This document shows positions 1-64,000 of a stretch of DNA of 64,000 bases, one piece after another (the stretch's first letter is position 1; each line of letters starts with the position of its first letter). The DNA is from an uncultured Bacteroidales bacterium (GTDB lineage: Bacteria; Bacteroidota; Bacteroidia; Bacteroidales; UBA10428). The stretch lies in contig CAZWIU010000001.1 in NCBI GenBank assembly GCA_964634105.1, forward strand, positions 16,949 through 80,948, read 5' to 3'. The notes beneath the pieces were generated by a model, which was not told the DNA's origin, ran no database searches, and saw nothing but the letters and a program-made list of their open reading frames with translations. Position numbers and translations under genes: made by a program.

Positions 1-595
1 AGGGAAAATGAAATATCGTTCTTCATACGGTCAGAATCTCTTACAACATTCACGTGAAGTAGCTAACCTCTGTGCAATTATGGCCGCTGAAGTAGGGCTG
101 AATCCGAAAATAGCAAAGCGCGCCGGCTTGCTGCATGACATTGGAAAAGTACCCGATGACGAGCCTGAAATACCACATGCAGTATTTGGTATGAAACTCG
201 CCGAGAAATATAAGGAAAAACCTGAAGTATGCAATGCCATAGGTGCCCACCATGATGAGGTTGAAATGACCAGCCTTATTTCACCGATCGTGCAGGTTTG
301 TGATGCTATCTCCGGTGCTCGGCCTGGTGCCCGTCGCGAAGTTGTTGAATCCTATATTAAACGTCTAAAAGACCTGGAAAGTCTTGCCCTTTCATACCCT
401 GGTGTTTTAAAAACTTACGCTATCCAGGCTGGACGTGAACTTAGGGTTATTGTTGGAAGTGATAAGGTTTCGGATAAGGATGCAGATTCACTTTCTTATG
501 AAATAGCTAAGCGAATACAAGATGAAATGACATACCCGGGTCAGGTTAAAATAACGGTCATCCGGGAAACGAGAGCGGTAAGCTATGCAAAATAA
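1..595 (+). CDS. rny: ribonuclease Y, C-terminal part (5' end lies outside the window)
   Basis: The reading frame is open from the window edge. HD-domain motifs LLHDIGK and GAHHDE are present, and the C-terminal ...[14 protein letters not shown] is typical of RNase Y. Confidence 0.85.
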
Positions 596-1456
596 TCAGA
601 ATATTTTGAGAAGTTCTTTCAACCTCTCTATTTTATCTTTAAAACCAAGTTTTTCATAAGATAGAATCAGGTTGTTTATAAGCCTTATAATAATATCCCG
701 ATTCGTACAGGGAATGAAATATGATTTATCCGGTTTCAAGTGCTGCTGCTTGATGAAATAATCTATTTCCTTCTTTCCAAGGATCGCACCTTTATTATAT
801 GGATTAATATAAAAGAGAATATCCTCAGCTTCATCCTCTGCATCACGATGTCGATATTCATCTTTATAGGCAAGGATGAAATTCTTTGGGAGATTTACAC
901 CGAAAATCGGCAGATTTAGTTTGGATGTGATCGATAAATATACAACAGCCAACGATATAGGATTACCTTTCCTGGTTTCAATGACCTGGTTAATATATGA
1001 ATTCTGCGGCGAATAAAAGTTGCTTGAATTGCGTACGAACTTATGTATGTCGAACATTGCATGATTAATCATCCTGACCTTCTCAAGAGCAGTAAGGTTG
1101 GAATTACTTTCTATCCAAACGTCCTGCTTTATTAATTCAATCTGCTCATCAAGTTTGGAATAGCTTATTTCAGGAAATTGAAATTGGGATAAAAAACATG
1201 CGCCTTCCAATATATTAACCGAACCGCTACTCAACCATGATTTAAGATTTTCTTTGGTAGTCTCGAATTGAATATTATGAATAACCAGTTCAAGACGTTC
1301 CTGCATTTTTTCATCGGGGGCAGTCTCCCAAGCCTTTTCAAGTTGTGGGACAATAGAAATTCCTTCTTTTAACAGGTTATCGGTAACCATATTCACCACC
1401 TCGGCATCTGTGTCATCCAATAATGCAATTAACGCATCAATTTTACTTCTTACCAT
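596..1456 (-). CDS. transglutaminase-like (SirB1/UPF0162-type) protein
   Basis: 286-aa ORF. The segment NSYINQVIETRKGNPISLAVVYLSITSKLNLPIFGVNLPKNFILAY matches the transglutaminase-core-2 pattern as I remember it. Confidence 0.55.
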   Translation of the reverse strand: MVRSKIDALIALLDDTDAEVVNMVTDNLLKEGISIVPQLEKAWETAPDEKMQERLELVIHNIQFETTKENLKSWLSSGSVNILEGACFLSQFQFPEISYSKLDEQIELIKQDVWIESNSNLTALEKVRMINHAMFDIHKFVRNSSNFYSPQNSYINQVIETRKGNPISLAVVYLSITSKLNLPIFGVNLPKNFILAYKDEYRHRDAEDEAEDILFYINPYNKGAILGKKEIDYFIKQQHLKPDKSYFIPCTNRDIIIRLINNLILSYEKLGFKDKIERLKELLKIF

Positions 1457-1643
1457 GGCAAACAGATTGTATTCAAAGCTAGAAATAATATAAAATTAAT
1501 GCTGGGTAATTATATCCAAATTATTTAACAAATAATTTATTGAAACATTTCTTTGACAATCTCGAAAAAAATTATTACTGTTGTAGTCTTTATGACTATT
1601 AGATGCATTGTCTTGTATTTTATTTATTTATAATTTCGATTTT

Positions 1644-3134
1644 ATGATATTACTCGGAATTGATGTAGGAAGTTCAAGCGTTAAACTAACCTTGTTAGAT
1701 GCAGGATCAGGCAAGAAAATTGCTTCGGCTCAATACCCAAAACAGGAAATGAAGATTATTTCACATAAACCTGGTTGGGCAGAACAGAATCCTGAGGACT
1801 GGTGGCAGAATATTATGTATGGGCTTAAGGAGTTATCACAGCATAAAAATGTTGACCTCTCACTTGTTTCTGCTATTGGTATTACTTACCAGATGCATGG
1901 ATTGGTGTGTATTGACAAGAATAAGAATGTATTACGCCCTTCCATTATCTGGTGCGACAGTAGGGCAGTTGAGATAGGGAACCGGGCATTTGATGAGATC
2001 GGCGGGGAAACCTGTTTGACAAATATTCTCAATTCCCCTGGTAATTTTACAGCCTCCAAACTGAAATGGGTAAAGGATAACGAACCTGATATCTATTCAA
2101 AAATCTATAAGATTATGCTGCCTGGCGATTATATTGCCATGCGGTTAACAGGAACGATAAATACAACTATAACAGGTCTTTCAGAAGGAATATTCTGGGA
2201 TTTCCCGCATCACCAGATCGCTGGTTTTTTAATGGATTATTATGGGCTTAATCCTGAATTTATTCCTGATATTTTACCTGCCTTTGGAAATCAGGGATTG
2301 CTTTTACCAGAAATTGCCAGGGAATTAGGATTGAAGCCAAACATTCCAGTTACCTACCGGGCAGGTGATCAACCCAACAATGCCTTTTCATTGAATGTAT
2401 TGAACCCAGGTGAAATTGCAGCTACAGCAGGTACATCCGGAGTTGTTTATGGTGTAACGGATAAGTATTCATACGATCCTAAATCGCGCGTTAACATATT
2501 TGCTCATGTAAATCATTCGGTTTCGAATGCCCGGCTTGGTGTTCTGCTTTGTATCAACGGAACAGGTATTTTAAACAGCTGGATTCAGAAGAATACAGGA
2601 AGTGCAAAATTATCCTATGCTGAAATGAATGAAGAAGCCTCACAGGTACCTATCGGGTCAAATGGACTTGTTATCATACCTTTTGGCAACGGGGCTGAGC
2701 GCGTTATCGAAAACCGTAATACGGGATGTCAGATCAGTAATCTGAATTTCAACCTTCATCATGCCGCACACCTATACAGGGCGGCCCAGGAGGGAATCGC
2801 ATTCTCATTTAAATACGGCATAGATATTATGTCAAAACATACTGGGCTAAATGTAGGACTGATCAGAGCTGGTCATGCGAATATGTTTCTGAGCCAGGTG
2901 TTCAGAGAAACACTTGCAAGTATTACTGGCGTTCCTATCGACCTTTATAATACAGATGGTTCGGAAGGGGCTGCACGCGGAGCAGGCGTTGGTTCAGGGG
3001 TTTATAAATCATTCGGCGATGCTTTTGCAAATCTTGAAAAGCTCTCTACAGTTGAACCTTTGTTAAAAAAACATGTTGAATATAATGAGGCATATCAAAA
3101 TTGGTACTCTGTGTTGAATACTATGTTAAACTAA
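1644..3134 (+). CDS. xylB: xylulokinase (FGGY carbohydrate kinase)
   Basis: FGGY N-terminus MILLGIDVGSSSVKL; sits directly upstream of xylA. I chose the ATG at 1644 over the longer tracked start at 1608. Confidence 0.8.
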   Translation: MILLGIDVGSSSVKLTLLDAGSGKKIASAQYPKQEMKIISHKPGWAEQNPEDWWQNIMYGLKELSQHKNVDLSLVSAIGITYQMHGLVCIDKNKNVLRPSIIWCDSRAVEIGNRAFDEIGGETCLTNILNSPGNFTASKLKWVKDNEPDIYSKIYKIMLPGDYIAMRLTGTINTTITGLSEGIFWDFPHHQIAGFLMDYYGLNPEFIPDILPAFGNQGLLLPEIARELGLKPNIPVTYRAGDQPNNAFSLNVLNPGEIAATAGTSGVVYGVTDKYSYDPKSRVNIFAHVNHSVSNARLGVLLCINGTGILNSWIQKNTGSAKLSYAEMNEEASQVPIGSNGLVIIPFGNGAERVIENRNTGCQISNLNFNLHHAAHLYRAAQEGIAFSFKYGIDIMSKHTGLNVGLIRAGHANMFLSQVFRETLASITGVPIDLYNTDGSEGAARGAGVGSGVYKSFGDAFANLEKLSTVEPLLKKHVEYNEAYQNWYSVLNTMLN

Positions 3135-3146
3135 TATAAATAAAGC

Positions 3147-4475
3147 ATGAAAGTAGTGACTGGAAGTAAAGAGTATTTTCCTGGAATCGGGAAAATTAAA
3201 TTTGAGGGCAAAGGATCGACAAATCCGTTAGCTTTCAAATGGTATAATGAAGATCAGATTGTTGCTGGTAAAACCATGAAGGACCATTTCAGGTTTGCAG
3301 TTGCTTATTGGCATACATTCTGTGGAGATGGGACCGACCCGTTCGGAGGTGCAACAATCAGTTACCCGTGGAAAGATGAAAATGATGCTATCACAAAAGG
3401 AAAACAAAAGATGGATGCAGCTTTTGAGTTCATCTCAAAATTAGGAATACCTTTTTACTGTTTCCACGATTTTGATCTTGTCCCGGAAGGTTCATCAATT
3501 GCTGAATCGGATAAGAATATTCAGGCCCTTGTTGATTATGCAAAACAGAAACAGGCTGAATCCGGTATCAAATTGTTATGGGGAACGGCAAATGTTTTTA
3601 GCCACAAAAGATATATGAACGGTGCTGCCACGAATCCCGATTTCGCTGTTGTTGCTCACGCCGCCACACAAATAAAAAGAGCTCTTGATGCTACCATAGC
3701 ACTGGGGGGTGAGAATTATGTATTCTGGGGCGGCCGTGAAGGATACATGTCTCTTCTGAATACCAACATGAAACGTGAGAAAGACCATCTTGCAATGATG
3801 CTCACAAAAGCCCGTGACTATGCCAGGAAAAATGGTTTTAAAGGTACTTTCCTGATCGAACCTAAGCCAATGGAACCTACAAAACATCAGTATGACTTCG
3901 ATTCTGAAACAGTTATCGGATTCTTACGTTATTATGGACTCGATAAGGATTTTAAACTGAACATTGAGGTAAATCATGCTACATTGGCTCAACATACATT
4001 TCAACATGAACTGCAGACTGCTGCAGATGCCGGTATGCTTGGTTCAATCGATGCTAACCGAGGCGATTACCAGAATGGTTGGGATACCGATCAATTCCCG
4101 GTGAATATTCAGGAATTAGTTGAGGCTTTACTGGTAATATTACCCTACGGTGGTTTTAAAACAGGAGGTGTCAATTTCGATGCAAAACGCAGGCGAAACT
4201 CCACAGATAATGAAGACCTGTTTATTGCACATATCCTGGGAATGGACTCATTTGCCCGGGCTTTACTGATTGCTAATGATATTCTTGAAAAGAGCAATTA
4301 TCTTAAATTACGTAAAGAAAGGTATGCTTCATTCGACAGCGGTGAAGGCAAAGCTTTCGAAGAAGGTAAACTGGGCCTCGAAGAATTGAGAGAATATGCT
4401 CTGAAAACCGGCGAGCCTAAAATTATTAGCGGCAAGCAGGAACTGTATGAAAGCATAATAAATCTTTACTTATAA
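3147..4475 (+). CDS. xylA: xylose isomerase
   Basis: 442 aa with the hallmark motifs FCFHD, WGGREGY and LIEPKP(M)[10 protein letters not shown]. Confidence 0.95.
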
Positions 4476-4478
4476 TCA

Positions 4479-5459
4479 ATGACAAATCAAATACCCCGTT
4501 TCAGGGTTGTTGAAGATAAGTTTGGTGCATACTCCTCGTATAGACTGACCGATTCGTCAAGCGGGGAGTATGCTACTATTCTCCCCTACCTGGGAGGAAC
4601 AATAAACAATATTGTCTTCAAACATAAGGATCAACTAATTGATATCCTCGACGGATACATCTCCTATACCGATGCATTGCAACATTTACATTCATCGTTT
4701 AAAGGAAGTAATCTGTTCCCCTTTCCGAATCGTATAAGGGGAGGAAATTATACATTTGAAGGTACATCTTACCAGCTGAATATAAATTTTCCAAATGAAA
4801 ATAACGCAATTCATGGTTTGGTATTCGATCAGAAATTTTCCGTTAAAGAAATTACAGATGGGGAACACCAATGCAGACTGGTAATTACTTATGAACCATC
4901 AGCAACATCAATTGGCTATCCATTCAACTATTTGCTGGAAATTACCTATAAATGGATTGAAGATCAAGGGTTTGAATGTATATCAATGGCTAAAAACCTT
5001 GGAAAAACAAATATGCCTGTTGGAATTGGCTGGCATCCATATTTCAAAGCAGCTTCTGATAAAGTGGATGATCTTTCAATGCAGTTTCCTGCTGATAAAG
5101 TATTGGAAGTTGATCAAAAGATGATTCCGACCGGTGTTTCAAAACAATATAATGAATTCAATACACTGAAACAGATTGATAATACACAATTGGACCATTG
5201 TTTTGTATTGAATACAAAAAAGTCACCGGCTGAAATTATAATCCAGAATAACAAGTTAAACTTTGGATACAAGATCTGGCAGGAAACAGGAACTGCCCTA
5301 TATAATTATTTGCAGATCTATACACCCCCTTCAAGAACATCAATTGCTATTGAACCTATGACCTGTATACCAGATGCATTCAATAACAAACAAGGGTTGA
5401 TTGTTCTCAAACCTGGCAAATCTGTTGAAGCCAGATGGGGAGTAACCTTATTAAAATGA
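4479..5459 (+). CDS. aldose 1-epimerase family protein (mutarotase-like)
   Basis: 326 aa. Has NAIHGL and GWHPYF motifs and follows xylA by 4 nt. Confidence 0.75.
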   Translation: MTNQIPRFRVVEDKFGAYSSYRLTDSSSGEYATILPYLGGTINNIVFKHKDQLIDILDGYISYTDALQHLHSSFKGSNLFPFPNRIRGGNYTFEGTSYQLNINFPNENNAIHGLVFDQKFSVKEITDGEHQCRLVITYEPSATSIGYPFNYLLEITYKWIEDQGFECISMAKNLGKTNMPVGIGWHPYFKAASDKVDDLSMQFPADKVLEVDQKMIPTGVSKQYNEFNTLKQIDNTQLDHCFVLNTKKSPAEIIIQNNKLNFGYKIWQETGTALYNYLQIYTPPSRTSIAIEPMTCIPDAFNNKQGLIVLKPGKSVEARWGVTLLK

Positions 5460-5516
5460 GTAATTTAACAGGAACTGTATAAAATACTTCTTTCAATAGT
5501 CTAATCCATTCATTCT

Positions 5517-5550
5517 AAAATCCGGAAAAACACTCCGGATTTTTTATTTT
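5517..5550 (+). terminator. rho-independent terminator after the xyl operon
   Basis: aaaaTCCGGAaaaacacTCCGGAtttttta: palindromic stem at 5521-5526 / 5534-5539, extendable by A-T pairs, followed by a T-run. Confidence 0.7.
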
Positions 5551-5724
5551 CCCTACTATAAGTTATCTGAACCTGGTTTTCCATCAGAAATAGACTTTCT
5601 AAACAATTGAATTCTTGTTACTTATAATATATTTTCTGGAATATTTGACGGAATCAAATGGATTATTTATTTTTGATATCATTTTAATATCATTTAAGTA
5701 TCATACATAACGAATAAAAATGCT

Positions 5725-6579
5725 ATGAAAACAGAAAAATCGGCTCGGAAAATTAACGGATACTTTATGCTATTTGTGATGGCTATCTTAATAGCAATGA
5801 GTGTCACTAGTTTCGCCGCACAGCACATTGTGGCAGGTATTATTTTTATACCCATTTTTATCCTTATTGCACCAGGATTCATGGTGGTTAACCCTAACAT
5901 ATCCAAAGTGATGTTACTCTTTGGTGCTTATCAGGGAACATTAAAACAAAACGGGTTTTTCTGGGTAAATCCCTTTTATATGAAGCATACGATTTCCTTG
6001 AAGGCCAGGAACTTTGAGAGTGAAAGGATTAAAGTGAATGATAAATTGGGCAATCCGATCATGATTAGTGCAATTCTTGTCTGGAAGGTGGAAGATACCT
6101 TCAAAGCAATGTTTGAAGTTGATGACTATGAGAACTTCGTAAAAATTCAAACAGATGCTGCCGTCAGAAAGCTAGCCGGATCATACCCTTATGACCAGTT
6201 TGAAGATGCAAAAGCATCAATCACGTTGAGTTCAAGCTTTGAAGAAGTTAACCGAAGCCTCGAGGATGAAATTTCAGAACGTTTGAAGTTAGCTGGTATA
6301 ACTGTTATTGAGGCCAGAATCGGGTACCTGGCCTATGCCCCTGAAATTGCACAGGTTATGCTGAAACGGCAGCAGGCAACAGCCATTATTGCAGCACGAA
6401 GCAAGATTGTTGAAGGTGCTGTTGGTATGGTTGAGAGCGCGTTAAACCTGCTTTCATCTAAAGAATTAATAGTTCTTGATGAAGAAAAGAAAGCCGCCAT
6501 GGTGAGCAATTTACTGATTGTGCTTTGCGGTGATAAAGACGTTGAACCTGTAATAAACACAGGTACATTACATCAATAA
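5725..6579 (+). CDS. SPFH/band-7 domain membrane protein
   Basis: 284 aa. N-terminal TM helices are followed by an SPFH-like core (ERIKVNDKLGNPI...VWKVEDT...). Confidence 0.75.
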   Translation: MKTEKSARKINGYFMLFVMAILIAMSVTSFAAQHIVAGIIFIPIFILIAPGFMVVNPNISKVMLLFGAYQGTLKQNGFFWVNPFYMKHTISLKARNFESERIKVNDKLGNPIMISAILVWKVEDTFKAMFEVDDYENFVKIQTDAAVRKLAGSYPYDQFEDAKASITLSSSFEEVNRSLEDEISERLKLAGITVIEARIGYLAYAPEIAQVMLKRQQATAIIAARSKIVEGAVGMVESALNLLSSKELIVLDEEKKAAMVSNLLIVLCGDKDVEPVINTGTLHQ

Positions 6580-6592
6580 AACAAATGCAATA

Positions 6593-6751
6593 ATGGCGGA
6601 AAAGAAGTCATTCGTGCTCAGGATTGATACCGAAACCATGAAGGCAATTGAAAAGTGGGCAGCAGATGAGTTCAGGAGTATTAACGGACAATTGGAGTGG
6701 ATGATTCACAAATCGTTGCGGGATGCCGGAAGATTGAAACCTCCAAAATAA
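6593..6751 (+). CDS. small Arc/ribbon-helix-helix-like DNA-binding protein (52 aa; below the ORF-track length cutoff)
   Basis: My translation is MAEKKSFVLRIDTETMKAIEKWAADEFRSINGQLEWMIHKSLRDAGRLKPPK. It shows a beta-strand/helix/helix RHH pattern and starts 14 nt after the SPFH stop. Confidence 0.6.
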   Translation: MAEKKSFVLRIDTETMKAIEKWAADEFRSINGQLEWMIHKSLRDAGRLKPPK

Positions 6752-6825
6752 GTGTAATATTATAATGAGTATGCATCCTGCTGCCTTCTATAAGCGGTAA
6801 GTTAAATTTTATCTGGTTCATTGAT

Positions 6826-6860
6826 CCAAAAAAAGCCATCCTTTCAAGATGGCTTTTCTC
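6826..6860. terminator. bidirectional rho-independent terminator between the Arc-like gene and tkt
   Basis: Perfect 10-bp stem aaaagccatc (6831-6840) / gatggctttt (6848-6857) with a 7-nt loop. An A-run precedes it and a T-run follows. Confidence 0.75.
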
Positions 6861-6878
6861 ATATATTAATATGATGGT

Positions 6879-8909
6879 TTATTTCTTTAAAAATTTACAT
6901 ACTTCATTAAATACGTTTTCTGCAGTATATCCCAGTTTTTCATCTAGCACTTTGGCAGGCGCTGAAAAACCAAAGCTCTTCATGCCTATTACTTTACCTT
7001 TTTCACCTACAAGTCCTCTAAGCGTTAATGGCAACCCTGCTGTTAGTCCTAAAATGGGTTTATCGGATGGAATTACCTGCTCCTGGTATTTCTTATCCTG
7101 ATCACGGAACAATCCTTCAGAAATAATCGATGATACCTGTACCTTCATTCCTTTTTGCTCTCTTAACAATCTGGCACCTGCAATGAGTGTAGATACTTCG
7201 GAACCATTACCCACTAAAATAATGTCGGGTGTTCCTTCATCTTTATAAGCAATATAGCCTCCCCTGGTGGCGGCCAGCGCCTCCTGGTATCGGTTTGTCT
7301 TAGCAGGAATATCGGGTATATTTTGTCTCGATAACAAAAGTCCAGTAGGAGTATGTATATTTTCCAATGCCATTTTCCATGCGACATTTGTTTCATAGGC
7401 ATCGGCCGGGCGCAATACTAACATACTGCGTTTATCGGAATGGTTGTAAAGATGTTCCATCAGTCGTATCTGAGCTTCCTGTTCAACCGGCTGATGTGTA
7501 GGCCCGTCTTCTCCCACCCTGAATGCATCGTGTGTCCATACATACTTTACTGGCAATTCCATTAAAGCAGCAAGCCTTACAGCCGGTTTCATATAATCGG
7601 AAAAAACAAAGAAAGTTGCACATACAGGAATAATACCGCCATGAAGCGCCAACCCATTAGCTATGGCTGCCATCGTAAGTTCAGAAACACCCGCCTGAAG
7701 AAATGCACCCGAAAAATCACCTTTAACAAATGGTTTGGTTTTCTTGAGAAAGCCATCCGTTTTATCACTGTTCGATAAGTCTGCAGAGGCAACAATCATA
7801 TTCTCGATCTTTGTAGCAAGATATCCGAGGATTACTCCTGAAGCAGCCCGGGTTGCAATATTTGGCTTCTGTTCGATTGAACTGAAATCGATTGCCGGAG
7901 CTACCGCTGAGTAAAACTGACTTAATTTCTTGGCTAAAGCAGGATTTTCAGCCTCCCACTGTAGTTGTTTCTCCTTTTTCTCTTTCGCTATCTGCAGCTT
8001 ATTCTTGTTTACTTTATCCCAATACTCTTTAACATCGGTAAATATTGCAAATGGTTTTTCAGGATCTCCACCCAGATTTATAATTGTTTTCTCAAATGAA
8101 GCACCTGCCTCAGATAATGGCATACCATGAGTTGAAGTTTTACGTTCAAAGGATACTCCATTAGCATCTAAAGCCCCTTTTCCCATGATTGTTTTACCAA
8201 TAATTAATGTCGGTCGTTGCTTTTCATTGACCGCTTTTTTTAGCGCATTACGAATTTCATCCTGGCTATTCCCATTGATTTCAATAACGTTCCAACCCCA
8301 TGCCTCATATTTCTTAGCTGTATTCTCACTAGTAACAGCATTGGTTTCTGTTGAAAGCTGAATGTCGTTAGAATCGTAAAACATAATCAGGTTGCTTAAT
8401 CCAAGATGCCCAGCAAGTCTTCCTGCCCCCTGTGAAATTTCTTCCTGAATACCACCATCCGAAATAAATGCATAGGTTTTATGAGACATCCACTCACCGA
8501 AACGCGCTACCAGAAACCGCTCAGCAATAGCAGCTCCAACAGCCATAGTATGGCCCATTCCAAGTGGCCCTGAAGTGTTCTCAACTCCTTTGGAAGGATT
8601 TGCTTCCGGGTGTCCTGGAGTAATGCTTCCCCATTGCCTGAAATTTTCCAAATCATTCAGTTTATAGAAGTTGGCAAAGGTAAGGACTGAATATAGCATA
8701 GGCGACATATGTCCAGGATCAAGAAAGAAACGATCTCTATTAATCCATTCCCCATCGGAAGGATCATAATTCAGGAACTCAGCATATAGTATATTGATAA
8801 AATCGGCTCCTCCCATAGCACCTCCAGGGTGACCAGATTTTGCCTTTTCAACCATTGCCGCAGAAAGAATACGAATATTATCAGCAGAACGCTCAATAAC
8901 TCCCTTCAT
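6879..8909 (-). CDS. tkt: transketolase
   Basis: 676 aa. Has the TPP-binding motifs GHPGG, GPLGMGH and ISDGG..EE, plus THDAFRVGEDGPTHQPVEQ. Confidence 0.95.
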   Translation of the reverse strand: MKGVIERSADNIRILSAAMVEKAKSGHPGGAMGGADFINILYAEFLNYDPSDGEWINRDRFFLDPGHMSPMLYSVLTFANFYKLNDLENFRQWGSITPGHPEANPSKGVENTSGPLGMGHTMAVGAAIAERFLVARFGEWMSHKTYAFISDGGIQEEISQGAGRLAGHLGLSNLIMFYDSNDIQLSTETNAVTSENTAKKYEAWGWNVIEINGNSQDEIRNALKKAVNEKQRPTLIIGKTIMGKGALDANGVSFERKTSTHGMPLSEAGASFEKTIINLGGDPEKPFAIFTDVKEYWDKVNKNKLQIAKEKKEKQLQWEAENPALAKKLSQFYSAVAPAIDFSSIEQKPNIATRAASGVILGYLATKIENMIVASADLSNSDKTDGFLKKTKPFVKGDFSGAFLQAGVSELTMAAIANGLALHGGIIPVCATFFVFSDYMKPAVRLAALMELPVKYVWTHDAFRVGEDGPTHQPVEQEAQIRLMEHLYNHSDKRSMLVLRPADAYETNVAWKMALENIHTPTGLLLSRQNIPDIPAKTNRYQEALAATRGGYIAYKDEGTPDIILVGNGSEVSTLIAGARLLREQKGMKVQVSSIISEGLFRDQDKKYQEQVIPSDKPILGLTAGLPLTLRGLVGEKGKVIGMKSFGFSAPAKVLDEKLGYTAENVFNEVCKFLKK

Positions 8910-9140
8910 AATACATTGTTTTGTAAAAAATTAAAACATAATTATAGTCAAAATGACTTAAACGACGACAAAAATAATGATTTTCTTAGAATCTGAATCC
9001 TACATGCTTTCGGATAAAGTTATATAATAATAGAAAGATGTTAATGTTTAATCATACTATCATAAAATAAGATGTATGACCATCATTATTCAAATAGTTC
9101 CTTATTTTTGGACGTTTATTATTTTTGTAAAAAAAACTAA

Positions 9141-9620
9141 ATGATACAACGAATTCAATCTCTGTTTCTTCTGGTTGCTTGTATTGCTTTTTTTCTTATA
9201 ATATTTCATCCTATTGCCAGAATGAATTTAAGTAATGGGGGAACTCTTTACCTGACAAGTATCGGAGTTAAAATAAATAAAGCTCCGTCCGATATGGTTT
9301 ATAATGCATTCCCAATTGGCATTTTAGCCTGCATTTGCGGTATAATGTGTTTTATTACTATAGTCCTATACCATAAGCGTCAGCTACAAATGCGTTTTTG
9401 TGTATATAATCTTTTGCTTACATTGGCAATAGCAATTTTAATTTTTGCATACTATTATTTTATTCAGAATAAAACAATTGACAATAATATTAAAGTACTG
9501 ACAAGCGCACTTTTATATCCTGTTGTTTTGCCTTTTGTCAATATTATCCTGCTATTTCAATCGTTCAGAGCAATCCGCAGGGACGATCTGTTGATTAAAT
9601 CATACGACAGGCTGCGATGA
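9141..9620 (+). CDS. DUF4293-like multi-pass membrane protein
   Basis: 159 aa with four predicted hydrophobic helices. The start MIQRIQSLFLL is typical of this Bacteroidota family, from memory. Confidence 0.55.
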   Translation: MIQRIQSLFLLVACIAFFLIIFHPIARMNLSNGGTLYLTSIGVKINKAPSDMVYNAFPIGILACICGIMCFITIVLYHKRQLQMRFCVYNLLLTLAIAILIFAYYYFIQNKTIDNNIKVLTSALLYPVVLPFVNIILLFQSFRAIRRDDLLIKSYDRLR

Positions 9621-9651
9621 CAAGAAACATAGAGTTATTTTTTGGAAAATA

Positions 9652-10107
9652 TCAGAGAAACGACATGTGCTCCTTATTTGTGAGCTTTTCGCAATAGTGA
9701 CAACGAAGTTTAACTTCCTTCTTATCAATCACATGAAATTTGGTTGCTACCTTTTCATGATTTGTGATGCACATCGGATTAACGCATTTCACAATACTAT
9801 ATATTTCATCGGGTATTTCAACAACCTTCTTTTCGACCACACTATAATCACGTATCACGTTTAATTTCGCTTCAGGAGCAACAAGTGCGATCCTGTTAAT
9901 ATCTTTATCCATAAAGAATACGCCGGAAAGTTTTATAATGCCTTTCTTTCCGAGCTTTTTACTGATAAGATTCGTACCAAAAGTAATAGTACCTTCAATT
10001 TTATCTAATCCTAATATGGTTATTACCTTAAAAAGGCTGTCGGCTGGAATATGATCAATTACTGTTCCGTCTTTGATGGCGCTTACTTCCAGAATCTTGT
10101 CTTTCAT
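9652..10107 (-). CDS. pyrI: aspartate carbamoyltransferase regulatory subunit
   Basis: 151 aa. Contains IKDGTVIDHI and the C-terminal zinc motif CxNPxC...CxYC; lies directly downstream of pyrB. Confidence 0.9.
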   Translation of the reverse strand: MKDKILEVSAIKDGTVIDHIPADSLFKVITILGLDKIEGTITFGTNLISKKLGKKGIIKLSGVFFMDKDINRIALVAPEAKLNVIRDYSVVEKKVVEIPDEIYSIVKCVNPMCITNHEKVATKFHVIDKKEVKLRCHYCEKLTNKEHMSFL

Positions 10108-10116
10108 AGAGTATTG

Positions 10117-11034
10117 TTATTTCAGTCCAAGGATAAGAGAAATAATGGCTTGTCGAACGTATACACCATTTTCTGTTTGCTGAAAATAGTATGCTTTTGG
10201 ATTAATATCAACATCGGTATGGATCTCATTTACACGAGGGAGAGGGTGCATTACCCGCATATTTTCACGGGTTCCTTCCAGCATTTCATTCTTCAGCACA
10301 TATGCATTCTTAGTTTTTTCATATTCAATGGGATCGGAAAAACGTTCCTTCTGTACCCGGGTCATATAGATGATATCAGCGTTCCTAATGTTTTCATTTA
10401 ATTCTTTTGACTCGGAATAGGTTAACCCCAATGACCGGAGATAAAGCTTATATTCCTCAGGCATTTTAAGTTCGTCGGGGGAAATAAAATAAAAAGAAGC
10501 TTTGAATTCCGATAATGCCATCAATAATGAATGGACTGTACGGCCATATTTCAAGTCGCCTACCATGAAAATATTTAACCGATTCAGAGTTCCCTGAGTT
10601 TTTTGAATAGAATACAAGTCCAGCAGCGTTTGTGTTGGATGTTGATTTGCACCGTCGCCTGCATTTATCACAGGAAGATGTGTAATCTCACTAGCATATC
10701 TTGCACTTCCTTCAAGAGGATGTCTCATCACAATCATCTCTGCATAATTTGAAACAACTCGTATGGTATCATATAGTGACTCGCCCTTTGAAGTAGATGA
10801 TGTGGCAGAATCCGTAAATCCAATTACTTTTCCCCCCAGACGATTAATAGCACTCTCAAAGCTAAGACGTGTACGGGTTGATGGTTCAAAAAACAATGTT
10901 GCAATAACTCTTCCGTGTAAGAGATCCTGGTACGATTTTTTTTCGAATTCAGCAGCAGTATCTAGAATCTTAAGGTATTCATCTTTGCTAAAATCGGTGA
11001 TTGAAACGAGACTTTTGTTTCTCATCATTCCCAT
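10117..11034 (-). CDS. pyrB: aspartate carbamoyltransferase catalytic subunit
   Basis: 305 aa with the motifs [13 protein letters not shown] and HPLPR. Confidence 0.95.
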
Positions 11035-11092
11035 TTTTAATTAAGTAAAAATAATAACTCTTATAGTAATTGAACGTGTTGTTAAAATATAT

Positions 11093-11704
11093 TTATAAAA
11101 TCATTTCCGATATCATAACATTACTGAGTAGTGATAAACGTTTGGTTAACCGGTCCTTTTTTAATTCCCGAATCCGGAACTCAATAATGCAATCTGCCTC
11201 GAAGTTTTGTTTATCAATTATCGCAGATTCTTCTTTTAGTAATCGTAATACACTGTTCATCTGATCATAGGTAAAACGTAATGATAATTTTTTCATCAAC
11301 ACTTCATCAATAGTCGATGCTTTTTCCAAACAATCTTTTGCAGCATTACGATAGGCATTGATTAAACCGGAAGTGCCCAGCAAAGTACCTCCAAAATATC
11401 TGACAACAACAATGAGGATGTTCGTAAGACCATATGAAAGAATTTGACCATATATCTGCTTTCCGGCCGTACCGGAGGGTTCACCATCATCATTCATGCG
11501 ATAAACCGGGTTTTTACTACCAATTCTATAGGCATAGCAATGATGGCGGGCATCATGATAATTCTTTTTTAGTAACTGAATATGTTGTTTTATTTCGTCC
11601 TCATTATTTACACGATAGGCGAATGCCAGGAATTTGCTACCCTTATCCTTAAATACTCCCTTTGATTCTGATTGTATTGTTCTATAAGTATCTTCGGTCA
11701 TCAT
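11093..11704 (-). CDS. YigZ/IMPACT family protein
   Basis: 203 aa. KGSKFLAFAY...ARHHCYAYR...DDGEPSGTAG is characteristic of the UPF0029/IMPACT N-terminal domain. Confidence 0.8.
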   Translation of the reverse strand: MMTEDTYRTIQSESKGVFKDKGSKFLAFAYRVNNEDEIKQHIQLLKKNYHDARHHCYAYRIGSKNPVYRMNDDGEPSGTAGKQIYGQILSYGLTNILIVVVRYFGGTLLGTSGLINAYRNAAKDCLEKASTIDEVLMKKLSLRFTYDQMNSVLRLLKEESAIIDKQNFEADCIIEFRIRELKKDRLTKRLSLLSNVMISEMIL

Positions 11705-11747
11705 TTATGTGCGAAGCGATTATAATTTTATAAGGTAATCTGGCCAA

Positions 11748-11780
11748 CAAAAAAGGCAGGTTGTTTTTACCTGCCTCTTT
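11748..11780 (-). terminator. rho-independent terminator downstream of dnaA
   Basis: Stem aggcaggt (11754-11761) / acctgcct (11769-11776). The plus-strand A-run gives a U-run on the minus-strand transcript. Confidence 0.7.
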
Positions 11781-11794
11781 ATACTTTGTTAATT

Positions 11795-13216
11795 TTAAAA
11801 TTTCAGTTTCTTTTCGATATCTTCAATTTGGCTCTTAAAATGTTTATCTGTATCCATCAAATTATTAACAGTCTTACAAGCATGCAATACGGTAGCATGG
11901 TCTTTACCCCCTATTTGCGCGCCGATTGTAGCCAGCGACGATTTTGTCAGGTTCTTACTGAAATACATTGCCACTTGTCGGGCCTGAACAATCTCCCTTT
12001 TACGTGTTTTTGACTGCAACATTTCTACTCCAATGTCATAATAGCTGCAAACAACTTTCTGGATATAATCGATAGATACTTCGCGTTTTGTATTTTTAAT
12101 CAACTTATCAATCATTTCCTTGGCTAACTCCAGGGTGATTTCCTTTTTATTGAGTGTTGCCTGTGCAAGTAAGGAGATAAGCGCACCCTCAAGTTCCCGA
12201 ATATTATCGGTTATATGTGTTGAAATATATTCAATAACCTCATCAGGCATTTCTATACCATCTTTATATATCTTTTGCTTCAGGATTGCAATGCGGGTTT
12301 CGAAATCGGGAATCTGAAGATCGGCAGACAAGCCCCATTTAAATCTCGACAGAAGCCGCTGTTCCATTCCCTGAAGTTCAACCGGAGGTTTATCAGAGGT
12401 AAGTATTAATTGTTTACCCGATTGGTGAAGGTGGTTGAATATATGGAAAAAAGTATCCTGGGTCTTTTCTTTTCCGGCAAATTCATGAACGTCATCTATT
12501 ATAAGCACATCAATCATTTGGTAGAAGTGCAGGAAATCGTTCTTATTATTATTTCGGATCGATTCAACAAATTGTGTCTGAAATTTATTAGCATTAACAT
12601 ACAGGACAGTTTTGTCAGGAAACTTTTCCTTTACCTCAATTCCTATTGCCTGTGCCAAATGAGTTTTCCCTAATCCGGAATCGCCATAAATCAGCAAAGG
12701 ATTGAAGGCAGTACCGCCGGGATTATTTGCCACAGCAATTCCAGCTGAGCGGGCAAGCCTGTTGCACTCACCTTCAACAAAATTTGCAAAAGAGTTCTCC
12801 GGGTTTAACCTCGGGTCAATATCCAGCTTTTTAAGCCCTGGAATAATAAAAGGGTTTTTAATTGTTTTCTCTTCTGCGTTAAGCGGAACGGAAACAGGTC
12901 TGTTTTTAAGCTCTCGCTGATTTTGTGCCGGAAGTCGTACGGTTACTGGTTTGTTCTTTTCAACAGTACTATAATCCATTACTACGCTGTACTCGAGTTT
13001 TGCGTCGTACCCTAATTCTTTCCTAAGAGTTTTACTGATTATCTCAATGTACTTTTCTTCGAGATATTCATAGAAAAACGGGCTTGGGACCTGGATTGTA
13101 AGAATATTCTTATCGAGCTTCAACGGGACTATAGGTTCAAACCATGTCCTAAAGCTAATGGATGGCACATTATCCTTTATAACTTTAAGGCAATTGTTCC
13201 AAATTTCCCTATGCAT
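11795..13216 (-). CDS. dnaA: chromosomal replication initiator protein DnaA
   Basis: 473 aa. Has Walker A GDSGLGKTHL, the AAA+ core, and the C-terminal DNA-binding domain (...IGGKDHATVLHA...). Confidence 0.95.
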   Translation of the reverse strand: MHREIWNNCLKVIKDNVPSISFRTWFEPIVPLKLDKNILTIQVPSPFFYEYLEEKYIEIISKTLRKELGYDAKLEYSVVMDYSTVEKNKPVTVRLPAQNQRELKNRPVSVPLNAEEKTIKNPFIIPGLKKLDIDPRLNPENSFANFVEGECNRLARSAGIAVANNPGGTAFNPLLIYGDSGLGKTHLAQAIGIEVKEKFPDKTVLYVNANKFQTQFVESIRNNNKNDFLHFYQMIDVLIIDDVHEFAGKEKTQDTFFHIFNHLHQSGKQLILTSDKPPVELQGMEQRLLSRFKWGLSADLQIPDFETRIAILKQKIYKDGIEMPDEVIEYISTHITDNIRELEGALISLLAQATLNKKEITLELAKEMIDKLIKNTKREVSIDYIQKVVCSYYDIGVEMLQSKTRKREIVQARQVAMYFSKNLTKSSLATIGAQIGGKDHATVLHACKTVNNLMDTDKHFKSQIEDIEKKLKF

Positions 13217-13594
13217 TTTATATTGTGTTTAGTTTTAGGCAATTACTTTTTAAGGGATTGTTAATTTTTCTTGAAGCAATTTTGTGAAAAAAAACATAAA
13301 AAAAAAGTCATTTTCACCTTGGCTTTTTCATTTAAAATCTATTCAATTTATTATCAGAATATTACTTGGTCAAAAAAAAATAAAATAATTTATTTGCCTG
13401 AATCACAATTAATTACATTAATTATCTTTGTATCATTCTGTTAGTTAAACGATTGATTGTTTTTATTTAAACCTGTATTCATTGTAGTAATTTGTCCCAT
13501 TAAAATATCAGCAATTTATTTAACCATAGCAAAACAATAATTTAAAATAAATTTCCGATTGTTAATAACTTAGAGCCGCCTTAACTGTCACCTT

Positions 13595-14668
13595 TTGAAC
13601 CGTTCATTGTTTATCATCGGGTCTAATGGAATTCCTGCACGATATGGAGGTTTTGAAACCTATGCAGAGAATATTTCACGTGAGCTTGCCGCAAACCTCG
13701 ATGTTACTGTTGTTTGCAGTAGTTTTCTATATGACTGTGATGAAAGAGATACAAAATGGGGAGCAATTAACAGACTGTTTCTTGCTGTTAAAGCAAATGG
13801 ACCGCAAAGTTTGATCTACGATTTTATCTCCCTATGGATTGCATTATCTCGTGCTGATAATATCCTGATTTTAGGAGTTGGAGCAGGATTATTTTTACCA
13901 TTATTTAAAAGAATAAAAAATAAACAGGTTTTAATTCATATCGACGGTGTTGAATGGAAGAGAGGAAAATGGAATCTGTTTTCAAAATTTATCCTGAGAA
14001 TTGCATTCCAAATAAGTATTCGTGCAGGATCTTATATTATAATAGATAATGAAGCCCTTATGGACTATATTCCGGTCAGGTACCATCGTAAACTGATTCA
14101 TTCTTCCTATGGTGGGAATCATCTTCCTGTTGCATCAAAGAATGTTAGTCCGGCCAATCATGAATATGCCCTTGTAATTGCAAGAGCGGAGGAAGAAAAT
14201 AATTTACACCTTATTTTATCAGGTTTTACACGTTATTCAGGATTACATCTGATTGCAATCTCAAACTGGAGCCAAAGCAACTATGGCCGAAAGCTTATAA
14301 GGAAGTTTTCACACCATGCTAATATCTCACTGATTGGTCCAATTTATTCGTTACCTGAAATTCAGCAATACAGGGATCACTGTCAGGTTTATATTCATGG
14401 GCATAGTGCAGGGGGTACCAATCCATCGCTGATTGAAGCGATGTATAGCGGAAAACCAATAATTGCATGGGATAATAAATTTAACCGTATTACAACCTGT
14501 AACCTGGCTTACTATTTCAATACGATTGATGGACTTATTCAACAACTCGATCTGATCCAAACTGAAAAATCCCTGACCACGGCTACCGAACTCATGAACT
14601 ATGCAAAAACGAACTATACATGGGCATCTGCTGCTGATCAACTTAGACCCCGCTTTATTATCGATTAA
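13595..14668 (+). CDS. glycosyltransferase (DUF1972 N-terminus plus GT1-like C-terminus)
   Basis: 357 aa. The N-terminus IIGSNGIPARYGGFETYAE matches the DUF1972 pattern from memory. The tracked start is TTG. Confidence 0.65.
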   Translation: MNRSLFIIGSNGIPARYGGFETYAENISRELAANLDVTVVCSSFLYDCDERDTKWGAINRLFLAVKANGPQSLIYDFISLWIALSRADNILILGVGAGLFLPLFKRIKNKQVLIHIDGVEWKRGKWNLFSKFILRIAFQISIRAGSYIIIDNEALMDYIPVRYHRKLIHSSYGGNHLPVASKNVSPANHEYALVIARAEEENNLHLILSGFTRYSGLHLIAISNWSQSNYGRKLIRKFSHHANISLIGPIYSLPEIQQYRDHCQVYIHGHSAGGTNPSLIEAMYSGKPIIAWDNKFNRITTCNLAYYFNTIDGLIQQLDLIQTEKSLTTATELMNYAKTNYTWASAADQLRPRFIID

Positions 14669-14690
14669 GTAAAACAATTATATTCATAAT

Positions 14691-14936
14691 CCACTATTGT
14701 CCGGTTATATTCAATTTTTTTTATATTTCGAACCTATGGCACTTTCAAGCTAATTATAATTGGTTCTTCTATACTTATTTAGTACCTACGGAACTTTCTT
14801 TTAACCTCGTTAGAGGCGAATTATGTTTAGAAAAAGTTGCATGCAGACATCTGAGCCCCGTAGGCGGCGATATATCCTTAAACCCCTTAAATTCATCAGT
14901 GTTGGAATGTTGAAATAGTCTAATCGGACAGCAATG
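14691..14936 (+). mobile_element. MITE-like non-autonomous element, copy 1 (246 bp)
   Basis: Collinear along its whole length with 38245-38490, roughly four in five positions identical by eye. Ends ..CACTATTGTCCGGTTA / TAATCGGACAG.. are inverted repeats. Flanked by attcataat (14682-14690) and atgcataat (14937-14945), an 8/9 direct repeat. Confidence 0.6.
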
Positions 14937-15013
14937 ATGCATAATTTCATAAATTGACACCGAGTTCATACCCTCTTGTTTTGAAATAGTTAATTTTGCA
15001 AAAAATAAACAGA

Positions 15014-16342
15014 ATGAATTATACAGCAGAAGAATTTCTTGTGCCCAGGTTGGGTAAATGCATTGTACGATCTCCGTTAAATCTTTCCAAAGAAATGGAG
15101 GATGGCATATTTAATTACATTGAGGATGATGAACGAATTATTGTAAGATCTACTGTAAAATATTATAAGGAATGCATTCAGGACAATATAGAACCAGTCT
15201 CATTTGAAAAAGCCGGGCCAAAAGAATTAATTTATTTTGATCCTATAAAAACTAAAGTAGCAATCATAACATGTGGTGGATTATGTCCCGGATTAAATAA
15301 TGTTATCAGAGGTTTGGTAATGCAGCTTTACAACCGTTATGGTGTTAAGCGGATTGTTGGTATCCGGTATGGTTTTGAAGGACTTATCCCGAAATATGGT
15401 CACGATATCGTTGAACTCATGCCGGAGGAGGTTGAAGACATACATATGTTCGGTGGTACAATACTTGGGACTTCAAGGGGTCCTCAGGATGTTGGTGAAA
15501 TGGTCGATGCACTTGAAAGAATGAATATTAATATACTGTTTGTCATTGGAGGTGATGGTTCGCTGCGAGGCGCCCAAGCTATTACTGAAGAAATTCAAAA
15601 CAGGAAACTAAAGATAGCTGTTGGAGCCATTCCTAAAACCATCGATAACGATATAAACCTTATAGAAAAATCGTTTGGTTTTGAAACTGCCTTCACTACA
15701 GCTACAGGTATACTTCGCGGAGCACATAACGAAGCCAAAGGAGCTTATAATGGAATAGCACTTGTTAAACTTATGGGTCGTGATTCCGGATTTATTGCAG
15801 CCAATGCAGCTCTTGCCGTGCAAGAAGTGAACTTCGTTCTTGTTCCAGAAGTGAATTTTGAACTCCATGGTCCTAATGGTTTTCTTAATGTTTTACGTAA
15901 AAGACTCGAACGAAAACATCATGCTCTTATTGCTGTAGCTGAGGGTGCAGGCCAGAATTTATTCAACGACCAGCCACAGGAGAAAGATGCTTCAGGTAAT
16001 ATTAAATTCAAAGATATCGGCTTATTTCTCCGTGATAAAATCAAAGAAGAATTTGATAATACTAAATTCCCGTATAGTTTAAAATATATCGATCCAAGTT
16101 ATATTATCCGAAGCTCGGCTGCAAATGCGAACGATAGTCTGTTCTGCAACCTGCTGGCTCAAAATGCAGTACATGCTGCAATGGCTGGAAGAACAGGATT
16201 TGTAGTTGGATATTGGAATGCCCAGTTTACGGTCCTTCCTATTCCAATGGCTGTAAGAAAAAGGAAAAGACTTTCCATTGAAGGTGAATTATGGTCGAAT
16301 GTTCTCGAAACAACAGGACAACCGAAAAAACTATTTAATTAG
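15014..16342 (+). CDS. 6-phosphofructokinase (PfkA family, long form)
   Basis: Motifs GGLCPGLNNVIRG, GGDGS, PKTIDND and MGRDSG. I preferred the ATG at 15014 to the tracked TTG at 14996. Confidence 0.85.
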   Translation: MNYTAEEFLVPRLGKCIVRSPLNLSKEMEDGIFNYIEDDERIIVRSTVKYYKECIQDNIEPVSFEKAGPKELIYFDPIKTKVAIITCGGLCPGLNNVIRGLVMQLYNRYGVKRIVGIRYGFEGLIPKYGHDIVELMPEEVEDIHMFGGTILGTSRGPQDVGEMVDALERMNINILFVIGGDGSLRGAQAITEEIQNRKLKIAVGAIPKTIDNDINLIEKSFGFETAFTTATGILRGAHNEAKGAYNGIALVKLMGRDSGFIAANAALAVQEVNFVLVPEVNFELHGPNGFLNVLRKRLERKHHALIAVAEGAGQNLFNDQPQEKDASGNIKFKDIGLFLRDKIKEEFDNTKFPYSLKYIDPSYIIRSSAANANDSLFCNLLAQNAVHAAMAGRTGFVVGYWNAQFTVLPIPMAVRKRKRLSIEGELWSNVLETTGQPKKLFN

Positions 16343-16575
16343 AAATCAAAAGACATATTATAGCTGACCACTTCAGAAATTAACTGCAGCAATTGATATT
16401 GGGATATTTATTCCTTAATACCCATAGCAGTATTCCTATTTTGTAAGAAATGAAATAACATTTCCTACTAACTGATAAGGAAGTATTAACATCGAATATT
16501 AAGAAATAAGAGCATTTTTACTATATTTATTGTAACATACTTAAAACTATTTCGTTTTTACATAAAAATGTTTAT

Positions 16576-16914
16576 ATGGAGCATCCTATAGTTAGAAAAC
16601 GAAAACAAAGAAAGTATAACATACCTGTAATTGGGCATTTTGCTGACCGAAGTATCAGGTTCAATTCGATTCTTGAGGCAGAACATATTACAGGCATTGC
16701 TTATACGCTGATATTTGAAGCATGCATTGGTAAGATTTATAAGGCCAGAAACGTCTATTGGGAATTTGAAAATGGTGCTCATTTTATTAAGTATAAAGCT
16801 CATTTTATGCGTGCCAGAAGACAAATCGAAGAGCAGAATCTACGTCCTGTTGGGCACCATTCTCATGCTCATAATGAAGAGCATACTAAAATAGAAGAAA
16901 AAGCCTCTCATTAA
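16576..16914 (+). CDS. hypothetical protein with a His-rich C-terminus
   Basis: 112-aa ORF in an otherwise empty intergenic region. There is a weak helix-turn-helix-like segment (FNSILEAEHITGIAYTLIFEAC). I recognise no family. Confidence 0.3.
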   Translation: MEHPIVRKRKQRKYNIPVIGHFADRSIRFNSILEAEHITGIAYTLIFEACIGKIYKARNVYWEFENGAHFIKYKAHFMRARRQIEEQNLRPVGHHSHAHNEEHTKIEEKASH

Positions 16915-16936
16915 GAAATTCAACGACAATCACTGG

Positions 16937-18064
16937 CTATTTTATTACCCTGAATCCGAGAAGCATCAATCTTTTTCTGTCATTATCTGAAATATTAACC
17001 GTATCGATTGTGAAAGCGCTAAACTCTCTTCTTAACGGATAATTTTCACGAATTTTCTCAAAACTCTCCGGTACAGTCTTCAGCTTTCTTTCATCTTCAA
17101 GGTAATTGTATGTCTGCATTATTATCTCAGTAGCAATTTCCTGAAAATCTTTATTGAGGCCGTTACAGGATATTATCGGGTTTTCGGGTTCAGGTATTGT
17201 ATCAGGTTCCCAGTCATCAAGGCCAATCTTAAAAAAACGACTCAGTGCCTGAACCGACATCCTGGTTCCGTTGGCTTTACCATCGGCAGAATAACCAGCA
17301 ATATGCGGAGTTGCATAAAACACCGCATTCATAAGTTCCTGATCAATATTGGGTTCATCTTCCCATACATCAAGTATCACAGCAGAGGGAAATCCCAACT
17401 TCAGTGACTTTTTCAACTGTTCAGTATGAATAACCTCGCCACGGGATGAATTGATCAACAGGGTGCCCGGATTTATTTTTGCCAATACTTCTTCATCTAT
17501 CAGGTGAAAGGTTCTATCATTGCCCTCCATTGTGAGAGGAACATGCAGCGATATGATATCGGCTTCACGGAGAATACCCTGAAGTGAAATAAATCCGCAT
17601 GGACCTTCAGCTCTCTCTCTTGGAGGGTCATTTAATAGAACCTGCATTTCAAAAATTTCCGCCAGCTTAACAATTTTTCGGCCAACATTCCCGACTCCTA
17701 TCACTCCCATGACCCGGTCTCTTAGATCGATAGCATTTTTTTCAGCATAATGCAACAGACAAAAAGCAATATATTGCATGACCGATCCGGAATTGCATCC
17801 AGGCGCATTAGTCCAATAAATACCATGTTTATTGCAATAATCCGTATCGATATGATCGTATCCAATGGTAGCTGAGGCAATAAATTTTACGGAGGAACCC
17901 TCCAGCAGTCTTGCATCGCACTTTGTTCGGGTCCTGATGATGAGTGCATCAACACCTGTTAAAACATCGTTTGTGATTTCAGACCCACTTAAATATTCAA
18001 TATCCATATAAGGATCAAGGACCCCTTTTAAAAACGGAATCTTTTTATCTACAATAACTTTCAT
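16937..18064 (-). CDS. pdxB: 4-phosphoerythronate dehydrogenase
   Basis: 375 aa. D-2-hydroxyacid dehydrogenase fold (GVIGVGNVGRK) with the PdxB-type N-terminus and C-terminal dimerisation extension. Confidence 0.8.
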   Translation of the reverse strand: MKVIVDKKIPFLKGVLDPYMDIEYLSGSEITNDVLTGVDALIIRTRTKCDARLLEGSSVKFIASATIGYDHIDTDYCNKHGIYWTNAPGCNSGSVMQYIAFCLLHYAEKNAIDLRDRVMGVIGVGNVGRKIVKLAEIFEMQVLLNDPPRERAEGPCGFISLQGILREADIISLHVPLTMEGNDRTFHLIDEEVLAKINPGTLLINSSRGEVIHTEQLKKSLKLGFPSAVILDVWEDEPNIDQELMNAVFYATPHIAGYSADGKANGTRMSVQALSRFFKIGLDDWEPDTIPEPENPIISCNGLNKDFQEIATEIIMQTYNYLEDERKLKTVPESFEKIRENYPLRREFSAFTIDTVNISDNDRKRLMLLGFRVIK

Positions 18065-18220
18065 ATTGTTTTTTAGTTCAAATCGGTGTCAATTATAATA
18101 AGTATCATTATTAAAACCTAGGATATACGATGGTTAATTTTAAATCAATTAGTTTTTTTATGATTTTCCGCAATGGTGCCTTGAAACAATATAATTAATA
18201 AAACAACACACCCATTTTGT

Positions 18221-18490
18221 CCCCCTCTTCAAGGGTAATTGCCTGGAAAGTGGAAGAAGTATAAAAGCACATCTATACTCACCCCGCTTCGCACCCCTCT
18301 CTCACGAGAGAGGGGTTAAACAAACCCGGCATTATCAAAATACAAGGTGGGGTGAGTAAAAAAAGAGGAATTATATCGATTCCCTGCCTTTATCTATGCA
18401 ATTACCCTCCTCAGGAGGGGGAAGGATTTGCGGGTAGTAAGTCCCCTCCTGAGAGGAGATTTAGGGGTATGTATTCCTGGCAATTAGGTA
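18221..18490. repeat. cluster of GC-rich palindromic hairpins in AT-rich intergenic DNA
   Basis: Nested stems tactcacccc (18276-18285) / ggggtgagta (18349-18358) enclose cccctctctc (18294-18303) / gagagagggg (18306-18315). Two further hairpins are ccctcc-tca-ggaggg (18405-18419) and ctcct-gag-aggag (18446-18458). Confidence 0.5.
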
Positions 18491-18651
18491 TCAATATACG
18501 GACATTCATTTATTTTTTTTTTAAACTGACGCAACCTTTCAGTACACATAGCCATCATAAAGTATCTGAAAAGGGTTAGTACTATACTTTCAAGTTGAAA
18601 GTCTATCCAATTTATGTTGAAGCGACCCTAATGGATGGAATAAACCCAACG

Positions 18652-18686
18652 AAGGCCTCCATATATTCTGTGGAGGCCTTTTTATT
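18652..18686 (+). terminator. strong rho-independent terminator with no annotated upstream gene
   Basis: Perfect 10-bp stem aaggcctcca (18652-18661) / tggaggcctt (18671-18680), 9-nt loop, then tttatt. Confidence 0.7.
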
Positions 18687-18859
18687 CATGTCAGAAACAC
18701 AGGTTTTTTCAATGGGTAGGATACTATATTTCTAGTGAATAACAATCTATAAACAGTCCCCTGTAATTTTATTTTTATTTGAACTATATTCTATTTTTTT
18801 CGTACAAATGTTAGTAATTTTCAGAAAATCGACCCCGTATAAATTTGAGATAAACGACC

Positions 18860-21800
18860 ATGACCTTCATGACTGATTCGATCATTCCTTTATTAGTAAT
18901 TAAAGCACTCTGGTTATCACATGTGCTGTTTACCCTCACCGGTTTTATCTTATCTTCAGTTATATACCTTTCAATACGATATTACCGGCACAGAAAATAC
19001 CGACTTATATACTCTACCACAGAAAGTATTCTTGGAGAAAGTGATCAGTTGAATATACTCATAAATAATATCCCTGACTGCGTTTATTTAAAAGATAATC
19101 TGAGTCGGTATATCTTATGCAATCAACGTTTCGTTAAATTATTGAAATCCGAAAGACCGGAGCAAATATATGGTAAAACTGATGCTGAAATTTATAAGAA
19201 TGAATCTGCCAATAAATATCTTGAAGAAGACCGTAAAATACTGAATGGTGAAGTTCCCATATTAACCAGAAAGCAGGAAAGTCAGAAAGGCAATGAAAGT
19301 AGAATTACCCTTACCACAAAAATTCCAATAAAAAATAAAAAAGGCAAGATTATAGGATTGATGGGTACAATAGCAGATGTCACAGAACATGAAAAAGCTG
19401 CACAACTTTTAGAAGAGAGAAACAACGCACTCGAAAAAGAAGAGACTCTCTTCAGGGCGTTGATGGATAACATGCCCGATACAATTTACATTAAGGATAC
19501 CGAATGCCGTTTCCTGGATGGCAATCCGACACAAGTAAATATAACAAAAGCCGGCACTCACGAAAACCTTTTAGGAAAGACCGACTTTGATTTTTATCCT
19601 AAAGATATTGCTGAGATCTTTTACAAAGATGATAAACAAGTACTGGAAACCGGAAAACCGGTAATCAATAAAGAAGAAATTGGTTTTGATGCTAATGGAA
19701 ATATCCTTGTAAAGTCTACCACCAAGGTTCCTTTCCGGGACAAGAACGGAAAGATTCTGGGTTTAGTTGGTATTGGCAGGGACATTACCAAACAAAAAGA
19801 AGCAGAGGAAAAACTAAAAGAACAAGCTCAACATCTGCAGGAAGTCAATGTGCTGCTGGAGGAACGGCAGGAAGAAATTAACCAGCAATCCGACGAATTA
19901 AGTTCTCAAAACAAAATCCTTGAAGAGGAAAGAAACCTGCTTAGGACTCTGCTCGATAGTCTTCCCGATTATATTTACCTGAAAGATACCGACAGCCGGT
20001 TTGTTACTGTTAATCGTAAATTGATGCAGGTCTTCAAGACTGATAACCTCGATGATGTCATTGGCAAATCGGAAAAAGATTTCTATCCTGCTGATTATGC
20101 CGAGAATTTCATCAAGGATGACAAGCATATACTCAAAACCGGCAGGGCTATTATTGATAAAGAAGAACCTGGAATTGATGAGCAGGGTAATTTTATTCAA
20201 CTCCTCACCTCAAAAGTTCCAGTAAAAGATCCGGATGGTAAAATTACTGGAATCATTGGTATTGCGCGTGATATTTCAGCAATCAAAGAAGCAGAGCTGA
20301 AACTTAAAGAGCAGGCCGATTACCTGAAAGAGATGAACGTTTTATTAGAGGAACGACAGGAAGAGATTCAACAGCAGTCGAGCGAACTTACATCGCAGAA
20401 TACTATTCTTGAAAACGAAAGAAATCTTCTCCGGACGCTTATTGATACACTTCCTGATTTCATCTATATTAAGGATAAGGAAAGCCGCTTCATCACTGCA
20501 AATCAAAAAATATTGCTTGTAATGAAAGCTCCAAATTGTCAGTATCTTGAAGGTAAAACTGACTTTGATTTTTATCCGAAACAAATTGCACAATTGTTCT
20601 ATAATGATGAGCAGCAGATTGTCAAAACCGGAAAACCTCTCATTAATAAAGAGGAAATCGGGTTCGATATTGAAGGCAACCAGCGTACAATTGCAACTAC
20701 TAAAGTACCCTATTTTGATGCAGATGGTAATATCATCGGAATTGTCGGTGTCGGAAGAGATATCACCGAAATGAAAGAATTTGAAAACATTCTTAAAAAG
20801 CAAGCTGCAGACCTTCAGGAGAACAATCGCCTGTTGGAAGAACGTCAGGAAGAAGTGCAAAAACAATCGGAAGCCTTAGCTGAACAGAATAAGATACTTG
20901 AAAATGAACGAAATCTGCTCCGTACACTTATTGATAATATGCCCGATTATATTTACATCAAAGATAAAGAAAGCCGCTTCCTCACTGTTAACAGCAGGTT
21001 GTTGCATGTGATGCATGCAAAGTCGCTGGATGAAATTGTAGGAAAAACTGATTTTGATTCAGCCCCCACCAAAGAAGCTGCTGAACAGTATTTCCAGGAT
21101 GAGCGCAGGATCATCTCTACGGGTAAACCTATTATCAATAAAGAGGAAATCGGATTTGATGAGAACGACCGGGAGCGGGTAATTTCGACGACAAAAGTAC
21201 CCTTCTATGATGCTGATGGCAATATTGCAGGTATCGTAGGTATTGGTCGTGATATAACCAAACAAAAGAATGCCGAAAGACAATTACGGGAACAGGCACA
21301 GAATCTTCAGGAAGTAAATGTAATTCTTGAGGAAAGACAGGAGAAAATTCAACAGCAGAGTGAAGAACTGAATCAGCAGGCCCAGCATCTTAAGAAAGCA
21401 AACATTCAGCTTGAACAGCTTAATGCCACAAAGAATAAATTCTTTTCAATTATTGCACACGATTTAAAAAATCCTTTCCAGGCAATTTTTGGTTTCTCGG
21501 AGCTGCTAATGCGTAATTATGGCGATTTTGATGATCCTCAAAAGATGGAATTACTGGGTATGATCAAGACTTCTTCTGAAAGTGCTTATAATTTGTTGGA
21601 GAATTTGTTACAATGGGCAAGAACTCAGACAGAACGTATTAAATACAGTCCCGCCGATATTGACCTCGGAGAACTGATTGAACAAAACATATCGCTTAGT
21701 CAGGGAAGTTCCGAAAACAAGCATATTTCACTCGTCTCACAGATTAATACCACCGCTAAAGCTTTTGCCGATAAAAACATGATCAACCTGGTCATTCGCA

Positions 21801-22123
21801 ATTTAATAAGTAATGCCATTAAATTTACTAACGATGGTGGTGTGGTAACCATTCAGTGCAGCCAGGATGAAAAAGATAAAAACCTCCTGAGTGTTTCAAT
21901 ATCTGATACAGGTATTGGAATTTCTCCCGATAATATCAAAAAGTTATTCCGCATCGATGAATATTTTTCTACCTCGGGGACTGCAGGTGAAGGAGGAACC
22001 GGTTTAGGACTTATTATCTGCAAAGAATTTGTTGAAAAAAACAAAGGTACCATAAAGGTTGAAAGTGAATTGGAAGTTGGAACAACATTTACTTTTACCC
22101 TGCCTAAATCAGGTTCAAAATAA
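18860..22123 (+). CDS. membrane-anchored sensor histidine kinase with five PAS modules
   Basis: 1087 aa. N-terminal TM segment, then five repeats of coiled coil plus PAS (..LPDxIYIKD..SRF...GKTDFDFYP...TTKVP..D..G.I.G..G.GRDIT), then HisKA (FFSIIAHDLKNP) and HATPase_c. Confidence 0.9.
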   Translation: MTFMTDSIIPLLVIKALWLSHVLFTLTGFILSSVIYLSIRYYRHRKYRLIYSTTESILGESDQLNILINNIPDCVYLKDNLSRYILCNQRFVKLLKSERPEQIYGKTDAEIYKNESANKYLEEDRKILNGEVPILTRKQESQKGNESRITLTTKIPIKNKKGKIIGLMGTIADVTEHEKAAQLLEERNNALEKEETLFRALMDNMPDTIYIKDTECRFLDGNPTQVNITKAGTHENLLGKTDFDFYPKDIAEIFYKDDKQVLETGKPVINKEEIGFDANGNILVKSTTKVPFRDKNGKILGLVGIGRDITKQKEAEEKLKEQAQHLQEVNVLLEERQEEINQQSDELSSQNKILEEERNLLRTLLDSLPDYIYLKDTDSRFVTVNRKLMQVFKTDNLDDVIGKSEKDFYPADYAENFIKDDKHILKTGRAIIDKEEPGIDEQGNFIQLLTSKVPVKDPDGKITGIIGIARDISAIKEAELKLKEQADYLKEMNVLLEERQEEIQQQSSELTSQNTILENERNLLRTLIDTLPDFIYIKDKESRFITANQKILLVMKAPNCQYLEGKTDFDFYPKQIAQLFYNDEQQIVKTGKPLINKEEIGFDIEGNQRTIATTKVPYFDADGNIIGIVGVGRDITEMKEFENILKKQAADLQENNRLLEERQEEVQKQSEALAEQNKILENERNLLRTLIDNMPDYIYIKDKESRFLTVNSRLLHVMHAKSLDEIVGKTDFDSAPTKEAAEQYFQDERRIISTGKPIINKEEIGFDENDRERVISTTKVPFYDADGNIAGIVGIGRDITKQKNAERQLREQAQNLQEVNVILEERQEKIQQQSEELNQQAQHLKKANIQLEQLNATKNKFFSIIAHDLKNPFQAIFGFSELLMRNYGDFDDPQKMELLGMIKTSSESAYNLLENLLQWARTQTERIKYSPADIDLGELIEQNISLSQGSSENKHISLVSQINTTAKAFADKNMINLVIRNLISNAIKFTNDGGVVTIQCSQDEKDKNLLSVSISDTGIGISPDNIKKLFRIDEYFSTSGTAGEGGTGLGLIICKEFVEKNKGTIKVESELEVGTTFTFTLPKSGSK

Positions 22124-22124
22124 T

Positions 22125-23459
22125 TCATTGCTTTCTTACAGCCTGTTGTTTTCCGTAAGCTGATCGGAACGGATCGATAATTCTCTCCAGCAATGAACGC
22201 TGATTAGTTATGACTTCAGCAATTCCGGGCATATTTTGCTGAAAGTTCAATTGAATTCCATAACTTGTAATCAGGAGTGAGCTATCCAGCGTCACTTCCG
22301 CTGCATACTGTTCGTTATTGGGGACCGATGAAATATTTGAAATTTTCCCGTTGACTACTCCAAATTCCATATAAGGATAATTATCAAAGCGTATGATCAC
22401 ATTGTGTCCTTCTTTGATTTTTCCTGCGCCGGCAGCCGGCAGCAAGATTCTGCCAAAAACTTCGCCCTGTTCAACAGGAAGGATTGTCAGCACGATATCG
22501 CCCTTTCCGACATATTGATTTTCACTCCAGATTTTCGTTAATGATACTTTCCCGCTAAAAGGTGATCTCAGAATATAATCCCGGTCCCATAATGATATCT
22601 GACCTTTAAGTCTCTCATAAGCCTCCTGAATACGTTGTGAGTATTGTCTGCCCTCATCCTCCTGCTTCAATTCAAGTTCGAGGATCTCCTGTTGCAGGTT
22701 TGATACTTCTATTTGAGCAGTGACAAGCGCTGTTTGTGTTTTTTTCCACTCATTTTTCTTATTCAGTTTCACGGTCTCTGATTTTTCCAGCTGAGCTGAA
22801 GAGATTATTTTCTCAGCAAACAGCGATGAGTCTCTCGAATATTGTTTCTCCGAAAGAATATAATCCTGATAGAGTATTTTTTCCTGGTCTTTAACTTTAT
22901 CGAGGTAGAGATCAAATTTTTTAAGTTCGGTTCTGACTGAATGAATTTTACGTTGATGATAATTTAATCGCAAAAAACCCGAATATTCCTGTAATTCTTT
23001 TAGTAACGAAGCATATGAATCCTGCATTTCCCCGAGCTTCATCTCACCTTTAAGATCGGCATGGATAAGCGAATCCAGATCAAAGGTTTCCCCTAATTTC
23101 GTTTCGAGCTCCTGTACATCGTTAAAATCGGCAGCTGATTCAAGGACAGCCAGGACCTGGTTCTCCCTTACTATCTCTTTATCTTTCACCTGGAAATATT
23201 TAATCCTGGCTGAGGTATTGGCTATCACATCAGCTGGCGGAGTTTTCGTTGTAAGTACTATTCGGGCCTGAATAATATCAGGGTACCGAAGCAGTGAAGC
23301 AACAATGACCAGTATTATCAATACAGCCATGACAGCCAGTGTGCCATTCCTTACGATCCACCTGGGTACCTGGCCAAGAATTTCTCTCAACTGTTCACTA
23401 CGAAGCTCAAGGCTTTCAGCCTTTTCCATATCGCTATCGGAAATTTTAATTCCCTGCAT
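22125..23459 (-). CDS. HlyD-family membrane-fusion/adaptor protein of the peptide exporter
   Basis: 444 aa. One N-terminal TM helix, a long coiled coil and a C-terminal barrel region. Its start overlaps the PCAT stop by 1 nt (TGATG). Confidence 0.85.
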   Translation of the reverse strand: MQGIKISDSDMEKAESLELRSEQLREILGQVPRWIVRNGTLAVMAVLIILVIVASLLRYPDIIQARIVLTTKTPPADVIANTSARIKYFQVKDKEIVRENQVLAVLESAADFNDVQELETKLGETFDLDSLIHADLKGEMKLGEMQDSYASLLKELQEYSGFLRLNYHQRKIHSVRTELKKFDLYLDKVKDQEKILYQDYILSEKQYSRDSSLFAEKIISSAQLEKSETVKLNKKNEWKKTQTALVTAQIEVSNLQQEILELELKQEDEGRQYSQRIQEAYERLKGQISLWDRDYILRSPFSGKVSLTKIWSENQYVGKGDIVLTILPVEQGEVFGRILLPAAGAGKIKEGHNVIIRFDNYPYMEFGVVNGKISNISSVPNNEQYAAEVTLDSSLLITSYGIQLNFQQNMPGIAEVITNQRSLLERIIDPFRSAYGKQQAVRKQ

Positions 23460-25675
23460 CAGGCACCAAGTTCAAGTTGATTTTTTACCAGCATATAATA
23501 CTTTCCCTTTCGGGCGGTTAGTTCATTATGTGTACCTGTTTCAATCAGCAAACCTTTTTCCAGCACGATGATCTGATCTGCATTCTTAACTGTGCTTAAC
23601 CTATGGGCAATGATCACAACTGTTCTTCCCCTATAAAACTCACCAAGATTCTCCAGAATCTCACGTTCATTATTTGCATCGAGGGCATTTGTTGCTTCGT
23701 CAAAAAGAAGGAAAGCAGGATCTTTATAAATAGCTCTCGCTATCAGTATCCTCTGTTTTTGGCCCTGGCTTAATCCTAATCCGTCAGGTCCTAACCGTGA
23801 ATTGAACCCAAGAGGCATCTCATCACAAATTGTATGGACATTGGCCATACGTGCTGCATAGTAAAGTTTCTCCTTATCGATATTTTCATCAGAGAGAGCA
23901 ATATTTCTGGCTATACTATCGGTAAATAAAAATCCGTCCTGAAGAACAACCCCGCAGGACTTTCTCCAGTATGAAGGACTTATGTGTTCTAAGTTCTGGT
24001 CTCCGATAAAGATATTCCCTGCAACCGGCGAATAAAACTTCAATAAAAGTTTCAATAATGTTGTTTTGCCGCTTCCGCTGGTACCAACAATGGCTGTTAC
24101 TTTGCTATGGGGTATTGTAAATGAGATATCTTTCAATGCATATGGCGATTTCGGCCCTTCATATTGAAAAGAAATATTTTTAATAATTATATCACGTTGA
24201 CTGAAATCAAGTCCCGAAATCAACTGTTTTCTTTCTTCTTCTTCGTTCTCCCTGTCATGAATTTCCGCCAGCCTGTCGAGACTAATACGCGCATCCTGTG
24301 ATGCATGAAAGAAATCAATCATCATATCGATGGGGCCGGAAAGCTGGCCTATTACATAGGATATTGCTACCAGCGTTCCTAATGTTAACTGTCCTTTGAA
24401 GACCAATAATGCAGCAAAGAAGACTATCAGAATATCTTTATATTGATTGAAAATCAACGCCCCAGCTCTTTGCTTTTGAAATAACGACAGCCCACTGATA
24501 TTGATCCGGAATAACCTGGCCTGAATATCTTCCCATTCCCATCGTTTTCTTTTCTCACAATTATTCAGTTTTATTTCATGCATGCCGCTCAACAATTGAA
24601 TTAATGTACTCTGATTACTCGACAATTGGGCAAATTTTTTATCATCCAGCTCTTTTCTTTTACGCATAAATCTCAATGTCCACAATAAGTATAGGATGCT
24701 CCCGAATAAGAAGACGAGGAATATTTTCCAGCTAAATACAATGAGAACTATTCCCATCAGAACAACTGAAAATATTGAATGAAAAAGGTTAATGACAGTA
24801 TTCGATAAAAACAATTCAATTCTTTTATGATCGGCCACACGTTGCAACAGGTCGCCCCTGTTTTTACTTTCAAAAAAGGATACAGGCAATCGCATCAGCT
24901 TGATCAGGAAATCGGAGATTAAATGGATATTTATCCGCGAGCCCAGGTAAAGAATTATCCAGTTCCTGATAAACTCCAGGGAAAACCTGCTTGTAACTAG
25001 TACCAGTTGGGCAATCAGAATGGTGTAAATTAAGGTAAGATTCGGTATTAAAACGCCTTTATCAACCACCGTTTGAAACAGGAAAGGAAGAATGATCTGG
25101 ATAATTGCAACGAGAATAAGTCCCAGCACAACCTGGACAATTAGTCTGTTATAACCACGAAGGTATCTGGTTAAAAAGCTTATTTTACCCCTATTGAAAT
25201 GTTCATCCTCGGATCTATAAAACTCAGGGGTAGTTTCCAATTGAAGACATATTCCCAACTTTTCACCATCTTCTACAGTTGAGGCCCATCCTTTAAGGAA
25301 ATCAGAGTTGGAATAGCTGATTTCTCCAAACGCTGGGTCTACAACATATACTACCTTATTCGTGATTTTCCTGATTATAATAAAATGTTCCTGGTTCCAA
25401 TGAGCTATGCAGGGTAAAGGAATATCAGTTTTCAACTGTTCAAATGACAGTTTAAGTCCGCGCGTCCTGAATCCAATTGCTTCAGCTGCTTCACTGATAC
25501 CCAATAGTGAAACACCTTCATGGCTGATATAACAGCGTTGCCTAAATGACTCGATGGAATAGTTCTTCCCATAGTATTTGGCTATCATCCTAAGACATGC
25601 CGGACCACAATCGTTGGAGTCGTGCTGAATAAATACAGGGAATCGTGACATGAAATAACAAGAATAGATCGACAC
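23459..25675 (-). CDS. peptidase-C39-domain ABC transporter (PCAT; exports and cleaves double-glycine-leader peptides)
   Basis: 738 aa. The N-terminal C39 domain keeps its catalytic Cys (QHDSNDCGPACLRM) and the downstream His/Asp region. It also has a 6-TM ABC domain, Walker A GTSGSGKTT, the signature LSQGQKQR and Walker B LLFDEAT. The true start may be M9 at 25651. Confidence 0.9.
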   Translation of the reverse strand: MSIYSCYFMSRFPVFIQHDSNDCGPACLRMIAKYYGKNYSIESFRQRCYISHEGVSLLGISEAAEAIGFRTRGLKLSFEQLKTDIPLPCIAHWNQEHFIIIRKITNKVVYVVDPAFGEISYSNSDFLKGWASTVEDGEKLGICLQLETTPEFYRSEDEHFNRGKISFLTRYLRGYNRLIVQVVLGLILVAIIQIILPFLFQTVVDKGVLIPNLTLIYTILIAQLVLVTSRFSLEFIRNWIILYLGSRINIHLISDFLIKLMRLPVSFFESKNRGDLLQRVADHKRIELFLSNTVINLFHSIFSVVLMGIVLIVFSWKIFLVFLFGSILYLLWTLRFMRKRKELDDKKFAQLSSNQSTLIQLLSGMHEIKLNNCEKRKRWEWEDIQARLFRINISGLSLFQKQRAGALIFNQYKDILIVFFAALLVFKGQLTLGTLVAISYVIGQLSGPIDMMIDFFHASQDARISLDRLAEIHDRENEEEERKQLISGLDFSQRDIIIKNISFQYEGPKSPYALKDISFTIPHSKVTAIVGTSGSGKTTLLKLLLKFYSPVAGNIFIGDQNLEHISPSYWRKSCGVVLQDGFLFTDSIARNIALSDENIDKEKLYYAARMANVHTICDEMPLGFNSRLGPDGLGLSQGQKQRILIARAIYKDPAFLLFDEATNALDANNEREILENLGEFYRGRTVVIIAHRLSTVKNADQIIVLEKGLLIETGTHNELTARKGKYYMLVKNQLELGA

Positions 25676-25837
25676 ACGAATCTAGCAGGTTTTCCTTAAA
25701 AAATCCAGTGTTTTAAATATTTATGAAATATAAATTAGATTTTTTCAATTGTCGGACCCAGTGGGTTATTAAAAATCATGTGTATGCAAAATCTACTTAA
25801 AATGAATGTAACAGTTGATATGTGATCACTGAAGAGG

Positions 25838-26755
25838 TTAAAATACAACGGAGCGGCGTATTGTCTTCCTCAGACTGAATTTGTCTTCGGTATCTTTCAT
25901 TTTCGTGATCACTTTAGATCTTAAGACTGGTCGGTATGGAATTGTGAAATAAAATGTTGTTCCTTTCGTTTTCACTGAATTATACCAGATTCTGCCTTTC
26001 ATCAGTTCAACAAGCTTTTTTGCCAGGCTGAGTCCTAATCCAAGTCCTTCCTGTGAATTATCCGATTCATCAAGTTTAGCGAAACTTCGATACATAATCT
26101 GTTCTTTACCTTCCAGACCACCAATTCCAGAATCGGTAATAAAAAATTCAATCTCCTGTTCCTTTACTCCAAATCCAATCTCCACTACTCCCTGAGAAGT
26201 AAATTTGAAAGCATTTGAAATCAGGTTACTAAGTACCTGGGTTAAACGGTATGCATCACAATATACATACAGAGGTTTTAATTCTTCAGGTACCGATACT
26301 AAAAATGCAATGTTCTTTTCTGAAATATGTTTCTGAATTGAATAATAGGAATGTATCTCCTGTAAAAGATCATTAATATTGCATTCATCATTTGAAAGTT
26401 GAAGTATGCCTGCCTCAATGATCGATGCTTCAATGATATTATCCATCTTTCTTAAAAACTCGCGACTGCTTTCACGAATTTGAGCAATGTAAGTGTTTTT
26501 CTCCTGATCATTAATGCTGTTCATTTGTATCAGGTCGGAGAATCCAACTATTGCATTTAAAGGAGTACGAATTTCATGGTAAAGGTTTTTGAGAAAGATT
26601 GATTTAGCCCTTTCTACACTGTCTGTTTTTTCATTCAAAAGTTGCTCCAGGAGCTTTACCCGTTTCTTCAGGTAATCATATTCAGCTCCCTCCCTCTTCA
26701 GGAAAAGGCTTCCGAACTTATAAAAACCCCTTTTTATGACGTGTAGTAATTTCAT
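25838..26755 (-). CDS. soluble histidine kinase lacking a recognisable sensor or TM domain
   Basis: 305 aa. Short coiled coil, then HisKA (LYHEIRTPLNAI) and HATPase_c (N-box NLISNAFKFT, G-boxes DSGIG, GLGLGL). Confidence 0.85.
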   Translation of the reverse strand: MKLLHVIKRGFYKFGSLFLKREGAEYDYLKKRVKLLEQLLNEKTDSVERAKSIFLKNLYHEIRTPLNAIVGFSDLIQMNSINDQEKNTYIAQIRESSREFLRKMDNIIEASIIEAGILQLSNDECNINDLLQEIHSYYSIQKHISEKNIAFLVSVPEELKPLYVYCDAYRLTQVLSNLISNAFKFTSQGVVEIGFGVKEQEIEFFITDSGIGGLEGKEQIMYRSFAKLDESDNSQEGLGLGLSLAKKLVELMKGRIWYNSVKTKGTTFYFTIPYRPVLRSKVITKMKDTEDKFSLRKTIRRSVVF

Positions 26756-26868
26756 CCGATAAGAGGAATAATTGAGTCGAAATCTTATTTATCGTAATAA
26801 AAAGAGTCCCAGGTATTGCTACCTGGTCTCTTCAAAAACCCCGTGTAAATGAGAATCTTCCGTAAAGT

Positions 26869-27636
26869 CTAATTCAGTTTTTTCAATACTTTATGCGCCT
26901 CCTTTTTGTAGTAGCCATTATTGGCATCAATACTTTCAAAGATATCTTTGGCTTTATCAATTTCTCCGGTTTTTATATAGCAAAGACCCAGGTACCATTG
27001 TGCAGATTCAATGAACACATTTTCTTTATGATCGATTATTTTTCTGAAATTTTCATTTGCTTTGGTATAATGGTTAAGCTCCATATGTGAAATGCCGGAA
27101 TATAAATTAAGCCCTATCCGGGTTTGATCGCTGTCAAGTATCTTCTCGAACAGTGTAATTGCTTTTGAGTATTCTTTATTCTCGTAAAAGAACATCGCTG
27201 TTCGCAAATCACTATCGACAATATCTTCAGCAGTTCTGAAACTAATATTTATCTCTGCCGGTTGATAATATTCAGCAAAGAGATCGGCTGTTGATACTTT
27301 ATCTTTTGAAGAAGTAAACCATAATATCATCAGAATAGCCAAAGTGGCTGCTACTGTCCCGGCAACATACATGTATCTTCGGATGGTTGATGTCGGAATA
27401 TTCAGTGACCTAACCCATGGTCTGTATATATTCGAGTGAATTTCTTCCAACTGCGTGTGTAGCATCATTGTTTCGTTATCAGAAATGACTTCAAAAATCC
27501 TTTTCTGGAATTGTAATTCTGCCTCAAGCTCCTTATTGTCTTTGAGTTCTTTCTCAAACCAGATTTTCTCGTCGGTTTCCATAACACCATCAAGATATCT
27601 GTCGATATACCTGGAATAGTTAATTTCTTGATTCAT
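26869..27636 (-). CDS. single-pass membrane protein: anti-sigma-factor-like N-terminus plus extracytoplasmic TPR domain
   Basis: 255 aa. The N-terminus IDRYLDGVMETDEKIWFEKELKDNKELEAELQFQ resembles anti-sigma N-domains but lacks the zinc ligands. TM helix YVAGTVAATLAILMILWF is followed by TPR-like repeats. Confidence 0.55.
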   Translation of the reverse strand: MNQEINYSRYIDRYLDGVMETDEKIWFEKELKDNKELEAELQFQKRIFEVISDNETMMLHTQLEEIHSNIYRPWVRSLNIPTSTIRRYMYVAGTVAATLAILMILWFTSSKDKVSTADLFAEYYQPAEINISFRTAEDIVDSDLRTAMFFYENKEYSKAITLFEKILDSDQTRIGLNLYSGISHMELNHYTKANENFRKIIDHKENVFIESAQWYLGLCYIKTGEIDKAKDIFESIDANNGYYKKEAHKVLKKLN

Positions 27637-27878
27637 AGTGTAAAAAATTTACAAACCATTTATAATATCCAGAAAAGCCAACTCCTTTTCTGAACAAACA
27701 ATTAAAATTAATGACGGATCAAAAAAAATTATAAGATTTTCGTACAACCCGGATTTAATATCCGGTAGATACATCTATCATTAGCCCTATTAATTCAATT
27801 CAATAATCAATAACTATACTCAATCAATATGATGTAGCGTTTGGCAGGACTTCCATGCCAAAACAATATTCCATTATT

Positions 27879-28009
27879 AAAAAAAAGGAGGGCAGGAAAA
27901 AGATCTATCGGAAAGGAATAGATTTTGATGGACTTTAGTAGAAATAAAAGGAAACTACAAAGTAATGTGCCAAACCATCTATTATCCTGCCTGGGGATAC
28001 TCCTTTTTT
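27879..28009 (-). terminator. about 130-nt multi-hairpin element closed by a long-range helix and followed by a U-run (putative attenuator/terminator after the peptide gene)
   Basis: Plus-strand aaaaaaggag (27881-27890) pairs with ctcctttttt (28000-28009), and ggcagg (27891-27896) pairs with cctgcc (27986-27991). Two internal hairpins: atctat/atagat near 27903-27923, and ctttagtag (27933-27941) / ctacaaag (27955-27962). Confidence 0.45.
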
Positions 28010-28038
28010 ATTTTAACTCAACATTCTGAGCTTTTCTC

Positions 28039-28161
28039 TTAAATCTTTTTAAATGGATCAACGATGTCTCCTCCGCCTCTCACCTTTCTCATTTCGTTTA
28101 TTGTTAATACCTGGTAATTGCTTTTTTCTGATTTTTCAAGATTAACTTTATACGTTTTCAT
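28039..28161 (-). CDS. double-glycine-leader peptide precursor (40 aa; predicted 10-aa mature core); not in the ORF track
   Basis: My minus-strand translation is MKTYKVNLEKSEKSNYQVLTINEMRKVRGG|GDIVDPFKKI, stop at 28039-28041. The leader fits the GG-leader pattern (L-x-x-x-E-M-x-x-V-x-G-G). The gene lies upstream of, and co-oriented with, a C39 ABC exporter. Confidence 0.7.
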   Translation of the reverse strand: MKTYKVNLEKSEKSNYQVLTINEMRKVRGGGDIVDPFKKI

Positions 28162-28344
28162 TTTACGGGGTTTTAATGTTTCGTTCTGATATATGTTCCA
28201 TTCTCATTAAAAATGTCACCACCCTTTTGACTTTTTTTTCAAAAAAATTTTTAATTATTTCATAAAATATTTTATGCCAGCATTTTACGTTCTTTTCAGT
28301 TTCAGTATAATTTTCTATTTTAGTTGCCGCGAGACCAGCATCAA

Positions 28345-31170
28345 ATGATCTTCATAAAAAAAACATCGGCTATACTAATATGCGGGATTTGTATTGCGGA
28401 GGGGTTATTTGCAGAAATTAAACCTGTTAATCCTGCTGTCGATTCTGCAAAACTACTTTTAGAGATGTCAAACAATCTGGCAAATGCTGGAGACTATATC
28501 CAATCACTCCAAGCGACCAAAGCATTACACTATTTCAGGATGCGTAATTATGAAGCCAGTGACTCTAGGATTCTTGCCAGTTATGCAAACCTTATAAATG
28601 CCTACATGCTAATTTCGGATTATGATTCAGTTGAATATTTTCGAGACCTGGCCGAGCAATTCAGACTTAAGTATAAGATTGAAAAAGGACTTGAATTAAG
28701 CAGCTTATACTCCAGTATCGGGTTGTTAATGCGAAATAAAGGCGATTACCTTGAAGCAAAAAGCTACTATATGCAGGCTGAGAAATGCCTTATAAATTCG
28801 GATAAAAAGATCGATCCTGAGGACATGGCAATATTGTATATCCGGATAGCCAATATTGAACGATTACTTCACAATTATGAAGAAGCCCTTGGCTATTTTA
28901 AAAAAAGCATTGATTATTTAAGTACGCAGCAGAAAACGCAGTTCAGAATTACCAGTCTGACAGGAATTGCGTTGATCTATTCCGAAATGAAAAACTATTC
29001 TCAGAGCCTTGCTTATAAAAAAAAGGCGTTAAGACTGGCTCAGCAGGATTCGATTAACAGTAGTTTGCAATTGGCTGTGCTATATAATAATATCGGACAG
29101 GATTATATGCTTGTTAATGAACTGAGAGATGCAGAGAAGAATCTCCTGAAAGCACTTGCCCTGTTTAATTCGATGGAATACAGAGGCACGTATAGCGCAA
29201 GCGCTTATGAGAATCTGGGCCTTTTATCGGAAAAGAAAGGCGACCACCTGTCTGCACTTGCATACTATCAGAAAGCTATTCAGGAAATAGCTCCTGAGTT
29301 CCATCCGGTTGATAATATCAGTTGTCCTTTGTCCGATGAAATATATCCCACTCCTGCATTGTTGCGAATCCTGAAATCCAAAGCCAAATGCCTGACTACA
29401 ATGTACCTTTACAGCCTCAAAGCTGCCTATCTCGATGCAGCATTGAACACGTATAAAACAGGAATTACGGTTGTTGATGAGCTACGTAACAGCTATCAAA
29501 GTTATGAAAGTAAACTGCTGATCGCTAAGGATGAATATGATATTTACCGATCGGCACTTCCCCTTGCGAATACAGGATACATTAACACCCTCAATGCTCG
29601 CTACCTGCAAATTGCTTTCGAGGTATCTGAAAAATCGAAATCTGCTTTATTACTGGCTAGTCTCCGTGAATTGGATGCCCGTAAAATGGGAGGTATTCCT
29701 GAAGAGTTATTACGAGAGGAAAAGAATATTTCGAGGCTGATTAATCAGTATAAAAATACTATATACGAAGAACAACAGCTTGCCAAACCTGACCTTAATA
29801 AAATCGGAACATTGCAAAGTTCCCTCTTCGAAGCACAACAGAAACGCAATAAATTGATCGAGACCTTTGAAAAAGAGTACCCGGCATATTATTCACTAAA
29901 AATACAGAATACTGTTCCCGGGGTAAAGAACATACAGCATTCTATTCCGGGAAATACTTCCCTCATTGAATATTCAATCGGAGATACAATGCTTTATATA
30001 TTCGTTCTTACAAAGAGCCGTTTTCACCTTATTACGGAGCGTATCGACAGTGCTTTCTTCAGATTAATTTCAGCCTATGTTGACCAATTTCACAGGTTCG
30101 ATTTCAGTAAACAATCGTATGAAGATTATTCATCGTTTTGCTCAACCAGCATATCGCTGTATAATAAGTTAATTAAGCCTGTGGTCTCTTTTCTCAGGGG
30201 CGACAACCTGCTCATAGTTCCCGATGGTATTCTGTCATATATTCCATTTGAAACATTGATACAAGAATTACCATCGAAAAATTCATTATACTATAAATCA
30301 CTCAACTATCTATTAAATGACTATACTATCTCCTACTCATACTCATCGTCATTTCTTCTGGAAGTTGACAAAACCGGTAATAAAAGAAAAACCAGTAAGC
30401 TGTTAGCCTTTGCCCCGGAATACAAACCTGGTTTTGATGCAGGTGCATATATTGGTAATCATAACACCCGACAAAATCTCAAGGAAGCACTCTATCCTAT
30501 CCCGGGGGTGATTGAAGAGGTTAAGTCGATCAGCAATTTAATAGCAAGCGATGTATTTACAGGAATAGAAGCTACCGAGAGTAACTTCAGAAAAATTGCG
30601 AACAATTACGATATTCTTCATTTAGCGATGCATGCAGTAATCGATAACAAAAATCCCCTTTTCTCAAAGCTTGTATTCACACTTTCTGATGATTCGCTGG
30701 AAGATGGACTCTTAAATACATACGAGATCTTTAATATGCAATTAAATGCCCGGATGGTTGTTTTAAGTGCGTGTAACACTGGTCAGGGTGACTATAGTCA
30801 GGGAGAAGGAGTAATGAGCCTTGCCAGGGGATTTGTATATGCAGGTTCTCCCAGCTTAATAATGACCATGTGGGAGGTCGAAGATAAATCGGGTAGTATG
30901 CTGATGAAATCTTTTTATGAAAATCTGCTGAAAGGTCAGCCAAAAGCAGAAGCGCTGCGAAATGCCAAAATCAGGTACCTGCATGAAGCCCGGGCTGAAA
31001 ATCTTCATCCATTTTTCTGGTCATCGTTTGTAGCGATGGGAAATACCAAACCCCTTTTCATAAATAAAAAGTTATATTATTATCTGGCAGCAGGCATTAT
31101 ATTAGGGTTGATCACTATTCTGCTTATGCGAAAACGATACCATAGACTCAGGAAAGACCGGATCGCTTGA
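28345..31170 (+). CDS. secreted TPR-CHAT (caspase-fold) protease with a C-terminal membrane anchor
   Basis: Signal-peptide-like N-terminus MIFIKKTSAILICGICIAEGLFA (ATG at 28345, inside the tracked TTG ORF). About 300 aa of TPR repeats. The CHAT domain keeps ILHLAMHA (His) and VVLSACNTG (Cys), plus HPFFWSSFVAMGN. C-terminal TM helix LAAGIILGLITILLM is followed by a basic tail. Confidence 0.9.
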   Translation: MIFIKKTSAILICGICIAEGLFAEIKPVNPAVDSAKLLLEMSNNLANAGDYIQSLQATKALHYFRMRNYEASDSRILASYANLINAYMLISDYDSVEYFRDLAEQFRLKYKIEKGLELSSLYSSIGLLMRNKGDYLEAKSYYMQAEKCLINSDKKIDPEDMAILYIRIANIERLLHNYEEALGYFKKSIDYLSTQQKTQFRITSLTGIALIYSEMKNYSQSLAYKKKALRLAQQDSINSSLQLAVLYNNIGQDYMLVNELRDAEKNLLKALALFNSMEYRGTYSASAYENLGLLSEKKGDHLSALAYYQKAIQEIAPEFHPVDNISCPLSDEIYPTPALLRILKSKAKCLTTMYLYSLKAAYLDAALNTYKTGITVVDELRNSYQSYESKLLIAKDEYDIYRSALPLANTGYINTLNARYLQIAFEVSEKSKSALLLASLRELDARKMGGIPEELLREEKNISRLINQYKNTIYEEQQLAKPDLNKIGTLQSSLFEAQQKRNKLIETFEKEYPAYYSLKIQNTVPGVKNIQHSIPGNTSLIEYSIGDTMLYIFVLTKSRFHLITERIDSAFFRLISAYVDQFHRFDFSKQSYEDYSSFCSTSISLYNKLIKPVVSFLRGDNLLIVPDGILSYIPFETLIQELPSKNSLYYKSLNYLLNDYTISYSYSSSFLLEVDKTGNKRKTSKLLAFAPEYKPGFDAGAYIGNHNTRQNLKEALYPIPGVIEEVKSISNLIASDVFTGIEATESNFRKIANNYDILHLAMHAVIDNKNPLFSKLVFTLSDDSLEDGLLNTYEIFNMQLNARMVVLSACNTGQGDYSQGEGVMSLARGFVYAGSPSLIMTMWEVEDKSGSMLMKSFYENLLKGQPKAEALRNAKIRYLHEARAENLHPFFWSSFVAMGNTKPLFINKKLYYYLAAGIILGLITILLMRKRYHRLRKDRIA

Positions 31171-31729
31171 TTCTTTGATATTCCGGATCCTCTTTAATCA
31201 TCTTTATCAGATATTCTTTACACTTATACTTTTTATTACGGATTATTTTTTCATTCTTATAGCCCATTTCAATGGCGATCTGTTCATAGGATACACCATC
31301 GGATATTAACCGGAGCACTTTCTGACACTCGACGCCAAGCTTTGTAAAATATTTCCGGAATAACCGCATGTCAATTTCCTCTTCCACAAGGGAATCGGAA
31401 GGTAAGTAGGAATTTTCAGGCTCTTCGATCTGTAAAATATTCCGCTCATGAGTTGCCCTGCTTCTTAATATTTTCAACCAGACCAAACGGGCCACACCAT
31501 ATAAATAAGCTTCAAACCCCGTTTTGATCGCGAACGAGTTTTGAGAGATTTGTTTAAATACGATGATTATTGATTCCTGAAATACGTCTTTTGAATCATC
31601 CTGCGATCCACCATTGCTCATAACATAATATCGGACAACCGGATATAATTCCTTATAGATTAAGGTGAGGATTTTATTATCCCGCTTTTGAATGCCTTCA
31701 ATAATTTGCCCAAGGGTAAGTTTTTTCAC
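31148..31729 (-). CDS. ECF-type sigma-70 family RNA polymerase sigma factor
   Basis: 193 aa with region 2 (DVFQESIIIVF..., AYLYGVARLVWLK) and a region 4 HTH (VLRLISDGVSYEQIAIEMG). Its 3' end overlaps the 3' end of the CHAT gene by 23 bp, convergently. Confidence 0.85.
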   Translation of the reverse strand: MKKLTLGQIIEGIQKRDNKILTLIYKELYPVVRYYVMSNGGSQDDSKDVFQESIIIVFKQISQNSFAIKTGFEAYLYGVARLVWLKILRSRATHERNILQIEEPENSYLPSDSLVEEEIDMRLFRKYFTKLGVECQKVLRLISDGVSYEQIAIEMGYKNEKIIRNKKYKCKEYLIKMIKEDPEYQRIKRSGLS

Positions 31730-32294
31730 TGTTCTTCAGAGTGTTTCGTAAATTGAAATTCATGCCTTTATATACTACATAGCTATTTTGCAGTGCAATG
31801 AAATGATTCGAACGAAACATCACACAGTAAGCTATCTCAAAGATATACAAAAATGCTTATCCTGCATTATTCTTTGATTAATTGAAGTATATAGTAGATA
31901 CTTGAAGTAATACTTAATTTATAGTATGATTATATTATTCTCAATATGAAAGTGTTATCGCCTGGCTTTGAGAAGCTATTTCTCATGCGAAAGCAGTAAC
32001 TTCATGGTTAACGTATTTAATCTCCCTTTGGCTATGCTGAGATCCGGATCGGATCAATCATAACTGTTATTAAAGTCAACACCAGCAGAGCCTATATGAT
32101 CTGTCCAGCAAGCTGATGAATCCGGACCTGTTATTTTCACCGCTTTACGGTTGCCCACCAAATAACCATGCTGGCTACATGTTAAATTTTTGTAAAACAA
32201 TATTTTAATTGACGAATTGATTGATAAAGGAAAATGTTTTTCATATATTAGATACTGTATGCAGACAACATTCGTTGTTTTATAAAACAGTATT

Positions 32295-33023
32295 GTGCAG
32301 CGATCGGAGAATATATATGATTTACTGAATGAGTACCTCGATTTAAGCGAAAACAGCATCAATTTATCGGAAGAAAAGATTGATAATGATACTCAGCTTG
32401 AGTTTTTTGAGTGCTCAAAGGCACATGAGCGAAAGCTTTCTGCTGAGGAAATAATCAGAAAGAAAGAAATGATCTTCGGGAATGATCTTACAACAGATCA
32501 GAAGAAAATACTTCTTGTGCAGTTAGCTTCTGTAAGTAAAATTGAGGCGTACAGAACTATCGAAAGGTATCTTTTAAATGCCGATATTGATATGTACCAA
32601 TGGGCATATCTTGCATTTCAATCCAACAGGCTATTGCTTGAAAGCAGTCTTCTTGAAGAAAATAAGGTATTGATTACAACCGGACTTGGCGGGAAGGGTG
32701 ATAAACTAAGATATTTTATTGTTTTCTTTACAGGCGATGGCTCTCCCATAACCACTCTTCAACAAAAGATCATTCGCAGTGAACTTGCCTATACACTTAA
32801 AAAATACGATGCGGAGATTGAAGAAATAATTTTCCTGGAGGGTTTTGCCACCATACTCGCAGTTGTACCCATGAAAATCTCTGTCCAGAAGCTCTTTGAT
32901 GCCATTATTAAAGAATGCAATGAAGTTGGCGAGTTTCTTTTCGATGATTATATCATCACAAATGTTAAAATTCTCTCTATTGAAGAGATAAGAGAACTTC
33001 TTGCGCTAAACAATATTCTGTAG
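32295..33023 (+). CDS. hypothetical protein
   Basis: 242-aa ORF with a GTG start. It ends at a clear bidirectional terminator. I recognise no family. Confidence 0.4.
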   Translation: MQRSENIYDLLNEYLDLSENSINLSEEKIDNDTQLEFFECSKAHERKLSAEEIIRKKEMIFGNDLTTDQKKILLVQLASVSKIEAYRTIERYLLNADIDMYQWAYLAFQSNRLLLESSLLEENKVLITTGLGGKGDKLRYFIVFFTGDGSPITTLQQKIIRSELAYTLKKYDAEIEEIIFLEGFATILAVVPMKISVQKLFDAIIKECNEVGEFLFDDYIITNVKILSIEEIRELLALNNIL

Positions 33024-33030
33024 GTACATA

Positions 33031-33068
33031 AAAAAACCGTCTTATACTATAAAAGACGGTTTGTTTTT
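33031..33068. terminator. bidirectional rho-independent terminator
   Basis: Stem accgtctt (33036-33043) / aagacggt (33053-33060), with an A-run upstream and a T-run downstream. It lies between convergent genes. Confidence 0.75.
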
Positions 33069-33087
33069 GAGATGGTATAAGCTCAAT

Positions 33088-33489
33088 TTACTCTTCTTCA
33101 CGCACATTGTCTGTCGATGCCTCAACATGCTCGAGGTCTTCAAACTCAACATTTGTATATGCATGAGATTCGTCCTTACGATCAGCATCATCGTCAGGAA
33201 TAATTTCGGGTCTGTTTTCTTTGATGTAATCAATTGTTTCGTTAAGACCCTCGAAAAATTTCTCAAAATCTTCTTTATAAAGAAAGATTTTGTGTTTTTC
33301 ATAGAAAAAGCGGCCATCCTTTTGATAACGCTTTTTGCTTTCGGTAATCGTCAGGTAGTAATCATTCCTCCGGGTTGCTTTTACATCGAAGAAATAAGTG
33401 CGTTTCCCTGCACGAACGGCTTTTGAATAAATCTCATCCTTCTCGGTAGATTCAATGCCTTCTCTTTTTTCTTTACCTTCTTCCATCAT
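33088..33489 (-). CDS. DUF3276 / PUR-alpha-like nucleic-acid-binding protein
   Basis: 133 aa. AGKRTYFFDVKATRRNDYYLTITESKK...RFFYEKHKIFLYKEDFEKF is the PUR-repeat-like pattern of the Bacteroidota DUF3276 family, from memory. Confidence 0.7.
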   Translation of the reverse strand: MMEEGKEKREGIESTEKDEIYSKAVRAGKRTYFFDVKATRRNDYYLTITESKKRYQKDGRFFYEKHKIFLYKEDFEKFFEGLNETIDYIKENRPEIIPDDDADRKDESHAYTNVEFEDLEHVEASTDNVREEE

Positions 33490-33689
33490 TAAAATTTTTA
33501 ATAACCGGTTCTACTCACACCAAAAATATAAAAAAAAAAATAATAGCAAGTTTTTCCTCCGTTTTTATAAAGAACTGATAGTCTAAAATTTATAATCAGA
33601 CCTTATTTTGATTTTTTTTATCGTGCGCCATTATGAATTAAAAAAAATGAATTTATTTTGCACCATAAAATTTACCGGTTCTTTGCGAA

Positions 33690-34643
33690 ATGATCAGCAG
33701 GAGAATTTTGAGGATTAAGACAATGCAGATGCTGTATGCCTACTTTCAGCATACTGAAGAATCATCCTTAAAAAAAACGGAGCAGGAACTGCAATTCAGC
33801 ATTAATAAATCATTCGACCTTTTTCATTACCTGTTAGTGCTTCTCATTGATGTGGCCAATTATGCAGAATCGAGAATAGAGCTGGCACGTCAAAAGAAAA
33901 TTCCTACACAGACTGATTTGAATCCAAACACGAAGTTTATTAATAACAAGATCATCGCGCAAATTCGCAACAACGATAAGCTCATACGTTATCTGGAAAT
34001 GCAAAAATTAAGCTGGGTAAATTATCCGGATCTCATCAAAGGCATGTATAATTCAATGATCGATTCGGATGCTTACAAAGCATATATGGATGAACCGCAG
34101 CATACTTTTGAGCAGGATAAAGGATTCATCTGTAATCTTTATAAGAATATTATTGCTCAACATGAGCCCTTATACCAAAATCTGGAGGAACAGAGCATAT
34201 ACTGGAACGATGAATCAGAGTTTATCATCGGGACGATCATTAAAACTATAAAAAAATTCAGGGAAGATTCTGATAATAACGATGTTTTGCCGGATCTTTA
34301 TAAAAGTGATGATGATAAGGAGTATCCCAAAAAATTACTCCGGAAAGTCATCCTGAATCATAAAGAATATAGTGTATTGATCGAAAAATACAGCAAGAAC
34401 TGGGATATAGAACGAATTGCTTTTATTGATATTCTGCTCATGCAGATGGCTATTGCCGAAGTGATTGAGTTTTCATCTATTCCGGTAAAAGTAACTCTTA
34501 ATGAGTACCTGGAACTAGCGAAATATTATAGTACAACCAAAAGCAGTATTTTTCTTAACGGAATTCTTGATAAGATATTTCTTCACCTCAAGGAACAAAA
34601 TCTGATTAAAAAATCCGGACGCGGTCTTATTGGAGAGATATAA
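33690..34643 (+). CDS. nusB: transcription antitermination factor NusB (long Bacteroidota form)
   Basis: 317 aa. N-terminus RRILRIKTMQMLYAY; C-terminal ...YLELAKYYST..SS.FLNGILDK. Confidence 0.85.
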   Translation: MISRRILRIKTMQMLYAYFQHTEESSLKKTEQELQFSINKSFDLFHYLLVLLIDVANYAESRIELARQKKIPTQTDLNPNTKFINNKIIAQIRNNDKLIRYLEMQKLSWVNYPDLIKGMYNSMIDSDAYKAYMDEPQHTFEQDKGFICNLYKNIIAQHEPLYQNLEEQSIYWNDESEFIIGTIIKTIKKFREDSDNNDVLPDLYKSDDDKEYPKKLLRKVILNHKEYSVLIEKYSKNWDIERIAFIDILLMQMAIAEVIEFSSIPVKVTLNEYLELAKYYSTTKSSIFLNGILDKIFLHLKEQNLIKKSGRGLIGEI

Positions 34644-34709
34644 TTCTTGTCATTCAGAACTTTTATCTTTACTTTGCATCACAATTATAAACTTCATAAA
34701 CTATAAGCA

Positions 34710-35048
34710 ATGAGTAATCTTGTTCATATTCTCTTAATGCAACAAACTTCTCCGACAGGAGGTCAGTCCAGTTCAATAAACTTTTTCATTATGATGGCGC
34801 TCATGATCGTGGTATTCTACTTTTTCATGATACGCCCACAGATGAAAAGACAGAAAGAAATGCGTAATTTCAGGGATTCGCTTAAGAAAGGGGATAAAAT
34901 AATTACTACCGGAGGTATTTATGGTAAAATCAACAATATTTCTGAGAATATCATAACTATTGATGTCGGGAATAATGTTACCATGAAGGTAGATAAGAAC
35001 GCTATCCTGAAAGATAACAGCGACTTACAGACAGAACAGCAGAAGTAA
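34710..35048 (+). CDS. yajC: preprotein translocase subunit YajC
   Basis: 112 aa. One TM helix followed by RPQMKRQKE...LKKGDKIITTGGIYGKI. Confidence 0.85.
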   Translation: MSNLVHILLMQQTSPTGGQSSSINFFIMMALMIVVFYFFMIRPQMKRQKEMRNFRDSLKKGDKIITTGGIYGKINNISENIITIDVGNNVTMKVDKNAILKDNSDLQTEQQK

Positions 35049-35101
35049 GTTAAAATATTAGGAGTTTAGGGTATATTTGTACTACCTTAAGCTCCTTAAA
35101 A

Positions 35102-36172
35102 TTGATTTTTACTAATAGTAATATTCCCATTGTTAAACTCCTGCACTGGTTCAGGAGTATTTTCCAAACATTCTACCGTAATTTTATTCAGAAATATATA
35201 ATTTTTATTTTCTTTGTCGGCCTGGCTGCTATTGCCTGGTACCTAAGGGCGTTAAGTGATATATATGTAGCCGATATTGATTATCCGGTAAAGTATACCA
35301 ACCTTCCACCCAACAGAATGCTTTCCAAAGAACCCCCGGAGAGACTTAAATTAAGGGTGCAAGCCGACGGGTACACTATTCTAAGCTCCAGATTCAGGTA
35401 TAAGCGACCCCTAAGTTATAATGTCAATGCTTTTGCTCTATACTCGCTTACTGAGGATTCAACTTCGGTATATACCCTTACCGGTTACGCACGTGATAAA
35501 CTTTCTGCTGAGCTTGGCCTTTCCAATAAGAATATTCAAATCCTGGATATAAATCCTGATACGCTGATCTTTAATTTTTCGAGGTTGAAAAAGAAGACTG
35601 TTCCTGTTGCGGTTGTATTTGAAAATTCTACCGGGCTGTTTAAAAATCAATATATGTTGAACGGGAGTCCTTTTTCAATTCCCGATTCGGTTATAATAAC
35701 AGGCCCCTCCTACCTGGTTGATTCAATCAGTGAAATTCAGACAAGATCAATCAGATTAAGGAACCTATCCGATACCATTACGAAAAAAGTGCATTTACAG
35801 GAAATCAATAAAATTACTTACTCAACAAATAAAGTAAAGGCCATCATCCCTGTCGATGAATTTACGGAGGCAACTTATGATATTCCGGTTCGCTGTGTAA
35901 ATGTACCTGACTCCCTGATCCTGAAAATCTTTCCTAAAAACGTGAAAGTTAAATATATCGTTACATTATCGCGATTCAACGAGGTCGGGCCCGATTCGTT
36001 CCATGCATTCATCGATTATTCCACCATTGATCCAACACTTCCACCCCGCCTGAAGGTTCAACTCGAACCGGCGCCATCATTTGTATACAAGGTTAGTATT
36101 TCGCCACAATCGGTTGAATTCTTAATTGAGAGAAAAAATGCTAAAAATTGGGTTGACCGGCGGGATCGGTAG
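35102..36172 (+). CDS. YbbR-like domain protein
   Basis: 356 aa. N-terminal TM helix and repeated beta-rich YbbR-like modules. It occupies the conserved position between yajC and coaE. The TTG start is uncertain. Confidence 0.55.
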   Translation: MIFTNSNIPIVKLLHWFRSIFQTFYRNFIQKYIIFIFFVGLAAIAWYLRALSDIYVADIDYPVKYTNLPPNRMLSKEPPERLKLRVQADGYTILSSRFRYKRPLSYNVNAFALYSLTEDSTSVYTLTGYARDKLSAELGLSNKNIQILDINPDTLIFNFSRLKKKTVPVAVVFENSTGLFKNQYMLNGSPFSIPDSVIITGPSYLVDSISEIQTRSIRLRNLSDTITKKVHLQEINKITYSTNKVKAIIPVDEFTEATYDIPVRCVNVPDSLILKIFPKNVKVKYIVTLSRFNEVGPDSFHAFIDYSTIDPTLPPRLKVQLEPAPSFVYKVSISPQSVEFLIERKNAKNWVDRRDR

Positions 36173-36737
36173 TGGAAAATCGGTTGTAAGCCAGGTATTC
36201 TCACAACTGGGAGTGCCAGTCTATAATGCCGACCACATGGCAAAAATTCTTGTACAGACAAATCACAAACTCAAAAAAGCAATCGTAGCCAAATTCGGAG
36301 AAAAATCGTTTACTGAACAGGGGTATAACACAGCCTATATAGCACAGTTGGTTTTTAATAATGACAACCTTCTCCGGGCGTTGAACAAGATTATCCATCC
36401 TGTTGTTGCGGATGATTTCATAAACTGGTGCCGGCAACAGGGAGAAAAGGCCTATGTATTGCAGGAAGCCGCAATTCTTTTTGAAAGCCGGGCGGCAGAT
36501 CTGATGGATTATTCAATTGTTGTGGATGCCCCCTTAGAACTCAGGATTGAAAGAGTTATTACGAGGGACCATTGCAGTAAGGAAAGTGTGGAAATGCGCA
36601 TAAAGAATCAATGGCCGGCCGATAAAATAAGAGCGCTCGCCGACTGGGTCATAGAAAACGACGATAAACAATTAATTTTGCCCCAAATTTTAAACATACA
36701 TAAACAATTAATCTCTATTTCTGAATCGCATGGCTAA
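36138..36737 (+). CDS. coaE: dephospho-CoA kinase
   Basis: [16 protein letters not shown]-loop start. I chose the ATG at 36138 over the tracked TTG at 36126. Confidence 0.9.
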
Positions 36738-37452
36738 ATTTGGAAAGTGGATAGGAGCCGGACTTGGATGGGCGTTTGGAGGCCCTATTGGTGCAGTTAT
36801 CGGACTTGGACTTGGTTATCTTTTTGATACCGCACAACAGGCTGATAAAACGAGAGGATACAGCAATACCACCACGGGTGATTTTGTTGTCAGCCTGCTG
36901 GTATTAGTCGCCGCTGTTATGAAAGCCGATCAGAAGATTATGCGTTCGGAGCTCGACTATGTTAAAGCTTTCCTGGTACGTCAGTTTGGTGTTGCTTCGG
37001 CTAATGAAGGAGTAAAGATGCTCCAGAACCTGCTTAAACAACATATTCCGCTGGCCGATGTTTGTTATCAGATACGGGACAGGCTCGAATACCATTCACG
37101 ACTTGAATTGCTCCATTTGCTTTACGGTATTGCCCTTGCCGATGGACATGTACATACTGCAGAGATCAATCTGATAGTACAGATCTCAAACTACATGGGT
37201 ATCAGCGCAAGTGACCAGCAGTCGATTCGGAGCATGTTTCTGCAGGATAGTGAAAGCGCTTATAAAGTATTGGGAGTTGAGAGGAATGCATCAATTGAGG
37301 AAATCAAGAAAGCATACCGAAAGCTTGCTGTGGAATATCATCCCGATAAAGTAAGCTACCTGGGCGAAGAAATCAGAAAAGACGCTGATGAAAAGTTCAG
37401 GAAGATTAATGAAGCCTACGAAAAAATAAAGAAAGAAAAGGGATTTAAATAG
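36730..37452 (+). CDS. DjlA-like co-chaperone (TM, TerB-like domain, C-terminal J domain)
   Basis: 240 aa. The C-terminal J domain has [30 protein letters not shown]. It overlaps coaE by 8 nt. Confidence 0.8.
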
Positions 37453-37515
37453 AAATCTGTTTTTTCGTTTGATACATAATATTAATTTTGTTCGCACTTA
37501 GAATTATTTTCCATT

Positions 37516-38097
37516 ATGAAACTTAAAGATATTCTTGCCATCTCAGGAAAAAGCGGATTGTTTAAATTCATTTCGCAGGGTAGAAACGGAATTATTGTTG
37601 AATCTTTTGATGATCATAAGCGTATGGCCGTTCCCTCAAGCGCTAAGGTTAGCGCCCTGGAAGATATCGCTATTTTTACAGATAAGGAAGAAGTGCCTCT
37701 TGCCGATGTTTTTAAAAAAATCTATGAAAAAGAATCCGGCAAGGAGACCATCAATCATAAATCCTCTCCCGAAGAACTAAAAGCATTGCTGGAATCGATT
37801 CTCCCGAATTATGACAAGGAAAGAGTCTACGTATCGGATATGAAGAAACTTGTTCACTGGTATAATATCCTGGTGAGCCTGAACATGATCGATCTGAAGG
37901 AGGATAAAGAAGAGGAGAAAGAAGAAGCAGGTGACGATAAAAAGACGGCAAAAGCCGAGCATGATAAAGCTGACCTGCACGCCAATGAGAAAAAGCCTGT
38001 TAAAAAGGAAGTTCAGAAAAAAACAGCCACCAAAACAATGACAAAATCGGCACCCAAAGCTGCCAAACCAAAAACCCCCACAACCAAGTCGAAGTAG
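37516..38097 (+). CDS. DUF5606-like protein with a Lys/Ala/Pro-rich histone-H1-like tail
   Basis: 193 aa. N-terminus MKLKDILAISGKSGLFKFISQGRNGIIVES; C-terminus KKTATKTMTKSAPKAAKPKTPTTKSK. Confidence 0.6.
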   Translation: MKLKDILAISGKSGLFKFISQGRNGIIVESFDDHKRMAVPSSAKVSALEDIAIFTDKEEVPLADVFKKIYEKESGKETINHKSSPEELKALLESILPNYDKERVYVSDMKKLVHWYNILVSLNMIDLKEDKEEEKEEAGDDKKTAKAEHDKADLHANEKKPVKKEVQKKTATKTMTKSAPKAAKPKTPTTKSK

Positions 38098-38244
38098 AAT
38101 TATTGCCCAGCCATTGAAAATTGCTGATACACAGGTCAACAACAGGTTGAGGTTTTTGCTGTAGGTTTATGCCACATCTTCACTCAAACTCCGGATGTAT
38201 TTTATATGAGTAATGGCCACCGTGACTGGTGTTTTATTAATTAT

Positions 38245-38490
38245 CACTATTGTCCGGTTAAATTCAATGTTTTTTATATTTCGCACCTACGGCACTTTTA
38301 AGCTAATTATAATTGCCTCTTCTATTATATTTAGTACCTACGGTACTTTCCTTTAGCCTGGTCAGAGGCTAATTATCTGTAGAAAAAGTCACATGCGAAA
38401 GTTTGAGCCCCGTAGGTGGCGATATATCCTTATTCTCTTTAAATTCATCGGTTTTGAAATTTTAAAAAATATTTTAATCGGACAGTAGTG
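38245..38490 (+). mobile_element. MITE-like non-autonomous element, copy 2 (246 bp)
   Basis: 19-nt terminal inverted repeats cactattgtccggttaaat (38245-38263) and the reverse complement of 38472-38490 (cactactgtccgattaaaa) match at 16/19. It is flanked by a perfect 9-bp direct repeat attaattat (38236-38244 and 38491-38499). Confidence 0.7.
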
Positions 38491-38600
38491 ATTAATTATT
38501 GCCAATTCTGCTTCTGAATAAAACTCCGGGACTCTACTGGCCGGATATAATGCTGGCAATGCCAACCAATCATATAGGGTCGTATGCTTGGCAAAAGGCA

Positions 38601-39042
38601 TTAATATTTTTCTAAACTAATAAAGACATTATCCAAATGATCGAAATCATTATCATGAGTTATTAGTTTCGCTTTTGTCAAGGATGCAGTGGAAGCTATC
38701 CACAAATCATTCTTTCCCATATTTCTTGATGTCACTCCTATTGGGAGCGGTTTTTGAGTTAATTTTCCCTGACTATATGCATCTATTTCAGCGTATCTCT
38801 GAAGTATGTCATTACTTTCAATTGGGATAATAAGAAATTGTTTGAACAATTTGTTTAAATCCTTTATTTTTTTTCTCTCCCCAATGATTTTTTAACGTGA
38901 GAGAGAGCAATTCAGCCTTTGTAACAATTGATATCAATAAAAAAGGATAGTTTTGCGAATCAATGATCTTAATGATATGTTGTGCTTTATCAGAATCTTT
39001 TAATAAATGTAACAAAGCACAAGAATCAAGAATGATATTCAT
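38601..39042 (-). pseudogene. PIN-domain (VapC-like) toxin gene interrupted by a frameshift in an A8 run
   Basis: The N-terminal ORF (38818-39042, MNIILDSCALLHLL...) and the C-terminal ORF (38601-38849, ...NDLWIASTA...LITHDNDFDHL) are the two halves of one PIN domain. Removing one A from the A8 run (plus-strand T8 at 38867-38874) joins them as ...HWGEKKIKDLNKLFKQFLIIPIE... Confidence 0.75.
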
Positions 39043-39980
39043 TTTTTAACGGATTCCAATAATTCTTCAATACTTTCGTCACCAGGCCATTTACCTAATA
39101 ATCTCCTGATTTCAGTTCCAACATAATTCTGCTTACTTGCTAATTGTTTTATGTCAATAGCTTCTTTAATCGCTTCAGGAACAGTTTTAAAAAAGACATC
39201 TTCATCTGACGATAAACTGAATGAATGTATCTCAATTGATTTAGCCTGATTTGAAGGTTTATAATTTATTAGGCCAAGCACAGTAATTTCTCTTCCGAAA
39301 AATTTTATTATTTCGTCAAACCTGATCGTATCAGCAAGGTAAGCACGAATCCTTTTGTTATTAACCAATAGTTCCAACTGTGCGTTACTATGTTTAATTA
39401 CATCCAAAATTCCTGTAACTCTTGCTTTTACTGGAGAGGGAGTCTTCAACTCAATGTTTTTTATTTTTTCGATATATTCCTTCTTAATAATTGAAGCCTT
39501 CTGGTTAGTCAGATTTGTAATTATTATTTGTGCTTCACTACTACTCAAGAACTTATTAAAATTAGACATTTCCGCCAAGAGGTTTTTATCAAGCAAATAG
39601 GAGTCATACTTTTCATTAATAGCCTGTTCATAAGCATACATCGAAAAACCTAAAGCTGAATTATTATTAAGCTCTTCAGGTTGAATATTCTCGAAAAGCA
39701 ATTGCGGAACCCCATCAATTGTATCACTAAGTTTTGGGGCCTCTAAATTGAGAATAGTCGAACCTTCCTTAATACCAGTTAATTGAAAATCTAATGAACG
39801 TATTAACCATTCAGGATTTTTACCTCTTTTTTTAGTGCTTTTACCTTCAAAGAAGGATAGCATGGTACTTTCAGCTAAGGAAACTATATGCTTACTTAAG
39901 CTCTCAAGCAAGGATAAGGTAATTTTGCCATTCTCAAGATTAAATCCCTGAAGAGTGATTGTATGTTTTATTTTTTCCAA
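39039..39980 (-). CDS. 313-aa hypothetical protein translationally coupled to the PIN gene (candidate large antitoxin/partner)
   Basis: Its stop overlaps the PIN start (ATGA, 39039-39042). The C-terminal tail LLGKWPGDESIEELLESVKK resembles short antitoxin tails. I do not recognise the roughly 280-aa N-terminal region. Confidence 0.5.
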   Translation of the reverse strand: MEKIKHTITLQGFNLENGKITLSLLESLSKHIVSLAESTMLSFFEGKSTKKRGKNPEWLIRSLDFQLTGIKEGSTILNLEAPKLSDTIDGVPQLLFENIQPEELNNNSALGFSMYAYEQAINEKYDSYLLDKNLLAEMSNFNKFLSSSEAQIIITNLTNQKASIIKKEYIEKIKNIELKTPSPVKARVTGILDVIKHSNAQLELLVNNKRIRAYLADTIRFDEIIKFFGREITVLGLINYKPSNQAKSIEIHSFSLSSDEDVFFKTVPEAIKEAIDIKQLASKQNYVGTEIRRLLGKWPGDESIEELLESVKK

Positions 39981-40022
39981 GATTTTTATTTCAAATTTAG
40001 TTAATTATTCGATAGGAATTCA

Positions 40023-42218
40023 TCACCTTGTGTCTATCTTCCGTATATAAGCATCCCGATAGCCTTTGGCAATAATACTATCAAGTTCCTTCTGCGCCAG
40101 GGTCAGATTACAAAACTCCCCGGTTGTATAACGGTATATACCGTCTTCTCCCAGCGTAACCTTTACATCGGCAAGCGTTTTAAAACTGCCGGGATCAACC
40201 GCATTCCGACCGGCCAAGACCTGAATTGTATATACCGGAGAAATGCTGTTTGCTTCTTTATTCAGATATTGATCAAGATCGTAAACACGAATAAATGCCT
40301 GCGGATATTTCAAACGGGCTATTTCATCGCGGACTTTTCCGGCTTCGGCCGGTGTATTAAAGACACCGGATATATAACGATAATACCCATCGGTTCCTTT
40401 TTGTATCTCGACCTGATATTTCCCAAGAATTGTATTAAGTTCAACATTTTTGACAGACGCCATAAACTGCACCGTGTATGCTCCCGGACTATCAGCTGCG
40501 GTTGACTTATATCGTTCATTTAAAACCGGTTTGTCTGCAGCCTTATCTTCTCGTGTGATTACTTCTTTTTTATCCCGGACATCAGTATTATAGGCTATGT
40601 CGGTTTCAGAAACCACGTTATTTTTTAATTCCTGCTGAGGCGGAGGCACAACTTCAGCAACCGGTTGTTCCCTCTCCAAAAAAGCATTAATAGTCATAAT
40701 ATCGCCGGGATATTCCTGAGGCAGTTCTATCTGCTGAGTATAACTTTTATAATCTGGTTTTGTGCAGATCAAAGTGTATGAACCTGAAGGAACAACAACC
40801 GAATATTCGCCCGAATATATTCCTGGTTTTACGCTTTTAATAGTTGTATATGTATTGGCATCGACCACGTCAACAGTAATATCATCATAACCGGCTCCAT
40901 CAGTAAGCGTAATAAAACCGGATATCGTGAAATTACGTGTTGGCCTTTCGGGGAGAATTTCAACCTTGTACAGATCATTTTTTCTTTTATTGCCTGGGTC
41001 TTCAAAGGTCATATAAGTATATGCCCCATTCTTTACAGGCATAAGATAAATATCATCATCGGGAGTATTAACAGGATAGCCTGCGTTCACCGGCTCACTC
41101 CACTTATTGTCCCCGATCTGCTTTGAAACAAAAAGGTCATAACCTCCCATATTTTCATGTCCCTCCGACTTAAAGAACAGTGAATTATTGTCAAAACTTA
41201 TCACAGGCATCAGTTCATTCAAGGGTGTGTTGACCGCAGGCCCAAGATTTTCAGGTTTGCCCCAACCTTTTTCACCAATTTTTTCTGCCCGGTAAAGGTC
41301 CATATTCCCTTCCCCTCCCTTTCTGTCGCTCGAAAAATAGAGGTAACGTCCGTCGGATGATTCGCTGGCATGTGAATCCCAGGCACTGCCATTAACAGGT
41401 TTATCGAGCTTAACCATCTTTTGCCATTTGCCATTCACATTAAGCGAAAAATATATGTCGGTGCTGGTTCCTGTATTAACGGTCAGATAGAGTCGTTCGT
41501 TATCGTATGAAACCGATGAAGGATAACATTCATCCTTGCTACCCAGAAGCGTTGTTATGTTCACTGCTTCGCCCCAGGTATCGCCAGTTTTCTGTGAATA
41601 GTAGATATCTTTCCTGCCGTATTCTTCTTCTACTGTAAAAAAGAGCATTGTTTCATCGTTGTTGACAACCGGGTAGGTTACTGACCAGTTTTTAAGGCTG
41701 GCGCCCAGTTCCGTTTTTTGCAGATAGACCGGAGAACCCTCCAGACGCCGGACAGTATAACACGATTCAAGAAGGTTTTCTGCAATAGCTAATTCCTCCT
41801 TCTCTTTTGGATCGAGCAACGATTTATATTGATTTAATGCATTTATCGCTTCCGGTAAATTATCATTCAATTTGCATGAAAGACCATAATATTTGAGAGC
41901 TTCAAGCGGGGCATTTGTTTCCTGCGGATTGCCATACTCGTATTCCGGGGTTGCTTTCGGAACCGACTTTTTCAGGAAATAAAGTGACTCTTTCTTCTGG
42001 CCTGGCAGGTTAATAAGGCACAAGCCATTCAGAAAATTGAGGTTAGCATTTTCAGGATCCGATTGTAATAATCGTTCAAAGATCTTCTGTGCCCGCTCAT
42101 AGTCATGCGAAACAAGTGCAATATCGGCTTCAAAGAAATCGTTCCGGCTGAACTTCTGTCCCATGATTGATAGTGAACAAACCACGAAGACACCTGTAAC
42201 AAGAATATATTTTCTCAT
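40023..42218 (-). CDS. periplasmic TPR / PD40 (TolB-like beta-propeller) / carboxypeptidase-regulatory-like protein with two C-terminal SPOR domains
   Basis: 731 aa. Signal peptide, TPR repeats, repeated ...P.NT...E..P..S.D...L.F.S.R.GG.G..D(L/I)Y motifs, and two SPOR-like repeats (YTVQFMAS..., YTIQVLAG...). Confidence 0.75.
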   Translation of the reverse strand: MRKYILVTGVFVVCSLSIMGQKFSRNDFFEADIALVSHDYERAQKIFERLLQSDPENANLNFLNGLCLINLPGQKKESLYFLKKSVPKATPEYEYGNPQETNAPLEALKYYGLSCKLNDNLPEAINALNQYKSLLDPKEKEELAIAENLLESCYTVRRLEGSPVYLQKTELGASLKNWSVTYPVVNNDETMLFFTVEEEYGRKDIYYSQKTGDTWGEAVNITTLLGSKDECYPSSVSYDNERLYLTVNTGTSTDIYFSLNVNGKWQKMVKLDKPVNGSAWDSHASESSDGRYLYFSSDRKGGEGNMDLYRAEKIGEKGWGKPENLGPAVNTPLNELMPVISFDNNSLFFKSEGHENMGGYDLFVSKQIGDNKWSEPVNAGYPVNTPDDDIYLMPVKNGAYTYMTFEDPGNKRKNDLYKVEILPERPTRNFTISGFITLTDGAGYDDITVDVVDANTYTTIKSVKPGIYSGEYSVVVPSGSYTLICTKPDYKSYTQQIELPQEYPGDIMTINAFLEREQPVAEVVPPPQQELKNNVVSETDIAYNTDVRDKKEVITREDKAADKPVLNERYKSTAADSPGAYTVQFMASVKNVELNTILGKYQVEIQKGTDGYYRYISGVFNTPAEAGKVRDEIARLKYPQAFIRVYDLDQYLNKEANSISPVYTIQVLAGRNAVDPGSFKTLADVKVTLGEDGIYRYTTGEFCNLTLAQKELDSIIAKGYRDAYIRKIDTR

Positions 42219-42658
42219 CTTTACTTGGTTGGTACCAACTTAAGGAACCCGATAAAATATACTTAAGTATTTCCGTAAAAAAAAAATAAGTTATGAATAA
42301 CCATGCATGGGATGGATGGTTTGAACATTTTATTCAGCATAATAATCTTTTAACTCATCCGGCACACGACGATTTGTAATTTCTTCCTGTAAAAATAGCT
42401 GTAACAAGGGTTATCATATCAGCATTTATGAGGCTTTCTGCAGGTTATTAATATTGATTGCCGTCAACAGTAACAATACCCTATGTACACCTATTCCATT
42501 AACCAGGTGATCTTGGTCATTCTGGCAGATGACTGCAAACACCAACAGATAGTAAGGAAAATTATTAACACGATATAATGCATCTCATATCCATTTCTGT
42601 GCCGTCCAGATATCGATTTCGTAAATATAATCAGATGAAAGATCGATACTTAGAAAGA

Positions 42659-43252
42659 ATGAAAACGACAGTTACGATAGCATTAATCCTGACAAGTACC
42701 TTGGTATACGGTCAGAATTATTCGGAAGACGAAATCCCCCGGAGCTTTGGTGCAGGAATGTCGTTAGTTACATCCGGCAGTGGTCAGGGAGAAGGGATCA
42801 GCATAACCGGTTCAGTTGTTAAAGGAAGAAAGTCGCTTGAAGTAGGTGTAATATTAAACGACAGAGATTTCAGAATAAGCGGAGGAGACTTCAGATATCG
42901 TATACTTTTGAGAAGTAAAACCCGTATGGATGATAATAACCGTCTGTTTACACCCTATATACAATACAATTTAATGTATCAGAAAAGCATGAGCTATGCA
43001 CCCCAGCCCGTTGAACTTGGCGGTGAAGAATATCTGATTGATGATCCCGGTATGGTGGCAACAATTGGTCACTATCTGGGATATGGCAGTAAGATCAGGG
43101 TTTTTCAGAAACTTTGCATAGATGCTTCCGCCGGATTCGGTTTATATAATGGTTCCCTTGATAAAGTAAACGGCCCAGGCACATGGGGAATTCACTATGC
43201 CAATTATGGTTACACGTATGCTGCCAAAATAGGCGTTAGTTATACATTTTAG
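42659..43252 (+). CDS. small outer-membrane beta-barrel-like protein
   Basis: Signal peptide MKTTVTIALILTSTLVYGQ, alternating Gly/aromatic-rich strands, and a C-terminal ...GVSYTF. I chose the start at 42659; the tracked ORF begins at 42578. Confidence 0.5.
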   Translation: MKTTVTIALILTSTLVYGQNYSEDEIPRSFGAGMSLVTSGSGQGEGISITGSVVKGRKSLEVGVILNDRDFRISGGDFRYRILLRSKTRMDDNNRLFTPYIQYNLMYQKSMSYAPQPVELGGEEYLIDDPGMVATIGHYLGYGSKIRVFQKLCIDASAGFGLYNGSLDKVNGPGTWGIHYANYGYTYAAKIGVSYTF

Positions 43253-43286
43253 CAGAAAGAAGAGACTGGCGAATAACCAGGAATTG

Positions 43287-43334
43287 CATAATTGGAAGTT
43301 TGTAATTGTTGAAGTGTTTAATTGTTCAAGTGTT
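43287..43334. repeat. three tandem copies of a 16-bp unit
   Basis: agtttgtaattgttga / agtgtttaattgttca / agtgtttaattgttga, read directly from the sequence. It lies between convergent genes. Confidence 0.85.
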
Positions 43335-43420
43335 TAATTGTTGAATTGATTAATCGGAGTGATGAACTGACAGGTCAGATCGGTGCGCTTTTCTTCCTGC
43401 TTCAAAATTTTTCCTCATAA

Positions 43421-44287
43421 TCAGCGATGTGATCCGGATTCTTTCAGTGCATATTCACGAATACTGCGATTTTCATTTAGAGTTGCTTTAGCAAGGAGGG
43501 ATTCAGGCAATATATCAAACAATGACTTTAGTAATTCTCCGGATGTTATATCTGCCGGGAGAAAACTATAATCGGAAGTTATATAGGGCAACGCTGATTT
43601 CCATTCTTCAGCAATAGTGAGGCCTGTCTTATTGAAAATCATTTTAATTGCGAACACTTCACCATGTTTAATCCCCGTAACCCCACTTCCCGGTGTATTC
43701 GCATAATGATAGGTTTCACTTATATCCTGGTAAAACATTTGAATAGAATCAATATCACCGACAAACTCTCTGATTTCAGGCTCATTAAGAAATTGTATTG
43801 CGGGCAAAAGTGAATCAACGATCCGGTTTCGCTCAGAATAACCATTTGGAATTACCTCAATTGCATTTCTGATTCTTATTGCAATATTCAGATCTCTGTC
43901 AGGTTCTGCCGGGTAGAAAAAAGTTCTCTTAATATTATTCAGCGCCTCACCGCTTACAACAATATCTTTATCATAAAGGGCAAGCCTTGCCAGAAATGTC
44001 TGATCGGTTATTTTTTCTACCGCATATCTTTTGAAATAAGAATCTTCATGCTCGAGGGCAAGTTTCTTAAGCCGATATTGACTTAATCTATCCATAGCAA
44101 GCACATTAATATCGTTATATTTTGCTTGTAACGCTACCTGTAAAATCATAGTCGAATCTTCTATTTTCTTTAATGCCCTGATGGCTTTACCACGCGATTT
44201 TGTGTTAATGGCAATTTCTTTATGGTCACGATTGCAACTGCTTAAAATGAAGGCAGTACTGACGATTAATAGAAGGATATGTTTCAT
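43421..44287 (-). CDS. hypothetical lipoprotein
   Basis: 288 aa with the lipobox-like N-terminus MKHILLLIVSTAFILSSC. I recognise no family. Confidence 0.55.
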   Translation of the reverse strand: MKHILLLIVSTAFILSSCNRDHKEIAINTKSRGKAIRALKKIEDSTMILQVALQAKYNDINVLAMDRLSQYRLKKLALEHEDSYFKRYAVEKITDQTFLARLALYDKDIVVSGEALNNIKRTFFYPAEPDRDLNIAIRIRNAIEVIPNGYSERNRIVDSLLPAIQFLNEPEIREFVGDIDSIQMFYQDISETYHYANTPGSGVTGIKHGEVFAIKMIFNKTGLTIAEEWKSALPYITSDYSFLPADITSGELLKSLFDILPESLLAKATLNENRSIREYALKESGSHR

Positions 44288-44653
44288 GATAATATAGCTT
44301 AAAGGTATTTAGTCAACAGGAATATAAAAAATATGGGCAACAATCAGATCTATACCAGAAAAAAACAGATCAAAATTTTATCCTAATATAAACATCTGCA
44401 TTGAGCAGACAAAATTTTTTGCAGACACGGACAGAAATAAAAGGACTTAACCACTATGAACCTATCGGTTTGCGCTCCCAAAGCTTCGGGAGAACAGTTG
44501 CCGGGAACAGGGCTGCGTTCTAGTCTACCGTGACCGTTGATTAATAAAAAGTTATAAGTTTTGCATTTGAGCGTGCCGCAGCCCTGCCTGCCGGCCGGGT
44601 ATAGCGAAGGCAACGCCCGGCAATTGCTTGTAGCGTTTGTCAGGTTTAGTTGG

Positions 44654-44953
44654 TTATAAAAGAATATTTTTCCTAAGTAATCGGGCTGAGTGATATATTC
44701 TTAAAACATCAATCTGATAATCGTTTTTCACCCGATAAATTATTCGATAATTTCCTTCAATTAATTCTCGTACAAGTTTATCATCAAATTCAGGTACAAT
44801 TCGCCCCGAAAACGGACTCTCTATTAATATTTGTACTCGTTGATATATTTTAGAAGTGGTTAGAAAAGCATAACGAAACGAATCTTCAGATATATAGTCG
44901 TAAACTTCCTTGAGGTCGGAAATCGATAACTCAGTCCAAACTATTTTGACCAT
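44654..44953 (-). CDS. RelE/ParE-family type II toxin
   Basis: 99 aa. W...A..DL.E...YI.......A......I...I..L...P..GR.VPE......RE...G.YRIIYR......I.VLRI.H is the ParE/RelE pattern. Confidence 0.8.
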   Translation of the reverse strand: MVKIVWTELSISDLKEVYDYISEDSFRYAFLTTSKIYQRVQILIESPFSGRIVPEFDDKLVRELIEGNYRIIYRVKNDYQIDVLRIYHSARLLRKNILL

Positions 44954-45123
44954 TTATCAATCATTAATTTTACATCCTCATTTGAAATGACTTTGCCTGT
45001 ATCGGATTGTTTAATCCCTTCCTCAACCTTTTCGATAAATATCAACTGATCAATCAACTCGTCAATTGTAAATGAATCGGGTAGGTTATTGATTGATTTG
45101 TTTACTTTATCTTTTGTCAACAT
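44941..45123 (-). CDS. cognate small antitoxin (addiction-module component)
   Basis: About 60 aa (MLTKDKVNKSINNLPDSFTIDELIDQLIFIEKVEEGIKQSD.GKVISNEDVK..IDKW). It overlaps the toxin start by 13 nt. I preferred the ATG at 45123 over the tracked TTG at 45150. Confidence 0.6.
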   Translation of the reverse strand: MLTKDKVNKSINNLPDSFTIDELIDQLIFIEKVEEGIKQSDTGKVISNEDVKLMIDKWSK

Positions 45124-45692
45124 AGCTTTATTTTTTAATAAAGATATCAAATTTCTAGGTTAAAATCTTAAAAACAGAATAATGTCCAATTAAGCCTAAC
45201 GATAAAATTAAGTATTCATGGCCTGTCAGACAACATATAAACCCGTCCGACGAAGATTATTGCCAGAAAAACAGATAATAAACCCGACCGGGAATAAATA
45301 ATATCAAAAATAAGGGCCAGGAACCCCTTCCGAGAGAAAATAATAGAAAAAAAAGGGAGAAGACCCTCAAAAAATAATACCCGAGCCTTCCCCACAACAT
45401 TCAAAACATGAATATTCAGTATAAGGAAACTAAAAGAACATGATATTTTATTGTTTCCTGTTGTACAGACTGCAAGTTTTTCGGGGAAACAAAGTTGGCA
45501 GGCTGTTTTTCAGGAGGAAGTATTGTCGGACGGCCTTTCTCCTTGTCGGGACTGCATTAATAATTGTTATATCGCCGGGATATTGGCATCGAATGATAAA
45601 TTGATACAAATTACAGCCAGAAGAGATTAACAAGAGCCTGTTTACTCTTCTATTAATTTTCACTTCATGCTATTCGTAAAAACTGAGTCTTA

Positions 45693-45731
45693 TTAAAAAA
45701 AATCCCGATCAACGTGAAGCTGTCGGGATTA
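45693..45731 (-). terminator. rho-independent terminator downstream of 45764-46513
   Basis: Stem atcccga (45702-45708) / tcgggat (45723-45729). The plus-strand A8 run gives a U8 run on the minus-strand transcript. Confidence 0.7.
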
Positions 45732-45763
45732 ACAATAATGCACCAGGAATCAGATCCGGGCAT

Positions 45764-46513
45764 CTATGCCGCGTTTAGTGTGGCATCAGGTTTTTCCGTT
45801 TTAGATTTTTTATACCGCATTCGAAGGTATTCGCTCCGATAGCCTTTTTGCCTTGACTCGTTTGAGGCGAATGCATACTTACCGCAGGCCCTTATCTCAT
45901 CCACAGCCTGTTTCAGATATGTATATGCCCTGTCGCGTATAGCTTTGTTCTGTGAATAATTACCCTTTTCTCCTTTAGCAGCCGCAAGCATTTCCGCCAT
46001 TTGGGAAGATGTCTGTGCGGCAAGCTCAAGATTTGAAATATCAAACTTAATGGCTTCCAGCAGGGTTGTGTTGCCCTTACCTAATACGGCCAGGTCGTTG
46101 AGGTCCTGTATCATGTCCTCGCGGGTGTTACCCCGTGCAATAGCACTAACTTTCTCAAGCAGACTTCTATCCTTTCTGAATGCATACCGGAAAGCATTCA
46201 TTAAATAATCGCGAAGTCTGAATGCCTCAGGAGATTTTCGCAACCATTCATGTTGAGCTTCCTCTCGCGATTTATATTCTCTTGACCAAACCGATTGTGC
46301 CTCACGACACACTGCTGCTCTTTCGGTTATACTTTCAACAAGGGTCCAGTCAAGGCCATGCGCAATAAGTACGTCCTTATCCACTTCGGCCCACTTTTTC
46401 AAATCCTCTGCTTCCTGCACAAAAACAGACACAGGAATTGAAGGAGTTAGCACATTGTTTTCCTGAATTGCTGCTAAAGCAGCGTTCACTGATTCAAATT
46501 TGTTTGTCGTCAT
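45764..46513 (-). CDS. hypothetical helical protein
   Basis: About 249 aa from MTTNKFESV... (ATG at 46513). Clear terminator downstream and a repeat array upstream. I recognise no family. Confidence 0.5.
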   Translation of the reverse strand: MTTNKFESVNAALAAIQENNVLTPSIPVSVFVQEAEDLKKWAEVDKDVLIAHGLDWTLVESITERAAVCREAQSVWSREYKSREEAQHEWLRKSPEAFRLRDYLMNAFRYAFRKDRSLLEKVSAIARGNTREDMIQDLNDLAVLGKGNTTLLEAIKFDISNLELAAQTSSQMAEMLAAAKGEKGNYSQNKAIRDRAYTYLKQAVDEIRACGKYAFASNESRQKGYRSEYLRMRYKKSKTEKPDATLNAA

Positions 46514-46654
46514 AATAATTAAATTTAAGTTATACATAAAATTTATGGAAGACATATAAAATGCCTTGTTACGGCGAACATATCCCCCTTTTTTTAACAG
46601 GGTATGATATCCGGAAGTGAAAATAGAAAGGAAAAATAAAAGCAGAAAACGGAT

Positions 46655-46807
46655 TTTCGCAACGATTTTGCAACGTGTTGCAATTATTGCAATTTTCAGA
46701 GTAATTTCATTAACTCAGTTCACTTTTTTTGCGTTTTTTGCAACAGGTATACTGTAAATTTGCGATTACTGCAAATAATTTTTGCTCTAGTTGCGAAAAA
46801 TGCAACA
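46655..46807. promoter_or_regulatory. iteron-like array of T-run + GCAA/GCGA motifs (TTTTGCAAC-like)
   Basis: Eleven motif copies in 153 bp. Seven have a GCAA core, and four of those form the palindromic hexamer TTGCAA. The other four are GCGA/GCGT/GCTC variants. The array lies 142-294 bp upstream of the 46513 start. Confidence 0.55.
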
Positions 46808-47499
46808 TTTTTTTGATGGTTGAAAGGCATTGTTTAGTAAAAGTGGCCTTATTTATCTTCCGTGTAATTTGTTTTTCCTGTCTATAATCTGTATTTCTTT
46901 TAATCGAAAAGTAAATCCATTTAGCTCAATTATTAGATCTAACCCGATATATGTAAAATAAGCCAAATAACGAAGTCAGATCATTGTCATCTGCATTTAT
47001 GTCCATACAACCATGTGCCATTAATACATATTTCCGGAGACAAGTTTCAGCTATAGTCATTGGTTTCCTCAACATGTTTGCAATTATCCTGAGACCTGAA
47101 CCAGTTGCAATGTTGTTTTATCTGGCCGCATTAGTGAATATTTCATTTAACGAATTATATAGGTGTAAATGGCGTTTACCCTTGGGCAAGACCCAAGACC
47201 CTAAAAAGAATTTTACCCTGTGCCAAGAGCATCCCGACTAGCTTCCCTGCCCGCCAAGGCCCGGCAGGCGGGGCTGTCGGGATTCCCACCTGCCGGATGG
47301 GCAGGAATTCGACTTACCCCCGATGACTATCGGGGTCATATCATGATATTCATGAAAATTGAGTCTCATTAATAAATATATATCCTCTGGTGGCGATATA
47401 CTAAATAAAAGCCGATATGCGTCCTTCAAGCCATTTTTATTCTTCCTCAAGCGACAGTTAGTTGGCTATGATGGTAAACGCATAAAAAAGGTATACAGA

Positions 47500-50400
47500 T
47501 CAATAGTTACTGATTAATGCAATAAGTTCATTTTGCTTAACGGGTTTGGAAATAAACATATCACACCCTGCCCTTATGGCATTATCCATATCTTCCGACT
47601 GCGTATGGGCGGTAAGGGCTATAATGGGAATGGTCTTGTTGAATGTCCTTATCTGGCGGGTTGCCTCATAACCATCCATTTTGGGCATTTTAATGTCCAT
47701 AAGTACAAGGTTAATACTTTTGTAATTCCTGCAATACTCGATTGCTTCAATGCCATTTTTCGCCCTAAGCAGACTAACCTTCTGTCCGGACAGATATTCT
47801 TCAATAAGCATATAATTCAATTCCTCATCCTCCACAACCAGTATTACTTTAGGCTGATCGCCCTCAACAACTCCCGATGCCGGTTCAATATGTTCGACAG
47901 TTGGTTTTTTCATGACATCACCCGGTATAGTGAAGTAAAAAGTTGTTCCTTTTCCCGGTTCGGAAGTTAACCAGATTCTGCCACCAAGTAAATTTATATA
48001 GGCTTTTGCAATTGTTAAACCAAGGCCGGTACCGCCATATTCACGTGTTGTTGTCAGGTCTGCCTGGCGAAACCGCTCAAAAATCTTTTCATGCATATCG
48101 GACCTGATTCCAATGCCTGTATCTTCCACATAAAATTCCAAAGAGTGATCCTTAACTGAATATCCAAGCCTTACATGTCCCGATTTTGTAAACTTAATTC
48201 CATTATTCACCAGGTTTATGCATATCTGGACTAATTTTGTTTCATCTGTAATGATGACCGATTCATCGTCCGATAGTCCGGGTTCTATAATCAGTTCTAT
48301 CCCTTTATTGCGGGCTTCGCTTTCAAACTGACGGTAAACGCTCTGCAGTTTCCGGTTCAGGTTGAACTCCTTCATAATAGCCTTCAGCTGACCCGCTTCA
48401 ATGGTTGAAATATTTACAATATCGTTGATGATCAATAGCAGCTGATTACTGCTCTGACGGATCAGATCGAGGTAATGATCACGTTTTTCTTCCTCAAGCT
48501 GCCTGTCGTATAAAAGTTCTGAAAAACCAATAATAGCGTTCATCGGAGTGCGGATCTCGTGCGAAATATTATGCAGGAATGCAGTTTTCAGTTTATCGCT
48601 TTCTTCCGCTTTCTCTTTGGCTTTGATCAACTCTTCCTCGGTACGCTTTTGCTCATCAATATCACGCGATATTCCGAAGGTGCCAATAATCTCCCCTTTT
48701 GAATTGGTTAACGGCATTTTGGTGGTAGAGATCCAGGTCGATGGCTTATCGGCCCATACTTCTATTTCCTCTTTCGCAATGATGGGATTACCCGTTTCAA
48801 TTATTTTCTGTTCATCGTTATATGCTTCATTTGCATGTTCCGATTTGAAAAAGTCGGTATCGGATTTCCCTATTGCCAGGATCGGATCATCGAGACCAAA
48901 CTTTTTTGCCAGCGCTTTATTGATCCTCAAAAACCTGCTTTCAGTATCTTTGAAGTAAATGGAATCAGGAATATTATCGAGCAGGGAATGCATCAGATAT
49001 TGTTCCCAGGCCAATTCCTTTTCGGCTTGTTTGCGTTCGGTGATATCGTGCCCGAATCCTACCAACCCTGCAATTTCTCCATTCGCATCATAAAATGGCA
49101 CTTTGGTGGTAAGGCGATAGTGCAATTTCCCATCAATGTCGGTATAATTATCTTCATGATTTATCAGCGGCTGCCCCGTTTTTATCACGGCCATATCTTC
49201 GGAATAGCCTTTTTCACCATTCACTTTGTCGAATAGTTCGAGGTCGGTTTTCCCGACGACCTCATCTTCTGAAGAACGTTGCATTATTCTGAGGTCAGCC
49301 TTATTCGCTATCAGCTTTCTTCCTTCTTTGTCTTTGATATAAATAGCATCAGGCAAATTGTCGATCAGAACGCGGAGCAATTGCTTTTCCCGCTTTATTA
49401 ATTCTTCTGTTTTTTTTCGTTCGGTGATATCCCGTGCAATACTCAGTATAGCTTTTTTACCCTGGTAAGTCACCAGGCTTGACCATACCTCTACAGGGAA
49501 AGATATTCCATCTTTGGCTCTGTGTGTGGTCTCAAAGATCTGTATCTTATCCTTAGGCATCTTTACAGCAAACTGTTTGATCTGTTCTTTCTTCAATGAA
49601 CTATCGATCCCGCTTAAACCCATTGATAACAGTTCCTCTTTGGCATAGCCTAATTTATTCACGGCAGATTTATTGACATCGATAAGATCGCCATTGAAAT
49701 CGATCACCCAGATGGTCTCATTCATTCCATCGATCAGTTCCCTGTAATTTTTCATACTCTCCTGCAATGCCTGCTCTGCCTGTCTGCGGTCGGTAATATC
49801 CTGGGCTGCGGAGATTGTCCCTATGACTTTACCTTTCTCATCTTTCAACGAACGGCACCACCAGCCCAACAGACGTTTCTCGCCATCCTGCCTGCGCTGC
49901 AGGCTTTCAACATAGACCAGATTATCCTTCTCACCCTTAAAAAGAGGTTCAACAATCTCATACGTATCCTGGTGTCCTTCGAAATAATACGATGCTTCCT
50001 TACCGATCACATCATCGCCAAAAAAATGCAATCCCGCATTATTTGCCCAGGTATATCTTTTTTTAATATCCACTTCCATAATGATATCCGGGACTGAATC
50101 CAGTATTGCTTCATAACGGGAATATAACGAACGAAGTTTCTGCTCGTATTCTTTCTGTTCCGAGAGATCGCGAATAACCATACTTGTACGGTCTCTCCCT
50201 TCACTATCCTTGAAAACAACCGATGATACCTCAGCCTGGAATCTGGTTCCATCCTTTTTAATAAAAGTTAATTCCCCTTTAGCGCGACCGGTTTTTCTTC
50301 TTTCTTCCAACAAATCATTAAGCCGGGGGTCATTCAGATCGACCAAACCATCTCTGCCGGCTGCACAGATTTCTTTTTCACTTCGGCCGAATAAGTCACA

Positions 50401-50919
50401 TGCGCAGGCATTAGCTGATAGCACGGAGCCATCGGGTGATGTCAACAAAATGGCGATACTACTATTTTCATATATAGAACGGTATAGTTCTTCACGTTCA
50501 TGAATAGCTGCAAGCAATGTTTTACGCTCCTGGCTGGCTTTTTTATTCTCCAGCACTGTACGGATTGTCGGAACGAGACTGCGAATATGGTTCACCGTTT
50601 TTATGACATAATCGGAAGCCCCCATTTTCAGCGCCTGGATGGCAATTTCCTCAGAGCCTGTTCCTGTAACAATGATAACAGGCAAATCGGGGTCTTTGGC
50701 TTTTACCAGCTGAATGACCTGGAGTCCGTCGTAGCCCAGGATATTAAAATCACTCAACACCAGATCAATGTCGGCCTCATTTAGGTGTTTCTCAAATTTT
50801 TCACGGCTGCTGGCTTCAATCACTTCAAATTCTTTACTTTCTTTTTGAAGGACATCTTTCACAAGCTTCCGGTCATGAATATTATCGTCGATATGGAGAA
50901 TACGGATTTTTCTTTTCAT
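47500..50919 (-). CDS. hybrid sensor histidine kinase/response regulator (REC, multiple PAS, HisKA, HATPase, REC)
   Basis: 1139 aa. N-terminal REC (KIRILHIDDN...DLVLSDFNILGYDG), several PAS modules, HisKA (FLHNISHEIRTPMNAI), HATPase_c, and a C-terminal REC (ILVVEDEELN...VLMDIKMPKMDG). Confidence 0.9.
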   Translation of the reverse strand: MKRKIRILHIDDNIHDRKLVKDVLQKESKEFEVIEASSREKFEKHLNEADIDLVLSDFNILGYDGLQVIQLVKAKDPDLPVIIVTGTGSEEIAIQALKMGASDYVIKTVNHIRSLVPTIRTVLENKKASQERKTLLAAIHEREELYRSIYENSSIAILLTSPDGSVLSANACACDLFGRSEKEICAAGRDGLVDLNDPRLNDLLEERRKTGRAKGELTFIKKDGTRFQAEVSSVVFKDSEGRDRTSMVIRDLSEQKEYEQKLRSLYSRYEAILDSVPDIIMEVDIKKRYTWANNAGLHFFGDDVIGKEASYYFEGHQDTYEIVEPLFKGEKDNLVYVESLQRRQDGEKRLLGWWCRSLKDEKGKVIGTISAAQDITDRRQAEQALQESMKNYRELIDGMNETIWVIDFNGDLIDVNKSAVNKLGYAKEELLSMGLSGIDSSLKKEQIKQFAVKMPKDKIQIFETTHRAKDGISFPVEVWSSLVTYQGKKAILSIARDITERKKTEELIKREKQLLRVLIDNLPDAIYIKDKEGRKLIANKADLRIMQRSSEDEVVGKTDLELFDKVNGEKGYSEDMAVIKTGQPLINHEDNYTDIDGKLHYRLTTKVPFYDANGEIAGLVGFGHDITERKQAEKELAWEQYLMHSLLDNIPDSIYFKDTESRFLRINKALAKKFGLDDPILAIGKSDTDFFKSEHANEAYNDEQKIIETGNPIIAKEEIEVWADKPSTWISTTKMPLTNSKGEIIGTFGISRDIDEQKRTEEELIKAKEKAEESDKLKTAFLHNISHEIRTPMNAIIGFSELLYDRQLEEEKRDHYLDLIRQSSNQLLLIINDIVNISTIEAGQLKAIMKEFNLNRKLQSVYRQFESEARNKGIELIIEPGLSDDESVIITDETKLVQICINLVNNGIKFTKSGHVRLGYSVKDHSLEFYVEDTGIGIRSDMHEKIFERFRQADLTTTREYGGTGLGLTIAKAYINLLGGRIWLTSEPGKGTTFYFTIPGDVMKKPTVEHIEPASGVVEGDQPKVILVVEDEELNYMLIEEYLSGQKVSLLRAKNGIEAIEYCRNYKSINLVLMDIKMPKMDGYEATRQIRTFNKTIPIIALTAHTQSEDMDNAIRAGCDMFISKPVKQNELIALISNY

Positions 50920-51258
50920 AGGAATGTTGGCCGATTACAGCTTAAGTTCAAGAAGTACCTTTTTGCATATTTTACTATTTACATTACGCTTAACATTTCA
51001 TAAGTCAAATTTTCTGAAGTTAAGTACCCATTCAACTAAAGTTAATTAATTTATATGACCTATTCAACAGAATCGTTGATTTTAATTAGGGCATGTCGAT
51101 TAAATATTGAATACGAAATCGTTGATCCAATTCTTAAAGAGCAGGAACGATGATTCTGCATTGAAATAAAAGCAGGAGGGATAAAATGATTTTCAACGTA
51201 TTGGTTTTGTTCAGCGCTAACAAATGTCATTTATACCTGCCGGACATTGTGGACATGC

Positions 51259-53571
51259 TTATGCCAGATGTTGAATCACCTTTGTAAGCAATACTTCCCT
51301 CTTCAAAGGTTTACTGATAAAATCGCAACAACCACAAGATATAGCCTTATTTTTGTCTATTTCCTTCGAATAAGCCGTCTGGGCAATAATTGGCAAATCA
51401 GGTCTGAAAGTTTTTATCTGCCGGGCAGCCTCATAACCGTTAAGCAGCGGAAGTTTGATATCCATCAGTACCATATCTATGGTATTGTTTTGCCTGCAAA
51501 ATTCAACCGCCTCGAGCCCATTGACAGCTCTGATAATATTAAAGTTTTCCCCCGACAAAAGTTCCTCCAGCAACATATAGTTGTAGTCTTCATCTTCGAC
51601 CAGCAATAAGGTTTTCGGGTTGTTCAGAAACAATCCCGCTTTCAGATCCGAATTTTCCTGAACTGTTTCGCTCTTATCTGTCTTTTTATAAGGAATAGTA
51701 AAATAGAAAACGGATCCCTTCCCAGGTACTGAAGTTAACCATATTTTACCTCCCATTAGCTCTACATAGGCTTTTGCTATAGACAACCCTAAACCGGAAC
51801 CACCATATTTGCGGCTGGAAGTGATTTCGACCTGGCGAAAACGTTTAAATATTTCCTCGTACATTTCGGGAGAAATACCAATTCCTGAATCTTCCACATA
51901 AAATTCCAGTTCCTTCCGGTTTAATTTACAGCCGTATTTAACATAGCCTTCGTGCGTAAACTTTAATGCATTTCCGATAAGATTTGAAAGTATTGCAGTA
52001 AGTTTGGTCCCATCCGCGAGAACGTCGGCTTCTTTATCGCTCAGATGCGATTCGTAGCTGAATTTTATGTTTTGTCCTTTTGCTTTTGAATTATACTGCT
52101 CAAATACAAGATTAAGAATAACGTTAATATTAACCTGGCTCTCACAGACCTGTTCCTGACCTGCCTCAAGAGTAGCTATATTAATGATATCTGTAATGAC
52201 AGACAGAAGCTGGTTGCTGCTATTGATAATTATTTCAGTATAATGATCGCGATCTGCAGGCAGAAGCCCGGTATTTTTAAGTAATCCGGAAAAACCCACA
52301 ATTGCATTCATTGGTGTCCTTATTTCATGCGATATATTCTCGAGAAATGCAGTTTTTAACCGGTCGCTTTCTTCAGCTTTGTTTTTAGCCTTAATCAGTT
52401 CTTCTTCAGCATGCTTTCGATCAGAGATGTCCCTGGCAAATACAGCTATTCCTATAATTTCATTTTTTTCATTTTGAACAGGATTATAGAAACTCTCATA
52501 AAATGACCGATACATTTTACCAAATTCCCGGATTGTGGAGTGGGATTCTCCCGAAAGCGCCCGATTGAAACTTAACCTGGCCATTTCTTTGTCTTCTTCG
52601 CTGGTGATACAATCATAAATATTCATTCCTATTTTCACATCGACTTCATAAGCAGATTGCATGATCGTTTTATGAGTGTTATTAAAATACAGGTAACGTC
52701 CTTCTCTGTCGATGGAAAAAATTATTATATCTTTCGGACTTTCCAGACTGGATCGAAGAAGAATCTGAGTTTTATGTAATTCATCTATTGCCTGTTTTCG
52801 TTCGGTGATATCATTGATAGTTGTAATAAAAAATTGGGGATTACCATCCAAGTCGCGTTGCATATAGGTTGACACATCGCCCCATACGATATTGCCATCT
52901 TTGCGGATATATCTTTTTTCAAAACGTGCGGATGCTATCTTCCCGTCCAACAGCGAATTGAAAAGTTCATGTGAATGAGGTATATCTTCCGGGTGTGTAA
53001 TGTCAAACCATTTTTTCCCGGCTAACTCTTCTTTTGTATATCCCAGCATTTCGCATAACGATTGATTAGCACAAATGGAACCATCAATCGCTGTCATGGA
53101 TTTTCCTACAAGAGAATGTTCAAAGAAACTGCGAAAGTTTGTTTCACTGATTTTTAATGCTTCTTCTGCCCTTTTCTGCTCCTGCAGCACTTGTTTAAAC
53201 TGAAGAACGGTTTTAATAGTAGGCGACAAACCCTGAATATGACGAACAGATTTAATAACATAGTCCGAAGCCCCCATCTTCATTGCCTCGATGGCAATTT
53301 CTTCAGATCCTGTTCCGGTGACGATAATGACGGGAATATCAGGATACTTGCTTTTTACCATCCGGAGAACAGATAAACCATCGAAACCCAGGATATTGAA
53401 ATCGCTTAAAACCAAATCAAAATTGCCATTAGCAAGAAATTTTTCAAAATTTTCCCTGCTATCGGCTTCCAATATTTCATATTCACCAGATTCTTTTTGA
53501 AGAGCATCTTTCACAAGTTGCCGGTCATGAAAGTTATCATCGATATGAAGTATTCGGATCTTCGATTGCAT
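51259..53571 (-). CDS. hybrid sensor histidine kinase/response regulator, shorter paralog of 47500-50919
   Basis: Same REC-first architecture. The N-terminus MQSKIRILHIDDN aligns with MKRKIRILHIDDN of the paralog, so I chose the ATG at 53571 rather than the tracked 53622, which would overlap the upstream response regulator gene. Confidence 0.88.
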   Translation of the reverse strand: MQSKIRILHIDDNFHDRQLVKDALQKESGEYEILEADSRENFEKFLANGNFDLVLSDFNILGFDGLSVLRMVKSKYPDIPVIIVTGTGSEEIAIEAMKMGASDYVIKSVRHIQGLSPTIKTVLQFKQVLQEQKRAEEALKISETNFRSFFEHSLVGKSMTAIDGSICANQSLCEMLGYTKEELAGKKWFDITHPEDIPHSHELFNSLLDGKIASARFEKRYIRKDGNIVWGDVSTYMQRDLDGNPQFFITTINDITERKQAIDELHKTQILLRSSLESPKDIIIFSIDREGRYLYFNNTHKTIMQSAYEVDVKIGMNIYDCITSEEDKEMARLSFNRALSGESHSTIREFGKMYRSFYESFYNPVQNEKNEIIGIAVFARDISDRKHAEEELIKAKNKAEESDRLKTAFLENISHEIRTPMNAIVGFSGLLKNTGLLPADRDHYTEIIINSSNQLLSVITDIINIATLEAGQEQVCESQVNINVILNLVFEQYNSKAKGQNIKFSYESHLSDKEADVLADGTKLTAILSNLIGNALKFTHEGYVKYGCKLNRKELEFYVEDSGIGISPEMYEEIFKRFRQVEITSSRKYGGSGLGLSIAKAYVELMGGKIWLTSVPGKGSVFYFTIPYKKTDKSETVQENSDLKAGLFLNNPKTLLLVEDEDYNYMLLEELLSGENFNIIRAVNGLEAVEFCRQNNTIDMVLMDIKLPLLNGYEAARQIKTFRPDLPIIAQTAYSKEIDKNKAISCGCCDFISKPLKREVLLTKVIQHLA

Positions 53572-53605
53572 ATAATTCATTAATAAATTATGCATTTGCG
53601 AGGTT

Positions 53606-54049
53606 TTATACACCCGGAGCACTGATATTTAATGTAAACCAGTAATCGCCTATTTTTTTTACGACATCCGTAAATCCATCGAAAGAGACCGGTTTTAATA
53701 GATAGCTGTTAGCGCCGATATCATAGCTTAAGGCACGATCGCCTTCTTCTTTCGAAGAAGTTAAAATAACCACCGGTATTCGTTTAAGAAATTCGGTACC
53801 CTTAATTTGACGTAAAACCTCAAAACCATCGATGCCGGGCATTTTAAGATCAAGCAGGATTAGATTCGGCATGGGATATTGTGTACGATCGCTATACTTA
53901 TCCCTGCCAAAAAGATAATCGAGCGCCTCCTGTCCATTACGTGCAACAGTAATATTGTTTTTCAGTCTTGCCTCCCTGAACGCATCAAGGGTAAGAACAA
54001 TATCCATCTGGTTATCCTCAACAAGTAATATTTGTGCCGGATTTTCCAT
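53606..54049 (-). CDS. stand-alone receiver-domain response regulator
   Basis: 147 aa with ILLVEDNQMD...LILLDLKMPGIDG...SYLLKP and no output domain. Confidence 0.9.
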   Translation of the reverse strand: MENPAQILLVEDNQMDIVLTLDAFREARLKNNITVARNGQEALDYLFGRDKYSDRTQYPMPNLILLDLKMPGIDGFEVLRQIKGTEFLKRIPVVILTSSKEEGDRALSYDIGANSYLLKPVSFDGFTDVVKKIGDYWFTLNISAPGV

Positions 54050-54060
54050 ATCATCTGTTT

Positions 54061-56301
54061 TTATGTTTTTAACAAAGGAAATTGAAGAAAAAATGTGCTG
54101 CCTTTTCCAACAATCGATTCAACCCATATTTTACCATCAAGCATATCGATGGCTTTTCTGACAGTTGCCAGGCCAATTCCGGTTCCAGGGTATTGGTCGT
54201 CGCTATGAAGGCGTTGAAAAATGTTAAATATTTTGTCCCAGTGTTCCTCTGGAATCCCGATTCCGTTGTCAGCGACTTTAATAATGCAGCCCTCAGGAAC
54301 AAGTTCGCAGCCAATGTTTATTTCCAACGGTTTTTCCTTCCGGCGGTAGGTAACTGCATTCTCTATAAGGTTAGTAAAAATTTGCCTGAGCAGGCTTTCA
54401 TCACCGGGAATCTGAGGAAGTTCATTGTCTGCTTTATATGTTGCACCTATCTCATCGAACCGTTGTTTAAAATCGTCATACACATTATTAAGGACATCAT
54501 TCAGAGAAACAGGACGTAGTTCAATCGACTTGCGCCCCAACCGTGAGTAGTTAAGCAAATCGTTAATCAGCTGTTCCATGCGAATACTTGCCTGCACGAT
54601 ATAGTCCATATATTGCCGGCCTTCCTCATTTAGCGAATCGCGGTGACGTGTTGAAAGAATCTGAGAAAATCCAAATATTGCTCTCAATGGAGCCCGCAAA
54701 TCGTGAGAGATTGAATAACTGTAGGATTCCAATTCTTTGTTAATAGCCGATAATCTGGCAGTCCTGTCTGCAACACGTTCCTCCAACACCTGATTCAAAT
54801 TCTGAATTTCCTGCTCTATTCTTTTACGTTCTGTTATATCCGTAATAACAGCAATACGGGAATCATGCCCCATATAGTCTAATTCGTGCGATGTGGCAAT
54901 AATTGGAAAAACCGTTCCTCCTTTTTTGACATGGTGCCACTCGCCAACATATGCATGTCCATGAAGGCTTTGAGCTAACTCAATAATGGGTTTTTTTTCT
55001 TCTTCGGGATAAAGATCAGGCAAATTCATGTTTAGGGCTTCTCCTTCGGGGTACCCATAATGGTTACAAAACGCCTCATTTACTGCCAGTAACTTTAGTG
55101 ATGCCGGATCATAGATAAGCATAGGTGCAGGATTACGCTCGAATAAAAACCGGTAACGCTCCTCGCTAACCCTTAACAGTTCCTCAGCCTTTTCCTTTTC
55201 TCCAAGCTCGACCTGCAATTGTTTGTTCAGGATTTTCAGTGCCTCAGTACGTTCCATCACCCTTTTTTCGAGCTCTCTGTTTATTCTTTGCTTCTGCCTG
55301 TAATTATAAGAAATTGTAATTATGAGAATGGCGGTAAGAAGTACAATGATTAATAGCAGAATCATTAGTATCCGCTGACGGTGTATTATAAGTCCCTGTT
55401 TTCTTAATATTTTCGATTGCAATTTGATTTCAGTTGTTTGCTTTTGCAGCTTCTCATACCCTTTCTCCAGTTTTTTTTCCTGAGAGGCGATATCCTGCTT
55501 CTGCATAGTAAGTATTCTTTCCTGCTGCTCTATTTTATGTAACTGATCATTTAGTTCTTTTTCGCGCTGTTTGAGCAATACAGACTGTTGATCCAGAACT
55601 TTTTGTTGTTTTAAAACATTCATGACCTGTTTCTTAAGACTGTCCTGCATAGCTCTCACTTCCTGGGTTTTTATCTCAGTGGCAAGCTGCAGTTGCGTTA
55701 TTTTGTTTTCCAGATCGTCGCTGTATTTCTGGAGGCTTCTCAAACTTTGCTGACCTTCACGGTACAATTCTGCAACATCAATTTCAGTTCCTCCAAGCAA
55801 AATCATATCATGCATAATTTCAAGATGCTGATTGATAATGTTTGCCTTGTTGATTTCAAAGTGTAAGGTACCATCTTCCGAATCAAAAAAATTAATCATA
55901 ATTAAACGCTTGTCCTGATATTGGTCGCTTACCAGAAGAATATTCTTTCCTTCAACTTTATCAAAAATCTTGATATAATCAACGTTATTATCCTCGGTTA
56001 TGAAAATCAGTTGAAAGCTGTCAAGATCGCTTGCTGAGACAAATGATGACACCCGAATAGGCTTATTCTTTAGTGTTTTGACTTTCGATAAGGTTGTCAA
56101 TTGCCTGAAAATTTCCTGATCGTTGCCAATTACCAGGAACCGGAACTCCTGAATTTCTTCCTCATTTTGCCATACGATATTCTTGGCAAAATTATAGATA
56201 TAGGCGCTTATTGCTGCCTCGCGTGCAACAATTTGTGCATCGGAGGAACCAACTAAGATAGCTGAGGTAATCATTAACAATATGATCCTTTTCGCTTTCA
56301 T
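54061..56301 (-). CDS. sensor histidine kinase with an N-terminal YfiR/DUF4154-like periplasmic domain
   Basis: 746 aa. Signal peptide, DUF4154-like region (AISAYIYNFAKNIVW...FRFLVIGND...), long coiled coil, TM helix, PAS, HisKA (SISHDLRAPLRAI) and HATPase_c. Confidence 0.8.
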   Translation of the reverse strand: MKAKRIILLMITSAILVGSSDAQIVAREAAISAYIYNFAKNIVWQNEEEIQEFRFLVIGNDQEIFRQLTTLSKVKTLKNKPIRVSSFVSASDLDSFQLIFITEDNNVDYIKIFDKVEGKNILLVSDQYQDKRLIMINFFDSEDGTLHFEINKANIINQHLEIMHDMILLGGTEIDVAELYREGQQSLRSLQKYSDDLENKITQLQLATEIKTQEVRAMQDSLKKQVMNVLKQQKVLDQQSVLLKQREKELNDQLHKIEQQERILTMQKQDIASQEKKLEKGYEKLQKQTTEIKLQSKILRKQGLIIHRQRILMILLLIIVLLTAILIITISYNYRQKQRINRELEKRVMERTEALKILNKQLQVELGEKEKAEELLRVSEERYRFLFERNPAPMLIYDPASLKLLAVNEAFCNHYGYPEGEALNMNLPDLYPEEEKKPIIELAQSLHGHAYVGEWHHVKKGGTVFPIIATSHELDYMGHDSRIAVITDITERKRIEQEIQNLNQVLEERVADRTARLSAINKELESYSYSISHDLRAPLRAIFGFSQILSTRHRDSLNEEGRQYMDYIVQASIRMEQLINDLLNYSRLGRKSIELRPVSLNDVLNNVYDDFKQRFDEIGATYKADNELPQIPGDESLLRQIFTNLIENAVTYRRKEKPLEINIGCELVPEGCIIKVADNGIGIPEEHWDKIFNIFQRLHSDDQYPGTGIGLATVRKAIDMLDGKIWVESIVGKGSTFFLQFPLLKT

Positions 56302-56305
56302 TATA

Positions 56306-58303
56306 TTAATTATCTAATGAATATGCGACAGAAAATAAAATTGTCCTTTGAGGTTGCCGATACCTGTCAGGAGGCCTGTTCGACGTATGATAGTACTCTT
56401 TGTCAAGAATATTTTTAGCGATCAGCTGTACGGTCAGACCTTTATTATTTGTCAAGGATAAAGCCCCGTGAAATACAATATAAGGATCAACTTCCATGCT
56501 GTTGGTCGCGATAATAAGCGTTGGATTTTCTCTTTTTCCGACGAAGTTCGAGCGAAGATTAATTCGTATATAATCGTTAAAAGAGTATGTTATGCCTGCA
56601 TTTGCCGTATGCTTACTGATCTCAGGAATAGCATTATCCTGCTCGTCGCGGCTTTGATTAAATGTATAATTGATGAATGATTTGAGCTTTCTTGTCTTAT
56701 ATCTCAGCATGATTTCACATCCAAGCGTAGTAATATTTCCACTGTTGATCCAACGATAATAGTTGCCTACTGTTTCTTTGGTGATAGCATTTTCAAGTTT
56801 GTTTGCATAGCCAATAAAATCAGCTTTCAGTTCATCAGTAATATGCATAGCAAAAGAACCTTCATAAGAATTCATCGTTTCAGGGAGGAGTGATGGATTG
56901 CCGAGACCGTCGGTATAGTCCCATGGTTTAGGAGCCCTGAATGCTTCTGCATAAGAAAAACGCAAAATGTGTTTGTAAAAGCTATAACTAACTCCGATAC
57001 GTGGCGTCAGAACCTGGTTATAAATACTGCTTTGATCAAAACGTACACCGCCTGATACGTATAGTTTTTTAAAAAGAGCCAGCCTTGGTTCAAGAAACAT
57101 ACTAACCAGATAATTCGTCAACATGTCTGGCCTTTCAGGTTCATCAGGCCTTATTCCAGGGCCTTCACTATAAGTTATTGAATAACCATCAGACAATCTT
57201 TCATATTCAGCTACAAGACCGCTGGCAACTGAAGCAATCTTATTCATCCTATAGTCCAGAATGTTTTCAATTCCGGTTAAATTGTTCGGCCTGTAATATC
57301 CTATCTGTGCAGTATCTGTTACATATAAAACTGAATTACCAAGAACTGTTGCATTTCGATTATACACTAACGAAGAGAGGCTCAGTTTTTCAGATATTTT
57401 CTTACTGTATTTAAGATAATTATTAATAAACCGTATATTCCACAATGTTCCGTAATCTTTATAAACAGTACCGATTGATTTCGAAAAAGTTGCAGCGGAC
57501 GATTGTTTGTGCAAATAGTTTGTTCCCAGGATAAAATTCTTTGCCTGTAATTTCAGATCGAAAGAATAATCATATTCATAATTATCCAACAGGTCGGTCC
57601 AGTTGTTATCGCCTGCCTGACCCTTAAGATCTGCTTTATCAGACGATTTAACCATGCCGGAGAATAATACTCCAACTGTTTTCTTTTTATTCGTGTAACA
57701 ATAATTCAGGTCGTTGGCTGTTGTTTTAAAATTACCCGCAAGCGTCTTAAACCCAACATCTTTTTCCAATGTGCTTTTGGTAATAATATTGATAACGCCT
57801 GAGATAGCATTTGTTCCGTAAGCTACCGAAGAAGGACCATAAATAATTTCTATTCGTTCAACATTGGACAGATTATACTGGGCACCGGCATAAAAACCGC
57901 CCGAATTTAGTTCGTTAACCTGAACATTATCAATTAAAACCAATATAAGGTTATTTTGATTCGGGATTCCTCGTTGAAAAACATAGCTGTTAAAACTTTG
58001 AATATTCCGGAATTGAAATCCGGGCAAATCTGATAAAACTTCTTCAAGGGTAAAGTATCCTTTTTCCTTCAAATCTTCCTGCGTTATAACAAACATAGAG
58101 GAAGGAACTTCAATAATGTTTTGAACGACCTTCGAAGCGCTGGTTACTTTTAATTTCGATAGCTGTTGCAGGTCCAAATCATAGATTGTAAGACTGTCGG
58201 ATTGGGATTTGATTTGATCAGTGATTATAAAAGCGAATAAGAAGATGAGAAGTCCACATCCTTGACCCAAAAATGGGGCGTTATGCTTTCTCCAATAACG
58301 CAT
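56306..58303 (-). CDS. TonB-dependent receptor
   Basis: 665 aa. Plug-domain motifs (VITQEDLKEKG..TLEEVLSDLPGF, NLILVLIDNVQVN, IEIIYGPSSVAYGTNAISGVINIITK) and a C-terminal beta-barrel. Its stop is 5 nt upstream of the YfiR-kinase start. Confidence 0.85.
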   Translation of the reverse strand: MRYWRKHNAPFLGQGCGLLIFLFAFIITDQIKSQSDSLTIYDLDLQQLSKLKVTSASKVVQNIIEVPSSMFVITQEDLKEKGYFTLEEVLSDLPGFQFRNIQSFNSYVFQRGIPNQNNLILVLIDNVQVNELNSGGFYAGAQYNLSNVERIEIIYGPSSVAYGTNAISGVINIITKSTLEKDVGFKTLAGNFKTTANDLNYCYTNKKKTVGVLFSGMVKSSDKADLKGQAGDNNWTDLLDNYEYDYSFDLKLQAKNFILGTNYLHKQSSAATFSKSIGTVYKDYGTLWNIRFINNYLKYSKKISEKLSLSSLVYNRNATVLGNSVLYVTDTAQIGYYRPNNLTGIENILDYRMNKIASVASGLVAEYERLSDGYSITYSEGPGIRPDEPERPDMLTNYLVSMFLEPRLALFKKLYVSGGVRFDQSSIYNQVLTPRIGVSYSFYKHILRFSYAEAFRAPKPWDYTDGLGNPSLLPETMNSYEGSFAMHITDELKADFIGYANKLENAITKETVGNYYRWINSGNITTLGCEIMLRYKTRKLKSFINYTFNQSRDEQDNAIPEISKHTANAGITYSFNDYIRINLRSNFVGKRENPTLIIATNSMEVDPYIVFHGALSLTNNKGLTVQLIAKNILDKEYYHTSNRPPDRYRQPQRTILFSVAYSLDN

Positions 58304-58836
58304 TTTAAATTTATCTGCCCGGCTGTTTTTCCTGCTGAAAGAGCCTGTTATTATAAATTTAATAAATAATCAGTAATAATTTTAACATTTAAGAGTATTT
58401 CCTCTCCCTTTAAATTATTCCTTCCAAGAGGATAGATAGCCATGCATTTTTAAGGAAATTCCATGTATACATAAAGTTATTCTTTACTACTATTCTTCTC
58501 ATATGATTGTGTCCCCTAGGGGAGGAGGACCTACCAATGTTTTAAGTTAGAGCAATAAAAGAAATTATCTTTTTGAATGACACCATTCAATGCTAGAATT
58601 TGAATTTTCAATATCGAATATCCAATATCCAATATTGAAGTATTATTAAAAAAATTGATCACGATGTTAGATTTGTGGTATTATGTGAAACAAAATTCAC
58701 AAAATCCTGATCGGGAGGGGATAGTTGGCTTTGTTGGTTAAATAATACGTTCTCTTATGTTGGAAGAATCAATGAGACAGTATGAGGAGTAATAGAATGA
58801 AATAACCATGTTAAACGGGTTATACCCAAAAAGAAC

Positions 58837-60441
58837 CTAACATCCCTCGTATATAAAGTTAATTACCCTGGCAACTTTCATGTTATTATGATTGATACCT
58901 GTAATTTTATAGGATATTTTCCAGATGCGTATATCCCAGTTTTTTTCGGGAACTCCAGTACATTCTTTAACGCTTTCAAACGCTTCATTAAAACCATGCG
59001 ATGCCAAATATTCTAAAAGTTCATTCTCTGTGAAGGATGGAAATTGATTCGCTTCATCATACGTATAAACTGGCAATTGATATTCGCCAGGCATAATTTC
59101 AGGAACAGGCTTCCACCCGGATATATAATTTTTCCATTCGGTAAATACCGCACAATTCTCGCCGTCATTTATGGCAATTCCGGTGTAATATTGATGTTCG
59201 ACCTTTTTAATTTTCCTCAATTTCATTGAATCAACCCGGAGTATCGTCCCCTGTGAACTCTCTCCGGACGCCGGATAGATATTGATTGTATCCAGGTTAG
59301 AATTATCGAAGAAAACCAAATTGTATATGCCGGGGAATGTAACTGTAAGTTCCGAAAATTCAACCGACAAGGGCTGATTTTCATAGTAGTCTGAGTAATG
59401 TTCATTGTCATAATTATTGTCTTCATAGTAATCCTCATAATACTCATCTTCAAGCCCCTCCGTATCTTCCTCAACATAGGATTCACCGTATAAACGCCTG
59501 ATCCAATCTGAATTATTGACATCCCGATAGGTGCAATTGATCAGTTCACCATTGATCGTTGTATTATCGATGTCAATTACCGATTTGGGGATATCCTTTG
59601 CAAGCGGATATACCGAACGATCGATATACCATTCGCCAAAATCATAGTAATCAGTTAAAAACAAAACGTCATAGGCGTTATCATAAAGTTGAGGATCGGC
59701 ATAGAAAGGATATTTTTCTGTTATCAGCGAATTCTTAAATGTAATATTACTTCTATAAACAGCAAATCCCCGTAACACCGGATTATTATCGACAAACCGG
59801 CAATTTTCGAGAACAGCATCATGCACATTGCTGAATGACGACAGCTGTTCTGAGCTTTTGGTTACCAGCGTGTTTGAAATGTTGATATGGACCACGTCGA
59901 TCAGCGATAGTCCCTCCGTACCGCTGCCGAAGAGTTCGAGATTATCCATGATGATATTTTCGCTGTTATGGATTAGTAGAACACCTCCCTGGCAATAACC
60001 TTCAACCTCGTGCCCAAAGCGCAGGTTTTGCAGAAACAGGTTATTTACATTCCGGAATTTCATCACGTGATTATATCCGTCGGGCTGAATAAAAACAGGA
60101 GACGTATTTATGGCACCGATAATAACCAGGTTATCGAGATCGTGCACATAGGTATCGGTATAATATTCCGAGAGTGTATCGAACCGGTCGAGTAAAGCAA
60201 TTTCTTCTTCGCTTCCAAGAATATTTGAATCTGTAAAAACATAGTTGCCTGAATCGACAATAATAACCGTATTATTACCGAGCGCCCAGATAAACTCCTG
60301 CATATTTTTTACTTCCCTGATATGATCTATTTGAAATCCTTCTTTTTTCAATTCCTTCAATAACGGATATTCTTTATAGGCCTGGGCATTGATAAGCAAT
60401 GTCCACAGGATAAAGAGTAAGCTTATTGCTGATTTTTTCAT
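58837..60441 (-). CDS. secreted protein with a probable right-handed beta-helix region and an acidic Tyr-rich linker
   Basis: Signal peptide MKKSAISLLFILWTLLINAQA (ATG at 60441). PbH1-like repeats (NLFLQNLRFGH..., NIIMDNLELFG..., INISNTLV..., AVLENCRFVDN). Low-complexity segment EDEYYEDYYEDNNYDNEHYSDYYEN. Confidence 0.45.
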   Translation of the reverse strand: MKKSAISLLFILWTLLINAQAYKEYPLLKELKKEGFQIDHIREVKNMQEFIWALGNNTVIIVDSGNYVFTDSNILGSEEEIALLDRFDTLSEYYTDTYVHDLDNLVIIGAINTSPVFIQPDGYNHVMKFRNVNNLFLQNLRFGHEVEGYCQGGVLLIHNSENIIMDNLELFGSGTEGLSLIDVVHINISNTLVTKSSEQLSSFSNVHDAVLENCRFVDNNPVLRGFAVYRSNITFKNSLITEKYPFYADPQLYDNAYDVLFLTDYYDFGEWYIDRSVYPLAKDIPKSVIDIDNTTINGELINCTYRDVNNSDWIRRLYGESYVEEDTEGLEDEYYEDYYEDNNYDNEHYSDYYENQPLSVEFSELTVTFPGIYNLVFFDNSNLDTINIYPASGESSQGTILRVDSMKLRKIKKVEHQYYTGIAINDGENCAVFTEWKNYISGWKPVPEIMPGEYQLPVYTYDEANQFPSFTENELLEYLASHGFNEAFESVKECTGVPEKNWDIRIWKISYKITGINHNNMKVARVINFIYEGC

Positions 60442-60548
60442 GATGGCTAGTGTTAGGATTAGAATCAACTACGGGAAGATAATCTGTTTATTTGTAGAAT
60501 TTTTCTTCTTCACCCAAAAAATTCCAACGAACATGTATACCTATTTAT

Positions 60549-60902
60549 TCAGCCCTGATTTTCCTTTGCACGGAATAGTGTTATTCTTCGGATCAGGTCA
60601 TATGGAACAGTTTCATTGATGGGGAATTGAACCGAGCCTTTGCCCTGTTTGTATTTCGAGAGTTCCGTTACAAATTCTTTATGCCCGGAGGGTGTTGCAT
60701 AGAAACCAATATGATTCCTGAAAGCAGCAAAATACACCAGGGGTTTTCCATTCGTCTTATAGGCAGGCATGCCATAACTTATGCTCTCTTCTGCCTGCGG
60801 AGCGGTCTGCCGAATTACAGAACGTACCTTAATTAATACCTTCTGAATTTCTTCCGGAAAACTTACGATGTATTCATCGACATTTTTATAAGTAATTCTC
60901 AT
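60549..60902 (-). CDS. DUF1801 (YdhG-like) domain protein
   Basis: 117 aa. VDEYI..FP.E.Q..L...R..I...AP.AEE.ISYGMPAYK..GK.LVYFAAF.NHIGFY matches the DUF1801 pattern. Confidence 0.75.
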   Translation of the reverse strand: MRITYKNVDEYIVSFPEEIQKVLIKVRSVIRQTAPQAEESISYGMPAYKTNGKPLVYFAAFRNHIGFYATPSGHKEFVTELSKYKQGKGSVQFPINETVPYDLIRRITLFRAKENQG

Positions 60903-60911
60903 TCATTTCGT

Positions 60912-61319
60912 TTATAAGGTTAGTTCCGATTTTACAGGCTGTGGACATTTCTGTAATTGCCATTCTCTTTCAGCGGCAGGGTCGACTGACGCTTTTAAAG
61001 CATATGAGGCAGCATGTCTGGCATGATCCGGTACATGTGCTGTTGCCGCGGCGTGACCGGCTGCACGTGCAGCTGCTATAGATCTCGGTATAATAGCATC
61101 ACGGGCTGCAGCATGCGCTTCAAATGCCAACTTCCGGACTTCAGCAGTGGTCAGATTTCCTTTCACCCATGCCCTTATACCTTCAATAGCACTCCTTGGA
61201 CGATTATCACCGGGATAATAATCCTCAAAAGCAGCAAGAATATGCTCTGCACAATCACCAGCCCAGGTTGCCATGAGTTTATGCTGGTTATCATTCATGC
61301 TACATTTATTATTGTGCAA
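60912..61319 (-). CDS. hypothetical Ala/His-rich helical protein (possibly Imm-5-like immunity-type family)
   Basis: 135 aa. WAGDCAEHIL...AAARAAGHAAATAHVPDHARHAASYALKA resembles, from memory, small 'putative immunity protein' families. It is visibly more GC-rich than its neighbours. Confidence 0.35.
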   Translation of the reverse strand: MHNNKCSMNDNQHKLMATWAGDCAEHILAAFEDYYPGDNRPRSAIEGIRAWVKGNLTTAEVRKLAFEAHAAARDAIIPRSIAAARAAGHAAATAHVPDHARHAASYALKASVDPAAEREWQLQKCPQPVKSELTL

Positions 61320-61336
61320 CGTACTACCCGTAAAAC

Positions 61337-62125
61337 TTAATCCAGGTGTAAAAGTTCACCGCTTTTAATGGTTTCTATAAGCAAATTCATAAAACGTGAA
61401 GCCGGCGCTCCATCAATAATATTATGATTGAATGAAACGGTCAGACACAAATGCTCTCTGGATTCAAAATGTCCTCCTGTTTCAACAACTTTCTTACTTA
61501 TACTTCCCACTGTCAAAAGTACCGTAGCCGAACCATGAGGAATAAACCATACAGGTTCTTTGCTAAACATTCCGACGGCCGTTACAGCGATTTTGCCATA
61601 TCTTTTTCCCATACTAATGTTTTTATCCGCAATGCTGATAAAAGTCCTGAGAAAAAACCCCGGTATAAAACGTATCCAGGTTTTACCTGAGATGCTGCCC
61701 AGCCTGTCGCTTTGTATTTTCTGTGCCTCCCTGATTTCATGATGGATCTGTCGGAAAGATTTATCCTGTGCCTTTGTAATTCCAACTGGTTCAGGAACTC
61801 TTTCTCCGGCAAGATCCCTTTCTATAAGCACACTGACAGAAATATCGTCGAGCACAATAAGCCTCCGGCCTTTAATGAATGAGTTAAATTGCGGAAATTG
61901 CTTTATCGCATGAACAAGACAGCTCACAATATAGGCGGTAAAAGACAGTTTCTCGCCTGTTTTTTCAGCATGTTCCTTTAGTAAGCGACGGGGCTCTGTG
62001 ATATCAATCTCGGTAAAACTATGAATTGTGTTTGCTTTTCTTGTTACCGATGCCGAAGCGATAACAGCTTTCCGGTTAAAACTTAGCGGAATACTTGTAT
62101 AGCCATTCTTCCTTTTCATACTCAT
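61337..62125 (-). CDS. stand-alone 2-oxoacid dehydrogenase acyltransferase (E2) catalytic-domain protein
   Basis: 262 aa. C-terminal active-site motif SFNHNIIDGAPASRF (H-x3-DG). There is no lipoyl or subunit-binding domain. Confidence 0.7.
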   Translation of the reverse strand: MSMKRKNGYTSIPLSFNRKAVIASASVTRKANTIHSFTEIDITEPRRLLKEHAEKTGEKLSFTAYIVSCLVHAIKQFPQFNSFIKGRRLIVLDDISVSVLIERDLAGERVPEPVGITKAQDKSFRQIHHEIREAQKIQSDRLGSISGKTWIRFIPGFFLRTFISIADKNISMGKRYGKIAVTAVGMFSKEPVWFIPHGSATVLLTVGSISKKVVETGGHFESREHLCLTVSFNHNIIDGAPASRFMNLLIETIKSGELLHLD

Positions 62126-62152
62126 TGATCACAGGTAATAGCATGTGCGTAA

Positions 62153-62548
62153 TCAATCTTCACACCAACTGATCGTATAATAATTTCCATAGCTGTCGAT
62201 AACATCAGACATAGCAAAAATCAATACATCATCGGCAATATTGATGAATCTGATACCCAAGAAAATTCTTGTATCACTATCAAAATCGATGTCTAAGGTA
62301 TCAACATCGACATAGTAAGAATAACAGGGCGGTTCGGGGCACCCTCCCCTGAGCATAGGTTCACGGATTGCCTGGAGCGAATCGAGGGCAGAATTAAAAT
62401 TATAACCAATTGAATCGACAAGTTCAATAGTTCCGCATGCTCCCGAAAGAATTGAATATTTAATAGTCTGCGAATCATCATCTTTTTCACAATTCAGGAT
62501 CATTAACGATACCAGGAATGAGAATATTAACAAGATTGTTTTTTTCAT
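62153..62548 (-). CDS. small hypothetical lipoprotein
   Basis: Lipobox-like N-terminus MKKTILLIFSFLVSLMILNC (ATG at 62548, inside the longer tracked ORF). Confidence 0.5.
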   Translation of the reverse strand: MKKTILLIFSFLVSLMILNCEKDDDSQTIKYSILSGACGTIELVDSIGYNFNSALDSLQAIREPMLRGGCPEPPCYSYYVDVDTLDIDFDSDTRIFLGIRFINIADDVLIFAMSDVIDSYGNYYTISWCED

Positions 62549-62765
62549 GATGCAATAATTCTTAAAGATTATTAAGCAATAATCTGATGCAAAATTTAAG
62601 ATCTTTTGCTGATATAGCATCATAATTCCTGAAGTAAGGTTACATATCTTTAAAAAAGTGATAGCAACCGGAAAATTTTTAACCCGAGATAGTTAATTGA
62701 AATTTTTTATTCTAAGGCATAGACTTTTTGAGCGGCCAAGAATATAAAATCCTTGAGCTGTCTTT

Positions 62766-63298
62766 TCAAGATGTCTTTTTTCGATACGGATAATACTTCA
62801 GGATCAGTTGCAGCGCCCTGGCAATTGCAATCACATTGATAATAGCAGGCGTACCAGGCTCGAATCGGCCGGGCGCTTTTGCCCATGTGATCCGATCGGG
62901 TGATATAAGTCTGGCCGTTCCTCCTCCTGTTTGAAATAAGCTGCCGTCAGGCAACGCTTTCCTTTTTACTGCCAAGGCAACAATGCCGAGCGGCAAGCCA
63001 ATATCATTGCTTGAGAGACAGTGATAACTCTCAGAATCGATCATAGCTTTGAGAGTCGCAGCATTTCGGGAGAACAAAATATCAACCTATATTTTCCCTT
63101 TGTCAGCCCTAAATAGTCAATAATAATATCACGGGCCTTTTCAAATAAATGCGTAGTAACCATAGAATAATATCCCTTGCATCGATAGACGTTAGAATAT
63201 GTTTCAAGAGCGGCATATACGCTATTTTCGGGTGCTGTATAAGGATCGGCCTTTACAACATCCTCACCGGTCATATCTGCTAATGTTTCATGGGTCAT
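62766..63298 (-). pseudogene. remnant of a class-V (SufS/NifS-like) aminotransferase gene: frameshifted and internally/C-terminally truncated
   Basis: ORF 63041-63298 carries an N-terminal-like segment (SNVYRCKGYYS...EKARDIIIDYLGL...YRLIFCS). ORF 62766-63077 continues in another frame (RNAATLKAMI..., then GLPLGIVALAV...RFEPGTPAIINVIAIARAL). The frames switch near the GGG run at 63068-63070. The PLP-lysine SGHK motif is absent. Confidence 0.45.
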
Positions 63299-63369
63299 GA
63301 TTGGTAACTATTTTTCCAGGTATTCAAGTGTTTTCATGGTTTGGTTTTTGGTTTTATCTTTTTGACTGA

Positions 63370-63999
63370 CTATTCAATATATTTCTTCTTTGCCACAATG
63401 AAATAGCTAACCTCAGGTCCCCACAGGTTTTCCGTTTCAACAAGCCGGAAACCGCCCTCGGTTATTGCCTTGTCGAGTTCTGCTATTCGAAAAAACCGGA
63501 TATAAGGCAGAGAGATAACTCCTAGTTTAAAAAAGACGAATAACCTGAGTATCGGAACCTTCAACAACCTTAACAAGGGTTTTTCAGTCTCCCTGGAACA
63601 GGGAGTCATCGAAATGAGCAGCCCTCCCGGTTTTAACAGTTCACTTATTCGTTTCATATACCTGCTGAAATCCTCGAAATAATGCAGGACATTGAAGGCT
63701 AATATCACATCACAGGAGGCAGAGACGTACTGTTCTTCAAAAATTGTTGATTGCCTGAATACAATATTCTTAATCTTCTGCTGATAAGCTTTTCTTCGGG
63801 CGGTTTCAAGCATACCGGAAGAAATATCTGTAGCTATGTATTCTTTCACATTGCCCGCAAGTTCAACAGTAAAGATTCCCGTTCCGCAACCAATCTCCAG
63901 TACCCTGTTATCGGGGTGAAGATATTTTTTTGTTATTTCTATCGCACGTTTATTTATTAAGCTGAGCTGACTGGTTTCGCGGTCGTATATTTTCGACAT
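63370..63999 (-). CDS. class I SAM-dependent methyltransferase
   Basis: 209 aa with motif I VLEIGCGTGIFT and a post-I acidic residue. The ATG at 63999 lies just inside the window. Confidence 0.85.
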   Translation of the reverse strand: MSKIYDRETSQLSLINKRAIEITKKYLHPDNRVLEIGCGTGIFTVELAGNVKEYIATDISSGMLETARRKAYQQKIKNIVFRQSTIFEEQYVSASCDVILAFNVLHYFEDFSRYMKRISELLKPGGLLISMTPCSRETEKPLLRLLKVPILRLFVFFKLGVISLPYIRFFRIAELDKAITEGGFRLVETENLWGPEVSYFIVAKKKYIE

Positions 64000-64000
64000 T

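Follow-up and report, generated by a model that had tools for sequence, protein, structure and literature searches.

Described systems with related components

In the streptococcal ComABCDE and BlpABCHR systems, a GG-leader pheromone with a hypervariable core is cut and exported by a C39-peptidase ABC exporter (PCAT) together with an accessory protein, and its gene shares an autoinduced operon with that of the sensor, a polytopic histidine kinase that has a linked response regulator. In the RseA/sigmaE pathway, the single-pass anti-sigma factor is first cut in the periplasm by DegS, a membrane-anchored site-1 protease activated by OMP C-termini bound to its PDZ domain, and then by RseP. The RRNPP receptors of Firmicutes (Rap, NprR, PlcR, PrgX) use TPR superhelices to bind short, unmodified peptides that are secreted and must then be imported; these receptors act in the cytoplasm, and no protease or sigma output is known for them.

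A close analogue of the locus discussed here is DdvA/DdvS of Myxococcus xanthus, in which one protein joins an anti-sigma factor to a TPR-CHAT region in the periplasm and acts with an ECF sigma factor; the pair controls a CBASS-CRISPR island (PMC11506125). According to that study, fused proteins of the DdvA kind are confined to Myxococcota and a single Comamonas (PMC11506125). A TPR-CHAT protease also occurs in the cytoplasmic, RNA-activated and CRISPR-associated type III-E Craspase, which consists of Cas7-11, the TPR-CHAT protein Csx29, Csx30 and RpoE (PMC10028731). The sequence-only reading knew of no characterised system with the present combination of genes, and indeed no published description of the module was found; the existence of DdvA/DdvS qualifies that statement.

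Gene content and conservation

The window, that is, the whole 64-kb stretch of Bacteroidales DNA that was analysed, holds seven adjoining genes, for HlyD, PCAT, a histidine kinase (HK), a TM-TPR protein, a GG-leader ORF, a TPR-CHAT protease and an ECF sigma factor, whose coordinates and domains were all confirmed by the ORF list and domain searches. Synteny was counted around the TM-TPR gene in 81 non-redundant related loci, with denominators that vary by gene. A histidine-kinase-like gene lies downstream of the TM-TPR gene in 66/74 loci and a GG-leader mini-ORF just upstream in 53/60 (0.04 expected), while the TPR-CHAT gene lies upstream of the TM-TPR gene and divergent from the peptide gene in 45/52, and an ECF sigma gene is present in 45/48. 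These counts argue against chance adjacency, and the possibility that the genes are not syntenic elsewhere can be set aside, as the arrangement recurs in dozens of species-level Bacteroidales genomes.

The locus is chromosomal, belongs to the core genome and is vertically inherited beside dnaA and nusB, with housekeeping flanks conserved across genera. Its composition varies: L049 and L073 are minimal sigma-TMTPR-CHAT modules without a peptide, and one clade retains the promoter together with TM-TPR and HK but lacks a GG ORF, and neither sigma nor CHAT is encoded there within 10 kb. A membrane-anchored multi-PAS histidine kinase gene (18860-22123, plus strand) is a convergent neighbour conserved in the closest clade; its functional link to the module is uncertain.

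The GG-leader peptide and its promoter

The 40-aa precursor (28039-28161, minus strand) comprises the leader MKTYKVNLEKSEKSNYQVLTINEMRKVRGG and the 10-aa core GDIVDPFKKI. The window peptide alone gave no curated-family match above cut-off, and its status as a GG precursor, proposed in the sequence-only reading, rests on 60 orthologous GG-leader ORFs, the leaders of some of which match TIGR01847 and TIGR04149 weakly. Among 61 peptides, the cores are 9-33 aa long and contain 18% D and 14% P, 89% are net negative, and Cys is absent from all but one. No immunity or maturase gene is present with the peptide. Such very short, anionic or neutral, Pro-rich and Cys-free cores fit known class II bacteriocins and RiPPs poorly, which supports the earlier argument against a plain bacteriocin locus. 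Extra Cys-rich GG peptides were observed near PCAT in some related loci.

An ECF-type promoter-like motif, GGTGACATTT-N10-TGGAAC (28195-28220, minus strand), lies 33 nt upstream of the peptide ATG. A single copy was found in the window against 0.01 expected, and 7/17 exact matches in a metagenome scan had a GG peptide at +45-49 nt. With a regular expression built from the very sequences scanned with it, clade-specific variants were placed at the same position in more than 40 loci. Almost all loci have an ECF-like promoter upstream of the peptide gene. In canonical operons that join sigma and TM-TPR in one autoregulated unit, a motif of the same type stands immediately before the sigma gene. 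This conserved promoter supports the idea of an ECF circuit; no further copies, and hence no regulon output, were found.

The spacer between the peptide and TM-TPR genes had been called structured, and this proved real by pair statistics, shuffles and compensatory changes. A terminator-like long hairpin (27879-28009, minus strand) has arms GGCAGGA / TCCTGCC, an outer stem AAAAGGAG / CTCCTTTT, a conserved loop motif TGGTTTGGCAC and a T-run. Standard pairs fill 90.5% of its stem cells, compared with 39-64% in slid controls, and the observed values were reached by 0-1 of 500 shuffles. This predicted element recurs in over 20 loci, where changes in the stem are compensatory, and it matches no Rfam family. 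A small hairpin in the TM-TPR gene leader, CTACCGG-loop-CCGGG (27748-27768, minus strand), occurs in 17 loci with compensatory CCGG / CTGG-CCAG / CTGAC-GTCAG changes, and a consensus scan gave a terminator-like candidate between the TM-TPR and HK genes (26800-26826, minus strand). Because terminator-like hairpins separate the peptide, TM-TPR and HK genes, their shared transcript is putative.

The sigma factor and the TM-TPR protein

The ECF-type sigma factor (31148-31729, minus strand; Sigma70_r2) matches the TIGR02937 sigma70-ECF model with 55.7 bits (cut-off 42.9), and its gene is convergent with the CHAT gene, with the reported 3' overlap confirmed at 23 nt. Its leader (31742-31845, minus strand) carries a Bacteroidetes-type -7 box TATCTTTG followed by an invariant inverted repeat, TGTTTCGT ... 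ACGAAACA, which shows no covariation. In the clade of the window, the sigma gene bears a TAnnTTTG box instead of the ECF-type motif.

The TM-TPR protein (26869-27636, minus strand) crosses the membrane once, with a TM at about residues 89-107 between a cytoplasmic three-helix N-domain and a TPR domain in the periplasm, and its family numbers 120 proteins with 285 species-level genome hits. The family includes sigma-coupled paralogues, encoded by overlapping genes and sharing the same architecture and N-terminal motif, which are basal in the family tree. These paralogues mark it as an anti-sigma family and support the earlier anti-sigma reading, by which the protein would bind sigma in this locus. 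On the other side, the N-terminal domain matches no anti-sigma Pfam model, and a PDB fold search with residues 1-80 (AF2 pLDDT 83) returned only the anti-sigma factor RslA, without significance (E 7.7). The juxtamembrane R134 is invariant in 87/87 sequences.

The TPR-CHAT protease

The protease gene (28324-31170, plus strand; Pfam CHAT 1.2e-63) probably starts at the ATG at 28345. The protein is hydrophobic at its N-terminus, ends in a TM and a basic tail, and carries HLAMH and LSAC motifs; about 50 orthologues share this topology and the His/Cys motifs. The enzyme is periplasmic and tethered to the membrane, in line with the secreted, C-terminally anchored protease claimed previously. The top PDB fold matches of the AF2 model (pLDDT 86) are separase, Craspase Csx29 (7y84_C, 8eey_B) and DdvA (8rot_A, E 1.5e-15), while its TPR part resembles Rap bound to CSF (4gyo, TMt 0.65). 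The N-terminal TPR arm evolves faster than any other folded part of the module, with a mean pairwise identity of 0.26 versus 0.51 for both the CHAT domain and the periplasmic domain of TM-TPR.

Like DdvA/DdvS, the locus combines an ECF sigma factor, which would be held by a single-pass anti-sigma candidate with a small helical cytoplasmic domain, with a periplasmic TPR-CHAT protein whose His/Cys dyad is proposed to make the first cut before RseP-type intramembrane proteolysis. Unlike DdvA, protease and anti-sigma factor are two proteins here, and a separate TM at the C-terminus of the protease anchors it; the N-domain of the anti-sigma candidate lacks a CHCC zinc motif; the module also includes a GG peptide, an exporter and a kinase; the genes regulated would be the module itself, not a CBASS-CRISPR island; and sequence similarity between DdvA and the window proteins is undetectable. 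The locus shares with Craspase a TPR-CHAT protease and, as proposed, partner cleavage tied to an ECF-type sigma factor; however, the protease here is periplasmic and none of the RNA-activated, CRISPR-associated components of Craspase is present. Compared with RseA/sigmaE, the role of site-1 protease would fall to a clan-CD CHAT enzyme whose TPR arm serves as sensor, and the cell would itself make and export the activating peptide.

The kinase and the exporter

The HisKA + HATPase_c kinase (25838-26755, minus strand) has no sensor domain or TM, its maximum KD19 value being 0.78, and no REC-domain gene or linked response regulator was found in the loci. Its description as a soluble, sensor-less kinase holds in the window, where the protein retains its H, N, G1 and G2 boxes; in several clades, the more distant ones, the ATP-binding boxes or the phospho-acceptor His are lost and the protein is a pseudokinase.

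PCAT (23459-25675, minus strand) has intact Cys/His motifs and Peptidase_C39 (6.8e-37), ABC_membrane and ABC_tran domains, and overlaps the gene for the HlyD-type adaptor (HlyD_3; 22125-23459, minus strand) by the 1 nt described earlier (TGATG). Both belong to the module in the window; across loci, however, they are adjacent in only about half and absent from about 40%, PCAT being present in 33/59, in some cases displaced or located beyond the sigma gene. GG-leader peptide with a hypervariable core, PCAT and accessory protein recall ComABCDE and BlpABCHR, but the kinase here is soluble without a response regulator, the transcriptional switch would consist of an ECF sigma/anti-sigma pair plus CHAT, and the host is a diderm.

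A proposed circuit and its alternatives

The best reading, which we hold tentatively, is a DdvA-like sigma/anti-sigma/CHAT switch in split form that acquired an autoinducing exported peptide. The sigma gene would be read from its housekeeping-type promoter and TM-TPR would hold the sigma factor at the membrane, while basal transcription from the ECF-type promoter would yield the precursor, which PCAT would cut after GG, exporting the 10-aa core with HlyD. The accumulated peptide would be bound in the periplasm, most likely by the TPR arm of CHAT with its rapid sequence change. Activated CHAT might then clip the conserved periplasmic part of the anti-sigma factor, a candidate site following R134, and intramembrane proteolysis would release the sigma factor to drive the peptide/anti-sigma/kinase/exporter transcription unit. 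Feedback would be positive through peptide and exporter and negative through the anti-sigma factor, and the kinase could be an output towards an unlinked response regulator.

This circuit draws support from the synteny counts, the basal sigma-coupled paralogues, the minimal modules, the promoter motif, the topology and fold of CHAT, R134 and the peptide cores, and from the DdvA precedent for CHAT-gated release of an ECF sigma factor (PMC11506125). Against it stand the missing Pfam and significant fold matches of the N-domain, the two-paralogue loci, whose peptide-linked copy differs from the sigma-coupled one, the clade without GG ORF, sigma or CHAT nearby, the absence of PCAT/HlyD from many loci, the degenerate kinases, the intergenic terminator-like hairpins, the circularity of the regular expression used for the promoter variants and the lack of regulon output.

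One alternative, which seems doubtful, is that the peptide is a product and not a signal, an anionic Pro-rich molecule acting outside the cell (e.g., competitor-directed, metal-binding or surface-modifying), while the switch responds to something else in the periplasm, for instance envelope damage or a foreign protein. The peptide-less modules suggest that the switch has its own input, and the peptide gene, first behind an ECF-type promoter and with a strong terminator-like hairpin after it, is placed as highly expressed product genes typically are; the Cys-rich GG peptides near PCAT also agree with a product. The core features and missing maturase and immunity genes do not, nor does the vertically inherited core-genome setting next to dnaA and nusB, and the peptide gene is kept without an adjacent exporter in L004, L039 and L064. 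That TM-TPR and the kinase-like protein work as a transmembrane sensor of their own, with the TPR binding peptide and the N-domain controlling, rather than sigma, the soluble DHp protein that addresses an unlinked response regulator, and sigma controlled independently by CHAT or another anti-sigma factor, is unlikely. These two genes are the tightest pair and persist without nearby sigma or CHAT, and the DHp/H-box is the conserved part of the kinase. Loci with two paralogues have one copy coupled to sigma and another linked to peptide and HK, so the window's TM-TPR could serve the kinase rather than sigma. An orphan HK-RR pair addressing an ECF sigma factor, PorY-PorX-SigP, is known in Bacteroidota (PMC4800418). 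However, the window has one TM-TPR protein and its sigma gene no other anti-sigma candidate, the HK-coupled copies keep the full N-terminal motif of the sigma-coupled ones, the ECF-type promoter remains on the operon, a REC protein is linked nowhere and the phospho-acceptor His is replaced in some clades.

That the locus serves anti-phage defence or abortive infection in the manner of Craspase or DdvA, with CHAT proteolysis freeing sigma for defence genes, is very improbable. Although the CHAT fold resembles Csx29 and DdvA, DdvA/DdvS controls a CBASS-CRISPR island (PMC11506125), and the sigma factor gives a weak sub-threshold match to the type III-E RpoE-like family (E 0.004), PADLOC matches only a generic TPR model, a CRISPR-like array is absent, the conserved flanks near dnaA are housekeeping genes, and the sole promoter copy drives the module itself.

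Under the preferred reading, the cluster looks like an undescribed peptide-driven cell-signalling circuit of Gram-negative bacteria, in which a small exported peptide, an ECF sigma factor, a membrane anti-sigma factor and a periplasmic caspase-like protease are kept together across many uncultured Bacteroidales.

Gene content and conservation

All seven ORFs named in the sequence-only reading are present where it had placed them, and family matches agree with its domain assignments. On the minus strand lie an HlyD_3 adaptor (22125-23459), a PCAT exporter with Peptidase_C39, ABC_membrane and ABC_tran domains (23459-25675), a kinase with HisKA and HATPase_c domains (25838-26755), a TPR protein of 255 aa, hereafter TM-TPR (26869-27636), a 40 aa ORF with a leader ending in VRGG (28039-28161) and an ECF sigma factor of 193 aa (31148-31729). 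The 948 aa TPR plus CHAT protein (28324-31170; PF12770, 1.2e-63) is encoded on the plus strand, and its start is probably the ATG at 28345. The two gene junctions that had been described were also seen: the PCAT and HlyD genes share one base in a stop/start overlap (TGATG), and the convergent CHAT and sigma genes have 23 nt in common at their 3' ends.

The TM-TPR family is tight, consisting of proteins of about 250 aa in 120 clusters, with 285 relatives among species-representative genomes. The 80 loci fetched for comparison (L001, L004 and so on) all come from metagenome-assembled genomes; nearly all bear the label Bacteroidales or Bacteroidota, and a few are labeled otherwise. To score gene content, the ORFs of 81 non-redundant loci were compared by BLAST with the proteins of the window. 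The module genes recur together across these loci, the outcome of a check that the sequence-only reading had proposed. A kinase-like gene lies directly 3' of TM-TPR in 66 of 74 loci, a divergent TPR-CHAT gene within 2 kb upstream of TM-TPR in 45 of 52, and the TM-TPR locus contains an ECF sigma gene in 45/48 cases and a PCAT gene in 33/59. The module is very likely one functional unit. Its variable part among loci is PCAT/HlyD, which is absent from L004, L039 and L064, has moved several kb away in L040, L043, L044, L048, L057, L061 and L074, and is found beyond the sigma gene in L058 and L065; the PCAT gene also has this last position in L079 and L082.

In the closest clade the gene order is identical and the housekeeping flanks are the same, with TM-TPR only 37-60% identical to that of the window, which points to vertical inheritance of a locus belonging to the core genome. 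The gene dnaA is about 10 kb from the module, and the neighbors include PFK, a PdxB-like dehydrogenase, NusB, YajC, CoaE and a DUF3276 protein. Between the sigma gene and a conserved gene for a 242 aa hypothetical protein there is a noncoding gap of 565 bp (31730-32294); a gap of about this length is also present in other close-clade loci, feoAB iron-transport genes fill this position in L001, and L004 has no feoAB there.

TM-TPR as a putative anti-sigma factor

The window sigma factor contains sigma-70 regions 2 and 4 only, within about 190 aa, and scores above the family thresholds (PF04542, 29.7 bits, cut-off 24; TIGR02937, 55.7 bits, cut-off 42.9, residues 24-167), as expected of an ECF (group 4) sigma factor. 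For a class I anti-sigma factor (ASD-TM-sensor), the criteria used were an adjacent, cotranscribed sigma gene and an N-terminal helical domain followed by one TM. TM-TPR has a single hydrophobic segment, at residues 89-107, and its gene in the window is apart from the sigma gene, with the CHAT and peptide genes between them. Elsewhere, a family member lies directly 3' of sigma, with overlapping genes and without kinase or peptide, in seven loci representing five independent sequences (L049, L073, L078/L080/L085, L081, L084). About nine loci have two TM-TPR paralogues, one coupled to sigma and the other to peptide and kinase (L054, L060-L063, L070, L074, L076, L077, L083); their order is sigma-TMTPR1, CHAT (minus strand) and peptide-TMTPR2. 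The whole architecture is common to the sigma-coupled and kinase-coupled proteins, including the N-terminal motif IEKYLxGELxxxExxxFExxLxxDxxLxxE, which we take to be typical of anti-sigma N-domains. In a neighbor-joining tree the kinase-coupled forms fall within a basal, paraphyletic set of sigma-coupled forms.

AF2 predicts three helices for residues 1-80 (pLDDT 83), and the sole PDB fold match of this model, the anti-sigma factor RslA with domain 4 of sigma-L (3hug_B), is not significant (E 7.7). The Pfam anti-sigma domain models gave no match to TM-TPR, and the family alignment has no Cys/His at positions matching the zinc (ZAS) motif H-x3-C-x2-C / CHCC within residues 1-75. An N-domain profile run against the PDB returned weak hits to Nif11 (E 0.0014) and HigB-2, which were set aside as motif-level noise. 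Overall, an anti-sigma role for TM-TPR appears reasonably likely. Arg134 (codon 27235-27237, minus strand), a juxtamembrane periplasmic residue after YYxP, is invariant in 87/87 members, sigma- and kinase-coupled alike, and is a plausible candidate cleavage site, with Arg as the P1 residue for a clan-CD protease.

Directly upstream of TM-TPR, gene callers have annotated a 41 aa ORF in public assemblies (27649-27774, minus strand). It overlaps a conserved small hairpin, and no conservation of the reading frame was seen in related loci, so a real gene is improbable here.

The CHAT protease

The sequence-only reading had described a secreted, C-terminally anchored protease with intact His/Cys motifs, and the orthologues bear this out. 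A hydrophobic N-terminus, a C-terminal TM followed by basic residues, HLAMH and LSAC are kept in about 50 of them, and H759, H763 and C810 are invariant in alignment A7. Because these four features are retained, the enzyme is, judged from its sequence, periplasmic, tethered to the inner membrane and catalytically intact. PDB sequence and profile searches with the CHAT domain found no solved relative, and matches came from the fold search alone. The AF2 model (pLDDT 86, pTM 0.83) is closest to human separase, the Craspase TPR-CHAT protein Csx29 and Myxococcus DdvA, with E values of 1e-16 to 1e-15. With its His/Cys dyad, N-terminal TPR superhelix and modeled separase/Craspase-like fold, the protein belongs with the TPR-armed CHAT proteases of clan CD. 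The TPR part of the model resembles peptide-binding TPRs, for example, Rap bound to CSF.

Within the closest clade, the mean pairwise identity is 0.26 for the N-terminal TPR arm of the CHAT protein, 0.51 for the CHAT domain, 0.51 for the periplasmic domain of TM-TPR and 0.64-0.67 for PCAT. The TPR arm is therefore the fastest-evolving folded region, which makes it the best candidate for the receptor of a hypervariable peptide.

Minimal sigma-TMTPR-CHAT modules that lack a peptide occur in L049 and L073, and the Balneola genome CP051255.1 (L106, 6001-9982) has a related CHAT gene with a convergent gene for a 247 aa protein of the same N-helical/TM/TPR design. The link between CHAT and the anti-sigma factor thus appears older than the peptide. 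In the acidobacterial locus L108, a distant TPR-CHAT gene has ECF sigma genes and Ser/Thr kinases as neighbors. Such pairings of distant TPR-CHAT genes with regulators in L106 and L108 suggest that CHAT/ECF coupling may be widespread.

The peptide and its exporter

A regex scan of the same strand, up to 1.3 kb upstream of the kinase-coupled TM-TPR, detected GG-leader mini-ORFs in 53 of 60 loci; at the background rate of these loci, 0.04 would be expected in a search interval of that kind. They occur as one to three tandem copies per locus, with the leader consensus MK...(L/E)xxxEMxxI(R/K)GG, and some of the leaders match TIGR01847 and TIGR04149 weakly. The cores are 9-33 aa long (median 17; 10 aa in the window) and contain 18% Asp, 14% Pro and 11% Gly; 89% carry a net negative charge, and only 1/61 has a Cys. 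They are alike within clades and unrelated between clades, as illustrated by GKIPPPPPDFE, ...DEDILLPDPEP..., GDGDPxDDDLWPP and the window core GDIVDPFKKI.

A class II bacteriocin or RiPP was taken to require a cationic or Cys-containing core of about 20 aa or more, together with an immunity or modification gene. The short, Asp/Pro-rich, acidic and Cys-poor cores agree with the earlier argument against a plain bacteriocin, and the compact operon has no room for extra ORFs, consistent with the reported lack of an immunity or modifying gene. By these core features, and with no space for a maturase or immunity gene, the peptide of the window type fits a pheromone-like role rather than that of a bacteriocin or RiPP product.

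The catalytic Cys and His of the C39 domain, which the sequence-only reading had judged intact as to the Cys, are both present (...NDCGPAC... and ...EHFIII...), and the match spans positions 2-123 of the 133 in the profile. A C39-ABC exporter, an HlyD adaptor and a family of GG-leader ORFs together make up a GG-leader export system with predicted cleavage.

Separate Cys-rich GG-leader peptides, bacteriocin- or RiPP-like, are encoded in L061 (15298-15453 and 16751-16924), L074 (16006-16383) and L076 (12965-13096). All are downstream of the module; they adjoin the displaced PCAT in L061 and L074, and no PCAT was detected in L076. In genomes of this type, the exporter may therefore handle peptides of more than one class.

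Promoter motifs and RNA elements

The motif GGTGACATTT-N10-TGGAAC, with ECF-like geometry, is located at 28195-28220, 33 nt 5' of the peptide ATG, and is the single occurrence in the 64 kb window against 0.01 expected; an ECF promoter was taken to have an AAC-type -35 element and a spacing of about 16 nt and often to be autoregulatory. Clade variants, such as GGTAACGTTT...TTGACT, TGTCACGTTT...TGTACC and GGTCACCTTTT...CGGAAT, occupy the same position in more than 40 loci, as counted with a regex derived from those same sequences. Autoregulation by ECF sigma factors is expected in canonical sigma/anti-sigma operons, and the sigma-TMTPR operons of this kind have the same motif type directly 5' of sigma (GGGTAACCTTTT...TGACATTAATA in L049), which gives the ECF-like motif independent support. 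A motif of the form GTGAC-ATTT ... GGAAC, putatively recognized by the sigma factor, is thus conserved both 5' of the peptide operon and 5' of sigma in canonical operons. In the clade of the window, sigma is instead preceded by TATCTTTG, a -7 box of the Bacteroidetes housekeeping type. The simplest reading of these sequences is that the ancestral autoregulatory sigma/anti-sigma promoter now drives the peptide/anti-sigma/kinase unit (plus exporter), which would create a feedback loop, and dependence of the peptide operon on the ECF sigma factor is likely.

A metagenome scan with the exact pattern gave 17 matches. Seven have a GG peptide at +45-49 nt, and among the five of these with enough downstream sequence, TM-TPR and the kinase come next in 5/5 and PCAT in 4/5; the remaining matches look random. 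The window and metagenome scans revealed no extra regulon members, and allowing up to three mismatches gave one match in the window. The ECF-like motif is kept upstream of TM-TPR even in a clade that lacks the peptide ORF and nearby sigma and CHAT genes (L003, L019, L020, L024, L025, L046). Here, the kinase is retained and the motif is about 330 nt upstream of TM-TPR; the clade yielded no GG mini-ORF, and the members with enough flank, L003 and L019, have no sigma or CHAT gene within 10 kb. Ribosomal protein genes flank the TM-TPR locus of L003.

In the sigma leader (31742-31845, minus strand), the TATCTTTG box is followed by an invariant 8 nt inverted repeat, TGTTTCGT ... ACGAAACA, with 60-80 nt between its arms; it is conserved in six related loci, with no covariation. 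The repeat might represent a pair of half-sites in DNA or, in RNA, a long-range stem close to the start codon.

The spacer between the peptide and TM-TPR genes is structured, as had been proposed. A long hairpin with a T-run (27879-28009, minus strand) lies directly 3' of the peptide stop. Its stem reads GGCAGGA/TCCTGCC in the window; most loci have GGCGAGATA/TATCTCGCC, and several further variants are likewise compensatory. In the alignment, 90.5% of the stem cells hold standard pairs versus 39-64% in slid controls, and 0-1 of 500 shuffles reached the observed values. The loop contains a conserved TGGTTT(TAAC)GGCAC motif, and L004, L022, L039 and L064 have the hairpin twice. Two other readings of the loop were dismissed: as a small ORF (MVLTAHNF... 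in L001 and L004), because the window copy stops after seven codons and L028 has no ATG; and, for its TGGCAC, as a sigma-54 -24 box, since inspection by eye found no conserved TTGC at -12. A small hairpin, CTACCGG-loop-CCGGG (27748-27768), shows CCGG / CTGG-CCAG / CTGAC-GTCAG compensation in 17 loci. Rfam returned nothing at the gathering threshold for the whole window and nothing at E<=1 for the spacer, so that neither hairpin was matched. Both hairpins probably serve in termination or attenuation and would thus set how much peptide transcript is made relative to the genes downstream, and the long one is a candidate new cis-regulatory RNA or small-RNA element.

The kinases

As described earlier, the kinase of the module is soluble, with no hydrophobic segment. 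All its catalytic boxes are intact in the window and the window's clade. The N and G boxes are lost and the H-box is kept in L027, L030, L031, L033, L054, L055, L056, L060, L061, L063, L072, L074, L076, L077 and L083, and the phosphoacceptor His is replaced by Arg in L058, L065 and L071. Most two-paralogue loci have a kinase-like partner without N, G1 and G2 boxes that keeps the H-box; in L062 no kinase-like gene was detected, and the L070 kinase is altered differently. A two-component system pairs a histidine kinase with a cognate receiver-domain protein, and a CheY phmmer search found no linked receiver-domain (REC) gene in 85 loci. Box losses in other clades and the lack of a linked receiver gene suggest that the conserved function is probably a DHp-mediated interaction or phosphotransfer; the window kinase itself may be a transcriptionally controlled output kinase.

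Converging on HlyD is the gene for a second, membrane-anchored kinase of 1087 aa (18860-22123, plus strand), with an N-terminal TM and five PAS modules, between which lie coiled-coil linkers of nearly identical sequence (EERQEEIQQQSxEL...). It adjoins the module across the closest clade, even without PCAT/HlyD, and has no receiver domain.

Proposed mechanism and alternatives

The closest characterized system is DdvA/DdvS. According to its authors, no other characterized anti-sigma factor has a TPR-CHAT domain, and they encountered DdvA in Myxococcota and one Comamonas only (PMC11506125). DdvA combines a cytoplasmic zinc anti-sigma domain, a TM and a periplasmic TPR-CHAT in one polypeptide, whereas the module splits these functions over 26869-27636 and 28324-31170 and has no zinc motif; by analogy, a DdvA-like mode of action in which the protease acts in trans is plausible. 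The proposed pheromone role and autoinduction, together with the GG peptide and PCAT, recall ComABCDE/Blp, and a peptide-activated site-1 protease, as proposed here, recalls RseA/DegS. Searches of open-access papers and preprints retrieved DdvA, Craspase, a remark in a review that CHAT proteins occur in the genetic context of ECF54 (PMC8999054) and a survey of Bacteroidales RiPPs that notes GG peptides alongside PCATs and, occasionally, TPR or HK genes (PMC10352776). None of these describes the combination found in the module, so the sequence-only claim that no characterized system has it stands for the combination, and DdvA/DdvS qualifies it as a close analogue.

The best-supported model, a tentative one with less than even confidence, is a split DdvA-like ECF switch that gained an autoinducing exported peptide. 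PCAT would export an unmodified acidic, Pro-rich peptide, which would be read by the hypervariable TPR arm of the membrane-tethered periplasmic CHAT (caspase-fold) protease. The protease would then cut the conserved anti-sigma factor, probably after the invariant R134, and the freed ECF sigma factor would autoinduce the peptide operon and also raise the level of the sensor-less kinase as an output. The role of CHAT as the site-1 protease is close to an even call. That the complete chain, from exported peptide through the CHAT TPR arm and the anti-sigma cut to ECF sigma autoinduction, serves as peptide quorum sensing in these Gram-negative Bacteroidota is possible but doubtful.

The peptide might be an exported product only, with another cue feeding the switch; this we consider unlikely. 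TM-TPR and the kinase might also form a separate peptide sensor, a reading to be set between their coupling to the peptide gene and the architecture shared with sigma-coupled forms, and one that seems slightly less likely still. A defense function, suggested by the likeness to Csx29, is very improbable indeed: a type III-E Craspase locus was taken to have Cas7-11/gRAMP, a CRISPR array and Csx30/Csx31 adjoining the TPR-CHAT gene, and in the 64 kb window there are no CRISPR-like arrays and no tRNA genes, PADLOC reported a generic TPR model and no specific defense family, and the neighbors are housekeeping genes.

Significance

Peptide autoinducers are regarded as a Gram-positive speciality, and cell-cell signaling in the ecologically dominant Bacteroidota is, to our knowledge, poorly understood. 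A site-1 protease role for CHAT on an ECF anti-sigma factor is known to us only as a proposal, in cis, for one Myxococcus protein. If confirmed, the chain from peptide to CHAT to anti-sigma factor would be a new signaling logic. The split-switch model, if true, would identify a natural substrate, and also an activator, of a bacterial caspase-fold protease. It would yield an orthogonal set of parts (peptide, protease, anti-sigma factor, sigma factor and promoter) available in many natural specificities, as well as two new candidate cis-regulatory RNA elements. It would also mean that Bacteroidales have a widespread peptide-signaling system, which, as a core-genome locus near oriC in its lineage, probably controls a basic behavior rather than an accessory trait.

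Follow-up and report, generated by a model that had tools for sequence, protein, structure and literature searches.

Does a reading frame of 40 codons in a Bacteroidales genome encode an exported peptide, and what could such a peptide be for? The original prediction proposed here a precursor with a double-glycine (GG) leader, read from a minus-strand ATG at 28161, and both its sequence and its coordinates are confirmed. The frame belongs to the window, the whole 64-kb stretch of DNA that was analysed, and consists of the following parts.

28039–28161, minus strand: peptide precursor ORF, ATG at 28161, stop codon at 28039–28041, 40 aa, MKTYKVNLEKSEKSNYQVLTINEMRKVRGGGDIVDPFKKI
28072–28161, minus strand: leader of the double-glycine type, residues 1–30, MKTYKVNLEKSEKSNYQVLTINEMRKVRGG
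28039–28071, minus strand: predicted mature core GDIVDPFKKI (10 aa) and the stop codon

The Precursor Gene and Its Family

The precursor reads MKTYKVNLEKSEKSNYQVLTINEMRKVRGG followed by GDIVDPFKKI, a core of 10 residues with a net charge of 0. The leader has L-12, I-10, E-8, M-7, V-4, G-2, and G-1, exactly the spacing that had been claimed. The entire window was scanned in six frames for ORFs of 20–200 aa with the GG-leader pattern [polar][LIVMF]xx[LIVMFA]xG[GAS], and ORF 28039–28161 is the sole intergenic match. The remaining matches are within large genes or overlap such genes in another frame or on the other strand. The letters at the cleavage site are R-G-G-G. The cut is predicted after G30, with an ambiguity of one residue, because position +1 varies across the family alignment.

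The identical peptide is seen on 12 metagenome contigs. Its nearest relative, MKSSEINQSRVEKTEKRNYQVLTIDEMFKIRGG followed by GGEIPDTGKLK, occupies the same position in the same set of genes, and the neighbouring membrane-TPR protein there is 68% identical to that of the window. Upstream sequence of 700 bp or more is available in 67 related Bacteroidales MAG loci, and in 61 of these a small GG-leader ORF with the same leader spacing comes just before the membrane-TPR gene. Frame and leader motif are kept in the 61 loci even where the neighbouring protein has diverged to about 30% identity. No loss of the ORF was seen in close relatives, and the prediction withstands this check. The 20 related pairs compared give a pN/pS of 0.43 in the leader and 0.67 in the core, and the 5′UTR immediately before the ATG (AAACCCCGTAA) is conserved. 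The ORF is almost certainly a real gene, and the alignments point to a new GG-leader family conserved in uncultured Bacteroidales, with members in dozens of genomes.

Searches with single sequences recovered little of this family. A word-index search with the peptide returned the peptide itself and no other match. Exhaustive phmmer against 1.84 billion representatives returned one true small relative (P0170) in addition to repetitive long proteins. A genome scan seeded by the single TPR protein gave no matches, and the family alignment was needed to recover the loci. Another short ORF, of 41 aa at 27649–27774, is called by some pipelines; it was rejected as a gene, as no homologous ORF is seen in the spacers of relatives or in the closest relative.

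Leader Type and Exporter

The leader register is well kept across 64 members: L or M at −12 in 62, M or L at −7 in all 64, I or V at −4 in 61, and E, D, or Q at −8 in 47. Position −3 is nearly always Arg or Lys. In an hhalign comparison of the family profile with 12 classical GG leaders, the probability was 87.8% (E 3.3e-6) and GG was aligned to GG.

Curated models respond weakly. TIGR01847 (bacteriocin_sig) does not match the window peptide at E up to 10; this is weak evidence because the model has only 15 positions. Seven of 59 relatives match it at E up to 1, and one scores 19.2 bits against the cut-off of 15.7. The sole leader-model match of the window peptide is to the lactococcin G-alpha leader (E 0.049), and the sub-threshold matches are nearly all to GG-leader families. 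The peptide had also been likened to the TIGRFAM-type "GG" family of Bacteroidetes, TIGR04149 (GG_sam_targ_CFB, cut-off 25 bits). This likeness does not hold, as the window peptide has no match to the model and 11 of 59 relatives match it, all below threshold (best E 4.9e-4). Nor did the proposed membership among curated "GG" natural products find an above-threshold match or a modification enzyme nearby. No curated family covering the peptide was found.

The candidate exporter is encoded by two genes on the same strand.

23459–25675, minus strand: PCAT with C39 peptidase (motif QHDSNDCG), ABC membrane, and ATPase domains
22125–23459, minus strand: HlyD-family membrane-fusion (adaptor) protein of the exporter

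The C39 domain matches PF03412 (E 6.8e-37) and carries the Cys motif QHDSNDCG. The protein also matches the NCBIfam bacteriocin/NHLP exporter families, and it matches PCAT1 (4ry2, E 9e-103) and ComA (E 9e-90) over the full length. Its true start is probably the ATG located 8 codons in. The C39 transporter, described earlier as adjacent, in fact follows the peptide gene at a distance of about 2.4 kb, as part of one gene string in which two other genes come between them. The leader register, the hhalign result, and the presence of a PCAT in the gene string support the idea of a GG-leader precursor handled by a C39 PCAT. The peptide is very probably a PCAT substrate, from which a core would be cleaved and exported. 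All computable tests agree with a product that would be short, linear, Cys-free, and pheromone-sized.

A Promoter-like Motif and a 3′ Structured Element

Two conserved elements flank the peptide ORF.

28195–28220, minus strand: two-block promoter-like motif GGTGACATTT-N10-TGGAAC, 33 nt upstream of the peptide ATG
27874–28009, minus strand: conserved structured element just 3′ of the peptide ORF

The −35 block of the upstream motif is ECF-like, with G-T-x-A-C followed by TTT. The −10-like block, GGAAC, departs from the textbook ECF −10. In the 64-kb window this is the sole match of the motif beside a gene start. In its strict form the motif precedes the peptide gene at 31 of 61 loci, versus 0.4% of background 130-nt windows, and 32 of the 63 strict matches over all loci are within 150 nt upstream of a peptide gene. 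Clade variants have GTAACGTTT..GGAC or GTCACCTTTT..GGAAT. The region upstream of the sigma factor gene described below has a housekeeping-type Bacteroidetes promoter (TAnnTTTG). An alternative −35/−10 pair, GGAAC..ACGAAAC, was rejected for its short and variable spacing (11–14 nt).

The downstream element consists of a 21-bp closing stem (GGCAGGA..TCCTGCC plus an A/G-tract paired to a U-tract), the conserved loop UGGUUU..GGCAC, and a terminal U-run, and it is terminator- or attenuator-like. A covariance model found it 21 times in the window and 19 loci, 20 sources in all, near the peptide stop wherever checked. Pairing is kept in 94% of alignment cells, whereas slid controls give 52–66%, and compensatory changes are seen at 14 of the 21 pairs. 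Rfam has no match in this intergenic region. The GGCAC of the loop was considered as part of a sigma-54 −24/−12 promoter and rejected, since the GC of the −12 is missing.

A Conserved Regulatory Cassette

The tie of the peptide to the genes around it was overlooked in the earlier reading, and the gene that is the key to the set was itself hidden by a 60-aa ORF cut-off. Four further genes are concerned.

26869–27636, minus strand: 255-aa single-pass membrane-TPR protein
25838–26755, minus strand: 305-aa soluble histidine kinase with HisKA and HATPase_c, without TM or sensor domain
28345–31170, plus strand: 941-aa TPR-CHAT protease, divergently transcribed
31148–31729, minus strand: 193-aa ECF-type sigma-70 factor (Sigma70_r2)

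The fixed cassette comprises the ECF-type sigma factor, the TPR-CHAT protease (of the separase/craspase/DdvA type and predicted to be periplasmic), the peptide, the single-pass membrane-TPR protein, and the soluble histidine kinase. PCAT and HlyD are an optional part, adjacent in 28 of 64 loci. Peptide and CHAT genes are both present in 47 loci and both absent in 2, and no locus is discordant. Where the upstream sequence is long enough, in 49 loci, the sigma factor is present in 46. The peptide is bound more tightly to the sigma, TPR-CHAT, TPR, and kinase genes than to PCAT. A sub-clade of six loci (L020–L022, L025, L026, and L050) has the TPR and kinase genes and no peptide within up to 7 kb on each side; PCAT and HlyD are present in L020, L021, L025, and L050. 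The genes flanking the cassette are housekeeping genes, and none of the cassette proteins matches a defence system in PADLOC.

The sigma factor scores 55.7 bits with TIGR02937 (sigma70-ECF), above the cut-off of 42.9. The TPR-CHAT protein has a signal peptide, about 15 TPR-like helical hairpins, a CHAT caspase-like domain (Pfam CHAT, E 1.2e-63), a C-terminal TM anchor, and a basic tail, and is predicted to be periplasmic. Its His/Cys dyad, H770 and C817, with C817 counted from the TTG start, is invariant in 45–46 of 46 homologues. The AF2 model (pLDDT 85.8, pTM 0.82) has Csx29 (8eey_B, 1.9e-15), separase (1.9e-15), and DdvA (1.8e-14) as its top Foldseek matches, and a Rap-peptide complex is among the weaker matches of the large TPR array (rank 33).

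The 255-aa protein is predicted to have an N-terminal three-helix cytoplasmic domain, a TM at 87–110, a linker, and a periplasmic domain of three TPRs, so that the TPR modules of both proteins are predicted to be extracytoplasmic. The linker contains the conserved YYxPAEIxMSFR, in which R134 is invariant, and is predicted to be disordered. Top Foldseek matches of its AF2 model (pLDDT 87.6) are peptide-binding TPRs: RPAP3 with an HSP90 peptide, YbgF, and IpgC/SycD. The protein is a candidate peptide receptor or anti-sigma-like partner.

A Possible Autoinduction Circuit

The peptide looks like a cell-signalling peptide because it is conserved inside a regulatory gene cassette. Sequence analysis provides the gene, its leader type and conservation, the cassette composition, the promoter motif, and the predicted topologies and folds; from these we infer cleavage, export, and a signalling role and propose a receptor, a CHAT substrate, and a sign of the feedback. 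In the proposed circuit, the ECF sigma factor of the cassette would transcribe the peptide gene from the GTGAC..GGAAC promoter. The C39 domain of PCAT would remove the 30-residue leader after G29–G30, and PCAT and HlyD would export the unmodified 10-residue core GDIVDPFKKI. The core could then be bound in the periplasm by the TPR domain of the 255-aa protein or by that of the membrane-anchored TPR-CHAT protease. Because the usual route through PCAT and HlyD crosses both membranes, sensing in the periplasm would require that the peptide re-enters or is released there.

Binding would switch the CHAT protease to cleave the membrane-TPR protein at its conserved juxtamembrane linker. This cut might free the sigma factor, alter the attached soluble histidine kinase, or both. 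The freed sigma factor would in turn raise transcription of the peptide gene and close an autoinduction loop. Sigma control is favoured by the ECF-like motif, which is specific to the peptide gene, and by the housekeeping-type promoter of the sigma gene. Sensing in the periplasm is favoured by the predicted location of both TPR modules, the likeness of the small TPR domain to peptide-binding TPRs, the separase/Csx29/DdvA fold of the CHAT protein with its intact dyad, the invariant Arg of the linker, and the adjacency of sigma and membrane-TPR genes in one locus (L081). As a hint, core divergence also follows CHAT and the periplasmic TPR more closely than the cytoplasmic parts. That CHAT cuts the membrane-TPR protein and so releases the sigma factor is a doubtful step. 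As a whole, the reading of a PCAT-exported signal that is sensed by TPR/CHAT in the periplasm and acts back on the sigma factor of its cassette has about an even chance of being correct.

Alternative Readings of the Cassette

The periplasmic TPR domain of the 255-aa protein and the kinase could instead form a split two-component receptor, in which binding of the core controls the kinase docked on the three-helix domain. The signal would go to an unlinked response regulator or, in some loci, to stand-alone LytTR proteins, while the sigma factor and TPR-CHAT would be a separate branch, for example in peptide maturation or degradation. No two genes are more constant than TPR and kinase. A kinase gene was found in 77 of 81 loci, each time directly 3′ of the TPR gene, and the pair persists in loci without sigma, CHAT, and peptide. 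Divergence of the cytoplasmic three-helix domain follows the kinase best (rho 0.60, versus 0.36 for the sigma factor), a co-variation of distance matrices that is a hint only. In 11 loci the kinase gene is followed by a pair of LytTR-like genes. In addition, the membrane-TPR protein shows no anti-sigma signature. Pfam assigned TPR families only to 40 members, a PDB profile search matched the TPR part alone and no anti-sigma domain, and hhalign of the N-terminal domain with RsiW gave a probability of 1%. Because of this lack of anti-sigma similarity and the closer tie of its divergence to the kinase, the protein may be a kinase partner rather than an anti-sigma factor.

However, no response regulator or other receiver-domain protein was found in the cassette, and the stand-alone LytTR proteins themselves are without a receiver domain and are not seen in the window. 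The split receptor also leaves unexplained the co-occurrence of peptide, CHAT, and sigma factor, the ECF-like promoter of the peptide gene, and the adjacency in locus L081, where the sigma gene is directly upstream of the membrane-TPR gene. On balance it is unlikely.

The strict co-occurrence of peptide and CHAT is also compatible with a negative role of the peptide. The core could be a pseudo-substrate inhibitor or a substrate of TPR-CHAT, as securin is for separase, and hold the protease inactive for as long as the peptide is neither diluted nor broken down. The fold of the CHAT protein is of the separase type, and acidic, Pro-rich, extended cores would fit an active-site cleft. Core divergence has its highest correlation with that of the CHAT catalytic domain (rho 0.41), followed by the periplasmic TPR (0.33) and the cytoplasmic parts (0.11–0.21), with permutation p of about 0.0005 for each of the first two, although such co-variation is confounded by shared phylogeny and unequal evolutionary rates. 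On the other side, none of the 64 cores shares a conserved cleavable residue with all the others. Moreover, the peptide would be made only once the sigma factor is active, which would mean negative feedback, possible but less economical. An inhibitor or substrate role is distinctly unlikely.

The preferred reading, a signal, is moderately favoured over a toxin or a RiPP, because the cores are short, acidic, Pro-rich, and Cys-free, because no modification or immunity gene is conserved, and because the co-occurrence with CHAT is perfect while a neighbouring PCAT is limited to 28 of 64 loci. The family cores are 9–34 aa long (median 16 aa), with 17.6% Pro and 16.9% Asp (together 34%), Cys in 1 of 64, and a net charge of 0 or below in 62 of 64. 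A GG leader with PCAT and HlyD is the standard export set of an unmodified class II-type bacteriocin or another antagonistic exported peptide, known in Bacteroidales from bacteroidetocins and RiPP clusters (PMC10352776), and the other genes would then serve regulation and export. The weak leader matches are to bacteriocin families, and LytTR regulators occur in some loci. But a class II bacteriocin would have a cationic or amphipathic core of about 25 aa or more and a dedicated immunity gene. The window core, at 10 aa and charge 0, and the Pro/Asp-rich family cores are neither amphipathic nor cationic. No immunity-like gene for a small membrane protein is among the conserved neighbours in 81 loci, where all ORFs of at least 90 aa were clustered. 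The regulatory genes are constant, and PCAT is adjacent in under half of the loci. A bacteriocin is thus very unlikely.

A RiPP precursor, for instance TIGR04149-like and modified by a radical-SAM enzyme, with tailoring enzymes encoded elsewhere, is extremely unlikely. The sub-threshold leader matches of the 11 relatives, to which the window peptide adds none, speak for it. Against it, the conserved genes of the same 81 loci include no tailoring enzyme, whether radical-SAM, YcaO, lanthipeptide, or other, and the cores, 63 of 64 of them without Cys, show no conserved Ser/Thr/Cys pattern. A chance, untranslated ORF, as might be suspected from only 40 codons, no database name, and AT-rich intergenic DNA, has a negligible probability given the frame and leader motif kept in 61 loci, a pN/pS below 1, and the conserved promoter and 5′UTR.

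Comparison with Known Systems

PCAT-exported peptide pheromones are a hallmark of Gram-positive bacteria. The GG pheromones there (ComC/CSP with ComAB, BlpC with BlpAB, plantaricin A, and the EntF induction factor) share with the signal proposed here the leader register L-12, E-8, M/L-7, I/V-4, and GG, a cognate C39 ABC transporter and accessory protein in the locus, a small linear product (here predicted to be unmodified), a core that diverges faster than the leader, and an autoinduction loop (here a prediction). The Bacteroidales family differs in its Gram-negative host, its acidic Pro-rich cores, and the Arg or Lys at −3. In place of the multi-pass HPK10 kinase and LytTR regulator of the ComC and BlpC circuits, it has an ECF sigma factor, a single-pass TPR protein, a kinase that in the window is without TM, and a TPR-CHAT protease. 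It is also unlike RRNPP systems (Rap/NprR/PlcR/PrgX), in which a cytoplasmic TPR receptor with an effector or HTH domain binds a re-imported peptide; here the predictions place both TPR modules in the periplasm, and an HTH was not detected.

The closest parallels on the protease side are DdvA and craspase. In Myxococcus xanthus, DdvA is an anti-sigma factor fused to a periplasmic TPR-CHAT, and its signal is not known (PMC11506125). DdvA-DdvS and the present cassette both couple an ECF sigma factor to a membrane-anchored TPR-CHAT of the separase/craspase type (Foldseek E ~2e-14), periplasmic in DdvA and predicted to be so here, and sigma release by juxtamembrane linker cleavage is proposed for both. 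Here, the TPR-CHAT module forms a protein of its own, anchored at its C-terminus and with its His/Cys dyad intact, and the candidate anti-sigma factor is the separate 255-aa protein, which has no zinc motif. The cassette has a kinase, an exporter, and an exported peptide (predicted) of its own, and no CBASS or CRISPR regulon (PADLOC negative). In type III-E craspase, cleavage of Csx30 by Csx29 relieves the inhibition of an ECF sigma factor (PMC10028731). The Csx29-Csx30-CASP-sigma system is likewise a genetic coupling of TPR-CHAT with an ECF-type sigma factor (top Foldseek 8eey_B, E 1.9e-15), and release of its sigma inhibitor by CHAT cleavage in a flexible loop parallels the linker cut proposed here. 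Craspase is cytoplasmic and RNA-activated via Cas7-11, without secreted peptide, transporter, or kinase, whereas the protease here is predicted to be periplasmic and its proposed activator is the peptide.

The order of events would resemble DegS-RseA-sigmaE and AlgW-MucA, in which a peptide ligand acts on a periplasmic site-1 protease, a single-pass anti-sigma factor is cut, and an ECF sigma factor is released. The ligand there, however, is the exposed C-terminus of misfolded outer-membrane proteins and not a dedicated exported gene product, and the enzyme is a PDZ serine protease rather than a TPR-CHAT cysteine protease. With the GG peptides of Bacteroidales (bacteroidetocins and the TIGR04149 RiPP clusters; PMC10352776), the new family shares the phylum, the logic of leader and PCAT, and a leader end of the type ..(I/V)(K/R)GG. 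In those, the cores are long, cationic, or rich in Cys, or tailoring enzymes are encoded alongside; neither is true of the family described here, which is located in a regulatory cassette.

Significance of the Cassette

In a full-text literature search on the point, no comparable peptide circuit was found described in Bacteroidota, and the peptide looks like a signalling type new to its phylum in the literature searched. It might, tentatively, be the first peptide-based, quorum-sensing-like autoinduction system of Bacteroidota and the first case of a dedicated PCAT-exported ligand that switches a periplasmic TPR-CHAT of the separase/craspase type to cut an anti-sigma-like membrane protein and so release an ECF sigma factor. 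If this is true, it would give a concrete example for the "unknown signal" class of TPR-CHAT anti-sigma systems such as DdvA. Craspase, DdvA, and this cassette are three independent pairings of TPR-CHAT with an ECF sigma factor, which suggests a general regulatory module. The conserved seven-part cassette comes with about 60 natural peptide/receptor variants, and each core is short, predicted to be unmodified, and synthesisable. Self-induction of the promoter, the choice of TPR domain that binds the peptide, and a role of a periplasmic CHAT protease as the site-1 protease for an ECF sigma factor are directly testable now.

The GG-Leader Peptide and Its Relatives

The minus-strand ORF at 28039–28161 encodes a 40-aa peptide, MKTYKVNLEKSEKSNYQVLTINEMRKVRGGGDIVDPFKKI, exactly as the original prediction translated it. 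The leader spacing claimed there (L-12, I-10, E-8, M-7, V-4, G-2, G-1) is present as well. In a six-frame scan of all 64 kb, this ORF is the sole intergenic small-ORF match to a relaxed double-glycine (GG) leader pattern; each remaining match sits within a large gene or overlaps one in a different frame or on the other strand. The identical peptide is found on 12 metagenome contigs with unchanged neighbors.

Since direct homology searches with only 40 residues are nearly blind, the neighboring 255-aa TPR protein was used as the query instead. It has 120 relatives in uncultured Bacteroidales, and an alignment-based scan of GTDB genomes with the TPR family retrieved 80 loci. Where the sequence extends 700 bp or more upstream of the TPR gene (67 loci), 61 loci have a small ORF there, on the same strand, with a leader ending in ..[IV][RK]GG; it persists down to ~30% TPR-protein identity. 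The nearest relative (TPR protein 68% identical) has an identical cassette and encodes MKSSEINQSRVEKTEKRNYQVLTIDEMFKIRGG/GGEIPDTGKLK. Loss of the ORF in relatives, which had been named as evidence against the peptide, is therefore not what is observed. In the GG-anchored leaders (n = 64), position -12 is L in 56 and M in 6, position -8 is E/D/Q in 47, position -7 is M/L in all 64, position -4 is I/V in 61, and position -3 is R/K in 57. The pN/pS values for 20 related pairs are 0.43 in the leader and 0.67 in the core. Judged by this comparison of sequences, the peptide gene is real. One related locus (L044) carries a tandem pair of GG-peptide genes with nearly identical cores at 6222–6386 and 6438–6686, the second of which enters a masked stretch; in situ duplication is therefore possible in this family.

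The peptide is covered by no curated family in Pfam and NCBIfam scans. The matches are sub-threshold and, with few exceptions, fall on GG-leader regions: in Pfam the mersacidin and enterocin leaders, and in NCBIfam lactococcin G, TIGR01847, TIGR04149, class I lanthipeptide leader and EntF induction factor. The TIGR01847 cut-off is exceeded by one relative but not by the window peptide. When the peptide family is aligned as a profile to twelve classical GG leaders of Gram-positive bacteria, the two match in register (probability 87.8%, E 3.3e-6). The leader is predicted to work like a GG leader.

The cores are 9–34 aa long (median 16) and rich in Pro (17.6%), Asp (16.9%), Gly (10%) and Glu (8.6%). 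Cys occurs in 1 of 64 cores, and the net charge is zero or negative in 62 of 64. Motifs such as DPxxPI[KR][KR], DLWPP and GEP..PIIIPP are conserved within clades, and therefore the core is constrained; DPFKKI of the window is closest to the first of them. Clustering of all ORFs of at least 90 aa in 81 loci revealed neither a tailoring enzyme nor an immunity-like gene, which argues against the peptide being a RiPP or a bacteriocin.

Composition of the Cassette

The genes around the peptide gene are as follows.

22125–23459, minus strand: HlyD adaptor
23459–25675, minus strand: PCAT (peptidase-containing ABC transporter), 738 aa; C39 domain E 6.8e-37, motif QHDSNDCG
25838–26755, minus strand: soluble HisKA/HATPase kinase, 305 aa
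26869–27636, minus strand: TPR protein, 255 aa, one TM segment
28345–31170, plus strand: TPR-CHAT protein (CHAT, caspase-like protease domain), 941 aa, divergent from the peptide gene string
31148–31729, minus strand: ECF-type sigma factor, convergent with the TPR-CHAT gene

PCAT matches PCAT1 and ComA over the full length. Its C39 domain belongs to the same gene string as the peptide but is ~2.4 kb away and not adjacent.

The soluble kinase directly follows the TPR gene in 77 of 81 loci. In the 49 loci whose upstream sequence reaches 4.7 kb or more, TPR-CHAT is present in 47 and the sigma factor in 46. PCAT is seen in 28 of the 64 loci with enough downstream sequence, and HlyD in 25 loci. The peptide and CHAT are both present in 47 loci, both absent in 2, and discordant in none. 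Thus, the peptide is associated more closely with the regulatory genes than with the exporter.

Two stand-alone, tandem LytTR-like genes of ~117 aa each, with no receiver domain, are located between the kinase and PCAT, ~1.5–2.4 kb downstream of the TPR gene, in 11 loci (L056, L057, L059, L063, L064, L068, L075 and L082–L085). We take them to be LytTR-like genes from recognized sequence motifs rather than an HMM scan. A sub-clade (L020, L021, L022, L025, L026 and L050) keeps the membrane-TPR and kinase genes, and the peptide is absent within up to 7 kb on either side. L020, L021, L025 and L050 also keep PCAT and HlyD. The sigma factor and CHAT are absent too in L020 and L022, where upstream sequence suffices. 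In the complete chromosome CP070654.1 (L022), the TPR-kinase pair comes after ribosomal-protein-like genes.

Convergent with HlyD is a histidine kinase of 1087 aa that has five PAS repeats (18860–22123, plus strand). It is 62–79% identical and syntenic in ~15 related loci, far more conserved than the cassette genes, and may be functionally linked to the cassette or reflect mere conserved synteny. The genes noted elsewhere in the window (11795–13216, minus strand, and 47500–56301) include dnaA, which makes the region chromosomal and perhaps close to the origin. Transketolase, PFK and NusB are also encoded, as are three large PAS histidine kinases in a run, two of them hybrids with receiver domains, beside a TonB-dependent receptor. 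No sign of a mobile element is seen around the cassette within the window.

Regulatory Sequences

A two-block motif, GGTGACATTT-N10-TGGAAC, is located at 28195–28220, 33 nt ahead of the peptide ATG, with the clade variants GTAACGTTT..GGAC and GTCACCTTTT..GGAAT. In 31 of 61 loci the peptide gene is preceded by the strict motif, versus 0.4% of background windows. Within the window it adjoins a gene start only at the peptide gene, and half of all strict matches in ~1 Mb of loci precede a peptide gene by no more than 150 nt. The upstream block resembles the ECF -35 element (xAAC/xGAC then TTT). Ahead of the sigma gene stands the Bacteroidetes housekeeping element TAnnTTTG. In L081, where the membrane-TPR gene directly follows the sigma gene, the latter bears the ECF-like motif.

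The word ACGAAACA(Y)T forms an inverted repeat between the housekeeping promoter and the GTG start of the sigma gene, with the arms ATGTTTCGT and ACGAAACAT separated by 60–70 nt (31742–31749, minus strand; 31812–31819, plus strand). Another copy is in the peptide 5′UTR, just downstream of the promoter (28177–28184, minus strand). The window has five copies of the word, three of them in these two regions, against 1.8 expected by chance window-wide. The word could be a shared operator, or could mediate RNA-RNA pairing joining the sigma and peptide transcripts.

A conserved structured element (27874–28009, minus strand), which corresponds to no Rfam family, lies directly 3′ of the peptide stop codon. 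It is also present in L007–L019, L029, L030, L033, L039, L040 and L069, the last with two copies. Its 21-bp closing stem shows compensatory changes (GGCAGGA/TCCTGCC versus GGCGAGA/TCTCGCC), its large loop bears the near-invariant UGGUUUUAAYGGCAC, and a U-run trails it. It may act between the peptide gene and the receptor genes as a regulated terminator or attenuator. In the peptide-TPR spacer, another conserved word, CTACCGG-N7-10-CCGGGT (27747–27768, minus strand), is invariant in 12 relatives and is followed by the conserved GTACGAAAA in the nearest relative; it could be a short palindromic hairpin or a putative binding site. A 41-aa ORF at 27649–27774 (minus strand), which several public contigs annotate as a gene, shows no ORF conservation in any relative, overlaps conserved non-coding elements, and is probably a false gene call.

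Protein Structures and a Possible Mechanism

The 255-aa protein is predicted to have an N-terminal cytoplasmic domain, a TM segment (87–110) and a periplasmic TPR domain. Its AF2 model (pLDDT 87.6) consists of three N-terminal helices, the TM helix, a low-confidence linker and a 3-TPR domain, whose closest solved folds are peptide-binding TPRs: RPAP3 with the acidic HSP90 tail, YbgF and IpgC/SycD. The linker bears YYxPAEIxMSFR, in which Arg is invariant. The CHAT protein has a predicted signal peptide, conserved as such among relatives, and is predicted to be anchored by a C-terminal TM segment with a basic tail, which would place its TPR array and protease domain in the periplasm. The best structural matches of its AF2 model (pLDDT 85.8, pTM 0.82) are Csx29, separase and DdvA (E 1e-14 to 1e-15), and its His/Cys dyad is invariant.

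We infer the following functional steps. The sigma factor would transcribe the peptide gene, PCAT would cut after G30, and PCAT and HlyD would export the core. A TPR domain would sense the core in the periplasm, upon which the CHAT protease would be switched to cutting the membrane-TPR protein in its linker. This cut would free the sigma factor and/or reset the kinase, and the freed sigma factor would provide positive feedback. There are three precedents. DegS is activated by peptide C-termini. Csx29 cleaves Csx30, relieving ECF sigma inhibition (PMC10028731). In DdvA, an anti-sigma is joined to a periplasmic TPR-CHAT in one protein, for which the signal is unknown and linker cleavage is proposed (PMC11506125).

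Core divergence across 42 loci correlates better with the two periplasmic modules, at rho 0.41 for the CHAT domain and 0.33 for the periplasmic TPR, versus 0.13 for the cytoplasmic domain, 0.11 for the kinase and 0.21 for sigma, a weak hint of periplasmic partners. Against the mechanism stands the TPR-kinase sub-clade without a nearby peptide, where PCAT and HlyD are also present in four of six loci. Anti-sigma similarity is not detectable in the N-domain of the membrane-TPR protein, and the divergence of this domain correlates better with the kinase (0.60) than with sigma (0.36). Because of these observations and the lack of a response regulator in the cassette, two other readings stay live: the proteins could be a split two-component receptor, or the core could be a pseudo-substrate of CHAT.

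In the literature, no paper was found that links a GG peptide, an ECF sigma factor and a TPR-CHAT protease, nor any description of peptide signaling in Bacteroidota. The PCAT-associated GG-motif peptides known from Bacteroidales are bacteriocins and RiPPs (PMC10352776). While the GG peptide itself is of a known type, the cassette differs from known forms of both peptide signaling and TPR-CHAT/sigma switches.
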